A stretch of 64,000 nt of DNA from contig CM120647.1 in assembly GCA_051362555.1 (NCBI GenBank), positions 16,964,651 through 17,028,650 on the forward strand, in the 5' to 3' direction. A program made the position numbers and the translations under genes. This stretch comes from Lingula anatina (taxonomy: Eukaryota > Animalia > Brachiopoda). Of the stretch, positions 1-64,000 are shown piece after piece. Position 1 is the first letter of the stretch, and the number at the start of each line of letters is the position of its first letter. The notes below the pieces were generated by a model. That model searched no databases and was not told the DNA's origin. It saw nothing but the letters and a program-made list of their open reading frames with translations.

Positions 1-1000
1 TACAATGTACGTCTTGAACTTCATCGTTAATTGATAGATCACATTTGGAGACTGGCGTTGCATCGTTTTGAAAATAACGCATTGCTGATCATTATAGGAA
101 ATCCTGATATATGAAAATTCTCATACATTAATCAAGAAACTTAACATAAAATAGATATTAAAAAGTAAATAAACCCTTTTAATTTCGACAATACAACCTA
201 TCCATCACGCTTGAATTAAATTATGTTAGTACATGTAGCTGACCCGGTACGTCATCACGTACATGTACACCCGTAAACCGTGCTCGCTGAATTAAAAAAA
301 AATTAAAATTGTCCATGTCTGCGGTATCAAATTCTTATCATCCTTTTGACAACCTCTTTTTACCACTCTCCCCTCCACAGCAAAATAAAGACCTCAATCC
401 CAGCAGTGGTTTTAAACACAACACTACAGTGACATTTGGTGCAGGTGAAGATGGACACTGTGTCACTGTGCGTAGTCCATCTCGTCATACCGTTCAGTAG
501 CATTCCATTGTTAAACATACCTGTAATACCACAACGTCATTCAGTAATAATGTAGTCGGCCATGTATGCAGTGCGCCTACTAACTACCTACTAAACATGC
601 AGCTTTTCACACCACCCTCAATCTAGCGCCACAGGGGGGCGGCCGGGGAGATCTTGATGATTTTGGTGATAGATACAATTACTGCCCCATACCGCACTTA
701 CATATAAAGTGTATATGTGCAAGTACTGGTATGTACAGGTGCATAGCACACTACAGCGCGAGTGTAATATGAGTAAAGGTGCACCCCATGCATTTGAAAA
801 TTCCCCCAAATGCTAATTTTTTTGCCATCCACAGCTTATAATAAAACCTTGCATACATCTTGAAAGCGATTTAACACATGGAATATATTTTGAAGCGTAC
901 CTGATGTTAATATTTCAGTAGGAGTTTAAGATGGTTGATGGTTATAATGACTGGCCAGTAATTTTAAATTAAATCAGCCTTTATAAATTAAATTTAAGGT
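1..1000. repeat. ~1-kb dispersed direct repeat, copy 1 (may extend left of the window)
   Basis: Colinear similarity to 14740-15590. Shared blocks include 'aattcttatcatccttttgacaacctctttttaccactct', 'cattccattgtt-aacatacctgtaataccacaacgtcattcagtaat' and 'tagcgccacaggggggcgg'. Confidence 0.9.
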
Positions 1001-1247
1001 CGCACAATGAAACAATATCCTGTTACAAATGTTGGTAAATGACAAAATAATTCAATGCGTTGATGACTGATTGAAAACGGAGGGGCGAGTAGCTATAATC
1101 ATGTACACAAGCCAATAGATAATCCAAATATTAGTGAGATTATAACCTCATATATGATTGGTAAATATCAATGTATTCAAACACCCACTTTTCCTACTCA
1201 TTTTCCCTCCCAATTAAACCAGTGTAACAAGCAAAACAAAGTTATCC

Positions 1248-1531
1248 CCCGCACGAAAACGAAGTAGATACTCCAGCGCAGTAGACTACTGCAATCATAC
1301 TGCAAACATGCTTCAAATCTGCTTCGATGTGGGAGCTAATTAGCATATTTGAAACATGCTTCTATCATGCTGCTAATCTACTGCATTAATGCTCCTCCTC
1401 TGTACAACCCTATGTAATTTTTGAAGTAGAATTGCAGTAGGCTATACTGCATTTCTACTGCAAATATGCTCCACACCACTACTGCGTTAATGCTTCTTTG
1501 CTACTTCGATACTACTGCATTTTTGTGCGGG
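1248..1531. mobile_element. Non-autonomous DNA transposon, EnSpm/CACTA-like
   Basis: TIRs CCCGCACGAAAA...TTTTGTGCGGG, CC on both flanks (possible 2-bp TSD), and internal repeated ctactgca/gcagtag motifs. Confidence 0.6.
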
Positions 1532-3599
1532 CCCCCTCCGTCCCCATGGTCATCGTTTCTATTACAGTACAATCTTTCTTGTGCACTTTAAATTTAACCA
1601 ATGTACACATGTATTCATTTTATTGGATTGATTGCTATGAAGTTCTACGAAATTGATTACAAGGTGAATCAGTATGCATCTCACCTATCACAATCGGCAG
1701 CATTGTAAATCAGTGGACGGCACAACTACCGCACTGACCCATGGAGGTCAGGTTGAGAAAAAAGAGTGCACATTGAACAAGGATATGACATCAACTGCAG
1801 TTTAGATTTGATATCATACTATTTGTTATTGCATATCGAGATTTCAGTCATGGCGTTGTGAACCGCGAGATAAGCCATTACATTGATAAATATCTTGCCA
1901 GAATTTCTTTAATTACATTTATGTGCTTGTACATGTATATTTTATTTTCTTATTTTTCTTTAAGTACGATCTGCATTTAATTTTGCTAGGAGACCAATTT
2001 AATTTCGAATATATATATATTTTTGAATATTTTCTGGTCTTAAGTACAATCTGCATTTGCTTTTCTTATGAGATCAATTACATTTAAAATCTTTTTAATG
2101 CTCTTTTTACTATGAACTAGAAAAAAATCCCTCTAGTACTAACAAGGATCAAAATACAGCGCGTGACTTGTGCAATAAGTAATACACTTTTGCGTCTTTG
2201 TGAATGATACTGAAAACAATATACCGTGTACATAATCACGACCTCATTTTAAATCAAATCTACTTATTACATTCTAATCCACAGTGTTCTGAACATGCGT
2301 AAACTCACTGTCGATAAAGTTTGGGACGTGATAAGCTCAGCGAAAATGAGTGTATCTACCGTGTTTACACACTGTGATTGTGAATTATTGATTGAAAAAA
2401 AAAAAAGATGCACGACCAGTCCCATTTCTATTTCACCATTATTGTTATAAGCTGCTCCTTGTGAGATCTATTAAGCGCGACAACCGCTGTATGAAAAGAA
2501 ACTGCAGAGGGGCGCTTTTTGTTAGACTGGGTATCTATGGATACAAATGGTGTTAACGTAAGCGCAAAACATGCTCGTTTCTATGTATTCTGCAAAGGAA
2601 AAATAGAATCGAGCTGCAGGTATTTACTCAACTGCTTTGTTGTGGGTCTGATGTGTCACGGGGTTATTTTTTAGCTGTTATCGAGCTGACGGCTGTTTCT
2701 CCAGCGACAGTGAAAAATTGCGCAATAAGGTTGGCAACACACTTCCACTGAAAGAACACTGGGGGTGGGGGGGGGGGGGGAGAAGCAGATTTTAAATGGT
2801 CTGAGGATTGTTGCAACAGGAAGATCTACTGTAGAACCTCCGAAGTCTTACATGAAAACTACAATCAACTGAACTAGACAGGGATCTTTTAGCACCATGC
2901 GATGTCAAATTATACTTTTGAAAAAAAATACAGCTACATGTAGTATATGCGAAGAGCGATAGGTTTGATTATACCACTCTTCCAAGAACACTGATCAGGG
3001 TATTATCTTTATGAAGGGGTACCGAATAAAAGGAAATAAAAGGAAGAGGAAAATGTGGTACAGGGGTCTGTTGGAAATAGCTGTTAAGTCTTTTTTTTTT
3101 TTGTTAGAAAAAGAGATATATTTGTTTAAACATAGTGATCAGAAATAAATATGGTTGGGGTAAGGGTATCGACATCTTTCACGTTGCAAGGATAGATAGC
3201 TTTAATTTTTGGAGGGAATGACATGGACTGGGAAATACATCGATAATAAAATGTCAATATATCATTAACAATGACCCGTTTCACAAAATCTTAAATCCGT
3301 AGTTGACTAGCTCGAGCTGGATGACCTAGCTAGGTCGACTACGCTGCAGTCGACTAGGAGTGTTTCACAAAGAATCTAACGTCTTAGCTTGGAGTGCTTA
3401 CCGTAGTCGACGCTCATGAGAAACTCTTCAAGAAAAGGAGGTGTAAAATTCCAAAAGTTTCACAAGACATGACGTTTCATGGCCTCTTTCGGCCGAGAAC
3501 GATCGTTTATCAACAATAAAAAATCAGCCAAAACACAAACAAAGTTTGTTTTTGAAGTTTATTGATTAGTTTAACTTCAATACAGCTTCAAAGTAACAG

Positions 3600-6500
3600 T
3601 TAAACATTACATCTCGGCAAGCGATACAGATACCAAACGAGGAGGTGCCTCTTTACGAACTTGGGACTCTGACAGAAGATAACTCTATTATTGTGCTGCA
3701 GTCTATTTCAAAACATTTGAGTCGTGAAGACGGCAGTCAATTGGCTGCAGAATGTGGCTTTGTCGCTCTGCTGCTCCATATTCTTGGATACTTATTGCAA
3801 CAAGGTCGTAGGGCGCTAGATATAATCGCTGAACTTACTTCAAAAACTGTATTTGACTTGAAATGTTCATTCTCAATGCCCGAGAGCCTAAACGCCATAG
3901 CTTGCATTAACTTGTCTTATAAACAATTGGGCCAGGAAATGGAAGATGCAGTCCAAATCCTATCTCTTTTTCCAACAAGTTTTAATGCACAGGATGCATT
4001 TAATCTTTTAACTAAACATCAAACTAGTTTTAACATCATTGATGAAAATTGCAAAACACAAGCCGAAAATTTTACCATGTGGGATTGCCATAATTGTCTT
4101 CAAACCCTTTGTGATGCTTCGTTTCTAGAGTATGATGCAGCAAGTGAAACGTATGCCATGCACAACATTATACAGGCATTTGCACAAAATCAAACTTCAC
4201 AGGAAAACTTAGATCGTTTCAGAGCGACTTTCTTGGCATTTATGGAGCATCTGATTGATCAGATCCACACACTGGCTATAGCAGAAAAAGGTCGCGAGGC
4301 ATCCACTTTTTTTGAAAAAGACAGAGATAATCTTTTGGCGTGTATCGGTTTTTTTGAGGCATTGCAACCGGGCTCAAAGAAAGCCACTTACAACATAACG
4401 AAAAAAATAGCTTTCAGTCTCAGACAAATAGGGAGGTTCACTGACTCTATTAGATGTTTCAAACAATTATTAAAATTCACTAAAGAACAAGGACAACAAA
4501 CTGAAAATTCCGACCTAGCATTCTTCCATTATAACATAGGTTATCTACAGGGGCAACTTAGTGATCCTCGTGCCGCTGTTGAAAATTTGTCCATTGCAAT
4601 AGCCGAGTATGAGAAGCAGAGAGAGGGTTGTGATTACAAGGATTATTGTAAGTCCTGCTATAATTTGGCACTAATGCTTGACACAAAAGAAGATTATGCA
4701 CGCTGTTTGGACATACTGAAAAAATGTTTTGACGAGGCCACTGTTAACCATGATTTAAGTATGCAGTATCTTGCACAGGGCACCATTGCAAAAATCAAAG
4801 CCAGACAAGGTGACGAAGAGGCTGTTATGTCGACTTTGCACGACATATTAAGGTCAAATCCAGAAATGGACGGTAAGGAAAACGGAGTAGGTGTGGAGGC
4901 CTTGCACGAGGCGGCTTTTGCTTTGGCTGGCATTGGCAAAAAAGAGGAAGGTTTATCTTTTTGTAGACGGGCAGTTGCTGTAGCCAAACACTGCTATGGC
5001 GATCACCCTGAAACTGCCATTGTTCTCGGGAACTTGGGTTACCTCATGGTTAACAACGGCAAAGAAGACGGTGCCATAGCTGTCCTCGGGGAAGCTATAG
5101 CTATGAGAAAGAAGACACTGGGAGATTACCAGACAGATGACATAATATTTCATTTAGCTTTTGCAAAGTCTGCACTGGGAAACCACGAAGAGGCCCTCAA
5201 AAGATACCAAAGAGCTCTATGTATAAATGAACAGGTTTTGGGTGGAACACACGATCTTTCCGGTGTAATATACGCTATTATAGGTTTTGAAATGAAAGAA
5301 CTGGGCAATGCAGATGGTGCTGTGGATGCCTGTAGGAGAGCTCTAGCTATAATGGGAGAATGCCACGAATATACAATACACACAATGATTTTAATGGCGC
5401 GTGCCCTAACTGCACAGGGAAATTCCGCAGAGGCCATCAGTACACTCCAAAGAGCTCTTCATATACAAGAGAAAGTACTTAGTGACAGTCAAAGTACGGG
5501 TTCTATACTACATACCATAGGGTATAATTTGATAACACTAGAAGATGCAGATAGTGCTGTGAATGTTTTCAGAAAAGCTCTGTCAATGCAGGAGAAGGTG
5601 CTGGGAGAATATCACGAAGAGACAGCAGCTACACTATGTTCCTTGGGTCGCGCCATGTCCGCACAGGGAAAGCACGCCGAGGCCCTCAGTGCATTCCAAA
5701 GAGCTCTACATATACAGGAGCAACTTAAGGGTGAAACTCATGATACTGCCTCTACCGTTCATGATATAGGCATGGAAATGATAAGGCTACATGACATAAA
5801 TGGTGCTACATCAACTTTCAGAAGAGTAGTAGCTATGATGGTGAATATTGTCGGAAAATATCACGAAGAGACCGCGCAGCATATTTTTTTGCTAGCCACT
5901 CTCCTATCTAAACAGGGAAAGCACGCAGAGGCTCTCAAAACATTCCAAAGAGCTCTACGCATACAGGAGCAAGTGCTAGGTGAAAGTCGCCAAATAGCGG
6001 ATACATTACATTGCATAGGTCTTGAAATGATTACCCTGGGAAAAGGAGATTTTAGGGATATCTTCAAGAGAGTTCATGCCATTAACGAAAATATGCAGGG
6101 AGAATATGAGGGAGAAAAAGAAGACAAAATAGAGAAAATGCTCGAGTTAACAAGTGCCCTGTCTAAAATGGGACTACACTCAGATGCTCTTAATTGTTAC
6201 CAAAAAATATTGATTTTAGCCGAGCGAACTCTGGGCGAAAGTGAAAAAACAGCTACTACACTGCACTACATAGGTTTGGAAATGCTAATGCTGCGCAATC
6301 CAAATGGTGATGTGGGTAAACTCAGGAGAGCCCTGGCTATAAGAGAGAGAACATTGGGAGAATGTCACCTACACACAGCAGATACATTACACGTGCTATC
6401 CTGCGCTTTGTGTATGCAGGAAAAACACGCAGAAGCTTTAAGTGCACTGCAAAGATCTCTTAAGATACACGAAAAACTGATGGGTGAAAGTCGCATTACA

Positions 6501-6872
6501 GCCCAAATACTGCACTGCATAGGGATGGAGATGATGAGAATAAAAGATACAGACGGGGCCGTGAATGCCATCAGGAGAGCTTTGGCTATGAGGGAGAAGA
6601 CACTGGGAGTTGATCACAAAGATACAACAGATACAATATTTCTTTTGGGTCTTGCCATATCAGCACAGGGAAACCACGCAGAAGCCCTCACTACATACCA
6701 GAGGGCTCTAGGCATACAGGAGAAAACGATGGGTGAATGTATAAGCACAGCTACTACACTGCACTGCATTAGCCATGAAATGCATATGCTGGGTGATAAA
6801 GAAGGAGCTATGATAGCAGTCATCAGGGCAATAGTTATGGGAATGAAAATCATTGGAAAAATACCACAATGA
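3600..6872 (+). CDS. NB-ARC/STAND NTPase C-terminal half plus a long TPR array (nephrocystin-3/kinesin-light-chain-type TPRs); terminal exon or 5'-truncated gene
   Basis: Intronless reading frame of about 1090 codons. NB-ARC motifs occur in order: ITSR (RNBS-B), YELGTLTEDNS (RNBS-C), ECGFVALLL (GLPL-like), INLSYKQL, LSLFP, YAMHNIIQ (MHD-like). These are followed by ~42-aa repeats such as 'GKHAEALSAFQRALHIQE..LG'. A possible acceptor 'aacag' ends at 3599. I found no Walker A/B upstream. Confidence 0.85.
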   Translation, partial: LNITSRQAIQIPNEEVPLYELGTLTEDNSIIVLQSISKHLSREDGSQLAAECGFVALLLHILGYLLQQGRRALDIIAELTSKTVFDLKCSFSMPESLNAIACINLSYKQLGQEMEDAVQILSLFPTSFNAQDAFNLLTKHQTSFNIIDENCKTQAENFTMWDCHNCLQTLCDASFLEYDAASETYAMHNIIQAFAQNQTSQENLDRFRATFLAFMEHLIDQIHTLAIAEKGREASTFFEKDRDNLLACIGFFEALQPGSKKATYNITKKIAFSLRQIGRFTDSIRCFKQLLKFTKEQGQQTENSDLAFFHYNIGYLQGQLSDPRAAVENLSIAIAEYEKQREGCDYKDYCKSCYNLALMLDTKEDYARCLDILKKCFDEATVNHDLSMQYLAQGTIAKIKARQGDEEAVMSTLHDILRSNPEMDGKENGVGVEALHEAAFALAGIGKKEEGLSFCRRAVAVAKHCYGDHPETAIVLGNLGYLMVNNGKEDGAIAVLGEAIAMRKKTLGDYQTDDIIFHLAFAKSALGNHEEALKRYQRALCINEQVLGGTHDLSGVIYAIIGFEMKELGNADGAVDACRRALAIMGECHEYTIHTMILMARALTAQGNSAEAISTLQRALHIQEKVLSDSQSTGSILHTIGYNLITLEDADSAVNVFRKALSMQEKVLGEYHEETAATLCSLGRAMSAQGKHAEALSAFQRALHIQEQLKGETHDTASTVHDIGMEMIRLHDINGATSTFRRVVAMMVNIVGKYHEETAQHIFLLATLLSKQGKHAEALKTFQRALRIQEQVLGESRQIADTLHCIGLEMITLGKGDFRDIFKRVHAINENMQGEYEGEKEDKIEKMLELTSALSKMGLHSDALNCYQKILILAERTLGESEKTATTLHYIGLEMLMLRNPNGDVGKLRRALAIRERTLGECHLHTADTLHVLSCALCMQEKHAEALSALQRSLKIHEKLMGESRITAQILHCIGMEMMRIKDTDGAVNAIRRALAMREKTLGVDHKDTTDTIFLLGLAISAQGNHAEALTTYQRALGIQEKTMGECISTATTLHCISHEMHMLGDKEGAMIAVIRAIVMGMKIIGKIPQ

Positions 6873-8431
6873 GAAAGAAGTCGCAAAATATGAATGTGGT
6901 CTTGTAGTAAGTGGAAAGGAAATCTATTCAGAGGTCCCGAGAATAGGCACATACTAAACAACTTCACATATATTGGATTTTCTTTAATGAAAGTTTAACA
7001 TTTGGTTTCTCTATATTGAACATTGTGTACATATATATACGTCTGGGATGACACTCCTATTAGTATCGTCCTGAGATGTACTATAGACGTGGACTGACCA
7101 TTCATTATGCTCTGGAAGATAAGAAAATCACAAAAAACATTTCACCATAATGGAAGGCAAGCTGGAACATACTGAGAGCGACGGGTTAAAAGCTATTGGA
7201 ATTTGGAAACTGGCAAATGATTGCAAAATTAAAATCGCCGATCCTCTTTATAAGTTCTTTTTAATGATTTTTTTATATTCAGGATACCTGTGTGAGGTAT
7301 TTGACGTGTATATAGAGGTAACATTTTCAATCACATGTACATTTACTTTGGGTCAAATATTCACCTCGAATGATGTATTATAGAGGTAACAGTATGGAAG
7401 TCTAATGCACCAGTCAATAGAAGCTCCGCCCCGACCCCAACAACACGCCAAGGGAAGCTTATGTCTTTCTGGTTATTGATGCATCACTATAATACCGTAC
7501 CCTCTACCAGGGCGAGTGATAGATTTTTACAGATATTCACAGATATGTCTCTAGCTAGATAGATGTTCATTTAAAGCTGAGTTGAGCTGGCAGTTGGATG
7601 GATGGAGATTAACGATGCAATCACACTGCAATTTAATTTATTTTGGGTCTGACAGTTACCCCGAGGAAAGAGATTTAGCTGCAGCCTTAGAGTGAGATTG
7701 GAACTTCGGAAATTTATCCACAACTAATGTTTAGTGAGATGACAAGATGAAGACAAACTGGGCATTCTTGAAATATTCTCAAAACTGAAAGATAATTTTT
7801 ATGATATGTTTTTATTTAATTTGTACGCCAAAACCAATAAATAGGAAGACAAATAAAAATAAGAGATCATGTCAAAATTAACCTGAATAAACAGAATATG
7901 TCGCAGTTTTTCTCTCTGCCTTAAAAGAACAATGTACGATGTCTGCAAAAGACGGAAGTTGCGTGCTGCTTTACATTAGTGCTGATTTACATAATAAATT
8001 CATGTGATTTACATAATAAATTCATGTGACTTTATCAATCAGCTTCGTGTTTTTTACTTCTAGTTGTTCACAAAAGTTAAAAAAGTCTGTCATTCAGACT
8101 TGAAATTTATACATGAAGTTCGCTTTAAAAATGAAAACATTAAAGATGTACCCGAAACAACATGCGTGTTTGTTCGGAAAACATTATTGTTTTTTGTGTA
8201 CTTTATTTTTTCTGACACTTTATTTATTCACTTATATAATGCATTTTTCTGACTTTTCTATTCTCAATTCCATTTTGTTCTTTTCTTTTTTGTCTTTATT
8301 ATAATAAATTTAAAGTTAAACTTTTATCTCCCTTAGCTTCTATTTACACTGTAGGGTTTGAGCTTTTAAATCACTATTTTCATCAAATTCCAATATTTTT
8401 CTACATTTCCCCCTCAATGAAACATTCATAT

Positions 8432-9063
8432 TGTAGCGTGCTCTCCCTAGTTTCTCTCCCTATAATACGAGTCCGGCTCTCTGCACTTATGGTAAGTGGC
8501 GGGCACAGTAACATAACTCGGCCCTCAGAAAAAGCTGGATCACCACGGTCTCGGCTCGGCTGTATCTACTGGATACCCGGCTGTCTCGGCTGTCTCGGCT
8601 AGGAACCCGGCTGGCTGGCTGGCTGGCAGGTCGTCTCGGCTGGAGGCTCAGCTGGAAACCCGGCAGGAAGGCCGTCTCGGCTGGCGGGTCGTCTCGGCTG
8701 AAAAGCAAAATCTCTCTAGTGTGAGCACACCTCGGTTAGCCTCATCGGCGTATTACCATGCAGGTCGAGAGAATCCTCTAGTAACTACAGAGCTTCGGTA
8801 CTGAGAGGCGTGGTGAATCTGACACTGGAAGTATCTGACTGCCGCATTCTGCTTTTACACCCCCTTTTATATGGGCGTGAGCCATATTTGATTGTGAGTA
8901 AAATTAAGGCATTCTTCAGTTCGTCAATTACTAAAATTCAGCCGGCCAAATAATGGTGTCCTTAACGGCAATTATAAGCACAACATAACTAAAAGTCGAT
9001 TTCAATTAATTAAAATAACCGTGAATTGGCCTACAGTTAATGAATCATTTTAATTACATTACA
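8432..9063 (-). mobile_element. Possible solo LTR
   Basis: TGT...ACA ends, a minus-strand TATAAAAG followed by a cagtc initiator-like motif, and internal 'gtctcggct' tandem repeats. No TSD seen. Confidence 0.35.
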
Positions 9064-11026
9064 TAACTTCCTGTTATCGAGTGATATCAGCGGCGAGTTG
9101 TTTTCCATTTTATGGGGCTAAAAGTTCGTCAAACGTTACAATATTTTGGGTGGTGGCTGGGCATTTGAACCTTTAAAGCTGAGGTATCAATATGTTAAAA
9201 CTAAATGGATAACTTGAAAAAATGGGCTTAAATCTTGATATAAATAATATGCTTTGAACTTACACAGAGCGAAACACGTTTCTATGGATGAACATGCAAA
9301 GACAAATGTGCAAAAATTAACTACCATTTTCTTAGTCATGGTAGATATCATGTATTGCAATCCAGTTCACTGATTTATACTCATCAAGGTATCCTGCAAT
9401 TTGGGGTATTGAGGCCAACTTTCGGCTGCATTATTTGTTTTTGAAACAAAACCCAGCACAGTTTAGTTCAAACTCCGCAAAATTCTCTTGCCTTCTAGAC
9501 CTTGTCAGAACGGCTGAGAATTTTGGACACCTGTAGAATGTTTTTTTTCTTTTTTTTCTTGATAAAAACTTTGTGGCATTTCTAAGCTATCTGTTCTCAG
9601 CTGGATTATTTTTTCCCATCAGCCATAAAAACCACGCGATGTCCTTGTGTCGCTCCATTTCCGATCACAAATCGTACAGCTGCACTGTGTGGGTCATCTT
9701 TGAAATTCTTATTTTTTTAATGACAGCCTTGTTTAGGCTCTTTTTATCTGCCTTTCTTCAGATGGTTTAATTTTTTTACGACAGATAAGCACACTGAAAT
9801 TGGTTAACCACCTCTTCTTCTGTTTCCGACCAGATATAAACACATTTAAAGATCAACTTACCAGGATGTGAGGCTTTATAGTTCTATTATTTGCCATTAC
9901 AACCCATTCAAAAACAGGACTTGAAAGAGTCAACAAGACTAGGCGCTTCCTTCGACGGCCATATTCTACTTCTACCAGAGGGGAATAACCATCAAGTCTG
10001 CGTAAAATGAGAACGTATATTTGGATACCAATGATGGTTTGGATAGCGGTGACGAAAGAGGCAGTTACCTGTACATGCCAAAAATTTGAAAGAGCAGGTA
10101 AGATGAAAAATAACAGAAAGCAATCCAAGAGCGAAGACCACCGCCAAGAGAAAATGTAGAAAAACCTGAAATGAATAAACAATAATAATAATAAACGTCA
10201 GACCTAGATTTAAATAACATTGCAATTAATCACCTCTTGCATAACGTGTCTATCAGGCAAAGTATATAAGTTACAATGCTCACTTCTTTAAAATTTAGAT
10301 TTTTTAGGTTTAAAGAAAGCTACAGTAAATATATTGACGTACAAAGACATACATTTGTGCTTAACTGAGTGGAGGAAAGTATTACAAGTCGCAGACGGGG
10401 TGCTGTTTCTCCTATAATTTCCTACGTTGTTTTTTACAGTGACTGTGTGCGGCCTGATGTCATAGTATAACCTTGTTCATTATTATGTTTTTTAAAATGA
10501 ATTTCATGTTATCAAATCGCACGCCCTTTCTGGCATGCGAAGCTATCTTGACCGCAAATTTCGTTTTCAACCTCGAGACGAGATCAACAAAATTACTTTG
10601 CTCGCCAAATTAATACCTGTATGAACCGTGATTCGGTAGCCATTTTTTTCATCAAAGGAAACTCCAAGAATAACAGTTCAGAGAGCTTCCTATACCGTGA
10701 TTACCTTTGAAATGACACCGTATGCCAAGCATGGCACAAAAAAGAGTTTCTTTATAATTTTGGTGATTAACATTATAAACACCGCTATCAAAGTGCTTTG
10801 TACAGGCATCACCCTGAATGCACGGATCACCTGTTTCTATAAATTTAAGAATTCATTCCTGGCTGTTCTAATATGAGCAGCATGCATAGACGAAGATTGT
10901 ATACCCATCTAATGTCCATTTGTGGTATCTTTCGTCACATTATGTAAAACGAAGGTCCCTACGATACGTAAACAAGAGTTTGAGATGCTTTTAACATATA
11001 CACCAGGCTTTATTTCTTAAGACAAC

Positions 11027-12718
11027 ATGTTAAGAAGAAAGTCAATCGAGTATCTTGTCTTATGCCAGGCCTTTTTGTCTATATTTCCCAAAGTTTCCAT
11101 CTCAGGTAAGAGCTAACTTATGGCACTTTTAAATATCAAAGAGGGTGGGTTCTCTGCTTAATCATATGCAGGTTCATAGATGAGAAGAGGGGAGTTTCTT
11201 TGACTTTAAATATCTGTAGACATGCAGGTACATGTACAATGTACAACCGGTAGCCATTAAATGTACTTACTTTAAAAAGGCTTCTTTTTATTTAAAAATT
11301 AAGATTAGGTCTTTGATCAATAACGAATTAAAATCTTCGTAAAAAAAGTGAAAGATCCGCCCCCTCTTCAACCAAATTAATTTCATTTGAATGTGAACAT
11401 TTTTTTTTCTTATTACCCCTTCCCGTGTGCGCAAATAGTGGATTTATAGAAATGTTGTGTTTTGCTTATCCTTGATTTTATAGTCAAGGGTATTCACTTA
11501 TCTAATTTTATTAACTAATCTAGCTGAATTATCTTATATTTCTGTGAGTGTGCATATGTGCAGTTGCATTTGTTTGTGTTCGTGTGTGTGGGTGTGTGTG
11601 TGTGTGAGTGTGTGTGAATTCCCGTGGATGAGTTATCACTCATTTGCGTGCATGAGAGACAAATATATCAATAAACGCACTGCATTATCAAATAACAATC
11701 CCTCGTTCCCACGCAGATTGCTGTTGTCCACATCCAGACTGTGCCTCCATCTATCGGTCGGGAGTACATCAGAGCGGCGTTTACTGGCTCAGACCGTATG
11801 ATAACAAAGGAGGGTTCTGGGCGTATTGTGACATGTTGACTGACGGGGGCGGATGGACGGTAAGACTCTTTCTATATTTGTGTGTCTGTGTGGGTCTCTT
11901 CTCTCATTCACGTGAATATCCATACACGCATGCGCGCAATTAATGACAGATTAAAGTCACTTAATGATAATTAATGATATTAATGATTAATTAATGATAT
12001 ATATTCCTTTTTTTAATAGACAAGAGAAAGGATGTTTACGGGAGATGTTCCTTATTTACAGGTGTTCCAGAGACGCAAAGATGGTTCCGTTGACTTTTTC
12101 CGTGACTGGGAGGCATACAAAGAAGGATTTGGATATCCCAATAGTGAACACTGGCTCGGTAAGGCTTTGTAATCAAGAATGACCACTCCTAATTATGGTG
12201 TGAAATACATTCTGCGCATAGGAATGACAAGCAAAATTTAAAGTTGGATGAATTTCTAATTCATTTCAATTATTAGATTTGTTAACTTATGGTTATTTCC
12301 AGGCAACGAGTTCCTCCACCGCTTGACGGGACAGAGGGTGTACGCTTTGAGAGTAGACTTGAGAGACGGTAACGGTACCGAAGCCTACTCAAAGTCCTCC
12401 CTCTTTAAAATCAGCGATGAGGCTGGGAAATACACGCTTACACTGGGGGACTACTCGGGAACGGCCGGCGGTCCCTTGTCTGGTAACGGGGCCGCGTTCA
12501 GTACGAAGGACCGGGACAACGACGTTTATAATCAAAACTGCGCTTCGATCTTCAAAGGCGCATGGTGGTACACAAAATGCCATTCTTCTAACCTGAATGG
12601 GCACTACTACAACGGACCGCACGACTCCTATGCTGATGGTGTGAATTATCAGCAGTTCAGAGGGTACCATTACTCGCTTCCATTCACTGAGATGAAGATA
12701 CGCCCATCTGATTTTTGA
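11027..12718 (+). CDS. Secreted fibrinogen-related domain (FReD) protein, ficolin/tachylectin-5/MFAP4-like; exons 11027-11105, 11717-11859, 12062-12158, 12303-12718
   Basis: GT-AG exons with consistent phases. They give a signal-like N-terminus ([26 protein letters not shown]), then [19 protein letters not shown]|[29 protein letters not shown]|[35 protein letters not shown], the canonical FReD motifs. Confidence 0.92.
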
Positions 12719-14352
12719 AATTATTATGCTCTGTACTGTATACTTTCAATACGAAAAATTAAATAGGCACTTGCTCTGTGTTGCGAAACAACCCTATTTT
12801 TAATCATTAATATCCAATTATGTTTTCTTCAAACCTGATGTTGTCTCATACTAAACGTTGCACCCCCCTCCCCCATCTCAAAAACCATCCCTGGCCTTTC
12901 AGTTAAATATTTTAATATTTATATTAAAATACTGCTATGGCTATATCATTAAAGCTCCCTTTTAAGCCACAGTATAATATTAGTATATCATGCGTCCACT
13001 CTTTTTTATTTCTGCAGAATGCCTAACGATAAAATATCAAGCAAGATTCTGCTACGATTTTGTGGCCTTATTTAGAATTCAAATCGGTTTAAACTGAGAC
13101 TCTTCGAGGCAAAAACTGCTACATGTATTTTATGCTTGATGAAATAAAGTTATGAAAAGTAATTGTACATGATAATCACTGGTCTTCGTGTGCCTTCACC
13201 CAGCTTTATGAGGCCTTTTGAATCACTTGAATAGCTGTCTTGGTTATAGAGAAAATCCCAATACCGAAAACGGCATTTTTCCCCTCAAATTGGCGCCAGA
13301 GCGTCATCCGTTGGACACTGTACTTAATCCCCGTCTTTAATTGGCCTTTTGGGAAGTTTGTTTTAATTTTTTATAAAAACTTATAAGCCCAGGGCTTTGT
13401 TTCTATGACTTTGGTCCTTTTACTATTAGTGGCCTTAAAACATCTCCATCCTACAAACACAATGCACCACATGTAGTTGCTGAAACACGTTTTATATTCT
13501 GCAATCAAAGAAATTCATACGAGGGTTTAAATAACACAAAATTAAAGATGGTGTGTATCTATGTCAATTCAGATTGAATCTGATTCTGATATTAAACATA
13601 AAGCGCTATTTTTTCTTTAAACGTCTTTTAATAAGGTGGACTTCGCTTCAAGCGACAAAGTGGTCTAAAAAAGTAAAGTAGGTCTTAAAGACTTCGACTT
13701 CATGTGACTATATGTGTCACGAAAATTAAACATTGAGCCTAGCAAAGACTGCTAGAAATTGTAGCCGACAAGTTATCTTTTTTCTTTAAGAGGAGTGGAG
13801 CGGCGGATCTTAATATATTTTATGACTTCCTATACATTTTAAAGTGTGTGAATAAAATGGATTATGCAACCAGTGTTATAATGAAGAAGGATATAAAAAT
13901 TGTTGATGGGTTGCTTAATTTACACGAAATGTACACGTAAATCGCATTCCTTTTGGGGAAAAAAATTGTCGGCGCTTTTGCTTTTTTAAACGGAAAGCAA
14001 CCCACCTGTCACTCATCTATGTGTTTTAACGACACCCTCCTCTTGGGACTCTGCTGCCTCTGTTCATTTGCTGCCCATGGCTCGTGGTAACAAAGGCTAC
14101 TCAAAATTAAAACCATCCAGATGTAAACTGCAATGAGTATCATCATATGCTCTTCCACACTTAATCTCGGTGTACTATAATAATAATAGCAAAATGATAA
14201 TTAAAATATCTGACGTCAGGACTTTAGCCAGTAATTTCCAAAGGAGGAGGGGGATTTATTAATTTTTTTCAAAAAGTGAACCTTTTACCACGAAACCTTT
14301 GTGTACGGGTACCTAGAATTTGCCTGGAGAGGTCCTTTCCAGGCACAAAGGG

Positions 14353-14635
14353 CAGCGGCGGACTCAGAGGGGGTTCAGGGGGGTCCTTACTCCCCGTTCG
14401 GTTTCTGAAAAATATATCACATCAATATTCCCCTATTGAAATTAGAATTCTGACTTGCTGAATCATAGTTATAAACCGCAGCAAAGGCACTGCTTGCTCT
14501 CCAAACCAATAAAAAATGTCTCGGGCCATTGAGCAGGCTCCGAACCCCACGCTAAGGGGGCAATGGTCGGCTTCGCATCCGAGGCCTGTCGTTCCGGACC
14601 CCCTCCCCCTTCAAATAATCCTGGGTCCGCCGCTG
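14353..14635. mobile_element. MITE with CAGCGGCGGAC TIRs (hAT-like ends)
   Basis: cagcggcggac at 14353 and gtccgccgctg ending at 14635. No clean TSD. Confidence 0.55.
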
Positions 14636-14655
14636 AAGGGGGTTTTTTTCTTTCT

Positions 14656-14692
<37 letters not shown>

Positions 14693-14739
14693 TACAGGCC
14701 TGAAGTCGTGTCTTTCTTAATATATTATGTGTACTCGTA

Positions 14740-15590
14740 CACAATGTACATCTGGAACCTCCTCGCTAATTGTGAAAATCATGAAATCATGTTTGAAGAC
14801 TGGCGTTGCATCGATTTGAAAATAACGCATTGCTGGAAATCCTGTCATATGAAAATATTGACAAATAAAAAAGAACACAAAATAGATGAATTAAAAAAAA
14901 TGTCCATCTCTGCGGCTTCAAATTCTTATCATCCTTTTGACAACCTCTTTTTACCACTCTTCCCTTCGCAGTAAAATAAAACCCTTGATCCCAGCAGCGT
15001 TTTTAAACACAACACTTCAGTGACATTTGGTGTAGCTGAAAATGGACGGTGTGTCACTGTGCGTGTAGTCCATATCGTCACACCGTCCAGTAGCATTCCA
15101 TTGTTTAACATACCTGTAATACCACAACGTCATTCAGTAATGATGAAGTCGGCCAGGTATGCATGTAGTACGTCTACTAACCTACCTATTAAATATGCAG
15201 CTTTTCACAACACCCTTACTTTAGCGCCACAGGGGGGCGGGCGGGAAGATCTTGATGGTTTTGTTGATAGATACTGTTATCTGTCCCATACCGCACTTAC
15301 GTATAAAGTGTATATGTGCAGGACTGGTATGTACAGGTGCATATCACACTACAGCGCGAGTGTGATAGGAGTAAAGGCACACTCCACGGGTTTGAAAATC
15401 CCCCCAAATGCTAGTTTTTGCCATTCACAGCTTAATGAAACCTTACATACATCTTAAAAACGATTTGAAGCTTTTTTTTTTTCTGGAGCCTACCTGATGT
15501 TGATATTTCCGAGTTAAGGAAGAGTCGATTGTTATAATGACTTGGCAGTCATTTTAAACTAAATCAACCTTTATAAATTAAATTAAAAGT
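14740..15590. repeat. Dispersed direct repeat, copy 2 of 1-1000
   Basis: Same orientation and colinear with positions 1-1000, with indels. Confidence 0.9.
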
Positions 15591-17346
15591 TAAAGGGAAA
15601 GGTAAATGAGCCGTGAGTACTACAAAATTGCTTATTTTCCCGGGAAAATTCCATTTAAATAAATGTTAGTCAAATTAAGTTCATGCTTGCCCGGGCGCAA
15701 ATAACCATTTTCTTTGAAAATTTTCCACAGGCCAAGTTTGTCTACCATCGAAAAACCTGCAGCATTAATTTTTTCTCATCTCATAACTCGAGAACTCTAA
15801 TTGCTATTTCCTATTTTTGAATAATTTTAGATAACATCACATAAATGCTAGTTTCATCGACAGAGAATGCTCACAGACTTTTGGTGTTAATAGAAATGAG
15901 GACATTCCATAAAGACAGAATAATTAAGTCAGATCTTTTCCATCGATAAAGTCATTACTGCCGACATAGAGATGTGGCGTAAGGCTACATGTGTTGGGTA
16001 CTAATGAAATATTGCTCTCTTTAGACTACGTAGGTTGAAGGGGGGTCGTGAAGCTCAATGTCGACAAAGGTAAGTCGCCAATAGATGTGCATTTCTCATA
16101 AATATCCGGAATAAATGCGTCAAAATGCACGCAGAATACACAGACAAGCTAAGCTAGACGTGTATTTCGTGCACAAATATCCGGAGTGAATACGCCGAAT
16201 ACTCACTGTTAATTGTTTGATGTGAATGCTTGTTTTGGTCCATTGTAAAGGGCACGTAATTTTTAAAGAAATGCCTCATCATTAAACATAGAGGCGAACG
16301 TTTCATATAAGTCTGAAAATATTTGTTTCGAATATACTTGTTTTATGAAGAAAGCAAATAGCATGAGAACTAAGTAAGCATTGGGAACATGGATGTTTTC
16401 CATGCCCGCTATATATAGTTATATATGTCACGGTGGGTAAAGGCTGGTTTACTCACTGCTAAGATTCTATAATCTTAAGGCAACCAACCCAGACAGAAAT
16501 ATTTCTTATCAACAAAAAATATAAAGAAGTAAAACGATCAACAAAAATATAAAGAAGTAAAACGAGAGTGCTACATTAATAATTCCTTCCAATTACTAAA
16601 TTAAAACAACTTCACATTAATTGATTATGCGCTGAAATTGTAACATTTTAAAAATTAAGCACAATGCAGTAGCTGTACCCTTAAATCTGATAATTTATTA
16701 TTTTAAAATTTCCCGCAGTGACTCAAGTTTAATTAACAGAATTCTGGCCTGTGTGTGCTCACATGCACTAGGGACAAAACGACTGAAAGGGCGGCAGGTG
16801 GTTTTATTTATTACGAAAAGCTATTAAATTGTGTTTATACAATCATGTGCATACAACACAAAATTACTGTTATGTAAATAAAGTGAAATTAAAAAGACAG
16901 AGGAATGTGGAAAAGAAAAAGAAGTCAAAGATATAACACACGTGTCCTTTGCCAAGCAAAAGATATTTTAAGAACAGCGTCTAATCGGTTAAGGTAATGA
17001 GGAAAATTAGCTTAATATATCATCCAAAGTCAGATTTTTATCCACTAAGGCTTATCTTACAAGACGGTCATTTAGAGACAAAATGTACGGGTGTTAGAAC
17101 GTTTGACTCGTAGCAACTGGGCAACTTGCAGCCTGCCTGTAATTATACCTGGTCGACCTTACGAAAATGCATTAAACGCTTTTATACGATTTTCTCTCTT
17201 TGCATTTTCGTGGAACTTTCCTTATGCGATCAAATTTTGTATCTTAAAGCACATTGTGTCAGTAATTCGCTGCTATGTCTTGAAAAACATCAAAAGTCAG
17301 GTATTGTTAACTAAAAGATGTCTTTTAATACAATCAAGATAATGTT

Positions 17347-18195
17347 TTCATTTGATCTTGGACATTTCCATGGATCATAAACGCAAAGAACGGTAAAAAA
17401 ATTAAAGGCCCGGCAGCGCGAGACAGGTCCGTACTTGGGGGGAGGGGGGTTGGAAGAGCCCTCCCCCCCTTTTACCAGGGAGTAGTTATTTTACACATTA
17501 TTGGCCCAGCAGCTCTTGTTGCTGCTCTATTTGTGCTACATGTATAGCGTTCGGTCTATATAAACCGATCTTTTTTAGTCATTTGTTTAAAAGCGAAATG
17601 ATAAATGATCTTAGAATTGATCCAGTATTTTTAGAACGACCAAAAAATTAAAGGCCCGGCAGCGCACGACAGGCCCGTACTTGGGGGGAGGGGGGTTGGA
17701 AGAGCCCTCCCCCCTTCTCCAGGGAAAAGATCCCCCTTTTAATACATTCATTTCATTTGATCTTGGACATTTCCATGGATCATAAACGCAAAGATTTTTT
17801 CGCTGATTTTTGTTCATAATCCCCGAAGAAGGCCCAGGGGCCAAAAGCTCGGATTGTATTTTACAACTGAATGTAGATCTTCAAAGATGCACAAATATAT
17901 ATACTTCTAGGTTCGAACTGATGAACGATGTGGTCACTTCTATTGTACCTTCTCGCCATGACAGTGTTCCTGTTACCCAGACCGGGGACTGGTATGTATA
18001 CCCAAAATATAGAAAGGTCTTTAAAAAAGATATTGCTGAGTAGTAATTTTACACTTTATTGACCCAACAGCTCTTGCTGCTGCTCTAACTGTGCCATAGC
18101 GTTCGGTCTATATAACCGACCTTTTTAGTTGTTAAAAGTTTGTTTAAAAGTGAAATGATAAATGATCTTAAAATTGATCCAGTTTTTTTTAGAAA
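17347..18195. repeat. Local rearranged duplication around the first coding exon of the long gene
   Basis: Blocks in 17347-17470 recur at 17635-17792 in swapped order. Block 17480-17636 recurs at 18038-18195. Confidence 0.75.
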
Positions 18196-20015
18196 GGGTA
18201 AATTTACACTGATTTTTTTTTCGCTGAAAGCAGACGAAGTTGGCGGATAGTGAAATGTAACGTCACATCCATATAGCGCACAACGTTAGGCTATGCTTGG
18301 ACATATTAACGAATGTCCAAGGGCTAAGTGAAAAAATATTGCCGTTGTGTTGTGTGAAATATGACAGCTGTGGAAAACACAATTGTTGACGTATAGGGTA
18401 TAAGTACTATGAAGCATGTGTCCTCGGCAAATAGTTGTTAAATTGTCTCTCCATGACAAAACTATTTCCCACGGCATATCGGGAACGATAGGATTGCAAT
18501 TTTCCTCGAACAGCCAGTTGTGAACAGCCTGTGAACATTGTCCGCTTTGCGTCGGGGTCCCATTTCCTCTGGCCGGGTAATGTTCTTCACAGTCCCTTGA
18601 CAGTTGTGCACTATTCGTTAAATAATTATATTTTAATAACATCATTTCAGGATCACACTTCAGGTTCGGTACAATCAGCTGTGCACCATCTCCGGGCAAT
18701 GCACTGCAGGTCAGTGACCCACTTTCGTTTTTAGAAATGAGTCAATATATCGATACTGAAATCTATGGCGGGCGTTAATGGTTTTTTATTGACTGAGCAC
18801 GACTCCTTACTACCCGGGCTTGTGAAGTTATTATGGGGCCATGGCCAGTCAACGCATTGCAGTGACGCGACGTCTCACGTTCACGTTTACTTGTTAATAC
18901 CTTGATGTTAGACCTACGTTCTTGATTCCGTAAAGACAAAATGTGATTAATTTTTGAGCAACAACATGTAAGATTGCTTTTAAAATTTTACATATATTAA
19001 TATATACATGTAGACTTTCTCCATTGCATCCTTGTTTTTTCCAGCATCATCACTTTTTGCGTCTTTACCAAGCAATAGTATAGACTTAACTTTTAAAGGC
19101 AGTACACGCTTTTTAAACAGCTTTTATCCAAGTGCAGTGCCGCATTTTAATTTGATCCCAAAACCAAATTCTTAATGTATCTATTGTATTACTTTTACTC
19201 TGTTTATTATCAAACCTGCCCCAAAAGAAAAATGATTTCCGATTTTTATAATTGACTTAATAAACTCTTATCTTATCTTACGAAGGCGCGCTGTTCTTGG
19301 CGATCGGCCTGGAGATTAACTGACGGTCCATGCAGGAACCCGTGCACAGAAGAAGACGTGGGGCAACTCACTACTGGGCTCCTAGGGTTCTGGCAGTGTT
19401 TCTTAGGTTAGTAATGCTACAGGGCCAGGTGTGACAGGAATGGTAGTCCGCTAGGAACCGTAGTCCGGTCCCCATTACTTTGTACAGGTGACATTCGTCC
19501 CTTATAGCAACCTCATTGCTTCTGCTTTAAATTTGGGCTGTTTTCTTCTAATGTTCGAATGAACTTAAAATAATAAAGTTTTTAGGGTGGGCAAGTGGTT
19601 TTGAAATATCGCTAGCTTGCATATCAAGAATTATTATTCTAAACAAAACATGACAACTTTAAGTAACCATGCCGGTGTAACGTTACAAAGAGTTCCCCAT
19701 GATAGAGAGCCCGCCTCCCATTCATTTGTACGTACAGGTCAGCCTCGCCCTAGATTTTGACCCACTTAGGTCAGACTAACCCTGACCATTGTAACTATAT
19801 GGAGGGTGGACTTTCTGTCATATGGACCCTCAGTTTCGTTACACCGGATCTTCTTTTACTTTAGGCTGCGGATTCGCACAAATCATTGCCCCACATCGAT
19901 ACTACCTCACCGCCATTGACAGGGACGACTTTTGGCAACAGGGATACAATGACTTTACATTTAATCTGCCAAATGCCGGGGTGTTTGCGTTTGGGTAAGT
20001 CTTTATCTTCTTATC

Positions 20016-20056
<41 letters not shown>

Positions 20057-21478
20057 GTTCATGTATGTAAACATATATACTGGGATATTTATTGCTACTC
20101 ATAACAGTTGGATTGTACGATGAAATTTCTGTTATATATTTAAAACCTAATTATCTCGGAATTATCATTCACAATTATTACCATAACTATTACCATATAG
20201 CCAGGTCAATACCCCCACACCACACTCTAGCCCAAATGTTCTTTCACACCATCTGTGTTTTCCGATTGGACAGATGGTATGGAAGAAAAATAAGTTATTC
20301 ATAGCCAATGAAATTATACTAAATTTGTGTGTTAAATAAAACAAGTAAGGCTGCAGGCCCGTAGCCAGGGGGGGGGTTCGGGGGGGGGGGGGTTCGAAAG
20401 AACCCCCCTTTTTGCTGGAAAAAGGTCCACTCTGGGTAAAATTTGACATAGGTACATGGGGATTATATGGTAAAAGGTCCACTTATTTAGAAAACGAACC
20501 CCCCATTTGAAATTGCTGGCTACGGGCCTGTGCTGCATTCACAATCAAAGTTGATCTGCAATCAACCTGTTCTAAATGCCCCCAAAGTGTGTATTTAAGT
20601 TTCTCATAATGTGTATATTTACGCCGTCAGATACGTAGGCTGTTGCTGGGTAACGTTGGTCTATGGAGGGGGAAGCTGGGCCGTCTATACCGAATATAAT
20701 GCCGGCATTCGAAGCGACACGGGAACACCCAACTCCAGTCCCATAACCACAAGCAAGCCATTAATTGAGTAAGTGTGTCTGAACAACCTGCGAACGGAGA
20801 AAAACGTCTAAGTTGTGATATGTTAATAAGCACGTCAGTTAAGCTTTTTGTAATTGAGCGGCAGTCCCTCGAAAAGAGATACATTTATATATGGGGAATA
20901 GTACTTCCCCTATACACAAACCCAAATTATAGCGCCTACACCATCCGAACGCACTGAAAAATGGCCAGTTGTCACGTAACCATAGAAACGGACACATCCC
21001 AAGATGGCCGCTGTGGTAATTGTTATTTATATAAAGGTACAAATAATTGATAGATATAATTATTGGAATAAACAAAGTAGGTAACTCTATGTGTTATAAT
21101 GAATTTGGTCAAAATCCAATCGTGTAATGCATCAAATTTCACGTATTCAACATATTCAATTTTTTTTTTGTTGAAATACATCGCCAAAAATGCGTATCTT
21201 TCACTAACATGTCATTACGTCAACAGGTCTAAGTCTAAACAGCGTCCCCTGTTTAATGTATATTTAACATATTGGCTCAAACAATTCATAATTCTTATCA
21301 TTATCGTCATTTTTCTTAGCATGGATATTTTATGCGGATATCGATTTGAGATCCCGTACGCGGATGCAGACGGAGATACTGTGCGATGTCGCTGGGGAAC
21401 GGGCTTTGAGTGTGGCGGTATATGTAGCAGACTTCCAGGGGCCACTTTGTACCCAGTACGTGAACTCTCTTTCTCTTA

Positions 21479-21523
<45 letters not shown>

Positions 21524-24500
21524 GCACACACATATGTTCACTTTTTCTCTCTGCTTCTCTTACACACGTGCATCCTCTCTTTCACCCTCACTCTCACAAT
21601 CTCATACACACATTAATGCGACTACGCGTGCATATCACAGGCACACCGATTCAATTTTCTTTGATAAACGGAAATCGTCACCGAGTAAGGCGATTTCTTT
21701 TATCACGTTTAAAAACTTGGTTTTACAGTGATTTTAATGTAGTCCTTCCTTAATTATACAAAGGCAGAAAAGCGTAAAAGACACAGACTTTACACTATCT
21801 CTCAGTCTGCGATGAAAAATTATTTCAAACTGTGCATTTTTCACTTCATTTCAGAACTGTACTCTAGTAATCCCGGCTTCTGCCCGTCCTCTGTACGGTA
21901 ACGGTCTATATGGAGTAGCAATAATGCTGGAGGATTTCCCGACATCCAGTATAACACAGGGGGGCGTGCCGAAAGATGGATCGACTCCCCTGTCAAAGGT
22001 ACCATTACAGGTAAGCCTGGTAAATTGGTGAATAAAAAATTGAAACAAGCAAATAAATGAATAAATTGATGATCAGCTAAAATACGATAGATTTTTAGAG
22101 CTTCATACAGCAATATTCACAGGGATGCTCCTTTTACCCAGGTGCAGTACGTATTTGAAGATGCGTAATTTCACTTTTTATGTTTAAGTTACCTTACACA
22201 TACTAATTTATGTGACCAGGAAATTGCTAAAAAGGGAAGGGCTCTGAAACATGAATGAAATAGAAAATGAGGGCTAGTTAACTATGATGACACTTTTAGA
22301 AAAATGATAAAAATGGTTATCTCCACCCACAGGGGTGGGCTGTCTAAGGTAAACATTTTTAGATTTTCACCATGTATCTCTGAAAGAGGGAGGGGGTCGG
22401 AAAAACTGTTTGTACACTTGTGAAAATGATAATAAAAAAGATGACACCTATCGTAATCACCTGGTGAACATTTCAGTATATTGCTCGAGTAAAGGATGGT
22501 TGCGATTGCAACAGCCGGCCATCTTTTACAAACCTTCCAGTGAGTGAATTCATAAGTCCAGAACAGCTTTACGCGATAAACATTAAGGCAACTTCCCCGA
22601 ACGGGTATGTATATAGATATTTGTTCCTTATTATACCAGCTATTTATATGTATAAGCACATGTAAACACTATTGCTTTAAAATGTTGCTTTGGAATATTG
22701 AATATTGTCACACCTTCATTAATTTTGTTTTAAAGAGCGATACTAAGTACTTGAAGCAATGAGTTCAATCATTTATTTCTATAAATGTTCACATCACCAG
22801 ACTAACGAAGAAACAAAATTCCAGATTTTGATATTGATTCACCAGTGAACACTTTTTGATTGCAATAAGCCGCTGTAAGGGTCTGGTTTAACACAATCAA
22901 ATGCATTCCTTTCCCAATGCGAACTCGAGTTAACTTTGCTGTCATAACCATTTGTCTCGCCACGTAGTCAGGTTCCCTGGCCAAGAACTTAATTACCATT
23001 GTTACATGGTCACATGGGCACACCTTACCCTATCAGGGGCAGTGTAACAGCACTCTCATGGAAATCCTAGTCAACTAAGCCAGAGAAATGACTTAAGTTT
23101 TTTTTAGTGAAACTAGGGAAAGGCTGATGTAGTCTACGTTTGGCAGTATATCCTGCAAAAAGCTCAGCGACAGTGAACCTGATAGATATTTTACTCATTG
23201 TGTAGTTATATTGGGGAAATTGAAACAGGTGTTTGGGATACGACATTAACATGCAAATTTATCGCCTCGTCCAAATGTGAAGAAAGCAAATGAAGCATTC
23301 TGATGTTTTCATCATCACGCCAATTGTTTCCAGTAAAACTTATGAGCCTTACCTTACCACCTTTTAGGCAGCTTTGCCTCGTCTTCTCGTGGAAGTTATG
23401 TCTGTATGATACATTCACAATCCATTGCAATATACTTCTATTTTTAACTTCAACTTTTTTGCCAAGGTAGAATAAGTACCATCAAGGTCATCCCGCCAGT
23501 AGGCGCAAATGTGGATCCAATAGTTCCGATAGATGGCACCACTTCCTATGTCAATTTGACCTGGACACCGACCACTGCACAGATCGGTGCGGTCCAGCTA
23601 TGTTATGAAGCCACAGACAGTAATGGGTATGTAAAAAAAAACTTGAAGCTGTTTAGATGTAAAGTAGAGTGCATTCCCATAGATTTAGATCGATCCATCT
23701 AGATCGACCTAACTCCTTGGGGGTTCACGTTATATTGCTGTCAGCCGAGCGCGCACGGTAGTTAATTACCCCCTTACAGCTGTTAGTTGGCGGGACAGAC
23801 ATTTAAGCCGGCTAAGCTGACGGTAATCTAATGAGACTCCCCACAGGGATAGATCGATCTAAAATCCGTGGGAATGGGGTCGTAGTGTTATGGTCTTAAA
23901 AGGTGGTCGGTGCTCAAAAACTGTAATAAGTTGTTGTCAATGTTTTGTTATACTAGTAGTATTCGTCAGATAGGCTACTGGTCTGCTGATGGATGCTCAA
24001 TGTTACGCAGCATAGCTTAAATCTTTGAAGTTAACTTTACAATGAAAGATGTCATTTGGACTGTTCCTCCAGAAATGCCTCGATCGTATAAGGTTTTTCT
24101 TCCCCAAAAACGTACTTTTCCTGTACTTATGTCAAAATTGAATATCGTAGATAAAAAAGAGAAACATAATGAAATGAACTTTTCCCCAAAACAGTGCTCA
24201 TATACATCGAATCAAGAGACCAATTGCTATAAAACGCCCGAGTTCCGACAGACCGTTTCGGTGAAATAATTTAAACCAATAATTGGTCTTAGCATTTAAA
24301 ACAACATTCGAAAAACACACGAAAAAACATTAGTAGTAAAATCTTACGAATTTGTTACATGTTTAGACACCACGGGCTCTAAGGTGCAACTGATTTAATA
24401 TGCATTATGAATGTCAAAAATGTGATAATTAAAGAAACGAAACAAATTCATTTCCATTTGCAGTTGTCCCGGGCCCTTCCAATGTGACACACTTAAAGTT

Positions 24501-25689
24501 GTAGGTAAGATGCATGGTTCGATATTAATGGTTTGCACTCGACGTAGAGCCTGGTGACTGGAACCAGTTACTGGTGTGACAGGAATGGCACTGGTAGTCC
24601 TAGGAATGGAAGTCATTAGCCCCATATTGATTAGTACAGGTTCGGGTTAGTCGAGTTAGTATATGGGACCATTGTCACCCGTACAAAGTAAAGGTGGAAC
24701 GGACTACGGTTTCTATTACCAATCCTGTCACACCGGTATCAACAGATACAGATCGAGACCAGTGGCGCAAAATAACACGCGATCTTGTGGGAACAAGTGA
24801 CTTAAATACTGCTCATATTTTATAGTGCGTCGATCAGAAAATCATTGAAAAGCAAAAGAAATCAGTCACTTAGGACCGTCTACTAACATATTTTCTCATA
24901 CTATGTATATGTAATATGCGGCAAGAATTCAAGATGGTCTTAAAACGGGTGACAATACTGATTAAATTCAATTCATCTAGTATACACGTCTTGACCTCTC
25001 TTCTCATAACCACACGATCTGGATCATCCCAGCAGGCCTGTTTTCCCCGTAACCTGAAAACGGTTATGCATATATCATTTATCACATAAGATGCCATATA
25101 AGATAATATAGTATTTTGTTGCAGATGACCCATGCTTGTTTGACCCACCCTGCTTAAATAATGGAACATGTAGTAGTATGGACGGTCAGTTCACGTGCAC
25201 CTGCACACCGTCCTTCACCGGGACTCTCTGTGAGACACGTAAGTTTAAAAAACTCAATCTATTTATATATGGGGTGCTGAATGAAACATCGAAAAATCGA
25301 ATTTTTACTCTTTGTTCAATTCTGTTACGCTAAGATCTAGATAATTGTCTTACAAAGAAGAAACCGGAAAAGGCTGTTTTAACACATTTCGTTCATTTTA
25401 ACATAAATGAGATCAACTTAAAGGACTGAAGGAGTCATTAATTAGAATTGAATGGGTGATGAAATATAGTGCAACCTTGATTAGTCACGTAATGGAGACT
25501 ACTTTAAATCTATATAGCTTTTCCAGCTTCCAATTCCAAATGCTTTTCGGTCCTTTGGACTAAAGCCAGTCGTTGATTAAAATATCATCTCTGTTTCATA
25601 TTACGGTATTTAATGTTACCTGATAATAAACAATAGGAGGTCTTTACTTTTCAATTCAATCCAATTCAATTACCACGGTATTTCTCTCG

Positions 25690-25781
<92 letters not shown>

Positions 25782-27050
25782 AAAAATGAAAACGTTTTTC
25801 CTGTACGAGTAATATTATATATAATAAAAGAAAAAGAAGAACAGCAACTTTCTTGCCCCGACCGGTTTCTTTCTTTCTTCAGGGGGTTTTGTTTATTTGT
25901 TACTAGGTGATGTCATAAAGGCTTAAATGTGACGTCTTTAACAATGAGTGTTTAATTATTACTTTTACCAATGCTTTTATCTATTCAATGTAGGTTTATA
26001 CTTATTAATGAATAGATTTTCTTTTATTTCCCTTTCTGTTTGGGTTGTTTCCCTGGTGAATTTATAAAATGGGAATACCGTAAAATCCTTATTTTTGTTC
26101 ATAGAGCATTCCCTAATGTGCCCACTCACAGACGTGCACTGATATTTAGGTTGTCTTATTTGTTGTCTGTGAACGGTCATTCTATGTCGGAGAGTGTCTC
26201 CAGTTTGGAACAGACAAAACAGATACCGAAGAACGACCTGAGGACCACCAAAGACAAAATTAAAATTAAAAAGGAAGCCATACCGTACATATCAACATAT
26301 AATCCAAAAAATCCGGAAATACATAAGGTCATAACTGGAAACTTACCTTTGGTAAAACAAGATGACAAAATGAATGAGATACTAACCGAAATGCAGATTA
26401 TAAAGAGTAAGAGACAAAGTCCATCACTAAAGCAAATTTTAACAAAAGCAAAATTTGAAAACAATTCCAGGACATATGTGGAAACCTCAACAATACGAGT
26501 ACAGAAATGTGAGGTACCCAGGTGTGGCACCTGTCCACTAATTAAAGAGGGGAGCCATATAACATTTAAAAATGGACTTACATTCAGAATCAAACACCCA
26601 TTCACCTGCACTAGCTCAAATTTAATCTATGTATTAACTTGCAGTGGATGCGGTGAGAACTATATAGGACAAACTGGAGACACTCTCCGACATAGAATGA
26701 CCGTTCACAGACAACAAATAAGACAACCTAAATATCAGTGCACGTCTGTGAGTGGGCACATTAGGGAATGCTCTATGAACAAAAATAAGGATTTTACGGT
26801 ATTCCCATTTTATAAATTCACCAGGGAAACAACCCAAACAGAAAGGGAAATAAAAGAAAATCTATTCATTAATAAGTATAAACCTACATTGAATAGATAA
26901 AAGCATTGGTAAAAGTAACAATTAAACACTCATTGTTAAAGACGTCACATTTAAGCCTTTATGACATCACCTAGTAACAAATAAACAAAACCCCCTGAAG
27001 AAAGAAAGAAACCGGTCGGGGCAAGAAAGTTGCTGTTCTTCTTTTTCTTT

Positions 27051-27095
<45 letters not shown>

Positions 27096-27413
27096 TAAAT
27101 ACCAGTGCACGTCTGTGAGTGGGCACATTAGGGAATGCTCTATGAACAAAAACAAGGATTATACGGTATTCCCATTTTATAAATTCACCAGGGAAACAAC
27201 CCAAACAGAAAGGGAAATAAAAGAAAATCTATTCATTAATAAGTATAAACCTACATTGAATAGATAAAAGCATTGGTAAAAGTAATAATTAAACACTCAT
27301 TGTTAAAGACGTCACATTCAAGCCTTTATGACATCACCTAGTAACAAATAAACAAAACCCCCTGAAGAAAGAAAGAAACCGGTCGGGGCAAGAAAGTTGC
27401 TGTTCTTCTTTTT

Positions 27414-27473
<60 letters not shown>

Positions 27474-29215
27474 CCCATTTACGCACTCATACGTCCAAAA
27501 TCGCAGCCTTGTTCGTACAAAATGCAAAAACCTGTCTGCTGTACAGTATGCTGTGAACTTTTCTAGCCACCTGTAGAACGAACGCCGATTGCAATCCCAG
27601 TGCGACAGACTGTCTCGGCGTTACGGGGATCACTTCAGACATTGCTAGTGGGGTGCTGACGGTAAGTATCTTCATAAGTGTTTATTCCGGTGTGACAGGA
27701 ATGGTAGTCCTAGGAATGGAAGGCTGGACTAACATATGATTAGTACAGGTTAGGGTTAATTGGAGTATTGAGGTTAATATATGGGACAAATGTCCCCCTG
27801 TACAAAGTAATGGGAAGCGGACTCCGGTTCCTAGCAGACTTCCATTCCTGTTACACCGAAACTAAGCACAATCGGTGTTTTCCGCCGTGGTTCATTGTAT
27901 CTTGTAAAATCACATTAACATTTGGCACTCGTAAAGTAGAAACAGCTTAACCATGACATTGTTTTAGAAAAATGTCTTATTCTGTCTATTGTTTTTCTTT
28001 TTACTTAATCCAGCCAATAGCTAGTGTGATGTGCAGTTTCAATGGTCGCAATGCCATGGATGTCAATGTGGTCCACTACTGCAATGCTGGGGCCTGTGCT
28101 GAATTCACCACAAGTGAGTTTTAAGGGGTTAATATGGTCTGTAGTAAGGTTGGTCTCTTCGTTGATATTTCTGTTAACAGGTACATGTTAATTAATGGGC
28201 ATTGGTTTTAGCTCCGCACAAGAATTCAACGGACTTTAAACGTCCCCTTGGCATTAAAGAATAAATAAGATTGAGAATTTTAGAAGTCCGTAACGAAAGT
28301 GTAATGGATAAGCATTATACGATTCGAAAATTTCACAATAAAGTTTTTGAAAACATTTGTAATGTCTGTAAAAATAACGGCAAGATCCCTTAATTTGGAA
28401 ATTGAAAGTTATTATTCATGATATGGACATAAATATCAAAACGTTTTAATTAGACCTCGTTACTTCGATTGAGTTGTGAAAAAATTTACGACCCGAGCAG
28501 ATTGAGATAATGTCTGCAGTAAGTCCACTGGCGCCACTTATCTTTCTCAATCAGCATCTGGAAATATATATTAATCTTTTTATCGCAGTTAATAAACATT
28601 TCATGCATGTTGGTCGCCACTGCAGCGTTTTAATCAGTTTCTATGATTATTAACGGACGGAATTATGTACAACTATTTTTTTTTTTTGTATTTTTTTTTT
28701 TTTTTTTGATAATGACGCCTAACTTGTAAGACGTTTCAAAATCTTAGTGGAATGCATCACGTAAGAATATAAATTGCTGTTATATTATATGATATTAAGA
28801 ATATTAGGGAATACACTCTTTATCTCATTTATCAAGAGGTAGATAAACGATAAAAAAGCGTAAAAAATCGTGTAATTAAATGTAAATTTATGAAGAAATG
28901 GGATTGAGTGGAAGTTATTTTCTCTTAGTAATTCATGACAAATGTAAACCTTCCTCGTGTAATAATTATTTTACTTTCCAGGTAATACTCTATTCTCCGA
29001 GTGCACTGTAGCGAACGCTTATAAGAATCTAAGCACAGAGACGCTATGCAGCGTGGCAGACACGGTGTCTCCAATCTGTACGTTCAATCCGTTCTTCCTC
29101 TTCTTCACGAACTCTGGATACCGTTGTATGTGCCCACTGGGGACGTACCCGTTCATATTCCCTTTCTCTTATGTTAGCAGAGCATCCACGGCGGTGTCGG
29201 CGTGTTTTCCAAGTA

Positions 29216-29256
<41 letters not shown>

Positions 29257-31339
29257 ACGTAAAACATGGATTCAGAGCAAAGGGAAATATAAAAAAGCAA
29301 ATTATTTCTAAGCTTTTATTATTATTACTATTATTATTGGTGTAAAATGCACATTTATCAAGTTATTGTGTTGCTTTCGTTGTCATCATCGCTTTTCTTT
29401 CTTATTTCTATAATGCAAGCACAATTTGACATGATGGTTGTGAACTAATCTTATGTTACATGGATATGGTATACCCTATATCTTTCTTTTGTATTTACAC
29501 CATCTTACCAAAAAAAAAAAAGTTCTGTTTAATCCAGATAGATTTTTAGTATATATATATTTAAAATTTCTGTGAAATGTTTCAGTTTCTGGTTCTCTCT
29601 GCATAACCAACGACGACTGCAACGTTAGGGCGACGGACTGTCTTGGCATTCCAACTCGTCCTAGTTTGGGCTCTCCCTCTGAATTCCTGGGAGGGATATC
29701 CTCGGACATTGCAAGTTTCCTAACGGTAAGGTCTTCTCAGCCTTTCTTTTTCAATTTATCTTTATAAATTTTTCATTTTTTTAATTTTCTCTTAATTTAG
29801 AACCGGTGTGACGAAGCAGGGCGCGTGCAACAGAGTCCACCCTCCATTTAGTTATACAGGTTAGGGTTAGCCTGATGCAAGTGGGTCAAAATCTAGGGCA
29901 AGTCTTAGATGTGCCTATTAAAGGGAACTGGCCCTTCTATCACGTACAATCACTCCCCTGTGACTCGGTGTACAATTTAGAGTTGCATATACTGGAAAAA
30001 ATATTAGCATATTTGCAAAAGCGTACCTCCAGTGGTTGATGGGTGGGTTAAAAGAGTAACATGGTTCCTTGGCACGTTTTCTAATGTTTAAAATATTTTG
30101 GAAGATATGATCGACAAGGCAAATTCCCCGCTTCGGTGGACTACCTGTATGTTGGTAGGTAAGAAAGACATACATTAACACGCAATCAAGATATTATTGT
30201 CGCAACAAGCACATCGGGTAAAGTCTGTGTCACAACTTGGCCAGTATTTCAGTATAGTCACATGAAGCAAGCGTGGATTCCCTATAACGCATATATACCG
30301 CTTTAATTAGTTTCTTATACGACTCACAAAAAAGTAGCCATGCCATTGCATAAACCAAATTAATCACTCCCTCAAAACATGAAGATAATTTCGTAATTTT
30401 GCCCATGCTCAAGGACCTTGTCTTCAGGCAAAGTCCAAGGGATACCAGCCATTATGTTTTGAAAACGTAAAGGAATTGTGAGTGACATATTTGAATGGAA
30501 ACACTTGTGTTATGTATAATCATAGCATGCATTTTGTGAACCTATGTATTGTTACATTCTATCCATCCGTTTTTCCTTGAATTTCAGTCGATAACTAATG
30601 TGATTTGCAGTTTCAATGATCGCTACACCGTTGATGTCACGCCCGTCTACTATTGCAACGCTGGCAGCTGCGTGGAATACGACACAAGTGAGTTTTAAGA
30701 TGTTATCGTGCTCTTTAATGACAGGGCCGCCGCCTTCATATTCCCATTTATATTATTTGGGCATTAGTTTAAGTTACACCTCAAAGTCAACAAAATCTGT
30801 TTTTCATTTGGTAACAAAGAGTTAAGAAGATGAGCATTAAAAGAAGCCGATAAGAGAAATGTGTTAGAAAAGCATGATATGATTTAAATACATCCCATAA
30901 CAGCCTTGGAAAACATTAGTGATATTGAGGGAATGGAAGGCGTTGACTCCACTTCTGCAGGAGCAGTATAGAAAAAGCTGCCATGATTCATTAGTGTGGA
31001 TATATAGTGGAATGCACCAAATTATTTATTTATTTATTACAGAGAGTTCCAATAGTTTATGTGTTATGGTAGTTTTATATAGATTCCTGGTACATAATCA
31101 TCACCTTCGTTCTCTCATTGTATCAAATGTCTTTTTCAATGTTTTTTTCAGGTCCTCTGGAGAACGCGCCAGTTGTGAACGGAAGTATTCTTTTCTACGA
31201 AGGTCTTGTCAGGGATTTCTTTCCGTCTTTATTCTCAACATATCCCAATGTGGTGCCAGATCCGAGTACTGGGAACCGCCTGACGTACCTCGCTCAAAAT
31301 ATCTACACGACGGTCTTTAGGAAACTGTTTCCGCCATAG
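17928..31339 (+). CDS. Secreted ~698-aa protein: signal peptide + Sib/'integrin beta-like' N-terminal domain + EGF + Cys-rich tail (B'C'ABCD). Exons 17928-17991, 18651-18709, 19286-19406, 19865-19994, 20631-20768, 21320-21455, 21855-22010, 22477-22604, 23471-23626, 24464-24504, 25125-25238, 27567-27661, 28014-28113, 28982-29212, 29586-29725, 30588-30687, 31152-31339
   Basis: All 16 introns are GT-AG with matching phases, summing to 2097 nt with no internal stop. Signal MWSLLLYLLAMTVFLLPRPGTG is followed by SHFRFGTISC. Family motifs: GCCWV, RSDTGTPNSSP, IPYADADGDTVRCRW..ECGGIC..PGATL, AIMLEDF..PLSKVPLQ, LTWTPT. EGF: DPCLFDPPCLNNGTC..FTCTCTPSFTGTLCE. The link across intron 25239-27566 is inferred from phase only. 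Confidence 0.8.
20354..20530. mobile_element. MITE with CAGGCCCGTAGCCAG TIRs; related inverted copy at 53452-53629
   Basis: caggcccgtagccag...ctggctacgggcctg. The copy at 53452-53629 shares ends and internal 'aaaaggtcc' motifs. Confidence 0.7.
23665..23880. mobile_element. Short degenerate MITE or foldback element
   Basis: 'cattcccatagatttagatcgatc' at the left and 'gatcgatctaaaatccgtgggaatg' at the right are inverted. Confidence 0.45.
25693..25780. repeat. (AC)n(TA)n compound microsatellite next to the Penelope insertion; further (TA)n at 27054-27090 and 27417-27470
   Basis: Read directly from the sequence. Confidence 0.95.
25856..25886 (-). ncRNA. Minimal type I hammerhead ribozyme motif in the inverted pLTR
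   Basis: The reverse complement reads CCCC-CTGAAGA-AAGAAA-GAAAC-CG-GTC-GGGG. Confidence 0.75.
26991..27021 (+). ncRNA. Minimal type I hammerhead ribozyme motif; predicted cleavage after GUC at 27017
   Basis: CCCC/GGGG stem I, CUGAnGA core, unpaired stem II, GAAA, palindromic ACCGGU stem III and GUC site. This matches the minimal HHRs known from Penelope-like elements. Confidence 0.8.
27358..27388 (+). ncRNA. Second sense minimal hammerhead motif; predicted cleavage after 27384
   Basis: Identical to 26991-27021. Confidence 0.8.
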
Positions 31340-31939
31340 TAAATGGCTGCGCCGATTCCTGCGTTGAGTACAAGTGCCATTGGAAATATTCCATGTCTAA
31401 AACATACAGTAGCTTATAGCGTATTATGTTTATTGAATATGTAAATAATACCGTTGTTTTTACCTCGTTCATTACAGTTAAGGTCTTATTACATGCGTTG
31501 GATGTTTCAACTTCTCTTTCTCTTAGTTTATGTCTTTTTATTCTTTTTTCTTCGTTGTCTGTGTCTTACTTGATCTTTCACAAATAATATATATCATCGG
31601 ATAGTCGAAATGTTTAATATCAGTTATCATAATCTGTTGCCTTTGATTACGTGTATAGATAACATTTAATTTTTGAGAATTCGTTGTCTACTATTTTACT
31701 ATTAACTTTACAGAAATATGATAACTAATAAAAATTGTCTCATTCAGAATGTTTGACGGATCGTATTTATGTAAATATAATGCATAGAAGAGGAATGTTG
31801 TATGCTTATTTTTAAGTATTTGTGTATTCTGGATGTTAAATAGCAGGAATGTGCATACTTATTAAACTTTTAATTTGTAGAAATAAACTGTTATATTACG
31901 CAATTATTTATTTTTGGTTCACACTGCTATGACTCGTAT

Positions 31940-32390
31940 TGTAATAACCAGCAGGTTGGTTATTCAGGTTCTTTGATTTACTTTTCACCAGTAAGACAAC
32001 TGAGACAGGCAGGTATAGTTTTCTGCTACATGGTTTATTTAAGTGTAAAGCTCAGGTATCTGTTCTCTCTCTCTCTCCATCTCTCTCTCTCACGATATGT
32101 ATCGTAATATATGTCTCTGTCTCACTACGTCCATCTACATGTTTATCTATATGGCTCTCTATATCTCTCTGTCTATCTCACCCCCCTCTGTGGCTCGGTC
32201 GCTGCTTTTATACTCTATCTTAATTTACATTTTAAATGAATTTCCATAACTAACATGCAACATGACATGTCTTTATATACATGTACATTTGGATAATTAA
32301 AGCTAAAACAAATGTGCATATCTCATTTATGCAAATTTAGAAGACTATCATTACTATTAGTGGTTCCCTACACATATCTCCCTTTTTTAC
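31940..32390 (-). mobile_element. LTR remnant with adjacent polypurine tract
   Basis: Minus strand reads PPT 'aaaaaagggagata', then TGT(GT)AGGGAACC..., TATAAAAG, AATAAA, ending ...TTACA at 31940. Confidence 0.6.
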
Positions 32391-33081
32391 CAAAAAAAAA
32401 TTAAGGAGCTTAATCTTTTTTAAACCTATTTAACCGACAACTATTTATTTACTGTAATTGATAGAATGTTAAGCCATAATACAAGGTACACATTTATGTG
32501 TAGTGAACCACAAATAGTCTTCTGAATTTGCATACATGAGATATGCATATTTGGAAGACTATCGGTACTATTCGTGGTTCACTACAGTACATGCTCCTTT
32601 ACAAGTCGCGCAGATGCTGGATTTTCAATATATATAGGTTAATCATCATAAGGAATCTTGTAATACCAATTGTCTATTATCTAGACTGGTTAACTAGGAA
32701 TAATAATGATGATGCTGATTTATTCATATATGGAGCATTACGTAATGTCAATGCCCCTCATAGTTGAGGAACTAAAATATTCAATGTACTAAGATGGTAA
32801 AATGACAAATTAAGAGTGAATTACACACATCAGAAGATGGAATTCATGCTTACCGAAGTACGAGGCGTAACGGGATATTAATGCACGACACTGCCGGACG
32901 TTCATGTATATCTTGTGGTTGATAGACTGTTATCACAACGGTAAAGACTCCTGCGAGTGCTTATTATAGCTATTACTTTCCCTCGAGCTGGGCACTGTAA
33001 TTGAATGTCTACGAATAATTTTAGATAGCATCTCTTAAATGATAGCATGACTGGTTGACCACAATTATGATGAATATATAA

Positions 33082-33870
33082 GGCTGTATTCCGAACAGTG
33101 GACTAACTACTCCGCGCCCCAGATATGTCGACCGACTAAATACCTTGCCGTGTAACCCCACACTGAGCTTCAGAGCTAACTTGACACTAACCTTTTCACT
33201 GTAGCCTATTCTCCATCGTGTCAAGTAACCTCTGACCACATTCGATTGCCCCCGCCGCCCGCCAATCAAATTTAAAGCCCGCACTCAATGACTCATTGAA
33301 CGATCTAGCCAATGAACGTGAACGAGTCAAAGCGCGCTTTGTTCAAATCCGGACCAATCAAAGATAAGGCTGAATATCAGGGACTTGCCGTAACCTGTGG
33401 GCAGCACGCAAAATACATCATCCCTCAGTAGATAATGATGCAGGGCATCAAACTGCTCTGGTTTCAATTCCGATATACTCCATGCTTTCTTTGTGTACGG
33501 TTATGCACTCGGAACTACTCGGATGTCTCCGCACTCGACAATAACTATGTTGTTAGTATGGAGCTTGCGGAATCAGCCGAGGATTGCCGATTGACGATCA
33601 ACCAATCAGCGTTTTCACCAAACTTTGGTGAAAAATTTTGAAACATGGATTCGATTGGCTTATATAAATTGGGTCAAACTATTTTCGTCAGAGGTTACTT
33701 GACACGATGGAGAATAGGCTACAGTGAAAAGGTTAGTGTCAAGTTAGCTCTGAAGCTCAGGGTGTGTAACCCGCGAATAGAGACTAAATATATTCGCCAT
33801 GGGGAAGTATTCAAGTGGGTCGGCCATATTTGACCCGTGGAATAATTAGTCCGCTGCTTTGAATGCATCC
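33082..33870. mobile_element. Harbinger-like MITE (GGCTG(C/T)ATTC ends) split by a nested element; uninterrupted relative at 62656-62836
   Basis: Left end 'ggctgtattccgaacagtggactaact' and right end 'caagtgggtcggccatatttg...tttgaatgc' match the two ends of the ~180-bp copy at 62656-62836. Confidence 0.7.
33159..33764. mobile_element. Non-autonomous DNA transposon with ~75-bp TIRs and an 8-bp TSD (hAT-like)
   Basis: TIR CAC(A/C)CTGAGCTTCAGAGCTAACTTGACACTAACC...; exact TSD TGTAACCC at 33151-33158 and 33765-33772. Confidence 0.88.
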
Positions 33871-33899
33871 TATGATAATTAGAATAATGAAGGTGTCTC

Positions 33900-34053
33900 C
33901 GATGTCTCTCCACCGATGTCTTCATTTGCATCACTTCTATAGCTAGGCCAAGTGCGGATAAATTGAGGATTCCAGCAAGTTTTCAGTTTTGTACTGCATT
34001 GTTATTTCCTAACGTTTCAAACAGCTGTGAAGTTTTCTGCCAATATACCATGG
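33900..34053 (+). promoter_or_regulatory. Shared promoter/5'UTR block ending in the ATG-G micro coding exon; homologues at ~38830-38991, ~42480-42634, ~45755-45903
   Basis: Conserved 'tcatttg', a TATA-like (G/A)ATAAATT ~95-100 nt upstream of the ATG (GAGAAATT in copy 4), and acc/aacATGG|GTGAGT donor in all four copies. Function is inferred. Confidence 0.6.
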
Positions 34054-35024
34054 GTGAGTCGCTCGTAGAGAAGCTTTTGCATGTGATGTAATATTAATTC
34101 ATATTTTCTCCATCTCACGTAGTATAAGAAAGAAGTAACGAAAACACACTACACACACACTAACATAGGTTGATTAATATTTGTCCAGTGAAGGCCGCTT
34201 GGACCAATGCCAAGCCAAAGTGAAAATCATTATGGATTTAACTTACTGAATATAAAATTAACATGTGAATCTGTAAATAATTGAGAAGAGTACTGGAATA
34301 TATCGTGACTAAAATCAATTTTATGATAATTAATTACGTATGAATGAACTTTTCGGGGTTGGAGAGGAATGGCAAATATCATAAAACCCCCCTATCAAAT
34401 TATTAATTGGCTTGTCTACTTTCCAGGCAATACCCTATTCAGTGAGTGTACTCTACCAAACGCTTACCAGAACATAACCGCGGCGCCGGAATGCACAATT
34501 GGCAGCGTCTCTACGAGTCTCGTCTGTACCTTTAACCCGCTCTTCCTGCTCTTCTCCGCCTCTGGATTCCGCTGCCTGTGCCCGCCGGGGACGTGGCCAT
34601 TCATTTATCCGAGCTTTGCTATACCTAATGCACCGCCTGCAGAGGTTGTGACAGTCTGCATCAATAGTAAGTGTCAACACTTTAATTATCATACACAGTA
34701 TCTTTATCATTTAATTTTTATTAGTTATACTATGGGACCGTTCATATGAAAAATCTATTTTCTAAAAATCTATTTTCTATTCGCGGTATCTTGTGATCAC
34801 GGTCTGTGCCCTGAATACCCCGCGGCGTAATTACTGGCAGCGCGACCCAGTTACTTCCAAAGCTGTAATTAATTCTTGGCTGCGCTTGGAGTGATCACAA
34901 GATACCGCGAATAGAAAATAGATTTTTAGAAAATAGATTTTTCATATGAACGGTCCCATAGTGTGTAAGGAAATACCTGTGGAAAACCAAAATAATTTAA
35001 ATCACGCTGTAACACCGTCCATTC

Positions 35025-35067
<43 letters not shown>

Positions 35068-36911
35068 TTTGTCGTTATTGTTGTTACTTTCATGTTATCA
35101 GGCCTACCCAACTACCAGGCTCGGCACCTAATGATCCTTAAATTCACCGATAGATCGGACCACACTACCCGTTTTCAAGGTGTGCGTCAGTACGCATTTC
35201 ACAGTTTCAGAAAATTTTATCGGAAGAAAATTTGAGATGAGGTACACTACTTTGCAAACCCGCTGAAAATCATCACTATCACAGCGCGTACTAGGCAAGA
35301 ACGGTGTCGCGTTAGAAACTGAGAAGTGCGTACTGATACATACCTTGAAAACGGGTATTGTGGTCCGATATACCGGTGAATTCAGGATCATTCGGTGTCG
35401 AATCTGGTGTTAGGTAGGCCTGGTATTTATTGTAAAATATTAATTTTTAAAGCACGACGAATGTTTGTACGTTTTAAATGAGTTAAAATCTACATTCCAA
35501 GTTGAAGGCTCTCCATGCTCAACGGACGCAGATTGCAACCTTAGAGCGACGGACTGCCTTGGCGTTGTCTCAGATTTTGTCGTCCCGGGGCTCTCGGGAC
35601 GGATTACCTCGGACATTGCAAACTTGCTGACGGTAAGAATTCGCATATCCAAAATTTCCCACTTCAATTTACTTTCACAGAAGTCTGGGAACAACGCTTG
35701 GTTTATTTTGGTCGCTCAGTCACCTCTCTCTTTAAATTTGTAAGTGGTGGTCACTTTGTCTTACTGCGCCTGTGGACAATAATTTTTCAGCCTCGAAGAT
35801 CACAAAGTGAAATTAATGTCTGTCTGAATTTTCTTGTAAAAATATAAATTTTTAAACTCTGAAATTTGTCCTGTCGGCCACAAGATACCGTGCTCTATCG
35901 TTTTAAGCAGGACCTGTCTCTTACACACAATTCAAATACATTAATTAATTAATTAATTAATTAATTAATTAATTAATTAATTGATTAATTAATATAAAAT
36001 GATATAAATTCATTTTCTGGGAAATGTCTTCCTTGCTAATTTTTCAAAGGGGTCACGGAAGATTTCAGATTTTCTCTGAAACACTCATATTTGGCTACAG
36101 TGTAATATGTTTTGGTAAGTCAACTAGCCTCGAATGGCTCGCTAAAATTTATTAAGGCCCACAACAAGGCCTATTTTAGTTACAGATTTACGATGACTAG
36201 GGAAAAATGCTGCTAAATCAGTAATTATATTAAGAAAAAAAAGGCGATGTGGATGAGTTTGTATTGGGTTTACCTGTGTTTGTTATAAACATTGCATATA
36301 ATTCTAATCTCGTGCTTTTTAAAACTTTCATTGCAGCCAATAACAAGTTTTATATGCAGCTTCAACGACCGGTTTACCGTGGACATTACGCCCAGCTACT
36401 CCTGCAACTCTAACACATGCACCGTTCTAAACACAAGTGAGTTTTAACTGGTTAACATGGTCCCTAGTGAGTTTTTTGTCGTTGATTTTTCTTTTTGATG
36501 GACACAGGGATTACATTCAGATCAACAGACGATCACTGTAATTACAGACAATATAAAAAAGATTAAAAACAACAACAACAAACAAGCAAACAAAAATGCC
36601 GTATGGAAAACAAACAATATAAGCATTACATAATTCAAAGATATCACCTTATAGTCTTAGTATCAAAGTATCAATAATCTTCGCAATATTTATAAGTCAC
36701 ATGTCTATGTCACGTGTCTTTTGCAGGTCCACCTGTCAACACGCCACTCGTGAACGGGAGTACTTTGTTCTACCAAGGCCTCGTCCGTGATTTGCTTCCA
36801 ACCATCTTCCGCACGTACTCCAATGTGGTACCAGACCCGAGCGCCGGAAACCGCCTGACGTACCTCGCTCAAAATATTTATAAGACAGTCTTTCCATCGG
36901 TGTTTCCCTAA
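34050..36911 (+). CDS. Small Cys-rich protein, copy 1 (219 aa); exons 34050-34053, 34427-34666, 35502-35632, 36337-36436, 36727-36911
   Basis: Phases 1/1/0/1 are consistent. MGNTLFSEC..CTFNPLFLLFSASGFRCLCPPG..|EGSPCSTDADCNLRATDCLG..ITSDIA|PITSFICSFNDRFTVDITP..C..C|PPVNTPLVNGSTLFYQGLVRD..FP*. Paralogous to the last four exons of the long gene. Confidence 0.85.
34729..34962. mobile_element. MITE with ~72-bp near-perfect TIRs in intron 2 of copy 1
   Basis: actatgggaccgttcatatgaaaaatctattttct...gtgatcac and its reverse complement ending ...cggtcccatagt. Confidence 0.85.
35099..35422. mobile_element. MITE, CAGG(C/T)CTACCCAACTACCAG family; second copy at 44485-44801
   Basis: Long (~90 bp) imperfect TIRs shared with 44485-44801. 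Confidence 0.8.
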
Positions 36912-38987
36912 CTGTATCTTTATCGTCGAGATTTGTTGTGCACAAATCGATTTTTATTTGTGTATGTTGAACTTTAAATGGTAAATCTTAATTGGGTAAA
37001 AAGCTGATATTTTACATGTATATATTTAAATTCCGGACTATGCAAATGCTTAGTCATTGTAGGGTATTCTGAATACCTCTGAACTTGCTTTCAAATATGA
37101 CTCGTTTGTTCTCCTGCTTCATATGACCCAGATGCATGCTTACAGGGAACTGTTTTAGAAAAACGGCAATTATTTGTCGAATTAAGGTTTGGTCCTCTCA
37201 AAAGAAGTTGATTTTGTACAAAAAAACGGCATGCAATTGGTGATATTTTGAAAGTATGATAACGACTTGTAATACATTCATGTTGTACTAAATATAGTGG
37301 GGAAACATCCATAGCATGATCCAATACAGTTTTTAAGCATAATTATACCCGCGCATCTACACATGCATGCTTCTTGTATGCCGTTTTGATGAGAATAAAG
37401 TTGCACGACCCAACTTTTCAGCAAGTCTGAATTAATGTGAACCACGGCTTGCACCTCTATGTACAAAATGTACATATTGTTTGATATGGAGCCTTTCATC
37501 GTTATATATGTGCATTTTCATAGTAGTGTAAAACAAAATAACCACAGTTTAGTTCGGCTGTTCATCTTTGTCATCTTTCCATTATTTTAGGCAAATACTA
37601 CGAACCTGAAACAGTTGTTTAGCATTTTATACCTGTGCACGCATATTTCATCTCTCTGCTGTTTATGATGAGTAAATGTATACGGTCCAAACATTCAGAA
37701 AATAACATATCCATGTTCGAAATAGATATATACATCTTAATTTACGAGGTATGTTTCATCGTTTCTTAATATTTAATAAAATTTCATATTTTGTATCTTT
37801 TTGATTAAGCGTCCTCTTTCTCATAACTCCGCCTTAAGTAAGTAGTAAATGACTATATAGTAATATAGTAAATAATAAGTAAATATTGAATTACAAACTC
37901 CATCTAACTAAATGATTGAATGAATGAATAAATGAATGAATAGATAAACAATGAAATAACACCTTTACACTAGTGCTATTTTACTTATGTGGCCCAGCTT
38001 ATATGAACGTTAAACCATTGTTATAAAACATGGATATTGAAACCGGAATGTTTACAATGCAAAATCTAGGGTTTCGCAGTAAGAACTCGAGATCTTCTCA
38101 TGAACCTGTGGCCAGAAATATCAAAATGCGCCGAACACGACTGAAAATCATCAAAAACTGCCATAAGTTACCAACCAAACTTAGTTATCAGGAAGTGACG
38201 TTCCATTTCAAAAAATGTTTTTTCCTACAGAAAAACCACATCCAGAAAAAAAAAATGATAAGAGAACGATAAGAAATTGCAAAAAAAGGAGTAATATAAG
38301 ACTTACAAAGATATATCTGCAATATTCAAAGCCTTTAATCTTTTAAAGTGAATTATGCGGATTCTGATCAACACCCATTTTGAGATACTATGAACACTAT
38401 CATCATAATTCACAATTATTACTGCAATTTTACCATATTTCCAACAGAAAAAGCTGACTCAGTGGCAATAACAGTCACCATCTTCTTGATTTGTGTTAGA
38501 TATGAAAAAAAGAACCATTACATGCACACCTTGTGCAGTTATTTTCGACCATTTTACCAAGTAAAACATGCGTTTTCGGTATGTTAATACATGACAGTGC
38601 CGGGCGTTCATGTATATCCTGTGGTTGATGAACGACGGTAATAATTCCTGAAAGTGATAAACACAACTATTTACTTTTCACTGAGCTAAGGGTGCTAACT
38701 CCGTATCTTCGAATAATTTTGGATAACATCTCTTAAACGCAGGGTAGTGCGAGAAAGATGACCGGCTGCACTTTATTATAACGATCAAGAAAAACTGTGA
38801 CAAATTTAAAAAAAATTAAATAATATAAGGACCGATGTCTCCCCTCCATATCGTCATTTGTACTGCTGTCGTACCTAGCTGGCGTGTGGATAAATTAAAG
38901 ATTCTAACAAGTTTTTCAACAAGTTGTGTACTTATTGTTACTACTGTCTTAATTAAGACTCAAAACGTTGTGGAATTCAAAGTCAAC

Positions 38988-40640
38988 ATGGGTGAGTCGC
39001 TCACAAAGAATTAGCTGAACAAAAATGGTTTAAGATATCCAGAACGAATGTGTTTAATCATATACATAAAAGTACCAGAGTTTACTCAGTTCACTTCACA
39101 CCTATATGACATAGTCGTTGCCGCCATAGTCAGTTTTATTTATTTTGGCATTTCAAATGTTGCAAACGTTCACCATTAACGAACTATTTTACTTCTTAAC
39201 TTTCCAGGCAATATTGTATTCAGCGAGTGCACTGTACCAAACGCATACCAGAATGCAAGCACGCAGATGGAGTGTATACCAGACGGGTTACTTGGCAGTA
39301 ACGCTGTGCCTCCCATCTGTACATTTAACCCGCTGTTCCTTGCCTTCACCGCCACTGGATTCCGTTGTATGTGCCCACCGGGGTCTTTTCCGTTTACCCT
39401 TCCTACCTCCGTTTTTCCTAGTCCAGTAGTGGATGCGACGTTTGTTTCCGAATGCGTCACAAGTATTTATCATTATTATTGTTATGATTTATTATACCTT
39501 GTTACAACATTCAATGATAACAAAACACATAATTGCCTTTCATGTAATTGTTATTATTATTATTATGGTCATGTTGGTGTTGTTTTAGTCCAGTTATAAT
39601 CATTATTTTGATAATTTATTTCAAATCAATATAGTTGTTTTTTGTTGTTTATACATAATGTTCTGATTTTCGTAAAAATATATATAGTTGAAGGCTCTCC
39701 ATGCACTACGGACACAGATTGCAACCTAAGGGCGACGGACTGCCTTGGCGTTGCCAGCCTTGCCAATACAGATATCCCACCGCAGTTCAACTTCGGGATT
39801 ACCTCAGACATAGCACGTTTTATCACGGTAAGCACATTCTTTTTCATATTTTTATTTATTTATTTATTATTATTTATCTGTTGTGTTCTTTTACTTTTAT
39901 ACTGAAAACATTTATCCATTTGTTACCCTGCTTCCCACAACCTATCCTGCTACAGTGTACCCTCATGTAAGCAATTGCAGAGGATAACTGCCAAAGCAGC
40001 GGCGTCTTTTGGATTTGCCTACGATGATAAAAATCATCATTCGTATTTTTCAAACTTTTGCTTTTTAAAACTTTTTATTGCAGCCAATAACAAGTCTCAT
40101 ATGCAGTTTTAACGACCGGTTCACCGTGGACATCACGCCTATCTACTACTGCAATGTTGACGAATGCGCCATTCTTAACACAAGTAAGGTTTTTTTTTTC
40201 TGGAGACCTGTAAGAGATCCACATCCAAACGATTAAGTCAGCTACGTTTATACACTCCCTTGATATTAAAGATTGACAAAAAATTTAAAGTGTGGTATGG
40301 TTGTATTCATATAATTTTTTTAATTATTATCACATTCCTCGTAGTAAGCTTCAACAGTTTATCCGCATAATGGAATCCCTACCTGTACAATCTACGACTC
40401 AGCTGTCAATACCCTGTTCAATACGTCACGTGTTGGTGTCACGTGTCTTTTGCAGGTCCACCCGTGAACACGCCACTCGTGAACGGGAGTACTTTGTTCT
40501 ACCAAGGCCTCGTCCGTGATTTGCTTCCAACCTTCTTCCGCACGTACTCCAATGTGGTACCAGACCCAAGCACCGGAGACCGCCTGACGTACCTCGCTCA
40601 AAATATTTATAAGACACTCTTTCCGTCGGTGTTTCCGTAA
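38988..40640 (+). CDS. Small Cys-rich protein, copy 2 (227 aa); exons 38988-38991, 39208-39462, 39688-39827, 40084-40183, 40456-40640
   Basis: Same exon structure and phases as copy 1. Intact frame from MGNIVFSEC to KTLFPSVFP*. Confidence 0.85.
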
Positions 40641-42630
40641 CTGCCTTTATCATCACGATTTGTTGTGCACACAAATCGGGATTGCCTGTGCGTGTTGTTA
40701 AACATTAAATGCCTTTTATCATTGTTGGAAAATAGCTGATATTTTATATATTGAATATCCGGAGTATGCAAATGCAAGCTGAGTCATATAGTGGGAAACA
40801 AACAATATGTTAAGCATCATTTTACCCGTGCGTCTGCATGCTTCTGGTATGCCGTTTAAGTTTAGATTAATGTTGCACGTTCAGCAGCCTTGGGTAAATG
40901 TGAACTGCAGGATTGCACCTTAATGTACAGAAAAAAAAAAGAAATACATCTTACTCGATATAGTGTGTTTCATCTTTATATGTGCATTTTCATAGAATTG
41001 TAAAACATAACCATCGCAATGTAGTTCGACCGCTATCTTCATCATCTCTCCATTATTTAATGTAGACACTATGAACCTGAAACGGATGTTTAGCATTATA
41101 CCTGTGTATGCGTATTCCAACTCGGCCGTTATGATAAAAGTGAATGTATACGACCCAAACTTTCAGCAAAATAGCGACTGCATGTGCGAAATAGATATAT
41201 ACATCATGGATTTACGTGGATGTTTTGTAATATTAAACATAATTTCAGATTTCTTCTCCTCTTGACTGAGCGTCCTCCTAAGTGCGTAGACACCTTACGT
41301 AAAATAACAAATATTGAATTAAAACCCCCATCTAACTAAATTATTAATAAATGAGTAAATAAATGAATAGGTAAACAATGAAATCGAACGATCAACAATG
41401 ACGCCCCTATAAAACATCAAGTATATTGAATCCAGTAATTTTACTATGTAAATTATAGGGTATCCTGGTGTGAAGGCCTGTCCTGAACCCCTGAAATTAT
41501 AAAAATGTGTAGGACTCGACTGAAAATCATGAAAACCTTTAATTACATCCTTACTAATTTCCTAGAGAGTGACGTTCTACGTGTATTTTTTAAATATTTC
41601 TCCATAAAGAATGACCACAAAAAATAAAGAAGGTAAAAACAGGCTAATTCCAAAATTCACCGCTGTTTTGGTGGTAAAATGTGATTTATTACATTTCTAG
41701 GTGTTGTTAACAATGTATATATTATAGGATTTTGAATCCCACGTGAAAAGTTGTTATCCCTTTAAATTATTTTCGTGCTTCCGTAAAGCTGTTGTGTGCA
41801 ATTGTCTTGATCTAAGTAGCAATAATCAGTCTATAGAGACCGTTAACAATACTAATGTACGTTTAGAGTCATGACCAGTCGTTCGAAACTATAACGCCCA
41901 TCTAGAAATAGCGTTATAACTATTATCATAATTCTCTATTATTATTTCAATTTTCCAGAGATGGTGTGCAATTGTCTTGGATCTAAATAGCAATAATCGG
42001 TCTATAGAGACCGTCAACGATATTTTAATACAATTCTCAATTATTATTTCAATCTCCCGAGTTTCCAAAGTTGACGCAGTATCAATAACTCTGACCAACT
42101 TTTTATTTTTGTGAAATATGAATATATGAACCATTTTATTCACACTTCGTGGAGACTCAGTATTTTTTACCAATTTACCGAAATATATCTGGCATTGATG
42201 GGACATTTTAATTTACATTAAAATGCCTGACACCGCCGGGTGTACACGTATAACTTGTGGTTGATAGACAGTTATCACAACGGTATAATGACTCCTGCAA
42301 GCGAAAATAACTGTTTTCTTTTCTCTGAACTAAGGGTGCTAATCCCATATCTTCGAATAATTTTGGATAACATCTATTAAACGCAGGCTACGGCTACGGC
42401 CAGAAAGATGACTGGCTGGACATAATCAGATAAAAAATATGAAGAATGTAAATAATATAATATAATGCAAATAAAGACTACAGTCTCCCCTCGATTTCGT
42501 CATTTGCACTGCTGCCATACCTGGGTGACGTGTGAATAAATTAAGCATTCTAGCTGGTTTTCCAGAAAGTTGTGCACTTGCTGTTATTACTGTCTTAAGT
42601 TTCAAAACGCTGTGAAATTTAAAGTCAAAC

Positions 42631-44244
42631 ATGGGTGAGTCGCTCACAGAGACATAGCTAAACTAAAATGGTTTTAGATATCTAGAATGAACGCGTTTTA
42701 TCAAATTCGTATACATTACAGAGAGAGAGGTTAGTTCATACCTATATGACGTAGTCGTTGCCTTGGTCAGTTTAATTTATTTTGCCATTGCAAATGTTGG
42801 AAACTTTCACCATTTACGAACTATTTTACTTCTTAACTTTTCAGGCAATACTGTATTCAGCGAGTGCACTCTACCAAACGCATACCAGAATGCAAGCACT
42901 CAGATGGAGTGTATGCAAGACCAGTTACTGGGCAATGACGTTGTGCCTCCTATCTGTACATTTAACCCGCTGTTCCTTGCCTTCACCGCCACTGGATTCC
43001 GTTGTATGTGCCCACCGGGGTCTTTTCCGTTCACCATTCCTACCTCCATTTTCCCTAGTTCAATAGTGGAAGCGACGTTTCTTTCCTTTTGCGTGACAAG
43101 TAATTATCATTATTATTGTTTTACTTTATTATAACTTGTTAGAAAAAGGACAACATACAGTGATTACATAGCACACATTTGCCTTTCATGTGCGTTTTAC
43201 TATTAAAACCGAATTGTTAAAATTGGTGTTGTTCTAGTTCAGCTATTACCATGATCTTGATATTTTATTTCAAAAGGAATATAACGTTTTGATTTCCTTA
43301 AAAATTCAAGTTGAAGGTTCTCCATGCACTACGGACGCAGATTGCAACCTTAGGGCGACGGACTGCCTTGGCGTTGCAAGCCTTGGCAATTTGAATATCC
43401 CACCGCAGTTCAACTTCGGGATAGTCTCTGACATCGCAAGTTTTATCACGGTAAAATAATTTCATTTTTTCAATATATATATATATATATATATTAAAAA
43501 AATAATATATCACGTGTATACCATGGCACGTGTATACTATTATTTATCGTTTGTGCTTCACTTTTATTCTGAAAAGGTTTATCCATCTGGTATGCGGTTC
43601 CCACATTCTATCCTGCTACCATCTTTTAAGCAGTCCCAGAGGATAATTGCTAAAGCAGCGGTAATAATAACCATCGTTTGTATCTTTACTTCAGCCAATA
43701 ACAAGTCTCATATGCAGTTTTAACGACCGGTTCACCGTGGACATTACGCCTATCTACTACTGCAATGTTAACGAATGCGCAGTTCTTAACACAAGTAAGT
43801 TTCAACGAGTAAACATGGTCGCTTAGTGTTCATACACGGGTATGAGATCCATACTGAAACGATAAAGAAACGATTTATACCCTCCCTTGGTATTAAAGAT
43901 TGAGAAAAAATTAAAAAATACGATCATTGTCATATTCCACATAGTAAGCGTCAACAGTTAAATAATCTGCATAAAGGAATCCCTAGCATTACAATGTACG
44001 ACTCAGCTGTGGATACTCTGTTCAAAACGTCACGTGGTGATGTCACTTGTCTTTTGCAGGTCCACCTGTGAACACGCCACTCGTGAACGGGAGTACTTTG
44101 TTCTACCAAGGCCTCGTCCGGGATTTGCTTCCAACCTTCTTCCGCACGTACTCCAATGTGGTACCAGACCCAAGCACCGGAGACCGCCTGACGTACCTCG
44201 CTCAAAATATTTATAAGACACTCTTTCCATCGGTGTTTCCGTAA
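42631..44244 (+). CDS. Small Cys-rich protein, copy 3 (227 aa); exons 42631-42634, 42845-43099, 43311-43450, 43695-43794, 44060-44244
   Basis: Same structure, starting MGNTVFSEC. An in-frame TGA at 42613 upstream supports the ATG. Confidence 0.85.
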
Positions 44245-44319
44245 CTGCCTTTATCAACACTATTTGTTGCACATAAATCGGGATTGTCTGTACGCGTTGT
44301 TGAACATTGAAATACTGTT

Positions 44320-44972
44320 TATAATGCTGTTTCAGGTTCATAGGGTCCACATTAAATAATGGAATGATGATGAAGACGGTCGGTTGAACTAAATTGTAAT
44401 GATTATGATTTACAATTGTATGAAAATGCACATATAACGATGAAACGCATCATATCGAGTAAGATGTATTTCTTTTTTTTTTTCCAGGTCTACCCAACTA
44501 CCAGACTCGGCACCGAATGGTCCCGAATTCACCGGTAGATCAGACCACACTACCCGGTTTCAAGGTGTGTATCAGAACGAATTTTACAGTATCAGACTCG
44601 ACACCACTCTTGCCTAGTACGCGATGTGATAGTGACGATTCTCAGCGGGGTTGAACAGCATTGCATCACCACTCAAAATTTGTTCAGGGTATGATACTGT
44701 GTAGTGCGTACTGACTCACACCTTGAAAACGGGTAGTGTGGTCTGATCTACCGTTGAATTCGGGACCATTCGGTACCGAGTCTGGTAGTTGGGTAGACCT
44801 GGAAAAAAAAGAAATACATCTTACTCGATATGATGCGTTTCATCGTTATATGTGCATTTTCATACAATTGTAAATCATAATCATTACAATTTAGTTCAAC
44901 CGACCGTCTTCATCATCATTCCATTATTTAATGTGGACCCTATGAACCTGAAACAGTTTTTTTAGCATTATA
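44320..44972. repeat. ~650-bp palindrome: a MITE (44485-44801) flanked by an inverted duplication of host sequence
   Basis: 44326-44484 is the near-perfect reverse complement of 44802-44956. Confidence 0.9.
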
Positions 44973-45899
44973 CCTGTGCATGCGTATTTCAACTCTGCCC
45001 TTTATGTTAAAAGTGAATGTGTACGGCCCAAACATTTAGCAAAATAACAACTCCATGTACGGAATAGATATACACATCTTGATTTACGTTTTGTGATATT
45101 TAATATAATTTCGTCTCTTCTTGACTGAGTGTCCTCTTATTCATCTCTCAGACGCCTTACGTAATGTAAAAAAAAAATATGGAATTACAAACCCCATCTA
45201 ACTAAATTATTAAGGAATGAGTAAAAATGAATAAGAAAACAATAAAGCAAACATCTTTTTCTTGCCCTTGATCTACTATTTGTGTTCTTGTCATATTGCA
45301 GTAATACGACACAACCTACAAGAACGTTTAACAATGAAACCACTATAAAACATCATGGATATTGAAACCTGTAATTTCACTATGCAAAGTATAGGGTTTC
45401 CCAGGCACACGTCGTGTAGACTCAGTTATTTTGGATCATTTTACCGAAATACATCAGGCGTTACAGGATACTAATGCACGACGCTGGGGGGGGGGGGGGG
45501 GGGGGGGAAGGGGGGGGGCAACACGTGTAAATTGTAGTTGATACACAGTTATCACAACGGTAAAGACTCCTACTAGTGATAATAACATATATTTTCTTAT
45601 CTCTGAAGTAAGGGTACTTATTTCCTGTCTTTGAATATTTGGATAATATCTCTTAAACGCAGCCTACGACCAGGAAGATGTCTGGCCTGACTTAAAATTA
45701 ACGATCAAGATTAAAAAAATGAAGAATGTAAAAATACATTGATATAAAGACTGATATCTCCCCTCAATACCGTCATTTGTACTGCTGGGATATCTAGGTG
45801 ACGCGTGGAGAAATTAAGGATTCCAGCAAGTTTTCCAAGTTGTACACTTACTATTATTACTGTCTTTAGTTTCAAAACGTTGTGAAATTTAAAGTCAAC

Positions 45900-47005
45900 A
45901 TGGGTGAGTCATCACAGAGAATAAGCTGAACAAAAATGATTTTAGATATCTAGAATGATTGCGTTTGATATATGTATATATATACTCATATGACTTAGTC
46001 TTTGTCAACAGTTTTCGATTACATTAAATTTGTTATGGGAAATATTGTAAACTTTCACCATTAAATAATGATTAAAGTTCTGCACTTTCCAGGCAACACT
46101 CTATTCGCCGAGTGCAGTCTACCAAACGCGTATCAGAATACAAACACGACGACGGAATGCACAACGCTTAGTGTCGGCAGCTTGACGAGTCCCGTCTGCA
46201 CCTTTAACCCGCTCTTCCTTGCCTTCACCGTCTCTGGATTCCGCTGCCTGTGCCCAGCGGGGTCGTCTCCCATTCCCTTTTCTCCTCAATTAGGAGTGGC
46301 GGTTCCTTTCGTCTGCTCGAGAAGTAATTGTTATTGCTTCATTTTGTTATATCTTACTATAAAGGAAAACATTGCAAAGCACATACCCGACTTTCGTGTA
46401 ATTGTTATTATTATTATTATAACTGTATTGTTATAGTTGGTGCTGTTTTAGTTCAGTTATCGGGATTATTTTGATCGTTTGTTTTAAAATAATATGGTCA
46501 ATAGTTTTTGTTCATTCATAATGTTCTGATTTTCGTTAAAAAATCTAGTTGAAGGTTCTTCATGCACAACGGACGCAGATTGCAACATAAAAGCGACGGA
46601 CTGCCTTGGCTTTGCAAGTCTGGGCAATTTGAGGATAACCTCGGACATCGCTAATTTGATCACGGTAAAAACATTATTTATTTATTACCATTTATCTTTT
46701 TGTGTTCTTTCACTTTTTTTTTTCTGAAAACGTTTATCCATTTGATATGTTGTTCCCATATGTTGTATCTTGCTACCATCTTTTAAGTAACTGCAGACTA
46801 TAACTGCTAAAGCAGCGGTGTCTATGTTAATAATAACAATCGTAGGTATTTTTTACTTCAGCCAATAACAAGTCTTATATGCAGCTTTAACGACCGGTTC
46901 ACCGTGGACATTACGCCCATCTACTTCTGCAACGTCAACCAGTGTGACATTCTTAACACAAGTGAGTTTTAAGGAGTTAGCATAGTGCATTTGGTCGTTT
47001 TTTTA

Positions 47006-47037
<32 letters not shown>

Positions 47038-47541
47038 TTTGTACGGGATACTGGTAAAAGACCCAGATCCAAAAAATTAAGTCAGCTACGTTCACACACT
47101 CACTTGGTTTAAGAGATCAAGCACGATTGACGAAATTAAAAAAAAAATGTGGTATGGATATATATAACATAATTCAAAGATGCACTGCTTGGGGATGTAT
47201 CAATATTATTTTTATTTTTAATAATATCATCAGAATCATTAGAGAAATAATAAATTTGTATAATGGTGTAACAGAATCTCTAGCTGCAACTTCTACGCCT
47301 CAGCTGTCGATACTCTGTAATATACGTCACATGTTAATGTCACTTGTCTTTTGCAGGTCCACCTGTGAACACGCCACTCGTGAACGGGAGTACTTTGTTC
47401 TACCAAGGCCTCGTCCGTGATTTGCTTCCAACCTTCTTCCGCACGTACTCCAATGTGGTACCAGACCCAAGCACCGGAGACCGCCTGACGTACCTCGCTC
47501 AAAATATTTATAAGACACTCTTTCCATCGGTGTTTCCGTAA
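45900..47541 (+). CDS. Small Cys-rich protein, copy 4 (211 aa); exons 45900-45903, 46093-46323, 46549-46664, 46862-46961, 47357-47541
   Basis: Same structure, starting MGNTLFAEC, with in-frame shorter loops in exons A and B. In-frame TAG at 45867 upstream of the ATG. Confidence 0.85.
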
Positions 47542-48359
47542 CTGCCTTTACCATCGGGAATTGTTGTTCAGATATTGGAATTGCCCGAGCATGTTGTTGA
47601 CATATTGCAATTGAATGCGTTGGTAGCGCAGTAGCTGATATGGTACGTACTGAAAATCTGGATTATTTCACTGGATATGTCCATAGTTTTGATACTGGAC
47701 GTTTCCTCCTTCTTTCCTCTTTTTTTTTCGTTTTCTTCTTTCTCCCTTCTTTCTTCTTTTGTTTATCACTCTCTGTTACTGCACATACTTCACTCTTTAA
47801 AAATAGTATCATTGTTTGTTAGATTTTAGTAGTTGTATTGTCTTACCAAACTGTATTTCTTTTAATCTTTTAATCTTTCTATCAGTTCTACAGAGATGTG
47901 GTACTTCATCAGTGGTTTTGGGCATAGTATTTCAATGATATGGATAAATAAATTTCTTTGTTGACCAATTCCTGTGTAAACTTTCATAATTTTGAATACA
48001 GTAATAAACTTAGTAAGTAAAAAAAAAAAAACTCTCCTGTTCTAAGTATGATGAATAATGAACTTCATATGGTTAATCATGATTGTAAAGATCACCTACA
48101 TTTAGAAATACAAACAAATACTTGTACGATAGAACAATATATAATAAACTTTATTTTAGGAGGGTAAAATACATTTGGTGTACACTTATCTTCCACATGG
48201 TACTCTATGAGGGGTTAAAGGAAGAAAAATCTTATGCTATAAAATGTTATGTGTTAGTTAACAGTTAAAATAAAGCCTTGAAGTTATTCAGCAGCACTAT
48301 CATGTGTGGCCTTCACTGTTCATTGTCAAGATAGAATGCACCAACTATAGTCTGCTTTA

Positions 48360-49263
48360 AGCCTCGGTCACAACCGGACGCACGAAATTCAGGATCGTAC
48401 GTCCCCTGCGATTTTTGGGTGTTGCGGAGGCCGTGGAGGTCGTAGAGGTAGAGTAAAAGACTGTCTTGCGAGTCGCAAGGGCCACATGAGATGTCTTTTC
48501 AGGCAGGGACGCTATTTGCAAGGAGCGATGGTCGTGGAAATTGTACTCATTTCTTGAGTTTGTCATGCTTCCTGTGTACGTGGCACACACTCACCACTTA
48601 TGAAGAGAATTCAACGCAAGGCGAAAGTGGTGCCCTTTTGCGTCAGTTTTGCTTCACACTTGCCCCACGCGTTTGTGGTGACGTACTGACGGCGTACGTC
48701 AGTTTTGCTTCCTGTTCTCCTCTTCCTCCTCCTTTTTTTCTACTATGTAAGCTTCTTTCTCTTGCCTTTGGAGGCATATTAGAATCTAAATTGAGCAAAA
48801 ATTTGAAAAATTTGTAAATTGTTGTACACGTTACACAGTCAACGTTCATTGTAAAGACACGAGCATGCGTCGTGAGCACGCCTTTTATACACCAGGCGTA
48901 TGGGTGACGCACGTGCGATACATTCCCGGTGTGCTCTCGACTTTGTTCGTTAGTTGTGAGGGCGTGCGCCTTACTCAACACGCAAAGGGCACTTGTTCCT
49001 TCATTGCTTGCGACATGCGTCTTGCACAACGTGCGTCTCTCTTACTAACTCCGTGCGAGGGGAGAAAGTTACGCTTGCGGCCTCGCTGTTCGTAGGCTAT
49101 TCGTAGAATCTTTTGGACATGTCCAACATCCTCCGTACGTGCTTACGGGCTGTCTGCGAACTCGAAATTGCGTAAGAAGGCCTTACGTGGGACGTGAGAT
49201 TCTGGGCAAAATTTGGACGCAAACAGCCCGTAAGAGCCCGTACGGCCGGTTGTGACCGAGGCT
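48360..49263. mobile_element. Non-autonomous PIF/Harbinger element (904 bp)
   Basis: TIR AGCCTCGGTCACAACCGG...CCGGTTGTGACCGAGGCT with TTA on both sides (3-bp TWA TSD). Confidence 0.88.
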
Positions 49264-49411
49264 TTACATCACCTTACGGAGAACTCCAAGCTATGGCACA
49301 TGGGTAATTCTGAACAAATTAGATTTATATTATGCTCCCAAGCGGAGGGCCTCTTGTAACAATAATACTTTTTAATTAGGAACATATAACACCATGTGTA
49401 TAATAAATTTA

Positions 49412-49442
<31 letters not shown>

Positions 49443-49460
49443 GTATGGGTGTTATGGAAA

Positions 49461-50923
49461 TTACAGCTTTGGTTGCAGGTAATGACTCTCGTGGACAACT
49501 AAAGAACGCTGGATATCCCCGATGTTGGCACAGCCTATAAAAGAGAATAAACAGATGCTGAAAATATTAGCACAATTGTAGAAAAATAATCTGCTAAGAA
49601 CTGTAGAAAATCTTAAATCTACAACTTGTGGCCAAATCAAACAATAAACCAAACTACTATGTATAATATATATAATTAAAGGTCAGCGAAAAATACGGGG
49701 TTATCAACAGCTACCTCACCCATTAAAAGCAGGGAAGAAAAAAATCTAAGATGATGACTGTGAACAAGCTTGTAATTTAAAAAGAAAACCTCTTTATCTC
49801 AATACACATCTGTGTGAATAAGTGTTATTTAAACAAACACATAGGAGTTGCCGGTACATTATCTGGATTATACCTGCTAGAGCCATTGCCAAGCTGAGTT
49901 CATCTCTCAACATCTGCAGAACCAATTTCACGCCTGCTTCCCCCTAAAATAACCCATCATACATGTATTGAATGACCTGTGGTGTGTGTAGGGTACGGCA
50001 GGTGGAGCCACTAGAAGAGTAGGGCGCCACTGAGAGGGTTTTCTTGGACTTGTAGCGGGGCATCCTCAAAGAAGTGTCAAAACAAGTTGTGTGATTCCGT
50101 TGGGCTTTATTACAGCGTATCTGTTCCCCAGTCGATACGCCATTGGCCATCACAATAGGAGGGGTCGGAAGGGGGCGCATGTATGGGGCAGGACGGTCTC
50201 GAGAATGCTTAACCGTAAAGGAGACTTCACTGGCAAATACTGATGGAATTATAGTTTTACTTGGAGGGTGCACAAGTTGATAATACATAAATGTTGTATA
50301 AAAAGGTAAATTCACGAGAGAGACAGAGAAGTCAACTGTATTTCCAACCTAATGCTGTCTAAATTTGCTCATGTAACATACATGTCACATATGAATGAAT
50401 TAAAACACTTAAATAAAACAATCGAGGTGTAATTATATATGTGACTGTTACATCCTTACATTGTAAGCCAATCCGTACAGCGCAGGTCGGCCGATAAAGA
50501 CTGCGCGTGCGCCAAGCGCCAAAGCTTTAAGAACATCGGTCCCTGACCTAACCCCACCGTCTAGGTAGACCTCACACCGCCCCTGGACAGCTTGGACAAC
50601 CTCGGACAACACATCTATCTATGCAGACAAAACCAAATACAGAAAGAAAAAATTAGAACATATATAACGTGTGGATGTGAGCCAAATATGTTACGCCTAG
50701 GTTTAGAGGTTTAGAGGCGCCAATGCGTATCGGAAATATTTCTAACATACAGTTAAGTAGAGTGGATATTAGGGCCATAAGAGTGCAGAAACGACACAGA
50801 GACATTTACGAGACATGAATTAGAAAGAAAGACAACTATGCAGAACATGTCAGTGGTGAATATTATGTTGACTATGGCAGTACCAAATTCCACCAAAATG
50901 TTCTTTGTTTCTTTCTTTCTTTT

Positions 50924-50979
<56 letters not shown>

Positions 50980-52117
50980 CGTGTGTGTGCGTGTGTGTGT
51001 GTGTGTGTGTCAAAGAGGACTTTGTTCCAATTTTTACCGAGGCAGGCACACCGTCGAGCTGACGCCCTCCATGGTTTGATACCATGATCCCGTCTACACC
51101 ACTCTCTACCGCCCTGACGGCGTCTTCACCTAGCATTCAGACAATATGATTTAATAAATGGATGAATAAGCCAATGGATGTATCAATGGATGAATCTATT
51201 AAGAACAATATAATATGCAGAATAAAAAACAGGAGTGCACAAGCATTAAGACAAAATGATTTAATAAATGAATATATAAGCGAATGGATGTATCAATGGA
51301 TGAATCTTTTAAGAACAATATAATATGCAAAATAAAACAAACAAAGAGGGGTGTGCATGTTGGAGTGCAATCTGTAAGATATTTGTTTGGTCATGATATA
51401 TTTTATTTCAATGTGTCTGCTGTTCAGGAGGATAAGGCAATGTTTCTCCAAAGTATTCTGCTCGTGCCATTGTGCAGGCATATGCTAGTATGGTGGTCAA
51501 TGGGGGAATTGTTTGGTGGTTTCTGCACTGCAAGACAGAGCCAATGTCATGCCTTGTTGTGCAATGGATGTGCTCTCAACTACCGCAATAAGTATAAGTG
51601 TTAAATTCCTGGAGGTAAACGAACGAAAGTTCCCCTTTGAAGTTGGAAAAAATGTTAACTTCTTAACTTTTTTAAAAAATAATTGGCCATGCCTTTGAAC
51701 ATTATAGAAATGATACCTCTCACAAGTTTCTAAGTTACCCAGTTTCCATTATTATTATTATTATTATCTCACTTGAATGACTAACGTACCTTGTAAGACT
51801 CTAAACAACTTGTTAACATTTAGATTATTATTACAGTGTGGACAGATCGATCTCTACCTGTGAGAACACCTTTAACCACCACAGGGAGTTTTGTGAAACT
51901 TTTCAACTTCTTCACATCACTCCATAACAACGGTGCAAATCCAAGTCCACACACTCCGTCATATGGCTTTCCGTCGTCGGATAAATTCTCAGTTCTGTAA
52001 AGGGATAAATATACATTTACCATTGCTGCTATTTATTTTTATGCATTGGTATATAATATTTAATAACACTTACTATTAGTAACAGACTTTTTCTTCTTCA
52101 ATAACTAACTAACTAAT

Positions 52118-52192
<75 letters not shown>

Positions 52193-52770
52193 ATGAATGA
52201 ATAAATATATTGCTCTAAGAAAGCGGTGGTAGAATCATCACTGTACCTTAGGTGCTTTGGCAAAGTAAACTTGTTTCTGATATCGGCTCGTTTCATTCCT
52301 GAATGGTAGCAGTCAATGGTCAGCACCAAAGCCCTGTAGCCACTCTGCTCAGCCCTACGTATAAGATCCTCCGTCTGTTTTTGGTTTTTAAAAACGTAGA
52401 GCTGAAACCAGCGCAGGCCATCTGGTGTGGCGTCGGCGACCGCTTCCATTGTGGAGGTAGCATATGTACTGAGGATCATGCAAGAACGCACTGACGCTGC
52501 AGCTAAAATATATTTTGGTACATGTAAACAAATAAATAAATACATGCATTTTTCATATGCGTGATGGTAATCGCTTTCCTTTGGAGATATCAAACGAATG
52601 ATACAATTCTAGCTTTTTGAATTCTAAGTTTAAATTCTAAACCTTCGCGGTTTAAAAAGAATCTTAGCATGTGGTCGGACAATGAAATCGCACTTAAATT
52701 TATATAAATCAGCGGCAGCAAACCACAAAAATCTACATCGTTTATAAAGCCTGCATAATAAACGGGTCAC

Positions 52771-52820
<50 letters not shown>

Positions 52821-53872
52821 TCTGGCTGTTGCCACTTCTCCGTCAGGGTGCGCCATGCGCTGTACGGCAGTTGGCGCGATGCCGACTGGGAAATCTACTG
52901 GCACGCCCTGTATGGTGGTGGCGAGATCTTGCGTGGAGACGTCTCGACGCAGAAACATTGGCCTCAGTCGATATCTAGATAAGTAACTTTGTTCTTTTAG
53001 AAATGAGCGAGGGGGTGTATTTATTTATCATTTGTGCGTTCTTTCCTGAATTTTTTAAAAAATTAATCAATTTCTTTTTCTTTTAATAAATTCCTTTCTT
53101 CTTTCATTTATATCGTTAATAACCCAATTCGTGAAATTGTGCTTTTTAAAGAGATGTTACTCCTTCGGGAAAACTCGCACTTGGTACATGTAGTAGACCA
53201 GAAATTTATTTAAAAAAATGCCGCAGCAAAATTGCACCTAGGGTTGACGGGTTCAGCCACTTGTGAGATATCTTTTCTAAAAAGGTGAACAGTGAGTTAA
53301 TAGCCATTTTCGAAGAAAAAAAAAATTTATCACGCCATTATGCGTTCACATAGCCACGTGATTTTAAACGGTTCAATACGCATCACTGCCCTGTGTCATA
53401 CCACCACTATTAACTGTACGTAGCTGTCAGTAATACTACACCATTCACTTACATGCCCGAATAGCCAGCAATTTCAAAAGGGTTATTCTTTTTCTGAAAA
53501 AATGGACCTTTTACCATGAAAATTTGGTGTACCTAGAAATCATTTTACCCAAAGGGGACCTCTTCCCGACAAAATGGGCGGTTCGTTCGACAACCCCCAT
53601 CCCGCCCGAACCCCCTGGCTACGGGCATGGTTTACCACATAGCAATTCTGATACTTCTACCTCTTGAAAGCGGCCCTGTTGTCCCCGAGAGTCTGTTGAT
53701 CATCGGCACCACTTCTATAGTGATCGTAGGCATTTTTAGTCATCTTTTTTAATGCAATTGCCTCTACGTCGTCCAGGCAAACCGGAATAGAGTCACCGTC
53801 TGCCATCTTGGCTTCCTCTACAGGTGCGCACGTAATTGAATCTTGTGAGGTCATTTCCATAGGTCGTGACAT
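49461..53872 (-). CDS. HAO1: FMN-dependent alpha-hydroxyacid oxidase (glycolate oxidase, HAO1/HAO2-like); 8 coding exons: ~53661-53872, ~52820-52975, ~52247-52503, ~51858-51994, 51038-51129, 50460-50618, 49874-49943, 49461-49534
   Basis: Motifs [69 protein letters not shown] (family signature) and [21 protein letters not shown]; C-terminal PKL is PTS1-like. The start codon is uncertain (53872 or 53806), and HAO1 versus HAO2 orthology is not resolved. Confidence 0.9.
51136..51345. repeat. Tandem duplication of ~108 bp in a HAO intron
   Basis: 'gacaa-atgatttaataaatg...atggatgtatcaatggatgaatct-ttaagaacaatataatatgca-aataaaa' occurs twice. Confidence 0.85.
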
Positions 53873-54330
53873 AGTTGTGGCTGAGACGGTAACTTGAGTA
53901 AATAGATAAGGAAAAATTAGCACTGTCGCCAAAATTACGCCGATCAATATCCCGTTTTAATTGAGTGTTCAAATTGATCAACAACCTCTAGTTTGGAATA
54001 AAACACCACGAGTATAAAACATATTTTATATCAAAATACATATATTAAATGTTACCAATTAACTAAACAAATCTTTAATTATGTCCCCCCTACCCCCCCC
54101 CCCCCTTCGTTTTCACCCTCGGTTTGGGGCACCAACTGTCATGTTGGTTTCCACATCTGTGACACTGGCCATTACTCTCTTAACGTACGCTCAGCCCACC
54201 CTGAGTTTGAAGAACTGACGCACACGGTCCCCGATACTGATTCAATATCAGTAAAAGCATTGATGTTGGCAAAGACAGCACCTACAAAGCGAAGTTAACT
54301 TGCAAAAAAAAAAAAAATAAAATAAAAAAA

Positions 54331-54366
<36 letters not shown>

Positions 54367-57300
54367 AATAAATAAATAAATAAATAAATAAATAAAATAA
54401 AAAAGATAAAAACTCCCTGTAATTGAAAGAGACCTAGGCTACTCTTAAAGAAGGGGAGAACAGCATTTTAAGTTTCAATTAAAGGGATTATAACTCTTCG
54501 TTTCGGCCAAAAAATGAATTTTCCTGGAGTAAACAGCAATTATCCCATACTAACCAATGGTTAATGAACCCATTTTTACATTCAAAGTTAGTACCTGGTT
54601 TTTTCTAAAAAGTTTGTTTTTTTGTTGAAATCTCTTAAGAGATTTTAACAGAGTATAGTCATCAATGGATGTCACATAGTCTAAGGACAAGCTCAGATAT
54701 CAGAATAATAGCTATAACTGCCGTTTTTTTTAATTATTATTATTATTTTATTTATTTATTTATTTATTTATTTTGGTAAAACAGAATATATTATATTTCT
54801 ATGAGTTATTCACAATGTTTTTATTGCGAAATATAGATCTTATACGAAGTTATTATCCCTTTAAGATTAAAGGTATTATTGAAGTGAATATAGTTTAGCG
54901 TTACACTATGAATAAAATAATTAATTAATTAATCAATAAATAAATGAATACATAAATCACTCAGCGCCTGAGATTCCGACACACTCGATTCTTGTCCATA
55001 ATTTATTCAGTTGATGTAATCCCCATGGCACACCCATCCATTGTTCTTTTTATCCAATACTTGCTGGACGCATTGCTCCCTTTAATGTTTTTCCGATACT
55101 AGGCCAAAATACCTTTGCGATTCTTTATTCAAGTCAGTCGCGATCGAATACAATGCGCGAAGCTTTTTGTAGGAACTGCTACCGCAATAATGTCAGACTC
55201 GTTTACCCTGTATTTGCCATTAAATCTCTCGCGCATGAAAGTAAACCGTGTCAAGGTCGAATAGCTGAGAAAGCGACGTGGGGGCCTTGAATGACTGCCG
55301 TGAGAGAACTCAGCATCCAGGGGGTTCGACGAGGTTTTTAAGCGGCGGGGAATATCTGGCAGAGCTGGAGGCCAAGCAGTAGGTCAATACTCGTACGTAC
55401 ACAATTAACTGTCTAGTGCAATCGACGTCGGTTGACTCACAAAGGATACCCGCATATGTTAACCTACATATATACATATACGTGTGTTCAAAGCATCACA
55501 GCATTAAGTAGGGGCCTATAACACGAATAACGTTAAACTGAAGACGCAATGGCGTTTTAAAACTAATTTCAACGAAACAAGCTTCGAGATTCCAAGATTC
55601 CATTAAGAGCTAGCCGATAAATGCACTGGTGTTACTAGAGCAGACTTTCGAATGAATTCACATATAGCTGTAGGGTCAAAACTGACCGGTAGGTCAAAAG
55701 CACGTACATATTTACTAGCTATCGATCATCGATTAGACTGAGCATGTCATGAGATCTCCGAAGTAAAATAAGGGGATGAACTACTCTTCCTCTCTATAGC
55801 CCCCTCTGTGCCCATTTGCGATATAATTTGTACCAAATCCTTGCTGGGTCATCAGACACGTAGCCTACGATATTCAATGTTTATGGTAATAGCAAAACAC
55901 ACATTAACCCTATGGAATGACCCCGAGGCCAGCCGTTATCATTGCGTCGTCCACATTTATTCAAGAGGCATAAAAAAAGTTATCGCTCAACTGAACTTAT
56001 AATATGAGTGATTCGGTTTTATTAATTGTTAGATCTAGCTAGTGCAAAGTGAGACCAGTGCGAATTATTCCAAAAGAAAAAAAAAATGACGTCACCTCCC
56101 AGCTGGCCTAGGATAGAGAGTATACGTAGGACATTACATCGGCTGATACCCCCCCCCCCCCCCCACACACACACACACGGGCGAGCGCGCTCGTGCATAC
56201 ACACGTAGTTCACCTCTTCTCTTCACATTCCTCTTCTCAGCTATTCAGGTTAAGTAGAAGGAAATGTCTATATCCTCCATAAGCCGCGTTTTGTTTTCTT
56301 AAATTTCATATGAGTCAGCACTGCCTAGATCTTTTTTAAAGCAACAGAGCCTTTATATTGATCCATGAATCCTGCATGATCTGGTGAAGGTAAATATCAG
56401 AATATTAGTCTCCATATATTGGTTAACTGAGGTATTTAATGCATGCTGTTATGTGTATTCTAAGATGTATCAGTGATGTGGACGTGTAGGTGTATATATG
56501 CGTTGTTGTAAACTCCCCTAATTCCATGACCTCATAAAAAAAAGTATACCACACCCCTCCCTCATTTTCCTCCCGAGCTAACATTTCGGCCTATAGATTG
56601 GAAATGTGCCCATGCTGTCAACACGCTCAATTAGCTTTTACAGTTAGAACACTTTCAGATCCCTGTATGGCAAATATTACAGGACAAAACATGTATCGCT
56701 TAAAACGAGTTACATGTAACACCACTGAGAAAAACCAAATCCACACTCGACATAGATATAACCCTAACACTGCTTGCTCTTAAATGATAGATAAGAAAAG
56801 TAAGCAATCAGGAAAAGTTCGCTCCAGTGACCTGTGCTCTTCTTGGTCATCCCGTCTCCGCTCCCTCCCTCTTATCGCGACAAAATAACGTCGATTTTCT
56901 CCTAGTGCGATAGCCCAAACATAGCCAAACAACGGCGTGTATTCAGCGAAGAGCTTTGAAGGGGCGCTGAGAAAAAGTGAGTACAAAGGTATGCGTCTGA
57001 AGGGGTGCGTTCTAATAGTTGTTGCGTAACGACGACATTAAGGGTGTTTTGACTTGTTATTGCTACGGCGTGCATTATTTAAAAATGGTCGGCGAGGAAG
57101 AAAAAAAGGGGGAGGGGTCACCTCTTAACGAGTGCAGACAACAGCCGAGACAAGACCACTTACATATTTTATGGTGTATTACCTATACTCAGGTAAAGTG
57201 CCATGATTTTTCTCATAGAGTAGCGCTTTCGATCAATCAGTGCCAAAATTAAAAGGACCATTAAGGCTTAGGTTAAAGATCCAAGGTAAGAATGGGAGAT

Positions 57301-58203
57301 CGGTTTCTTGTTAAGATATAATTATTACTCTGCGTAGAAGCTAGGACTGAACTTTCCTAGAAATGAACTTCCTTGTGTAAATAACTAAGTGTAATATGAA
57401 ATAATATGACATAACGTGAAGTGACGTAACTCAACGTAACGCAACGCAGCGTAACGTAACGTCACGTCACGTCACGTAACATAACATGATATTACATAAC
57501 ATAACATAATGTCATTTTTAACAAGATTATCTAAACAAGATTATCTACAATTGTTTTTCTTATTCAACATACAGGTGATTTATGTCAAATACATGTAGCA
57601 AGGCACTGCCCCCCACCCCACCCCCCACCCACCCCCACCTACTAAACGGTCAGCGAAATGACCCGTCTGTACCATTGACCATGATCATGTGTACACAAGT
57701 ATGCACAATGACTTTGACAGTGTTTCCAAAGCCAATACATACACATACACTACCTCCTCTTGACATTAATTATACATTATACCCTTCAGGCCATTTAGGA
57801 CGCTACAATTAAGCATTTGCAAACTGACCTTTTTCAGTGTAACCTATTAATACATGAAAATGTATTTCGGTTAATCACCTTTACAGGCCTTGCTTGGTAG
57901 TGCGCGCTTTTTTTAACACTCTGTGAAGACTTAATGTTTATTATTCTAGACACGTTGAATCACAACACGCTTATTTTGCAATGCATCAGAAGCATTGCTT
58001 AGATTAAGACTGGTCGTTCGGTTGTCTCTATTGGATGTAACTGTACTGTATCTGCTCCGGCAAAATACGTAGCACTACATGCTCGTCAGTGTAACAGTAG
58101 GCCTATGTTAAGATCTATATATATAGAATTCGTATACACCGTTTAGAGTTGTTGTTTTAACGGTGACATTCCTTACGTTTCAGGGTAGATTTAGACGAGG
58201 GAG

Positions 58204-61200
58204 ATGGCACAGAGAGAGGCTGGGTTCGACCACTGGGCCGACTACGTGACCCTTGCTATATACTTCTTGGTGGTTTTCTCCGTGGGGATATGGGTGAGTT
58301 TACTATCGTACGTCTAAACTGGGCTTGACTTCTCGAATCTCCTGTTGCGACGCCGGAGTTGTGATGTGGTTACTGACAGAATATGGTCGATATATTTGTG
58401 TTGACATGTGCTGAAAATCACGTGTACAGGGAGGCTTGGTTGAACTGGGCTGCACTGGACTGTTAATAGGTCGATGGCAATGTTGCGTCACCAGACGATC
58501 ACACGCATGTGCTGAAACAAGCACACACGCCTACACACACGCAAACAAGAGCACACACGCACACATACATATTTTTTAAAATATGGTTGTCAGGTCTGAC
58601 ATTTTCTTTGTCAAGAATGATGGTCGCGTGCACTTGACCTTGAGACAGCCTTTTAAGTCTGTGTTACATCAACTATGATCGTCGTCCGAAATGGCGGACC
58701 CAGGCATGTACTGGGAGATGGGGGGGGGGGGGGGGGGGTTAGAGGTTTCCATCCTCACCTGGCTCGGCAAACATAATACATATTTTAATATGTAAATACA
58801 GACACGTTTACTGAAGAGATACATTTAATCACTGCATATAGATAGGAAAAGTCAAAGAGATCCAGTGGCTTTATCTCATTTCACTCCAGTTTTTGAGGGG
58901 GGGGGGGAACAGGGGTACGTCAGAGGCTAATGGGGGGGTGGGGTGGAACAGGGGTACGTCAGAGGCTAATGGGGGGGGAGGGGGTGGAACAGGGGTACGT
59001 CAGAGGCTAATGGGGGGGAGGGGCGGAACAGGGGTACGTCAGAGGTTAATGGACGGTAACGCTATGGTAATGTCCCCGTCTGCAGATCGATTTTCCATTA
59101 GAAACTGATCGGTTAGCTTCTACGGCACACCACGCGCTTTTCTGTGATTAAGACTATTATAGTGCTTCTAAGATTATATTTATAGTGGCGTTCCGTGCTA
59201 TATATAGTTTATTTGAAGAAATAATGATCTAAGTTATGTTATTCTTAACGACATTGGTATGTTTTATTGGTTGTATATTGGATATTTGCCATTCCATCGA
59301 GGGTTTTTATTCCAATTTATTGTTATTGTTGCAACTTTTTATTTCTCACGCAGGTTTTTTACGCACCATGACATTCGAGTCGTGCGTAAGCATATAAGCG
59401 TTTTGTGTTCGCAATTGTGTGAGCTCGTGACCTTGGATCATTGTGGTCAAATGCGCGTGCACTCGTACTCTGTGTGACAGGCGTATTATAAGAGTACCTG
59501 TCGAGTGCACAGCAGATCGCGTACGTAGAAATACGTGAGTACACAGGCGCCCCATGCACATGTCTTTGCAGAACACAGACTCAGTGACTTCTCATTTACA
59601 AACGTGCACGTTGGCACAGACACACACACACACGCACACTCACCACTCTTTCGCATAACACACATAAACACACTAAAACGGCAGCTCACGCACAAACACG
59701 CCCCATGAGCATTTCTTGCAGTACATACGTCATGTACATCAGCACGTGCTGATAACCAATGTTCAATTGGTCGCATCTTGACTCGTGAAACATCGTAGAA
59801 ACTCGACTACTATAATTATGTACATGAACATGAACATGGTGCATAGGAATAGGAACATCTGCGACTGGCTGAGCCGTTTACTACACCCGTATAAGTATTT
59901 ATATTGGAATGAATGGATGAGACTTCTAATCTAAGTATTATTAATGCATACCGCGTTTTTTTATACACTGGAGAAGGAGGTCATTTGCAAAGAGTTTGCG
60001 TGCAAATAATTCAACAGATATGGTTAGTCTGAAATAGGCGAATGATAAATATACTTTAACTTGTATCTGGTTATATAACCATTCGTAAACAAGCCATGTC
60101 TTTACTCGTTGATCTCCTCATTGTATACATGTATAGCAACAAAAATGTATTGATGTCAATTATAGATAGGAAAAATGATTATATATGCATTTTTTATTAT
60201 TGTTTCATTTCGTTCTATCAGTCCATCAGATTTTCGAATAATTTAATTAATGAACACATTCGAGATTGAAAGCGAGATCTTTAGGTGCATCTGTAGAACA
60301 CCTTTTTTAAAAGTTCATGTAAAATATCTAGTTTATGTCACTTTAATGGGAGATCTCGTTACACGGCTTACTTCCGTTTTAACTTGGCCCATGACAGTGT
60401 TTTTGCATGCTAGGGATCAAACAATATGCAAAACTACATCTCCTGAGTCATCAGTGTGATTTACGTCCCATTTTATACGTAACTCAAAATCAATACTACG
60501 CTCATAATTTGCGGTCCATGCGGTATAAATTATTACATCTTACGTTACTGAGCAGCCATACATTTCACACGGCTGAGAATAATATGACTTACAAAATGCA
60601 TATATTAACTGGCTTATTTTAGGATAGGTACGAAAGTATACTAGTACGTGCATCCATTATCACATATCTAAGTAATAAAAATGATTGACACTATAGAGAA
60701 CAATGATATCGCATCATTTAAACTAGGGTAACAAGCTATTAATGTACCCAGTAATTATTATTATTCTTATTATTATTATTAGCCCATTCTGACTCTCCCT
60801 GAAAAGTTTCTCAAAATCCACCTTTTCCTTTTTGAGTTGGGCTGTTAACTTTCACACCATCAAAACATCAAAAGCAAAAACTGAACTTCACTGACGTAAG
60901 TAAAAATTCAATGGAGGCGTTCATCAGAAGAGGGTAAAAATCGGGACGTCTTGCAAACAGTGGGTCCATCACCATTGAACGTTTGAACTTTTACTGATTA
61001 GATAGCCAGTGATGGTGCAAAAGGCAGTCTCGACCCAGCCGTATTCTTGTCGGTTTTAAGAAAGTTGTTTTAGCTTTCTTTCCTGAAAGAGATCCTTGGT
61101 TTCCGCGGCACCACTGTATGTCATATAGGCATGGGTGTCCTACCAATGTAGTGATAAAATGTCATTTCATTTATAAGTTTTACGGGGTCTAGGTCATTGG

Positions 61201-62134
61201 ACAGCTGACTCATGCGAAATGTACATATAATTTGCATTTTTACAACATTTTAATATTAAAATATATGTATGTGGTGAATACATGTACAAGTTGATTTCCA
61301 CGCCATTGTACTTACTTAGCATATGAGTGTTGTCTAAACATTAATGCCAGAAAAGTATTTAGTCATGTAATCGCCTCTTTCCTGTCCCATATGAATTCAT
61401 CGGTAGTGATGTTTACAAATGTAAAGAATCATACTTTTATATTTCTTGCTTATCATTCGTTACACTCAATCCATCCGGTTTTACAGAGGTGTTTTTATAA
61501 TGATTATTTTTTATCTTCAGTCTATTTTCAGATCTAAAAGAAATACGGTGTTCGATTTCTTCCTTGCGGGTCGCAGTCTGCCTTGGTGGCCTGTAAGTGA
61601 CATATTGGGCATTTTCTGACTGGCATTATGGGCATTTTTAGAGTGGCATATGGGCATTTTCCCAAAAAGCAGACACTCTTGAGTTAATTTATGAAACCCG
61701 AGCAGCACCTAGAAACTAGTGTAAAATGTCATTCAATGATATAAATATATATGTAAAATACACCTTCCTATTACTAATTAAATGTGATTGATGCGAGGAA
61801 GCTTTAAATCTTACTTTCATATTCTTCTGATTTATCCTCTTGAAATGGCATTAGATTGTTATCATTAATAAATGTAAAGCAATTCAACTTATTTATAAAC
61901 TTATTCATTTTTAAAAGAGAAACCGCAATAAGTCATTTTTTTTTTTTAATTTCGTCGTTGAAATATCTCAAACTTTCCCTTTGTCTTACAGATTGGCCTG
62001 TCTATCTTCGCCAGCAACATTGGTAGCGAACATTTCATTGGCCAGGCTGGAACTGCAGCAGTCACAGGGGTCGCTGTGGTCGTTTTCGAGTGGAACGTAA
62101 GGAGGCTCTCTCTCTTCTTGATTTTCTTCTTCTA

Positions 62135-62187
<53 letters not shown>

Positions 62188-63669
62188 GGGGGGGGGGGTA
62201 TTTCGTTTTTATTTTCTTTACTCTTCACTATTTTATTTTTAAAGATGCATATTAAGAGAGTTGACATGCCAAATTATTGTCACTAAATACCAAATACCAT
62301 CACATATAGTTTCAAAAGGTATAACTAAAAAAATACCACAGAGTTTCCTTACCACCAGAAATCTGAAGAAAATCCAGTTTCAAAACATTACCTTTATATT
62401 TGGCTTACTTTTTTGGACTTTTTTTAAATTTGTATGCGGTACAGGGAGTGTACACAGCTATACTAGTACTCCGGCTTAATTGCTGTGCGTCTTTTATCTA
62501 TAGAAATATTTGTTCTCTGATGCTGTGGATACATTTTCATCACATGTATTATATTTTATAGGCTATACCATGTCTGCTTGCCCTGGGCTGGATATTCCTC
62601 CCAGTCTATATCGCTACTGGGGTAAGTATCATTACTTAAGGGAGCTGCTTCCATAGGCTGCATTCAGAAAAGTGGACTAACTAGTCCGCGGGTCAAATAT
62701 GGCGACCCACTAAAAAGCTTGCCGTCTAATCCGCTAATAGACACTGAATAGATTCCCCTTGGGGAAGTAGGCCTATTCAAGTGGGTCGGCCATATTTGGC
62801 CATCGGACTAGTCACTCCACTGATTTGAATGCGGACTTAGAGGATATACAGAATGAGAAGAGCCAAGTGCTAGCTAGGCCACGACCTAAATATGGCAGAC
62901 CTACATGAAAGGAAGACTGCTTAATCCTGTAATGGTCTCTCTGCCTCTCACACTCCTCCCCACGCGTCCTCCCTGCAGGGGCACAGTAATTAAATCTCGG
63001 CTCAATTCAACCGGTCGAGGGACCACGCGTGGGGAGGCGTGTGAGAGGCGAAGAGACCACTACATTCATCAAAAATCACTTCTAAGTCGCCAACATATTA
63101 AATGGCATTTTCTTATGAAATTAAGATTGAAGCAAACACGAATATACGAGAAACTACACTTTAAAGTATAGAGTACAGATGAAAAATGTTCCAGATAGTT
63201 AGATCTATAGTTCATGTTTCTATCACCTGAACTGTGGTCTATTTGCAAAACTTTGAAAGTGGAAAACTATGTGGCGCAAATGACCACTCTCAACGTCTTA
63301 GTGGGTATCCAACAAAAAGACCTTATCCTTATTCTGGGCATATAAGTATTTATGAAGACAATTTGAATGAAATAATAATGAAAAAAGTAAAACTGTCTCC
63401 ATACATTTGTTTGCCAGCGTGTACAGACCAAGGGAGATTATGACACAGAGTTATGAAATATCATCTGGCTTGTTCTAGCCATATTCTTTTATGATGAATA
63501 TAATAAATATGCAGGAGACTGTTGATTTACAATGTACATATTTATTTATATCCTTCATTGCCAGGTATATACTATGCCAGAGTATCTGAACAGGCGATAT
63601 GGAGGCCAAAGACTGAGGATATACCTCACCGCGGTGACCTTGATCATCTTCATCTTCAACCATATATCG
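58204..63669 (+). CDS. SLC5 sodium:solute symporter (SGLT/SMIT-like), 5' part; exons 58204-58293, 61521-61592, 61992-62096, 62562-62621, 63565-63669; continues past the window
   Basis: [30 protein letters not shown]|[24 protein letters not shown]|[27 protein letters not shown]|[20 protein letters not shown]|[21 protein letters not shown]. These are classic SGLT motifs in phase-0 exons. Confidence 0.93.
58897..59052. repeat. G-rich minisatellite, four units of ~39-42 bp
   Basis: Repeated 'ggaacaggggtacgtcagaggctaatgggggg' with variable G spacers. Confidence 0.9.
62656..62836. mobile_element. Harbinger-like MITE, same family as 33082-33870
   Basis: Imperfect TIRs ggctgcattca..agtggactaactagtcc / ggactagtcactccact..tgaatgc. 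Confidence 0.7.
62933..63059. mobile_element. Small MITE or hairpin element
   Basis: tggtctct..gcctctcacac..cctccccacgcg is inverted with cgcgtggggaggcgtgtgagaggc..agagacca. Confidence 0.6.
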
Positions 63670-64000
63670 GTACGTTATCTATCTTCACAGTCGGAGGCAT
63701 CCAAGGTTTTATTCACTGAGAGAAAAAAATGGTGGAGACAATGAATGAACTATTTAAATATGAACTGCTTCGTGGTTCATGACCAAGGTTAAGCATCTTA
63801 TATATATATATACACCAATCTTTCCGTGATTGAGCACTTCTGTGCCTGTCGTAGGCCTATAAATTAAACGTGGGCCTGCGTCTGCATTCTCGACGAGGAA
63901 TAATTCTTGCCTTTGACAAGTCAAAGGTTCAAATATGTTACACCCACTTGCCTTTTGCTGTATATATTTGAATTCAGGACTTATTGTTCTTTTTTAGCGA

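Follow-up and report, generated by a model that had tools for sequence, protein, structure and literature searches.

Here we describe a tandem array of a 12-cysteine module in Lingula anatina, analysed within a window of 64 kb (the whole stretch of DNA under study). The A-B-C-D exon set occurs five times in tandem, every copy intact, together with an additional B0-C0 pair (Table 1). An initial annotation made from the sequence alone had placed all five A exons and the extra pair correctly, and its account of the exons holds on splicing: all introns are GT-AG, phases are conserved as 1-A-1, 1-B-0 and 0-C-1, exon C is exactly 100 nt in six of six copies, and all five modules carry 12 cysteines (six in B0-C0). 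The first set forms the tail of a longer gene, g1, whose 17 coding exons (17928-31339) splice to 698 aa with one terminal stop, in agreement with the secreted protein of ~698 aa proposed earlier. The other four genes, g2 to g5, begin at the ATG-G micro-exons assigned to them, and the motif [AC][AC]ATGGGT[AG]AG occurs four times in the window, each time at one of these starts. The exon sets therefore stand as the repeated unit but its extent does not, since the unit reaches upstream to 15768, where a further copy of the promoter and first exon is found. The intron between the EGF exon and B0 holds a fragment of a young GIY-YIG element, which we take to be Penelope-like, with near-identical inverted and direct copies (repeats 98-99.5%). 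No Rfam family was found in positions 13000-49000 of the window.

Table 1. Features of the array and of the region upstream, in window coordinates.
Feature	Positions	Strand	Basis
Fifth family promoter and first-exon copy	15768..16084	+	Profile match, donor GT 16070
Signal exon	17911..17991	+	Acceptor AG 17910, ATG 17928, phase-1 end
Secreted block, nine exons, residues 22-376	18651..24504	+	Spliced g1 model
Single EGF exon, phase 1-1	25125..25238	+	PF00008 E 9e-7, above cut-off
Young GIY-YIG element fragment, EGF-B0 intron	25738..27470		PF01541 E 8e-6
In-frame 6-Cys extra unit: B0 27567-27661, C0 28014-28113	27567..28113	+	Spliced model
C0-A1 intron	28114..28981	+	Ends resemble post-C (5') and pre-A (3') introns
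g1 module: A1 28982-29212, B1 29586-29725, C1 30588-30687, D1 31152-31339	28982..31339	+	Spliced model; RefSeq XP_013391853.1, XP_013390725.1
g2 promoter and first exon, interrupted by ~790-nt inverted-repeat insertion	32855..34073	+	Profile matches 32855-33078 and 33875-34073
g2, 219 aa: ATG-G 34050-34053, A 34427-34666, B 35502-35632, C 36337-36436, D 36727-36911	34050..36911	+	Spliced model; trace RNA depth
Promoter starts of g3, g4 and g5	~38562, ~42201, ~45455		Profile matches
g3, 227 aa: ATG-G 38988-38991, A 39208-39462, B 39688-39827, C 40084-40183, D 40456-40640	38988..40640	+	Spliced model
g4, 227 aa: ATG-G 42631-42634, A 42845-43099, B 43311-43450, C 43695-43794, D 44060-44244	42631..44244	+	Spliced model
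g5, 211 aa: ATG-G 45900-45903, A 46093-46323, B 46549-46664, C 46862-46961, D 47357-47541	45900..47541	+	Spliced model

The fusion of a module to a predicted secreted protein is corroborated by RefSeq, where two models of the same 698-residue length align to g1 without gaps and differ from it at 22 and 16 residues. RefSeq carries the fusion under the misnomer "Notch". Notch proteins have many EGF repeats, LNR, a transmembrane segment and ankyrin domains, whereas the fused record P0001 has one EGF only (residues 380-416). The signal exon of g1 encodes MWSLLLYLLAMTVFLLPRPGT, which by eye is likely a signal peptide. The earlier label "Sib-like" for the secreted block comes down to one Pfam match below threshold, to Ig_SIBA-E_3rd (PF24910) at residues ~300-351 (E 8e-4 and 0.0017, 19-20 bits against a cut-off of 27). 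Dictyostelium SibA-E resemble the block in this weak match and in the predicted signal peptide, but they have a VWA domain, a transmembrane segment and an NPXY tail (PMC9453864). No VWA family appeared in Pfam scans of P0001 and its N-terminal 357 aa, and g1 has no transmembrane segment or NPXY tail (top 19-residue hydropathy 1.53 at residue 119; the C-terminus is exon D of the module).

Family relatives were found in protein databases only in Lingula, as 13 stand-alone and three fused records, copies beyond the window being counted from RefSeq proteins. None of the 13 has a signal peptide, and in 11 of them the second residue is G, A or V, as an ATG-G exon would give; isoform P0002 starts MVTG, its first exon being spliced to B with A skipped. 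The array genes g2-g5 have no counterpart among 17 database proteins. A second fused paralog, with 81% identity both in the secreted block and in C0-A1, shows the fusion to be old. Among metagenome contigs none of 286 stretches matched, and neither prokaryote genomes (0 of 41) nor plasmids gave a match; a word search with exon A3 for longer proteins gave none among 48 candidates; P0011 (E 5e-4), a repeat-rich ENA protein, was dropped as unrelated. Searches by accession, locus id and topic retrieved no description of the family in the literature, on which subscription papers and supplements may bear.

The family had been called unrecognised, and indeed nothing significant came up when the module was compared with Pfam, NCBIfam and PDB sequences. 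Models of the module are of low confidence (pLDDT 31 from a single sequence, 51 from a 25-row alignment), and on the latter neither Foldseek (best E 3.4) nor the VIA fold search (best Z 2.4, mostly testing the tail) gave a fold match. In the Atlas the top match, 0.83 for exon A, is a lead only, with EGF clusters at 0.75-0.79 among the leads; P0003 gave no usable match. Like EGF, unit A has six cysteines, which in each of the 12 members include C-x-C at positions 4-5, and an F-R-C-x-C-P-x-G end, but it differs in its loops of 13-17, 15 and 15-27 residues; hEGF matched it in 4 of 25 rows, with E 0.044 at best, and the hhalign score of its profile against the true EGF exon lies within the shuffle range (reached by 10 of 60 shuffles). 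Unit B+C, with six-cysteine spacing 5,6,26-35,15,4-10, gave only weak rows against knottin and EB-type modules (E 0.19-2.5). The cysteine spacings 15,1 and 7,5,6 and the second 15 are fixed in 12 of 12 members, and a hydrophobic loop, PxFLxFTxS, is invariant. The idea that A and B+C are an internal repeat, both having C-x-F-N and a 15-residue spacing, was discarded as unproven, since hhalign scores again fell within shuffles.

Because the free proteins have no signal peptide, disulfide formation in them is unexplained. Neither an N-terminal hydrophobic stretch nor a frame conserved upstream was seen in free members, and an upstream in-frame signal peptide for g2-g5 was rejected (stops or no ATG in three of four). 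It is possible, though unlikely, that the free proteins are intracellular and lipidated or acetylated at the N-terminus, with cysteines for metal binding or acylation and the secreted fusion as a side branch. The missing signal peptide would fit, as would the MGN start of g2-g5, P0003, P0005 and P0009, presumably a myristoylation motif, the predicted amphipathic helices of exon D, and N-glycosylation sequons that are not enriched (27 observed against 32.7 expected). However, Gly2 is not universal, since P0008, P0010, P0014 and P0015 start MA, and all 12 cysteines are retained in the predicted secreted fusion. The composition of the module proteins, in which histidine is all but absent, also speaks against it: they are acidic and almost free of lysine (K 0-2 and H 0-1 per ~220 aa, pI 4.1-4.5), with lysine at 0.5% in array proteins against 4.6-5.6% in neighbours.

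A new finding is that the family promoter and first exon occur a fifth time, upstream of the secreted block of g1, in a copy that has lost its ATG (AACATGG/GT replaced by GACAAAG/GT). A family profile finds this copy in the window with nhmmer at E 1.4e-12 and 41.1 bits, compared with 4.1 bits for the reversed window and at most 7.9 bits in 15 shuffles; pairwise alignments give z 7.7-8.8, and its donor is in register with those of g2-g5. From its sequence the copy likely serves as the 5' UTR exon of g1, although it could be a dead relic given two upstream ATGs within the exon, one of which overlaps the main start of g1 out of frame. The insertion that splits the g2 promoter has inverted arms at 33159-33252 and 33671-33764. 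Profile searches found no significant relic of D0, A0 or the promoter in g1 introns, and none of D or the promoter in the C0-A1 intron. This intron is chimeric, with end matches at E 0.0057 and 0.026, each the best outside the training set, and C0 is closest to C1 (72 of 100 nt identical, against 56-63 for g2-g5).

These upstream ATGs, together with a diverged TATA-like stretch in the copy and local duplications on both sides of the signal exon, could also be read as the trace of an independent secreted gene that landed between an old and now dead family promoter and the array and, from a promoter of its own, splices into the downstream family exons, read-through fusion being a known route (PMC3927616). 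We regard this as distinctly unlikely, since the copy retains its in-register donor and a 30-nt conserved block despite a dS of ~1 between g1 and g2-g5, while most g1 introns have no profile match.

In the family tree, rooted at the midpoint, the fused tail is nested among free genes, with the free P0005 outside (support 95/96) and one change of state. The first of two histories offered by the initial annotation, in which the 3' end of a large protein was duplicated and gained a promoter, is disfavoured, because free genes elsewhere branch deeper than the fused tail and share first codons that fit ATG-G, and because the fused gene itself carries the small genes' promoter and first exon in decayed form. 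A fission history, in which a long secreted gene with a 5' UTR exon came first and copies lost their internal exons while that exon gained an ATG, would account for the common promoter and the extracellular type of the cysteines; the root is unfixed, and an AU test does not reject g1 and g2-g5 as a single clade (p 0.07). We nevertheless consider it very unlikely, since six free lineages at other loci, with identity down to 33-39%, all lack the secreted block, rooting on the fused branch would leave free genes with ~1.5 changes per column but the fused one with 0.3-0.4, and an exon-A profile found no fused form outside Lingula among 1.84 billion representatives.

Purifying selection, proposed earlier from the intact frames, is borne out by dN/dS over A-D of 0.24-0.54 in 10 of 10 pairs, with upper bootstrap bounds of 0.36-0.89, all below 1; no value above 1 was found in exon A (maximum 0.85). 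Among g2-g5 the A/B loops are variable, but exon D has been homogenised at synonymous sites: synonymous differences in D lie far under those in A-C in five of six pairs (Fisher p 3e-4 to 1e-6), and the tract stops at exon borders, a likeness likely due to gene conversion. RNA over 32500-36520 amounts to ~2 reads on g2 exons in two of four runs, a trace depth with no exon joint listed, and expression is not established. A reading of g2-g5 as recent and mostly silent duplicates, whose intact state reflects gene conversion and not function, is highly improbable, for although the trace RNA, absence from databases, conversion in D and insertion in the g2 promoter would suit it, synonymous divergence among them has reached 0.3-0.45 (g1 against g2-g5, ~1) with open frames, in-frame indels only, all cysteines and splice sites kept and dN/dS intervals below 1 in six of six pairs. 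Clustered protocadherins and UGT1 are variable/constant gene arrays, subject to concerted evolution, that likewise join a divergent N-terminal part to a uniform C-terminal part, but they share one constant exon, whereas each Lingula gene has its own D.

Taken together, the promoter copy and the tree suggest that the free 12-cysteine gene is likely ancestral and that one copy likely took in the secreted Ig/EGF block. With moderate confidence we favour a tandem family, found so far only in Lingula, in which eleven exons from a predicted secreted Ig/EGF protein separate the cysteine exons of copy one from a family-type promoter, an arrangement likely due to insertion at a phase-1 intron that provided a signal peptide. 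Free ATG-G/A/B/C/D genes would have come first; in one copy recombination between phase-1 introns would have duplicated A-B-C, the first A would have given way to the secreted block, and the first exon, its ATG lost, would likely have become 5' UTR, while g2-g5 expanded as free genes. This history matches neither earlier option exactly: the second, capture of a small gene, stands in its direction but not in its anatomy, since the secreted block appears to lie inside a family gene and not just upstream of one.

Phase-1 introns flank A, B+C and the EGF exon on both sides, as in the class 1-1 shuffled modules (EGF, kringle, FN, TSP1) of extracellular proteins in metazoans, and A can be skipped, as in P0002. 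Duplication and insertion of class 1-1 exon sets at phase-1 introns is a documented rule (PMC3927616). The Lingula array would differ in that the module family, without a signal peptide, is the recipient, and the incoming block supplies signal peptide and start and silences the host ATG. The novel shell matrix proteins of Lingula are likewise lineage-restricted and tandem in the same animal, and the 14 of them in Supplementary Table 26 span pI 4.9-10.3 (PMC4595640). Compared by length and pI, no entry in that table or the examined part of Table 25 combines 200-230 aa with pI 4.1-4.5; the shell proteome set favoured signal-peptide proteins (same source).

Each module likely works as a binding protein, made of two 6-Cys units and stapled by disulfides. 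Variable A/B loops would determine the ligand and the constant amphipathic tail D would hold a common membrane or partner, roles that are guesses given the low-confidence model (pLDDT 51); in g1 the same module would be presented, under shared regulation, on a scaffold secreted by the conventional route. A bolder and decidedly unlikely reading is a recognition family confined to brachiopods, with a disulfide fold of a new kind, leaderless exit, diversifying front loops and a converted tail exon, once plugged into classical secretion by swallowing an entire secreted gene behind its own promoter. If so, a single locus would hold both export routes for one module.

The array brings to light a cysteine module family that has no name, puts right a "Notch" annotation and yields four genes absent from the protein databases searched. 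Exon shuffling here likely opened an export route to a small protein that lacked a signal peptide, which would make the locus an unusually legible case of an orphan protein acquiring a signal peptide, with promoter, dead ATG exon, chimeric intron and unmodified sisters within 32 kb, and it would allow a direct test of the folding of one 12-Cys module, both on entering the ER and outside it.

The 450 nt upstream of the ATG-G first exons of the four free genes of the tandem array (g2-g5) are mutually homologous, and a profile of these regions found one further site in the window, overlooked in the initial annotation (41.1 bits, E 1.4e-12; next match E 0.1), upstream of g1, the gene in which the same 12-cysteine module (exons A-D) is fused to a secreted Ig/EGF block. 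In controls, the reversed window reached 4.1 bits and none of 15 locally shuffled windows exceeded 7.9 bits; pairwise z was 7.7-8.8. The block GAATAATTTT.GATA.CATC is preserved in this copy, as is a splice donor in register with g2-g5; its ATG has been lost (AACATGG/GTGAGTC to GACAAAG/GTAAGTC). Promoters and D exons thus both number five, and in the first gene the secreted block separates the promoter from the cysteine exons. We infer that the first exon of the copy is still spliced to the signal-peptide exon; it carries two upstream ATGs, one of which is out of frame, overlaps the main start and has a weak context.

Features of the window (window positions)
Feature	Position	Strand	Remarks
Dispersed repeat, two copies	2-1000 and 14741-15590		72-84% alike; promoter homology begins shortly past the second copy
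1091-aa single open frame, rich in TPR_12/TPR_10 repeats	3597-6872	+	
Fibrinogen C-terminal domain gene, 3' exons	11717-12718	+	PF00147, E 1e-40; ends 3 kb upstream of the promoter copy
Promoter copy	15768-16084		
Interleaved direct repeats	17322-18194		157-nt segment (83% alike) on both sides of the signal-peptide exon, 558 nt apart
Signal-peptide exon acceptor	17911		1.84 kb downstream of the promoter copy
g1, 17 coding exons	17928-31339		698 aa when spliced
Region of RNA alignment (g2)	32500-36520		
Inverted-repeat insertions	33100-33850, 34738-34953, 35096-35425		deep RNA coverage originating at other loci; the first interrupts the promoter of g2 and shows strand-specific transcription in RNA run X4
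FMN-dependent dehydrogenase gene	49500-54200	-	PF01070, E 1e-23, one exon; faces the array
Exons with symporter-like translations	58184-63669	+	resemble a sodium:solute symporter

Midpoint-rooted trees of 15 and 12 rows both placed the fused tail as sister to the free database protein P0003 (89/88 and 92/89), with free P0005 falling outside the clade that holds g1, P0003 and g2-g5 (96/97 and 95/96). The remoter members are all free, and a single change of state is enough; the grouping of g1 with g2-g5 survives the AU test (p-AU 0.07). The ATG-G exon is likely older than the fusion, because the second residue is G, A or V in 11 of 13 free records, as such an exon yields, and isoform P0002 starts MVTG, that is, with the first exon joined to B and A skipped. 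Including doubt over present use of the promoter, we consider it probable that a free gene came first and that the secreted block was inserted behind its promoter.

Under the proposed mechanism, A-B-C would have been duplicated at phase-1 introns and the secreted block would have taken the place of the first A. The intron between the extra exon pair of g1 (B0-C0) and its exon A fits such an event, with a 5' end like post-C introns (E 0.0057) and a 3' end like pre-A introns (E 0.026), as does the nearness of C0 to C1 (72/100 nt, against 56-63 for other copies); the B+C tree gives no resolution, and a search of this intron found no relic of D or of a promoter. Passages of PMC3927616 give as the rule that class 1-1 exon sets insert into phase-1 introns; fusion by read-through is the alternative route they describe. 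The fusion predates a further duplication, as shown by a partial fused paralog with 81% identity in each of the two parts; the young GIY-YIG element located in the intron between EGF and B0 is therefore unlikely to have caused it. The direct repeats around the signal-peptide exon are a possible footprint of rearrangement.

The array holds up as initially annotated: introns of g1-g5 all have GT-AG borders, the six copies of exon C are each 100 nt long, and g2-g5 encode 219, 227, 227 and 211 aa. The 12 cysteines of every module are split evenly between A and B+C, which leaves D with none. Nei-Gojobori dN/dS was 0.24-0.31 for g1 against g2-g5, where dS is about 1; pairs within g2-g5 gave 0.43-0.54. 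The bootstrap interval stayed below 1 for each of the ten pairs. Exon D is 95-99% identical in DNA among g2-g5 against 66-73% for A (five of six pairs). Synonymous sites show this contrast too (Fisher p 3e-4 to 1e-6), except in the pair g3-g4, where it is not significant. The high identity stops at exon borders. Gene conversion likely homogenised exon D; synonymous constraint may instead keep it alike.

Across 12 members the cysteine spacings 15,1 (A), 7 (A-B border), 5,6 (B) and 15 (C) are invariant, and three loops differ by up to 12 residues. The best conserved stretch apart from cysteines, the hydrophobic PxFLxFTxS, forms a short helix between two strands in a low-confidence predicted model, and exon D carries amphipathic segments. 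Free proteins hold 0-2 lysines and 0-1 histidines (pI 4.1-4.5), with no signal peptide or sequon excess. Neither EGF-likeness of A nor its homology with B+C reached significance.

Searches of Pfam, NCBIfam, PDB and folds gave no match, in keeping with the initial view of an unrecognised family. Among 207 candidates the exon D profile matched three proteins, RefSeq models of Lingula anatina without exception; the full-length profile matched seven of 3504, every one Lingula; and exon A, against 1.84 billion representatives, matched four Lingula proteins and one unrelated repeat protein. This restriction to Lingula holds just within the databases searched. The 17 proteins fetched comprise 13 free members (about six lineages), three fused and one unrelated; g2-g5 are not among them. 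XP_013391853.1 and XP_013390725.1, models predicted independently of the initial annotation, have 698 aa each and align gap-free with g1 (22 and 16 differences, respectively). The RefSeq name of the former, 'neurogenic locus Notch protein', was traced to one EGF domain and Notch identity was rejected. LOC106175117 is probably two tandem family genes merged into one locus, as its 'isoforms' P0010 and P0014 differ over their full length. The secreted block has a likely signal peptide, judged by eye, and one EGF. The label 'Sib-like' given to it initially is kept as a lead: there is a sub-threshold Ig_SIBA-E_3rd match, but the block has no VWA domain, no membrane segment and no NPXY tail, the features by which passages of PMC9453864 define Sib proteins.

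RNA reads were aligned over the g2 region only, from four of nine listed runs (6-25% of each), and nearly all fell on transposon-like inserts. Two of the four runs gave trace depth on g2 exons, with first mates on the minus strand only, and no exon joint was reported for g2. In run X3, bin means of 45, 136 and 121.5 letters correspond to one pair, including a read with 45 nt of first exon and 106 nt of A; by this arithmetic, which falls below the three-read limit, that read would span both exons. Paralogs could be the source of B-exon reads. On this region, the genes are near silent in the sampled RNA, or tissue-restricted.

The fusion mechanism belongs to a known type; the literature searched held no account of the family, of the reversed host-guest relation or of a leaderless yet cysteine-rich state, and the Lingula shell proteome tables examined (PMC4595640) showed no match. 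The fibrinogen-domain and TPR neighbours hint at defence, short of proof. We tentatively suggest, with an intracellular lipidated role as the main rival, that the module may be a binder stapled by disulfides that acts outside the cell or on surfaces, with front loops that vary and a tail that stays constant and serves as an anchor.
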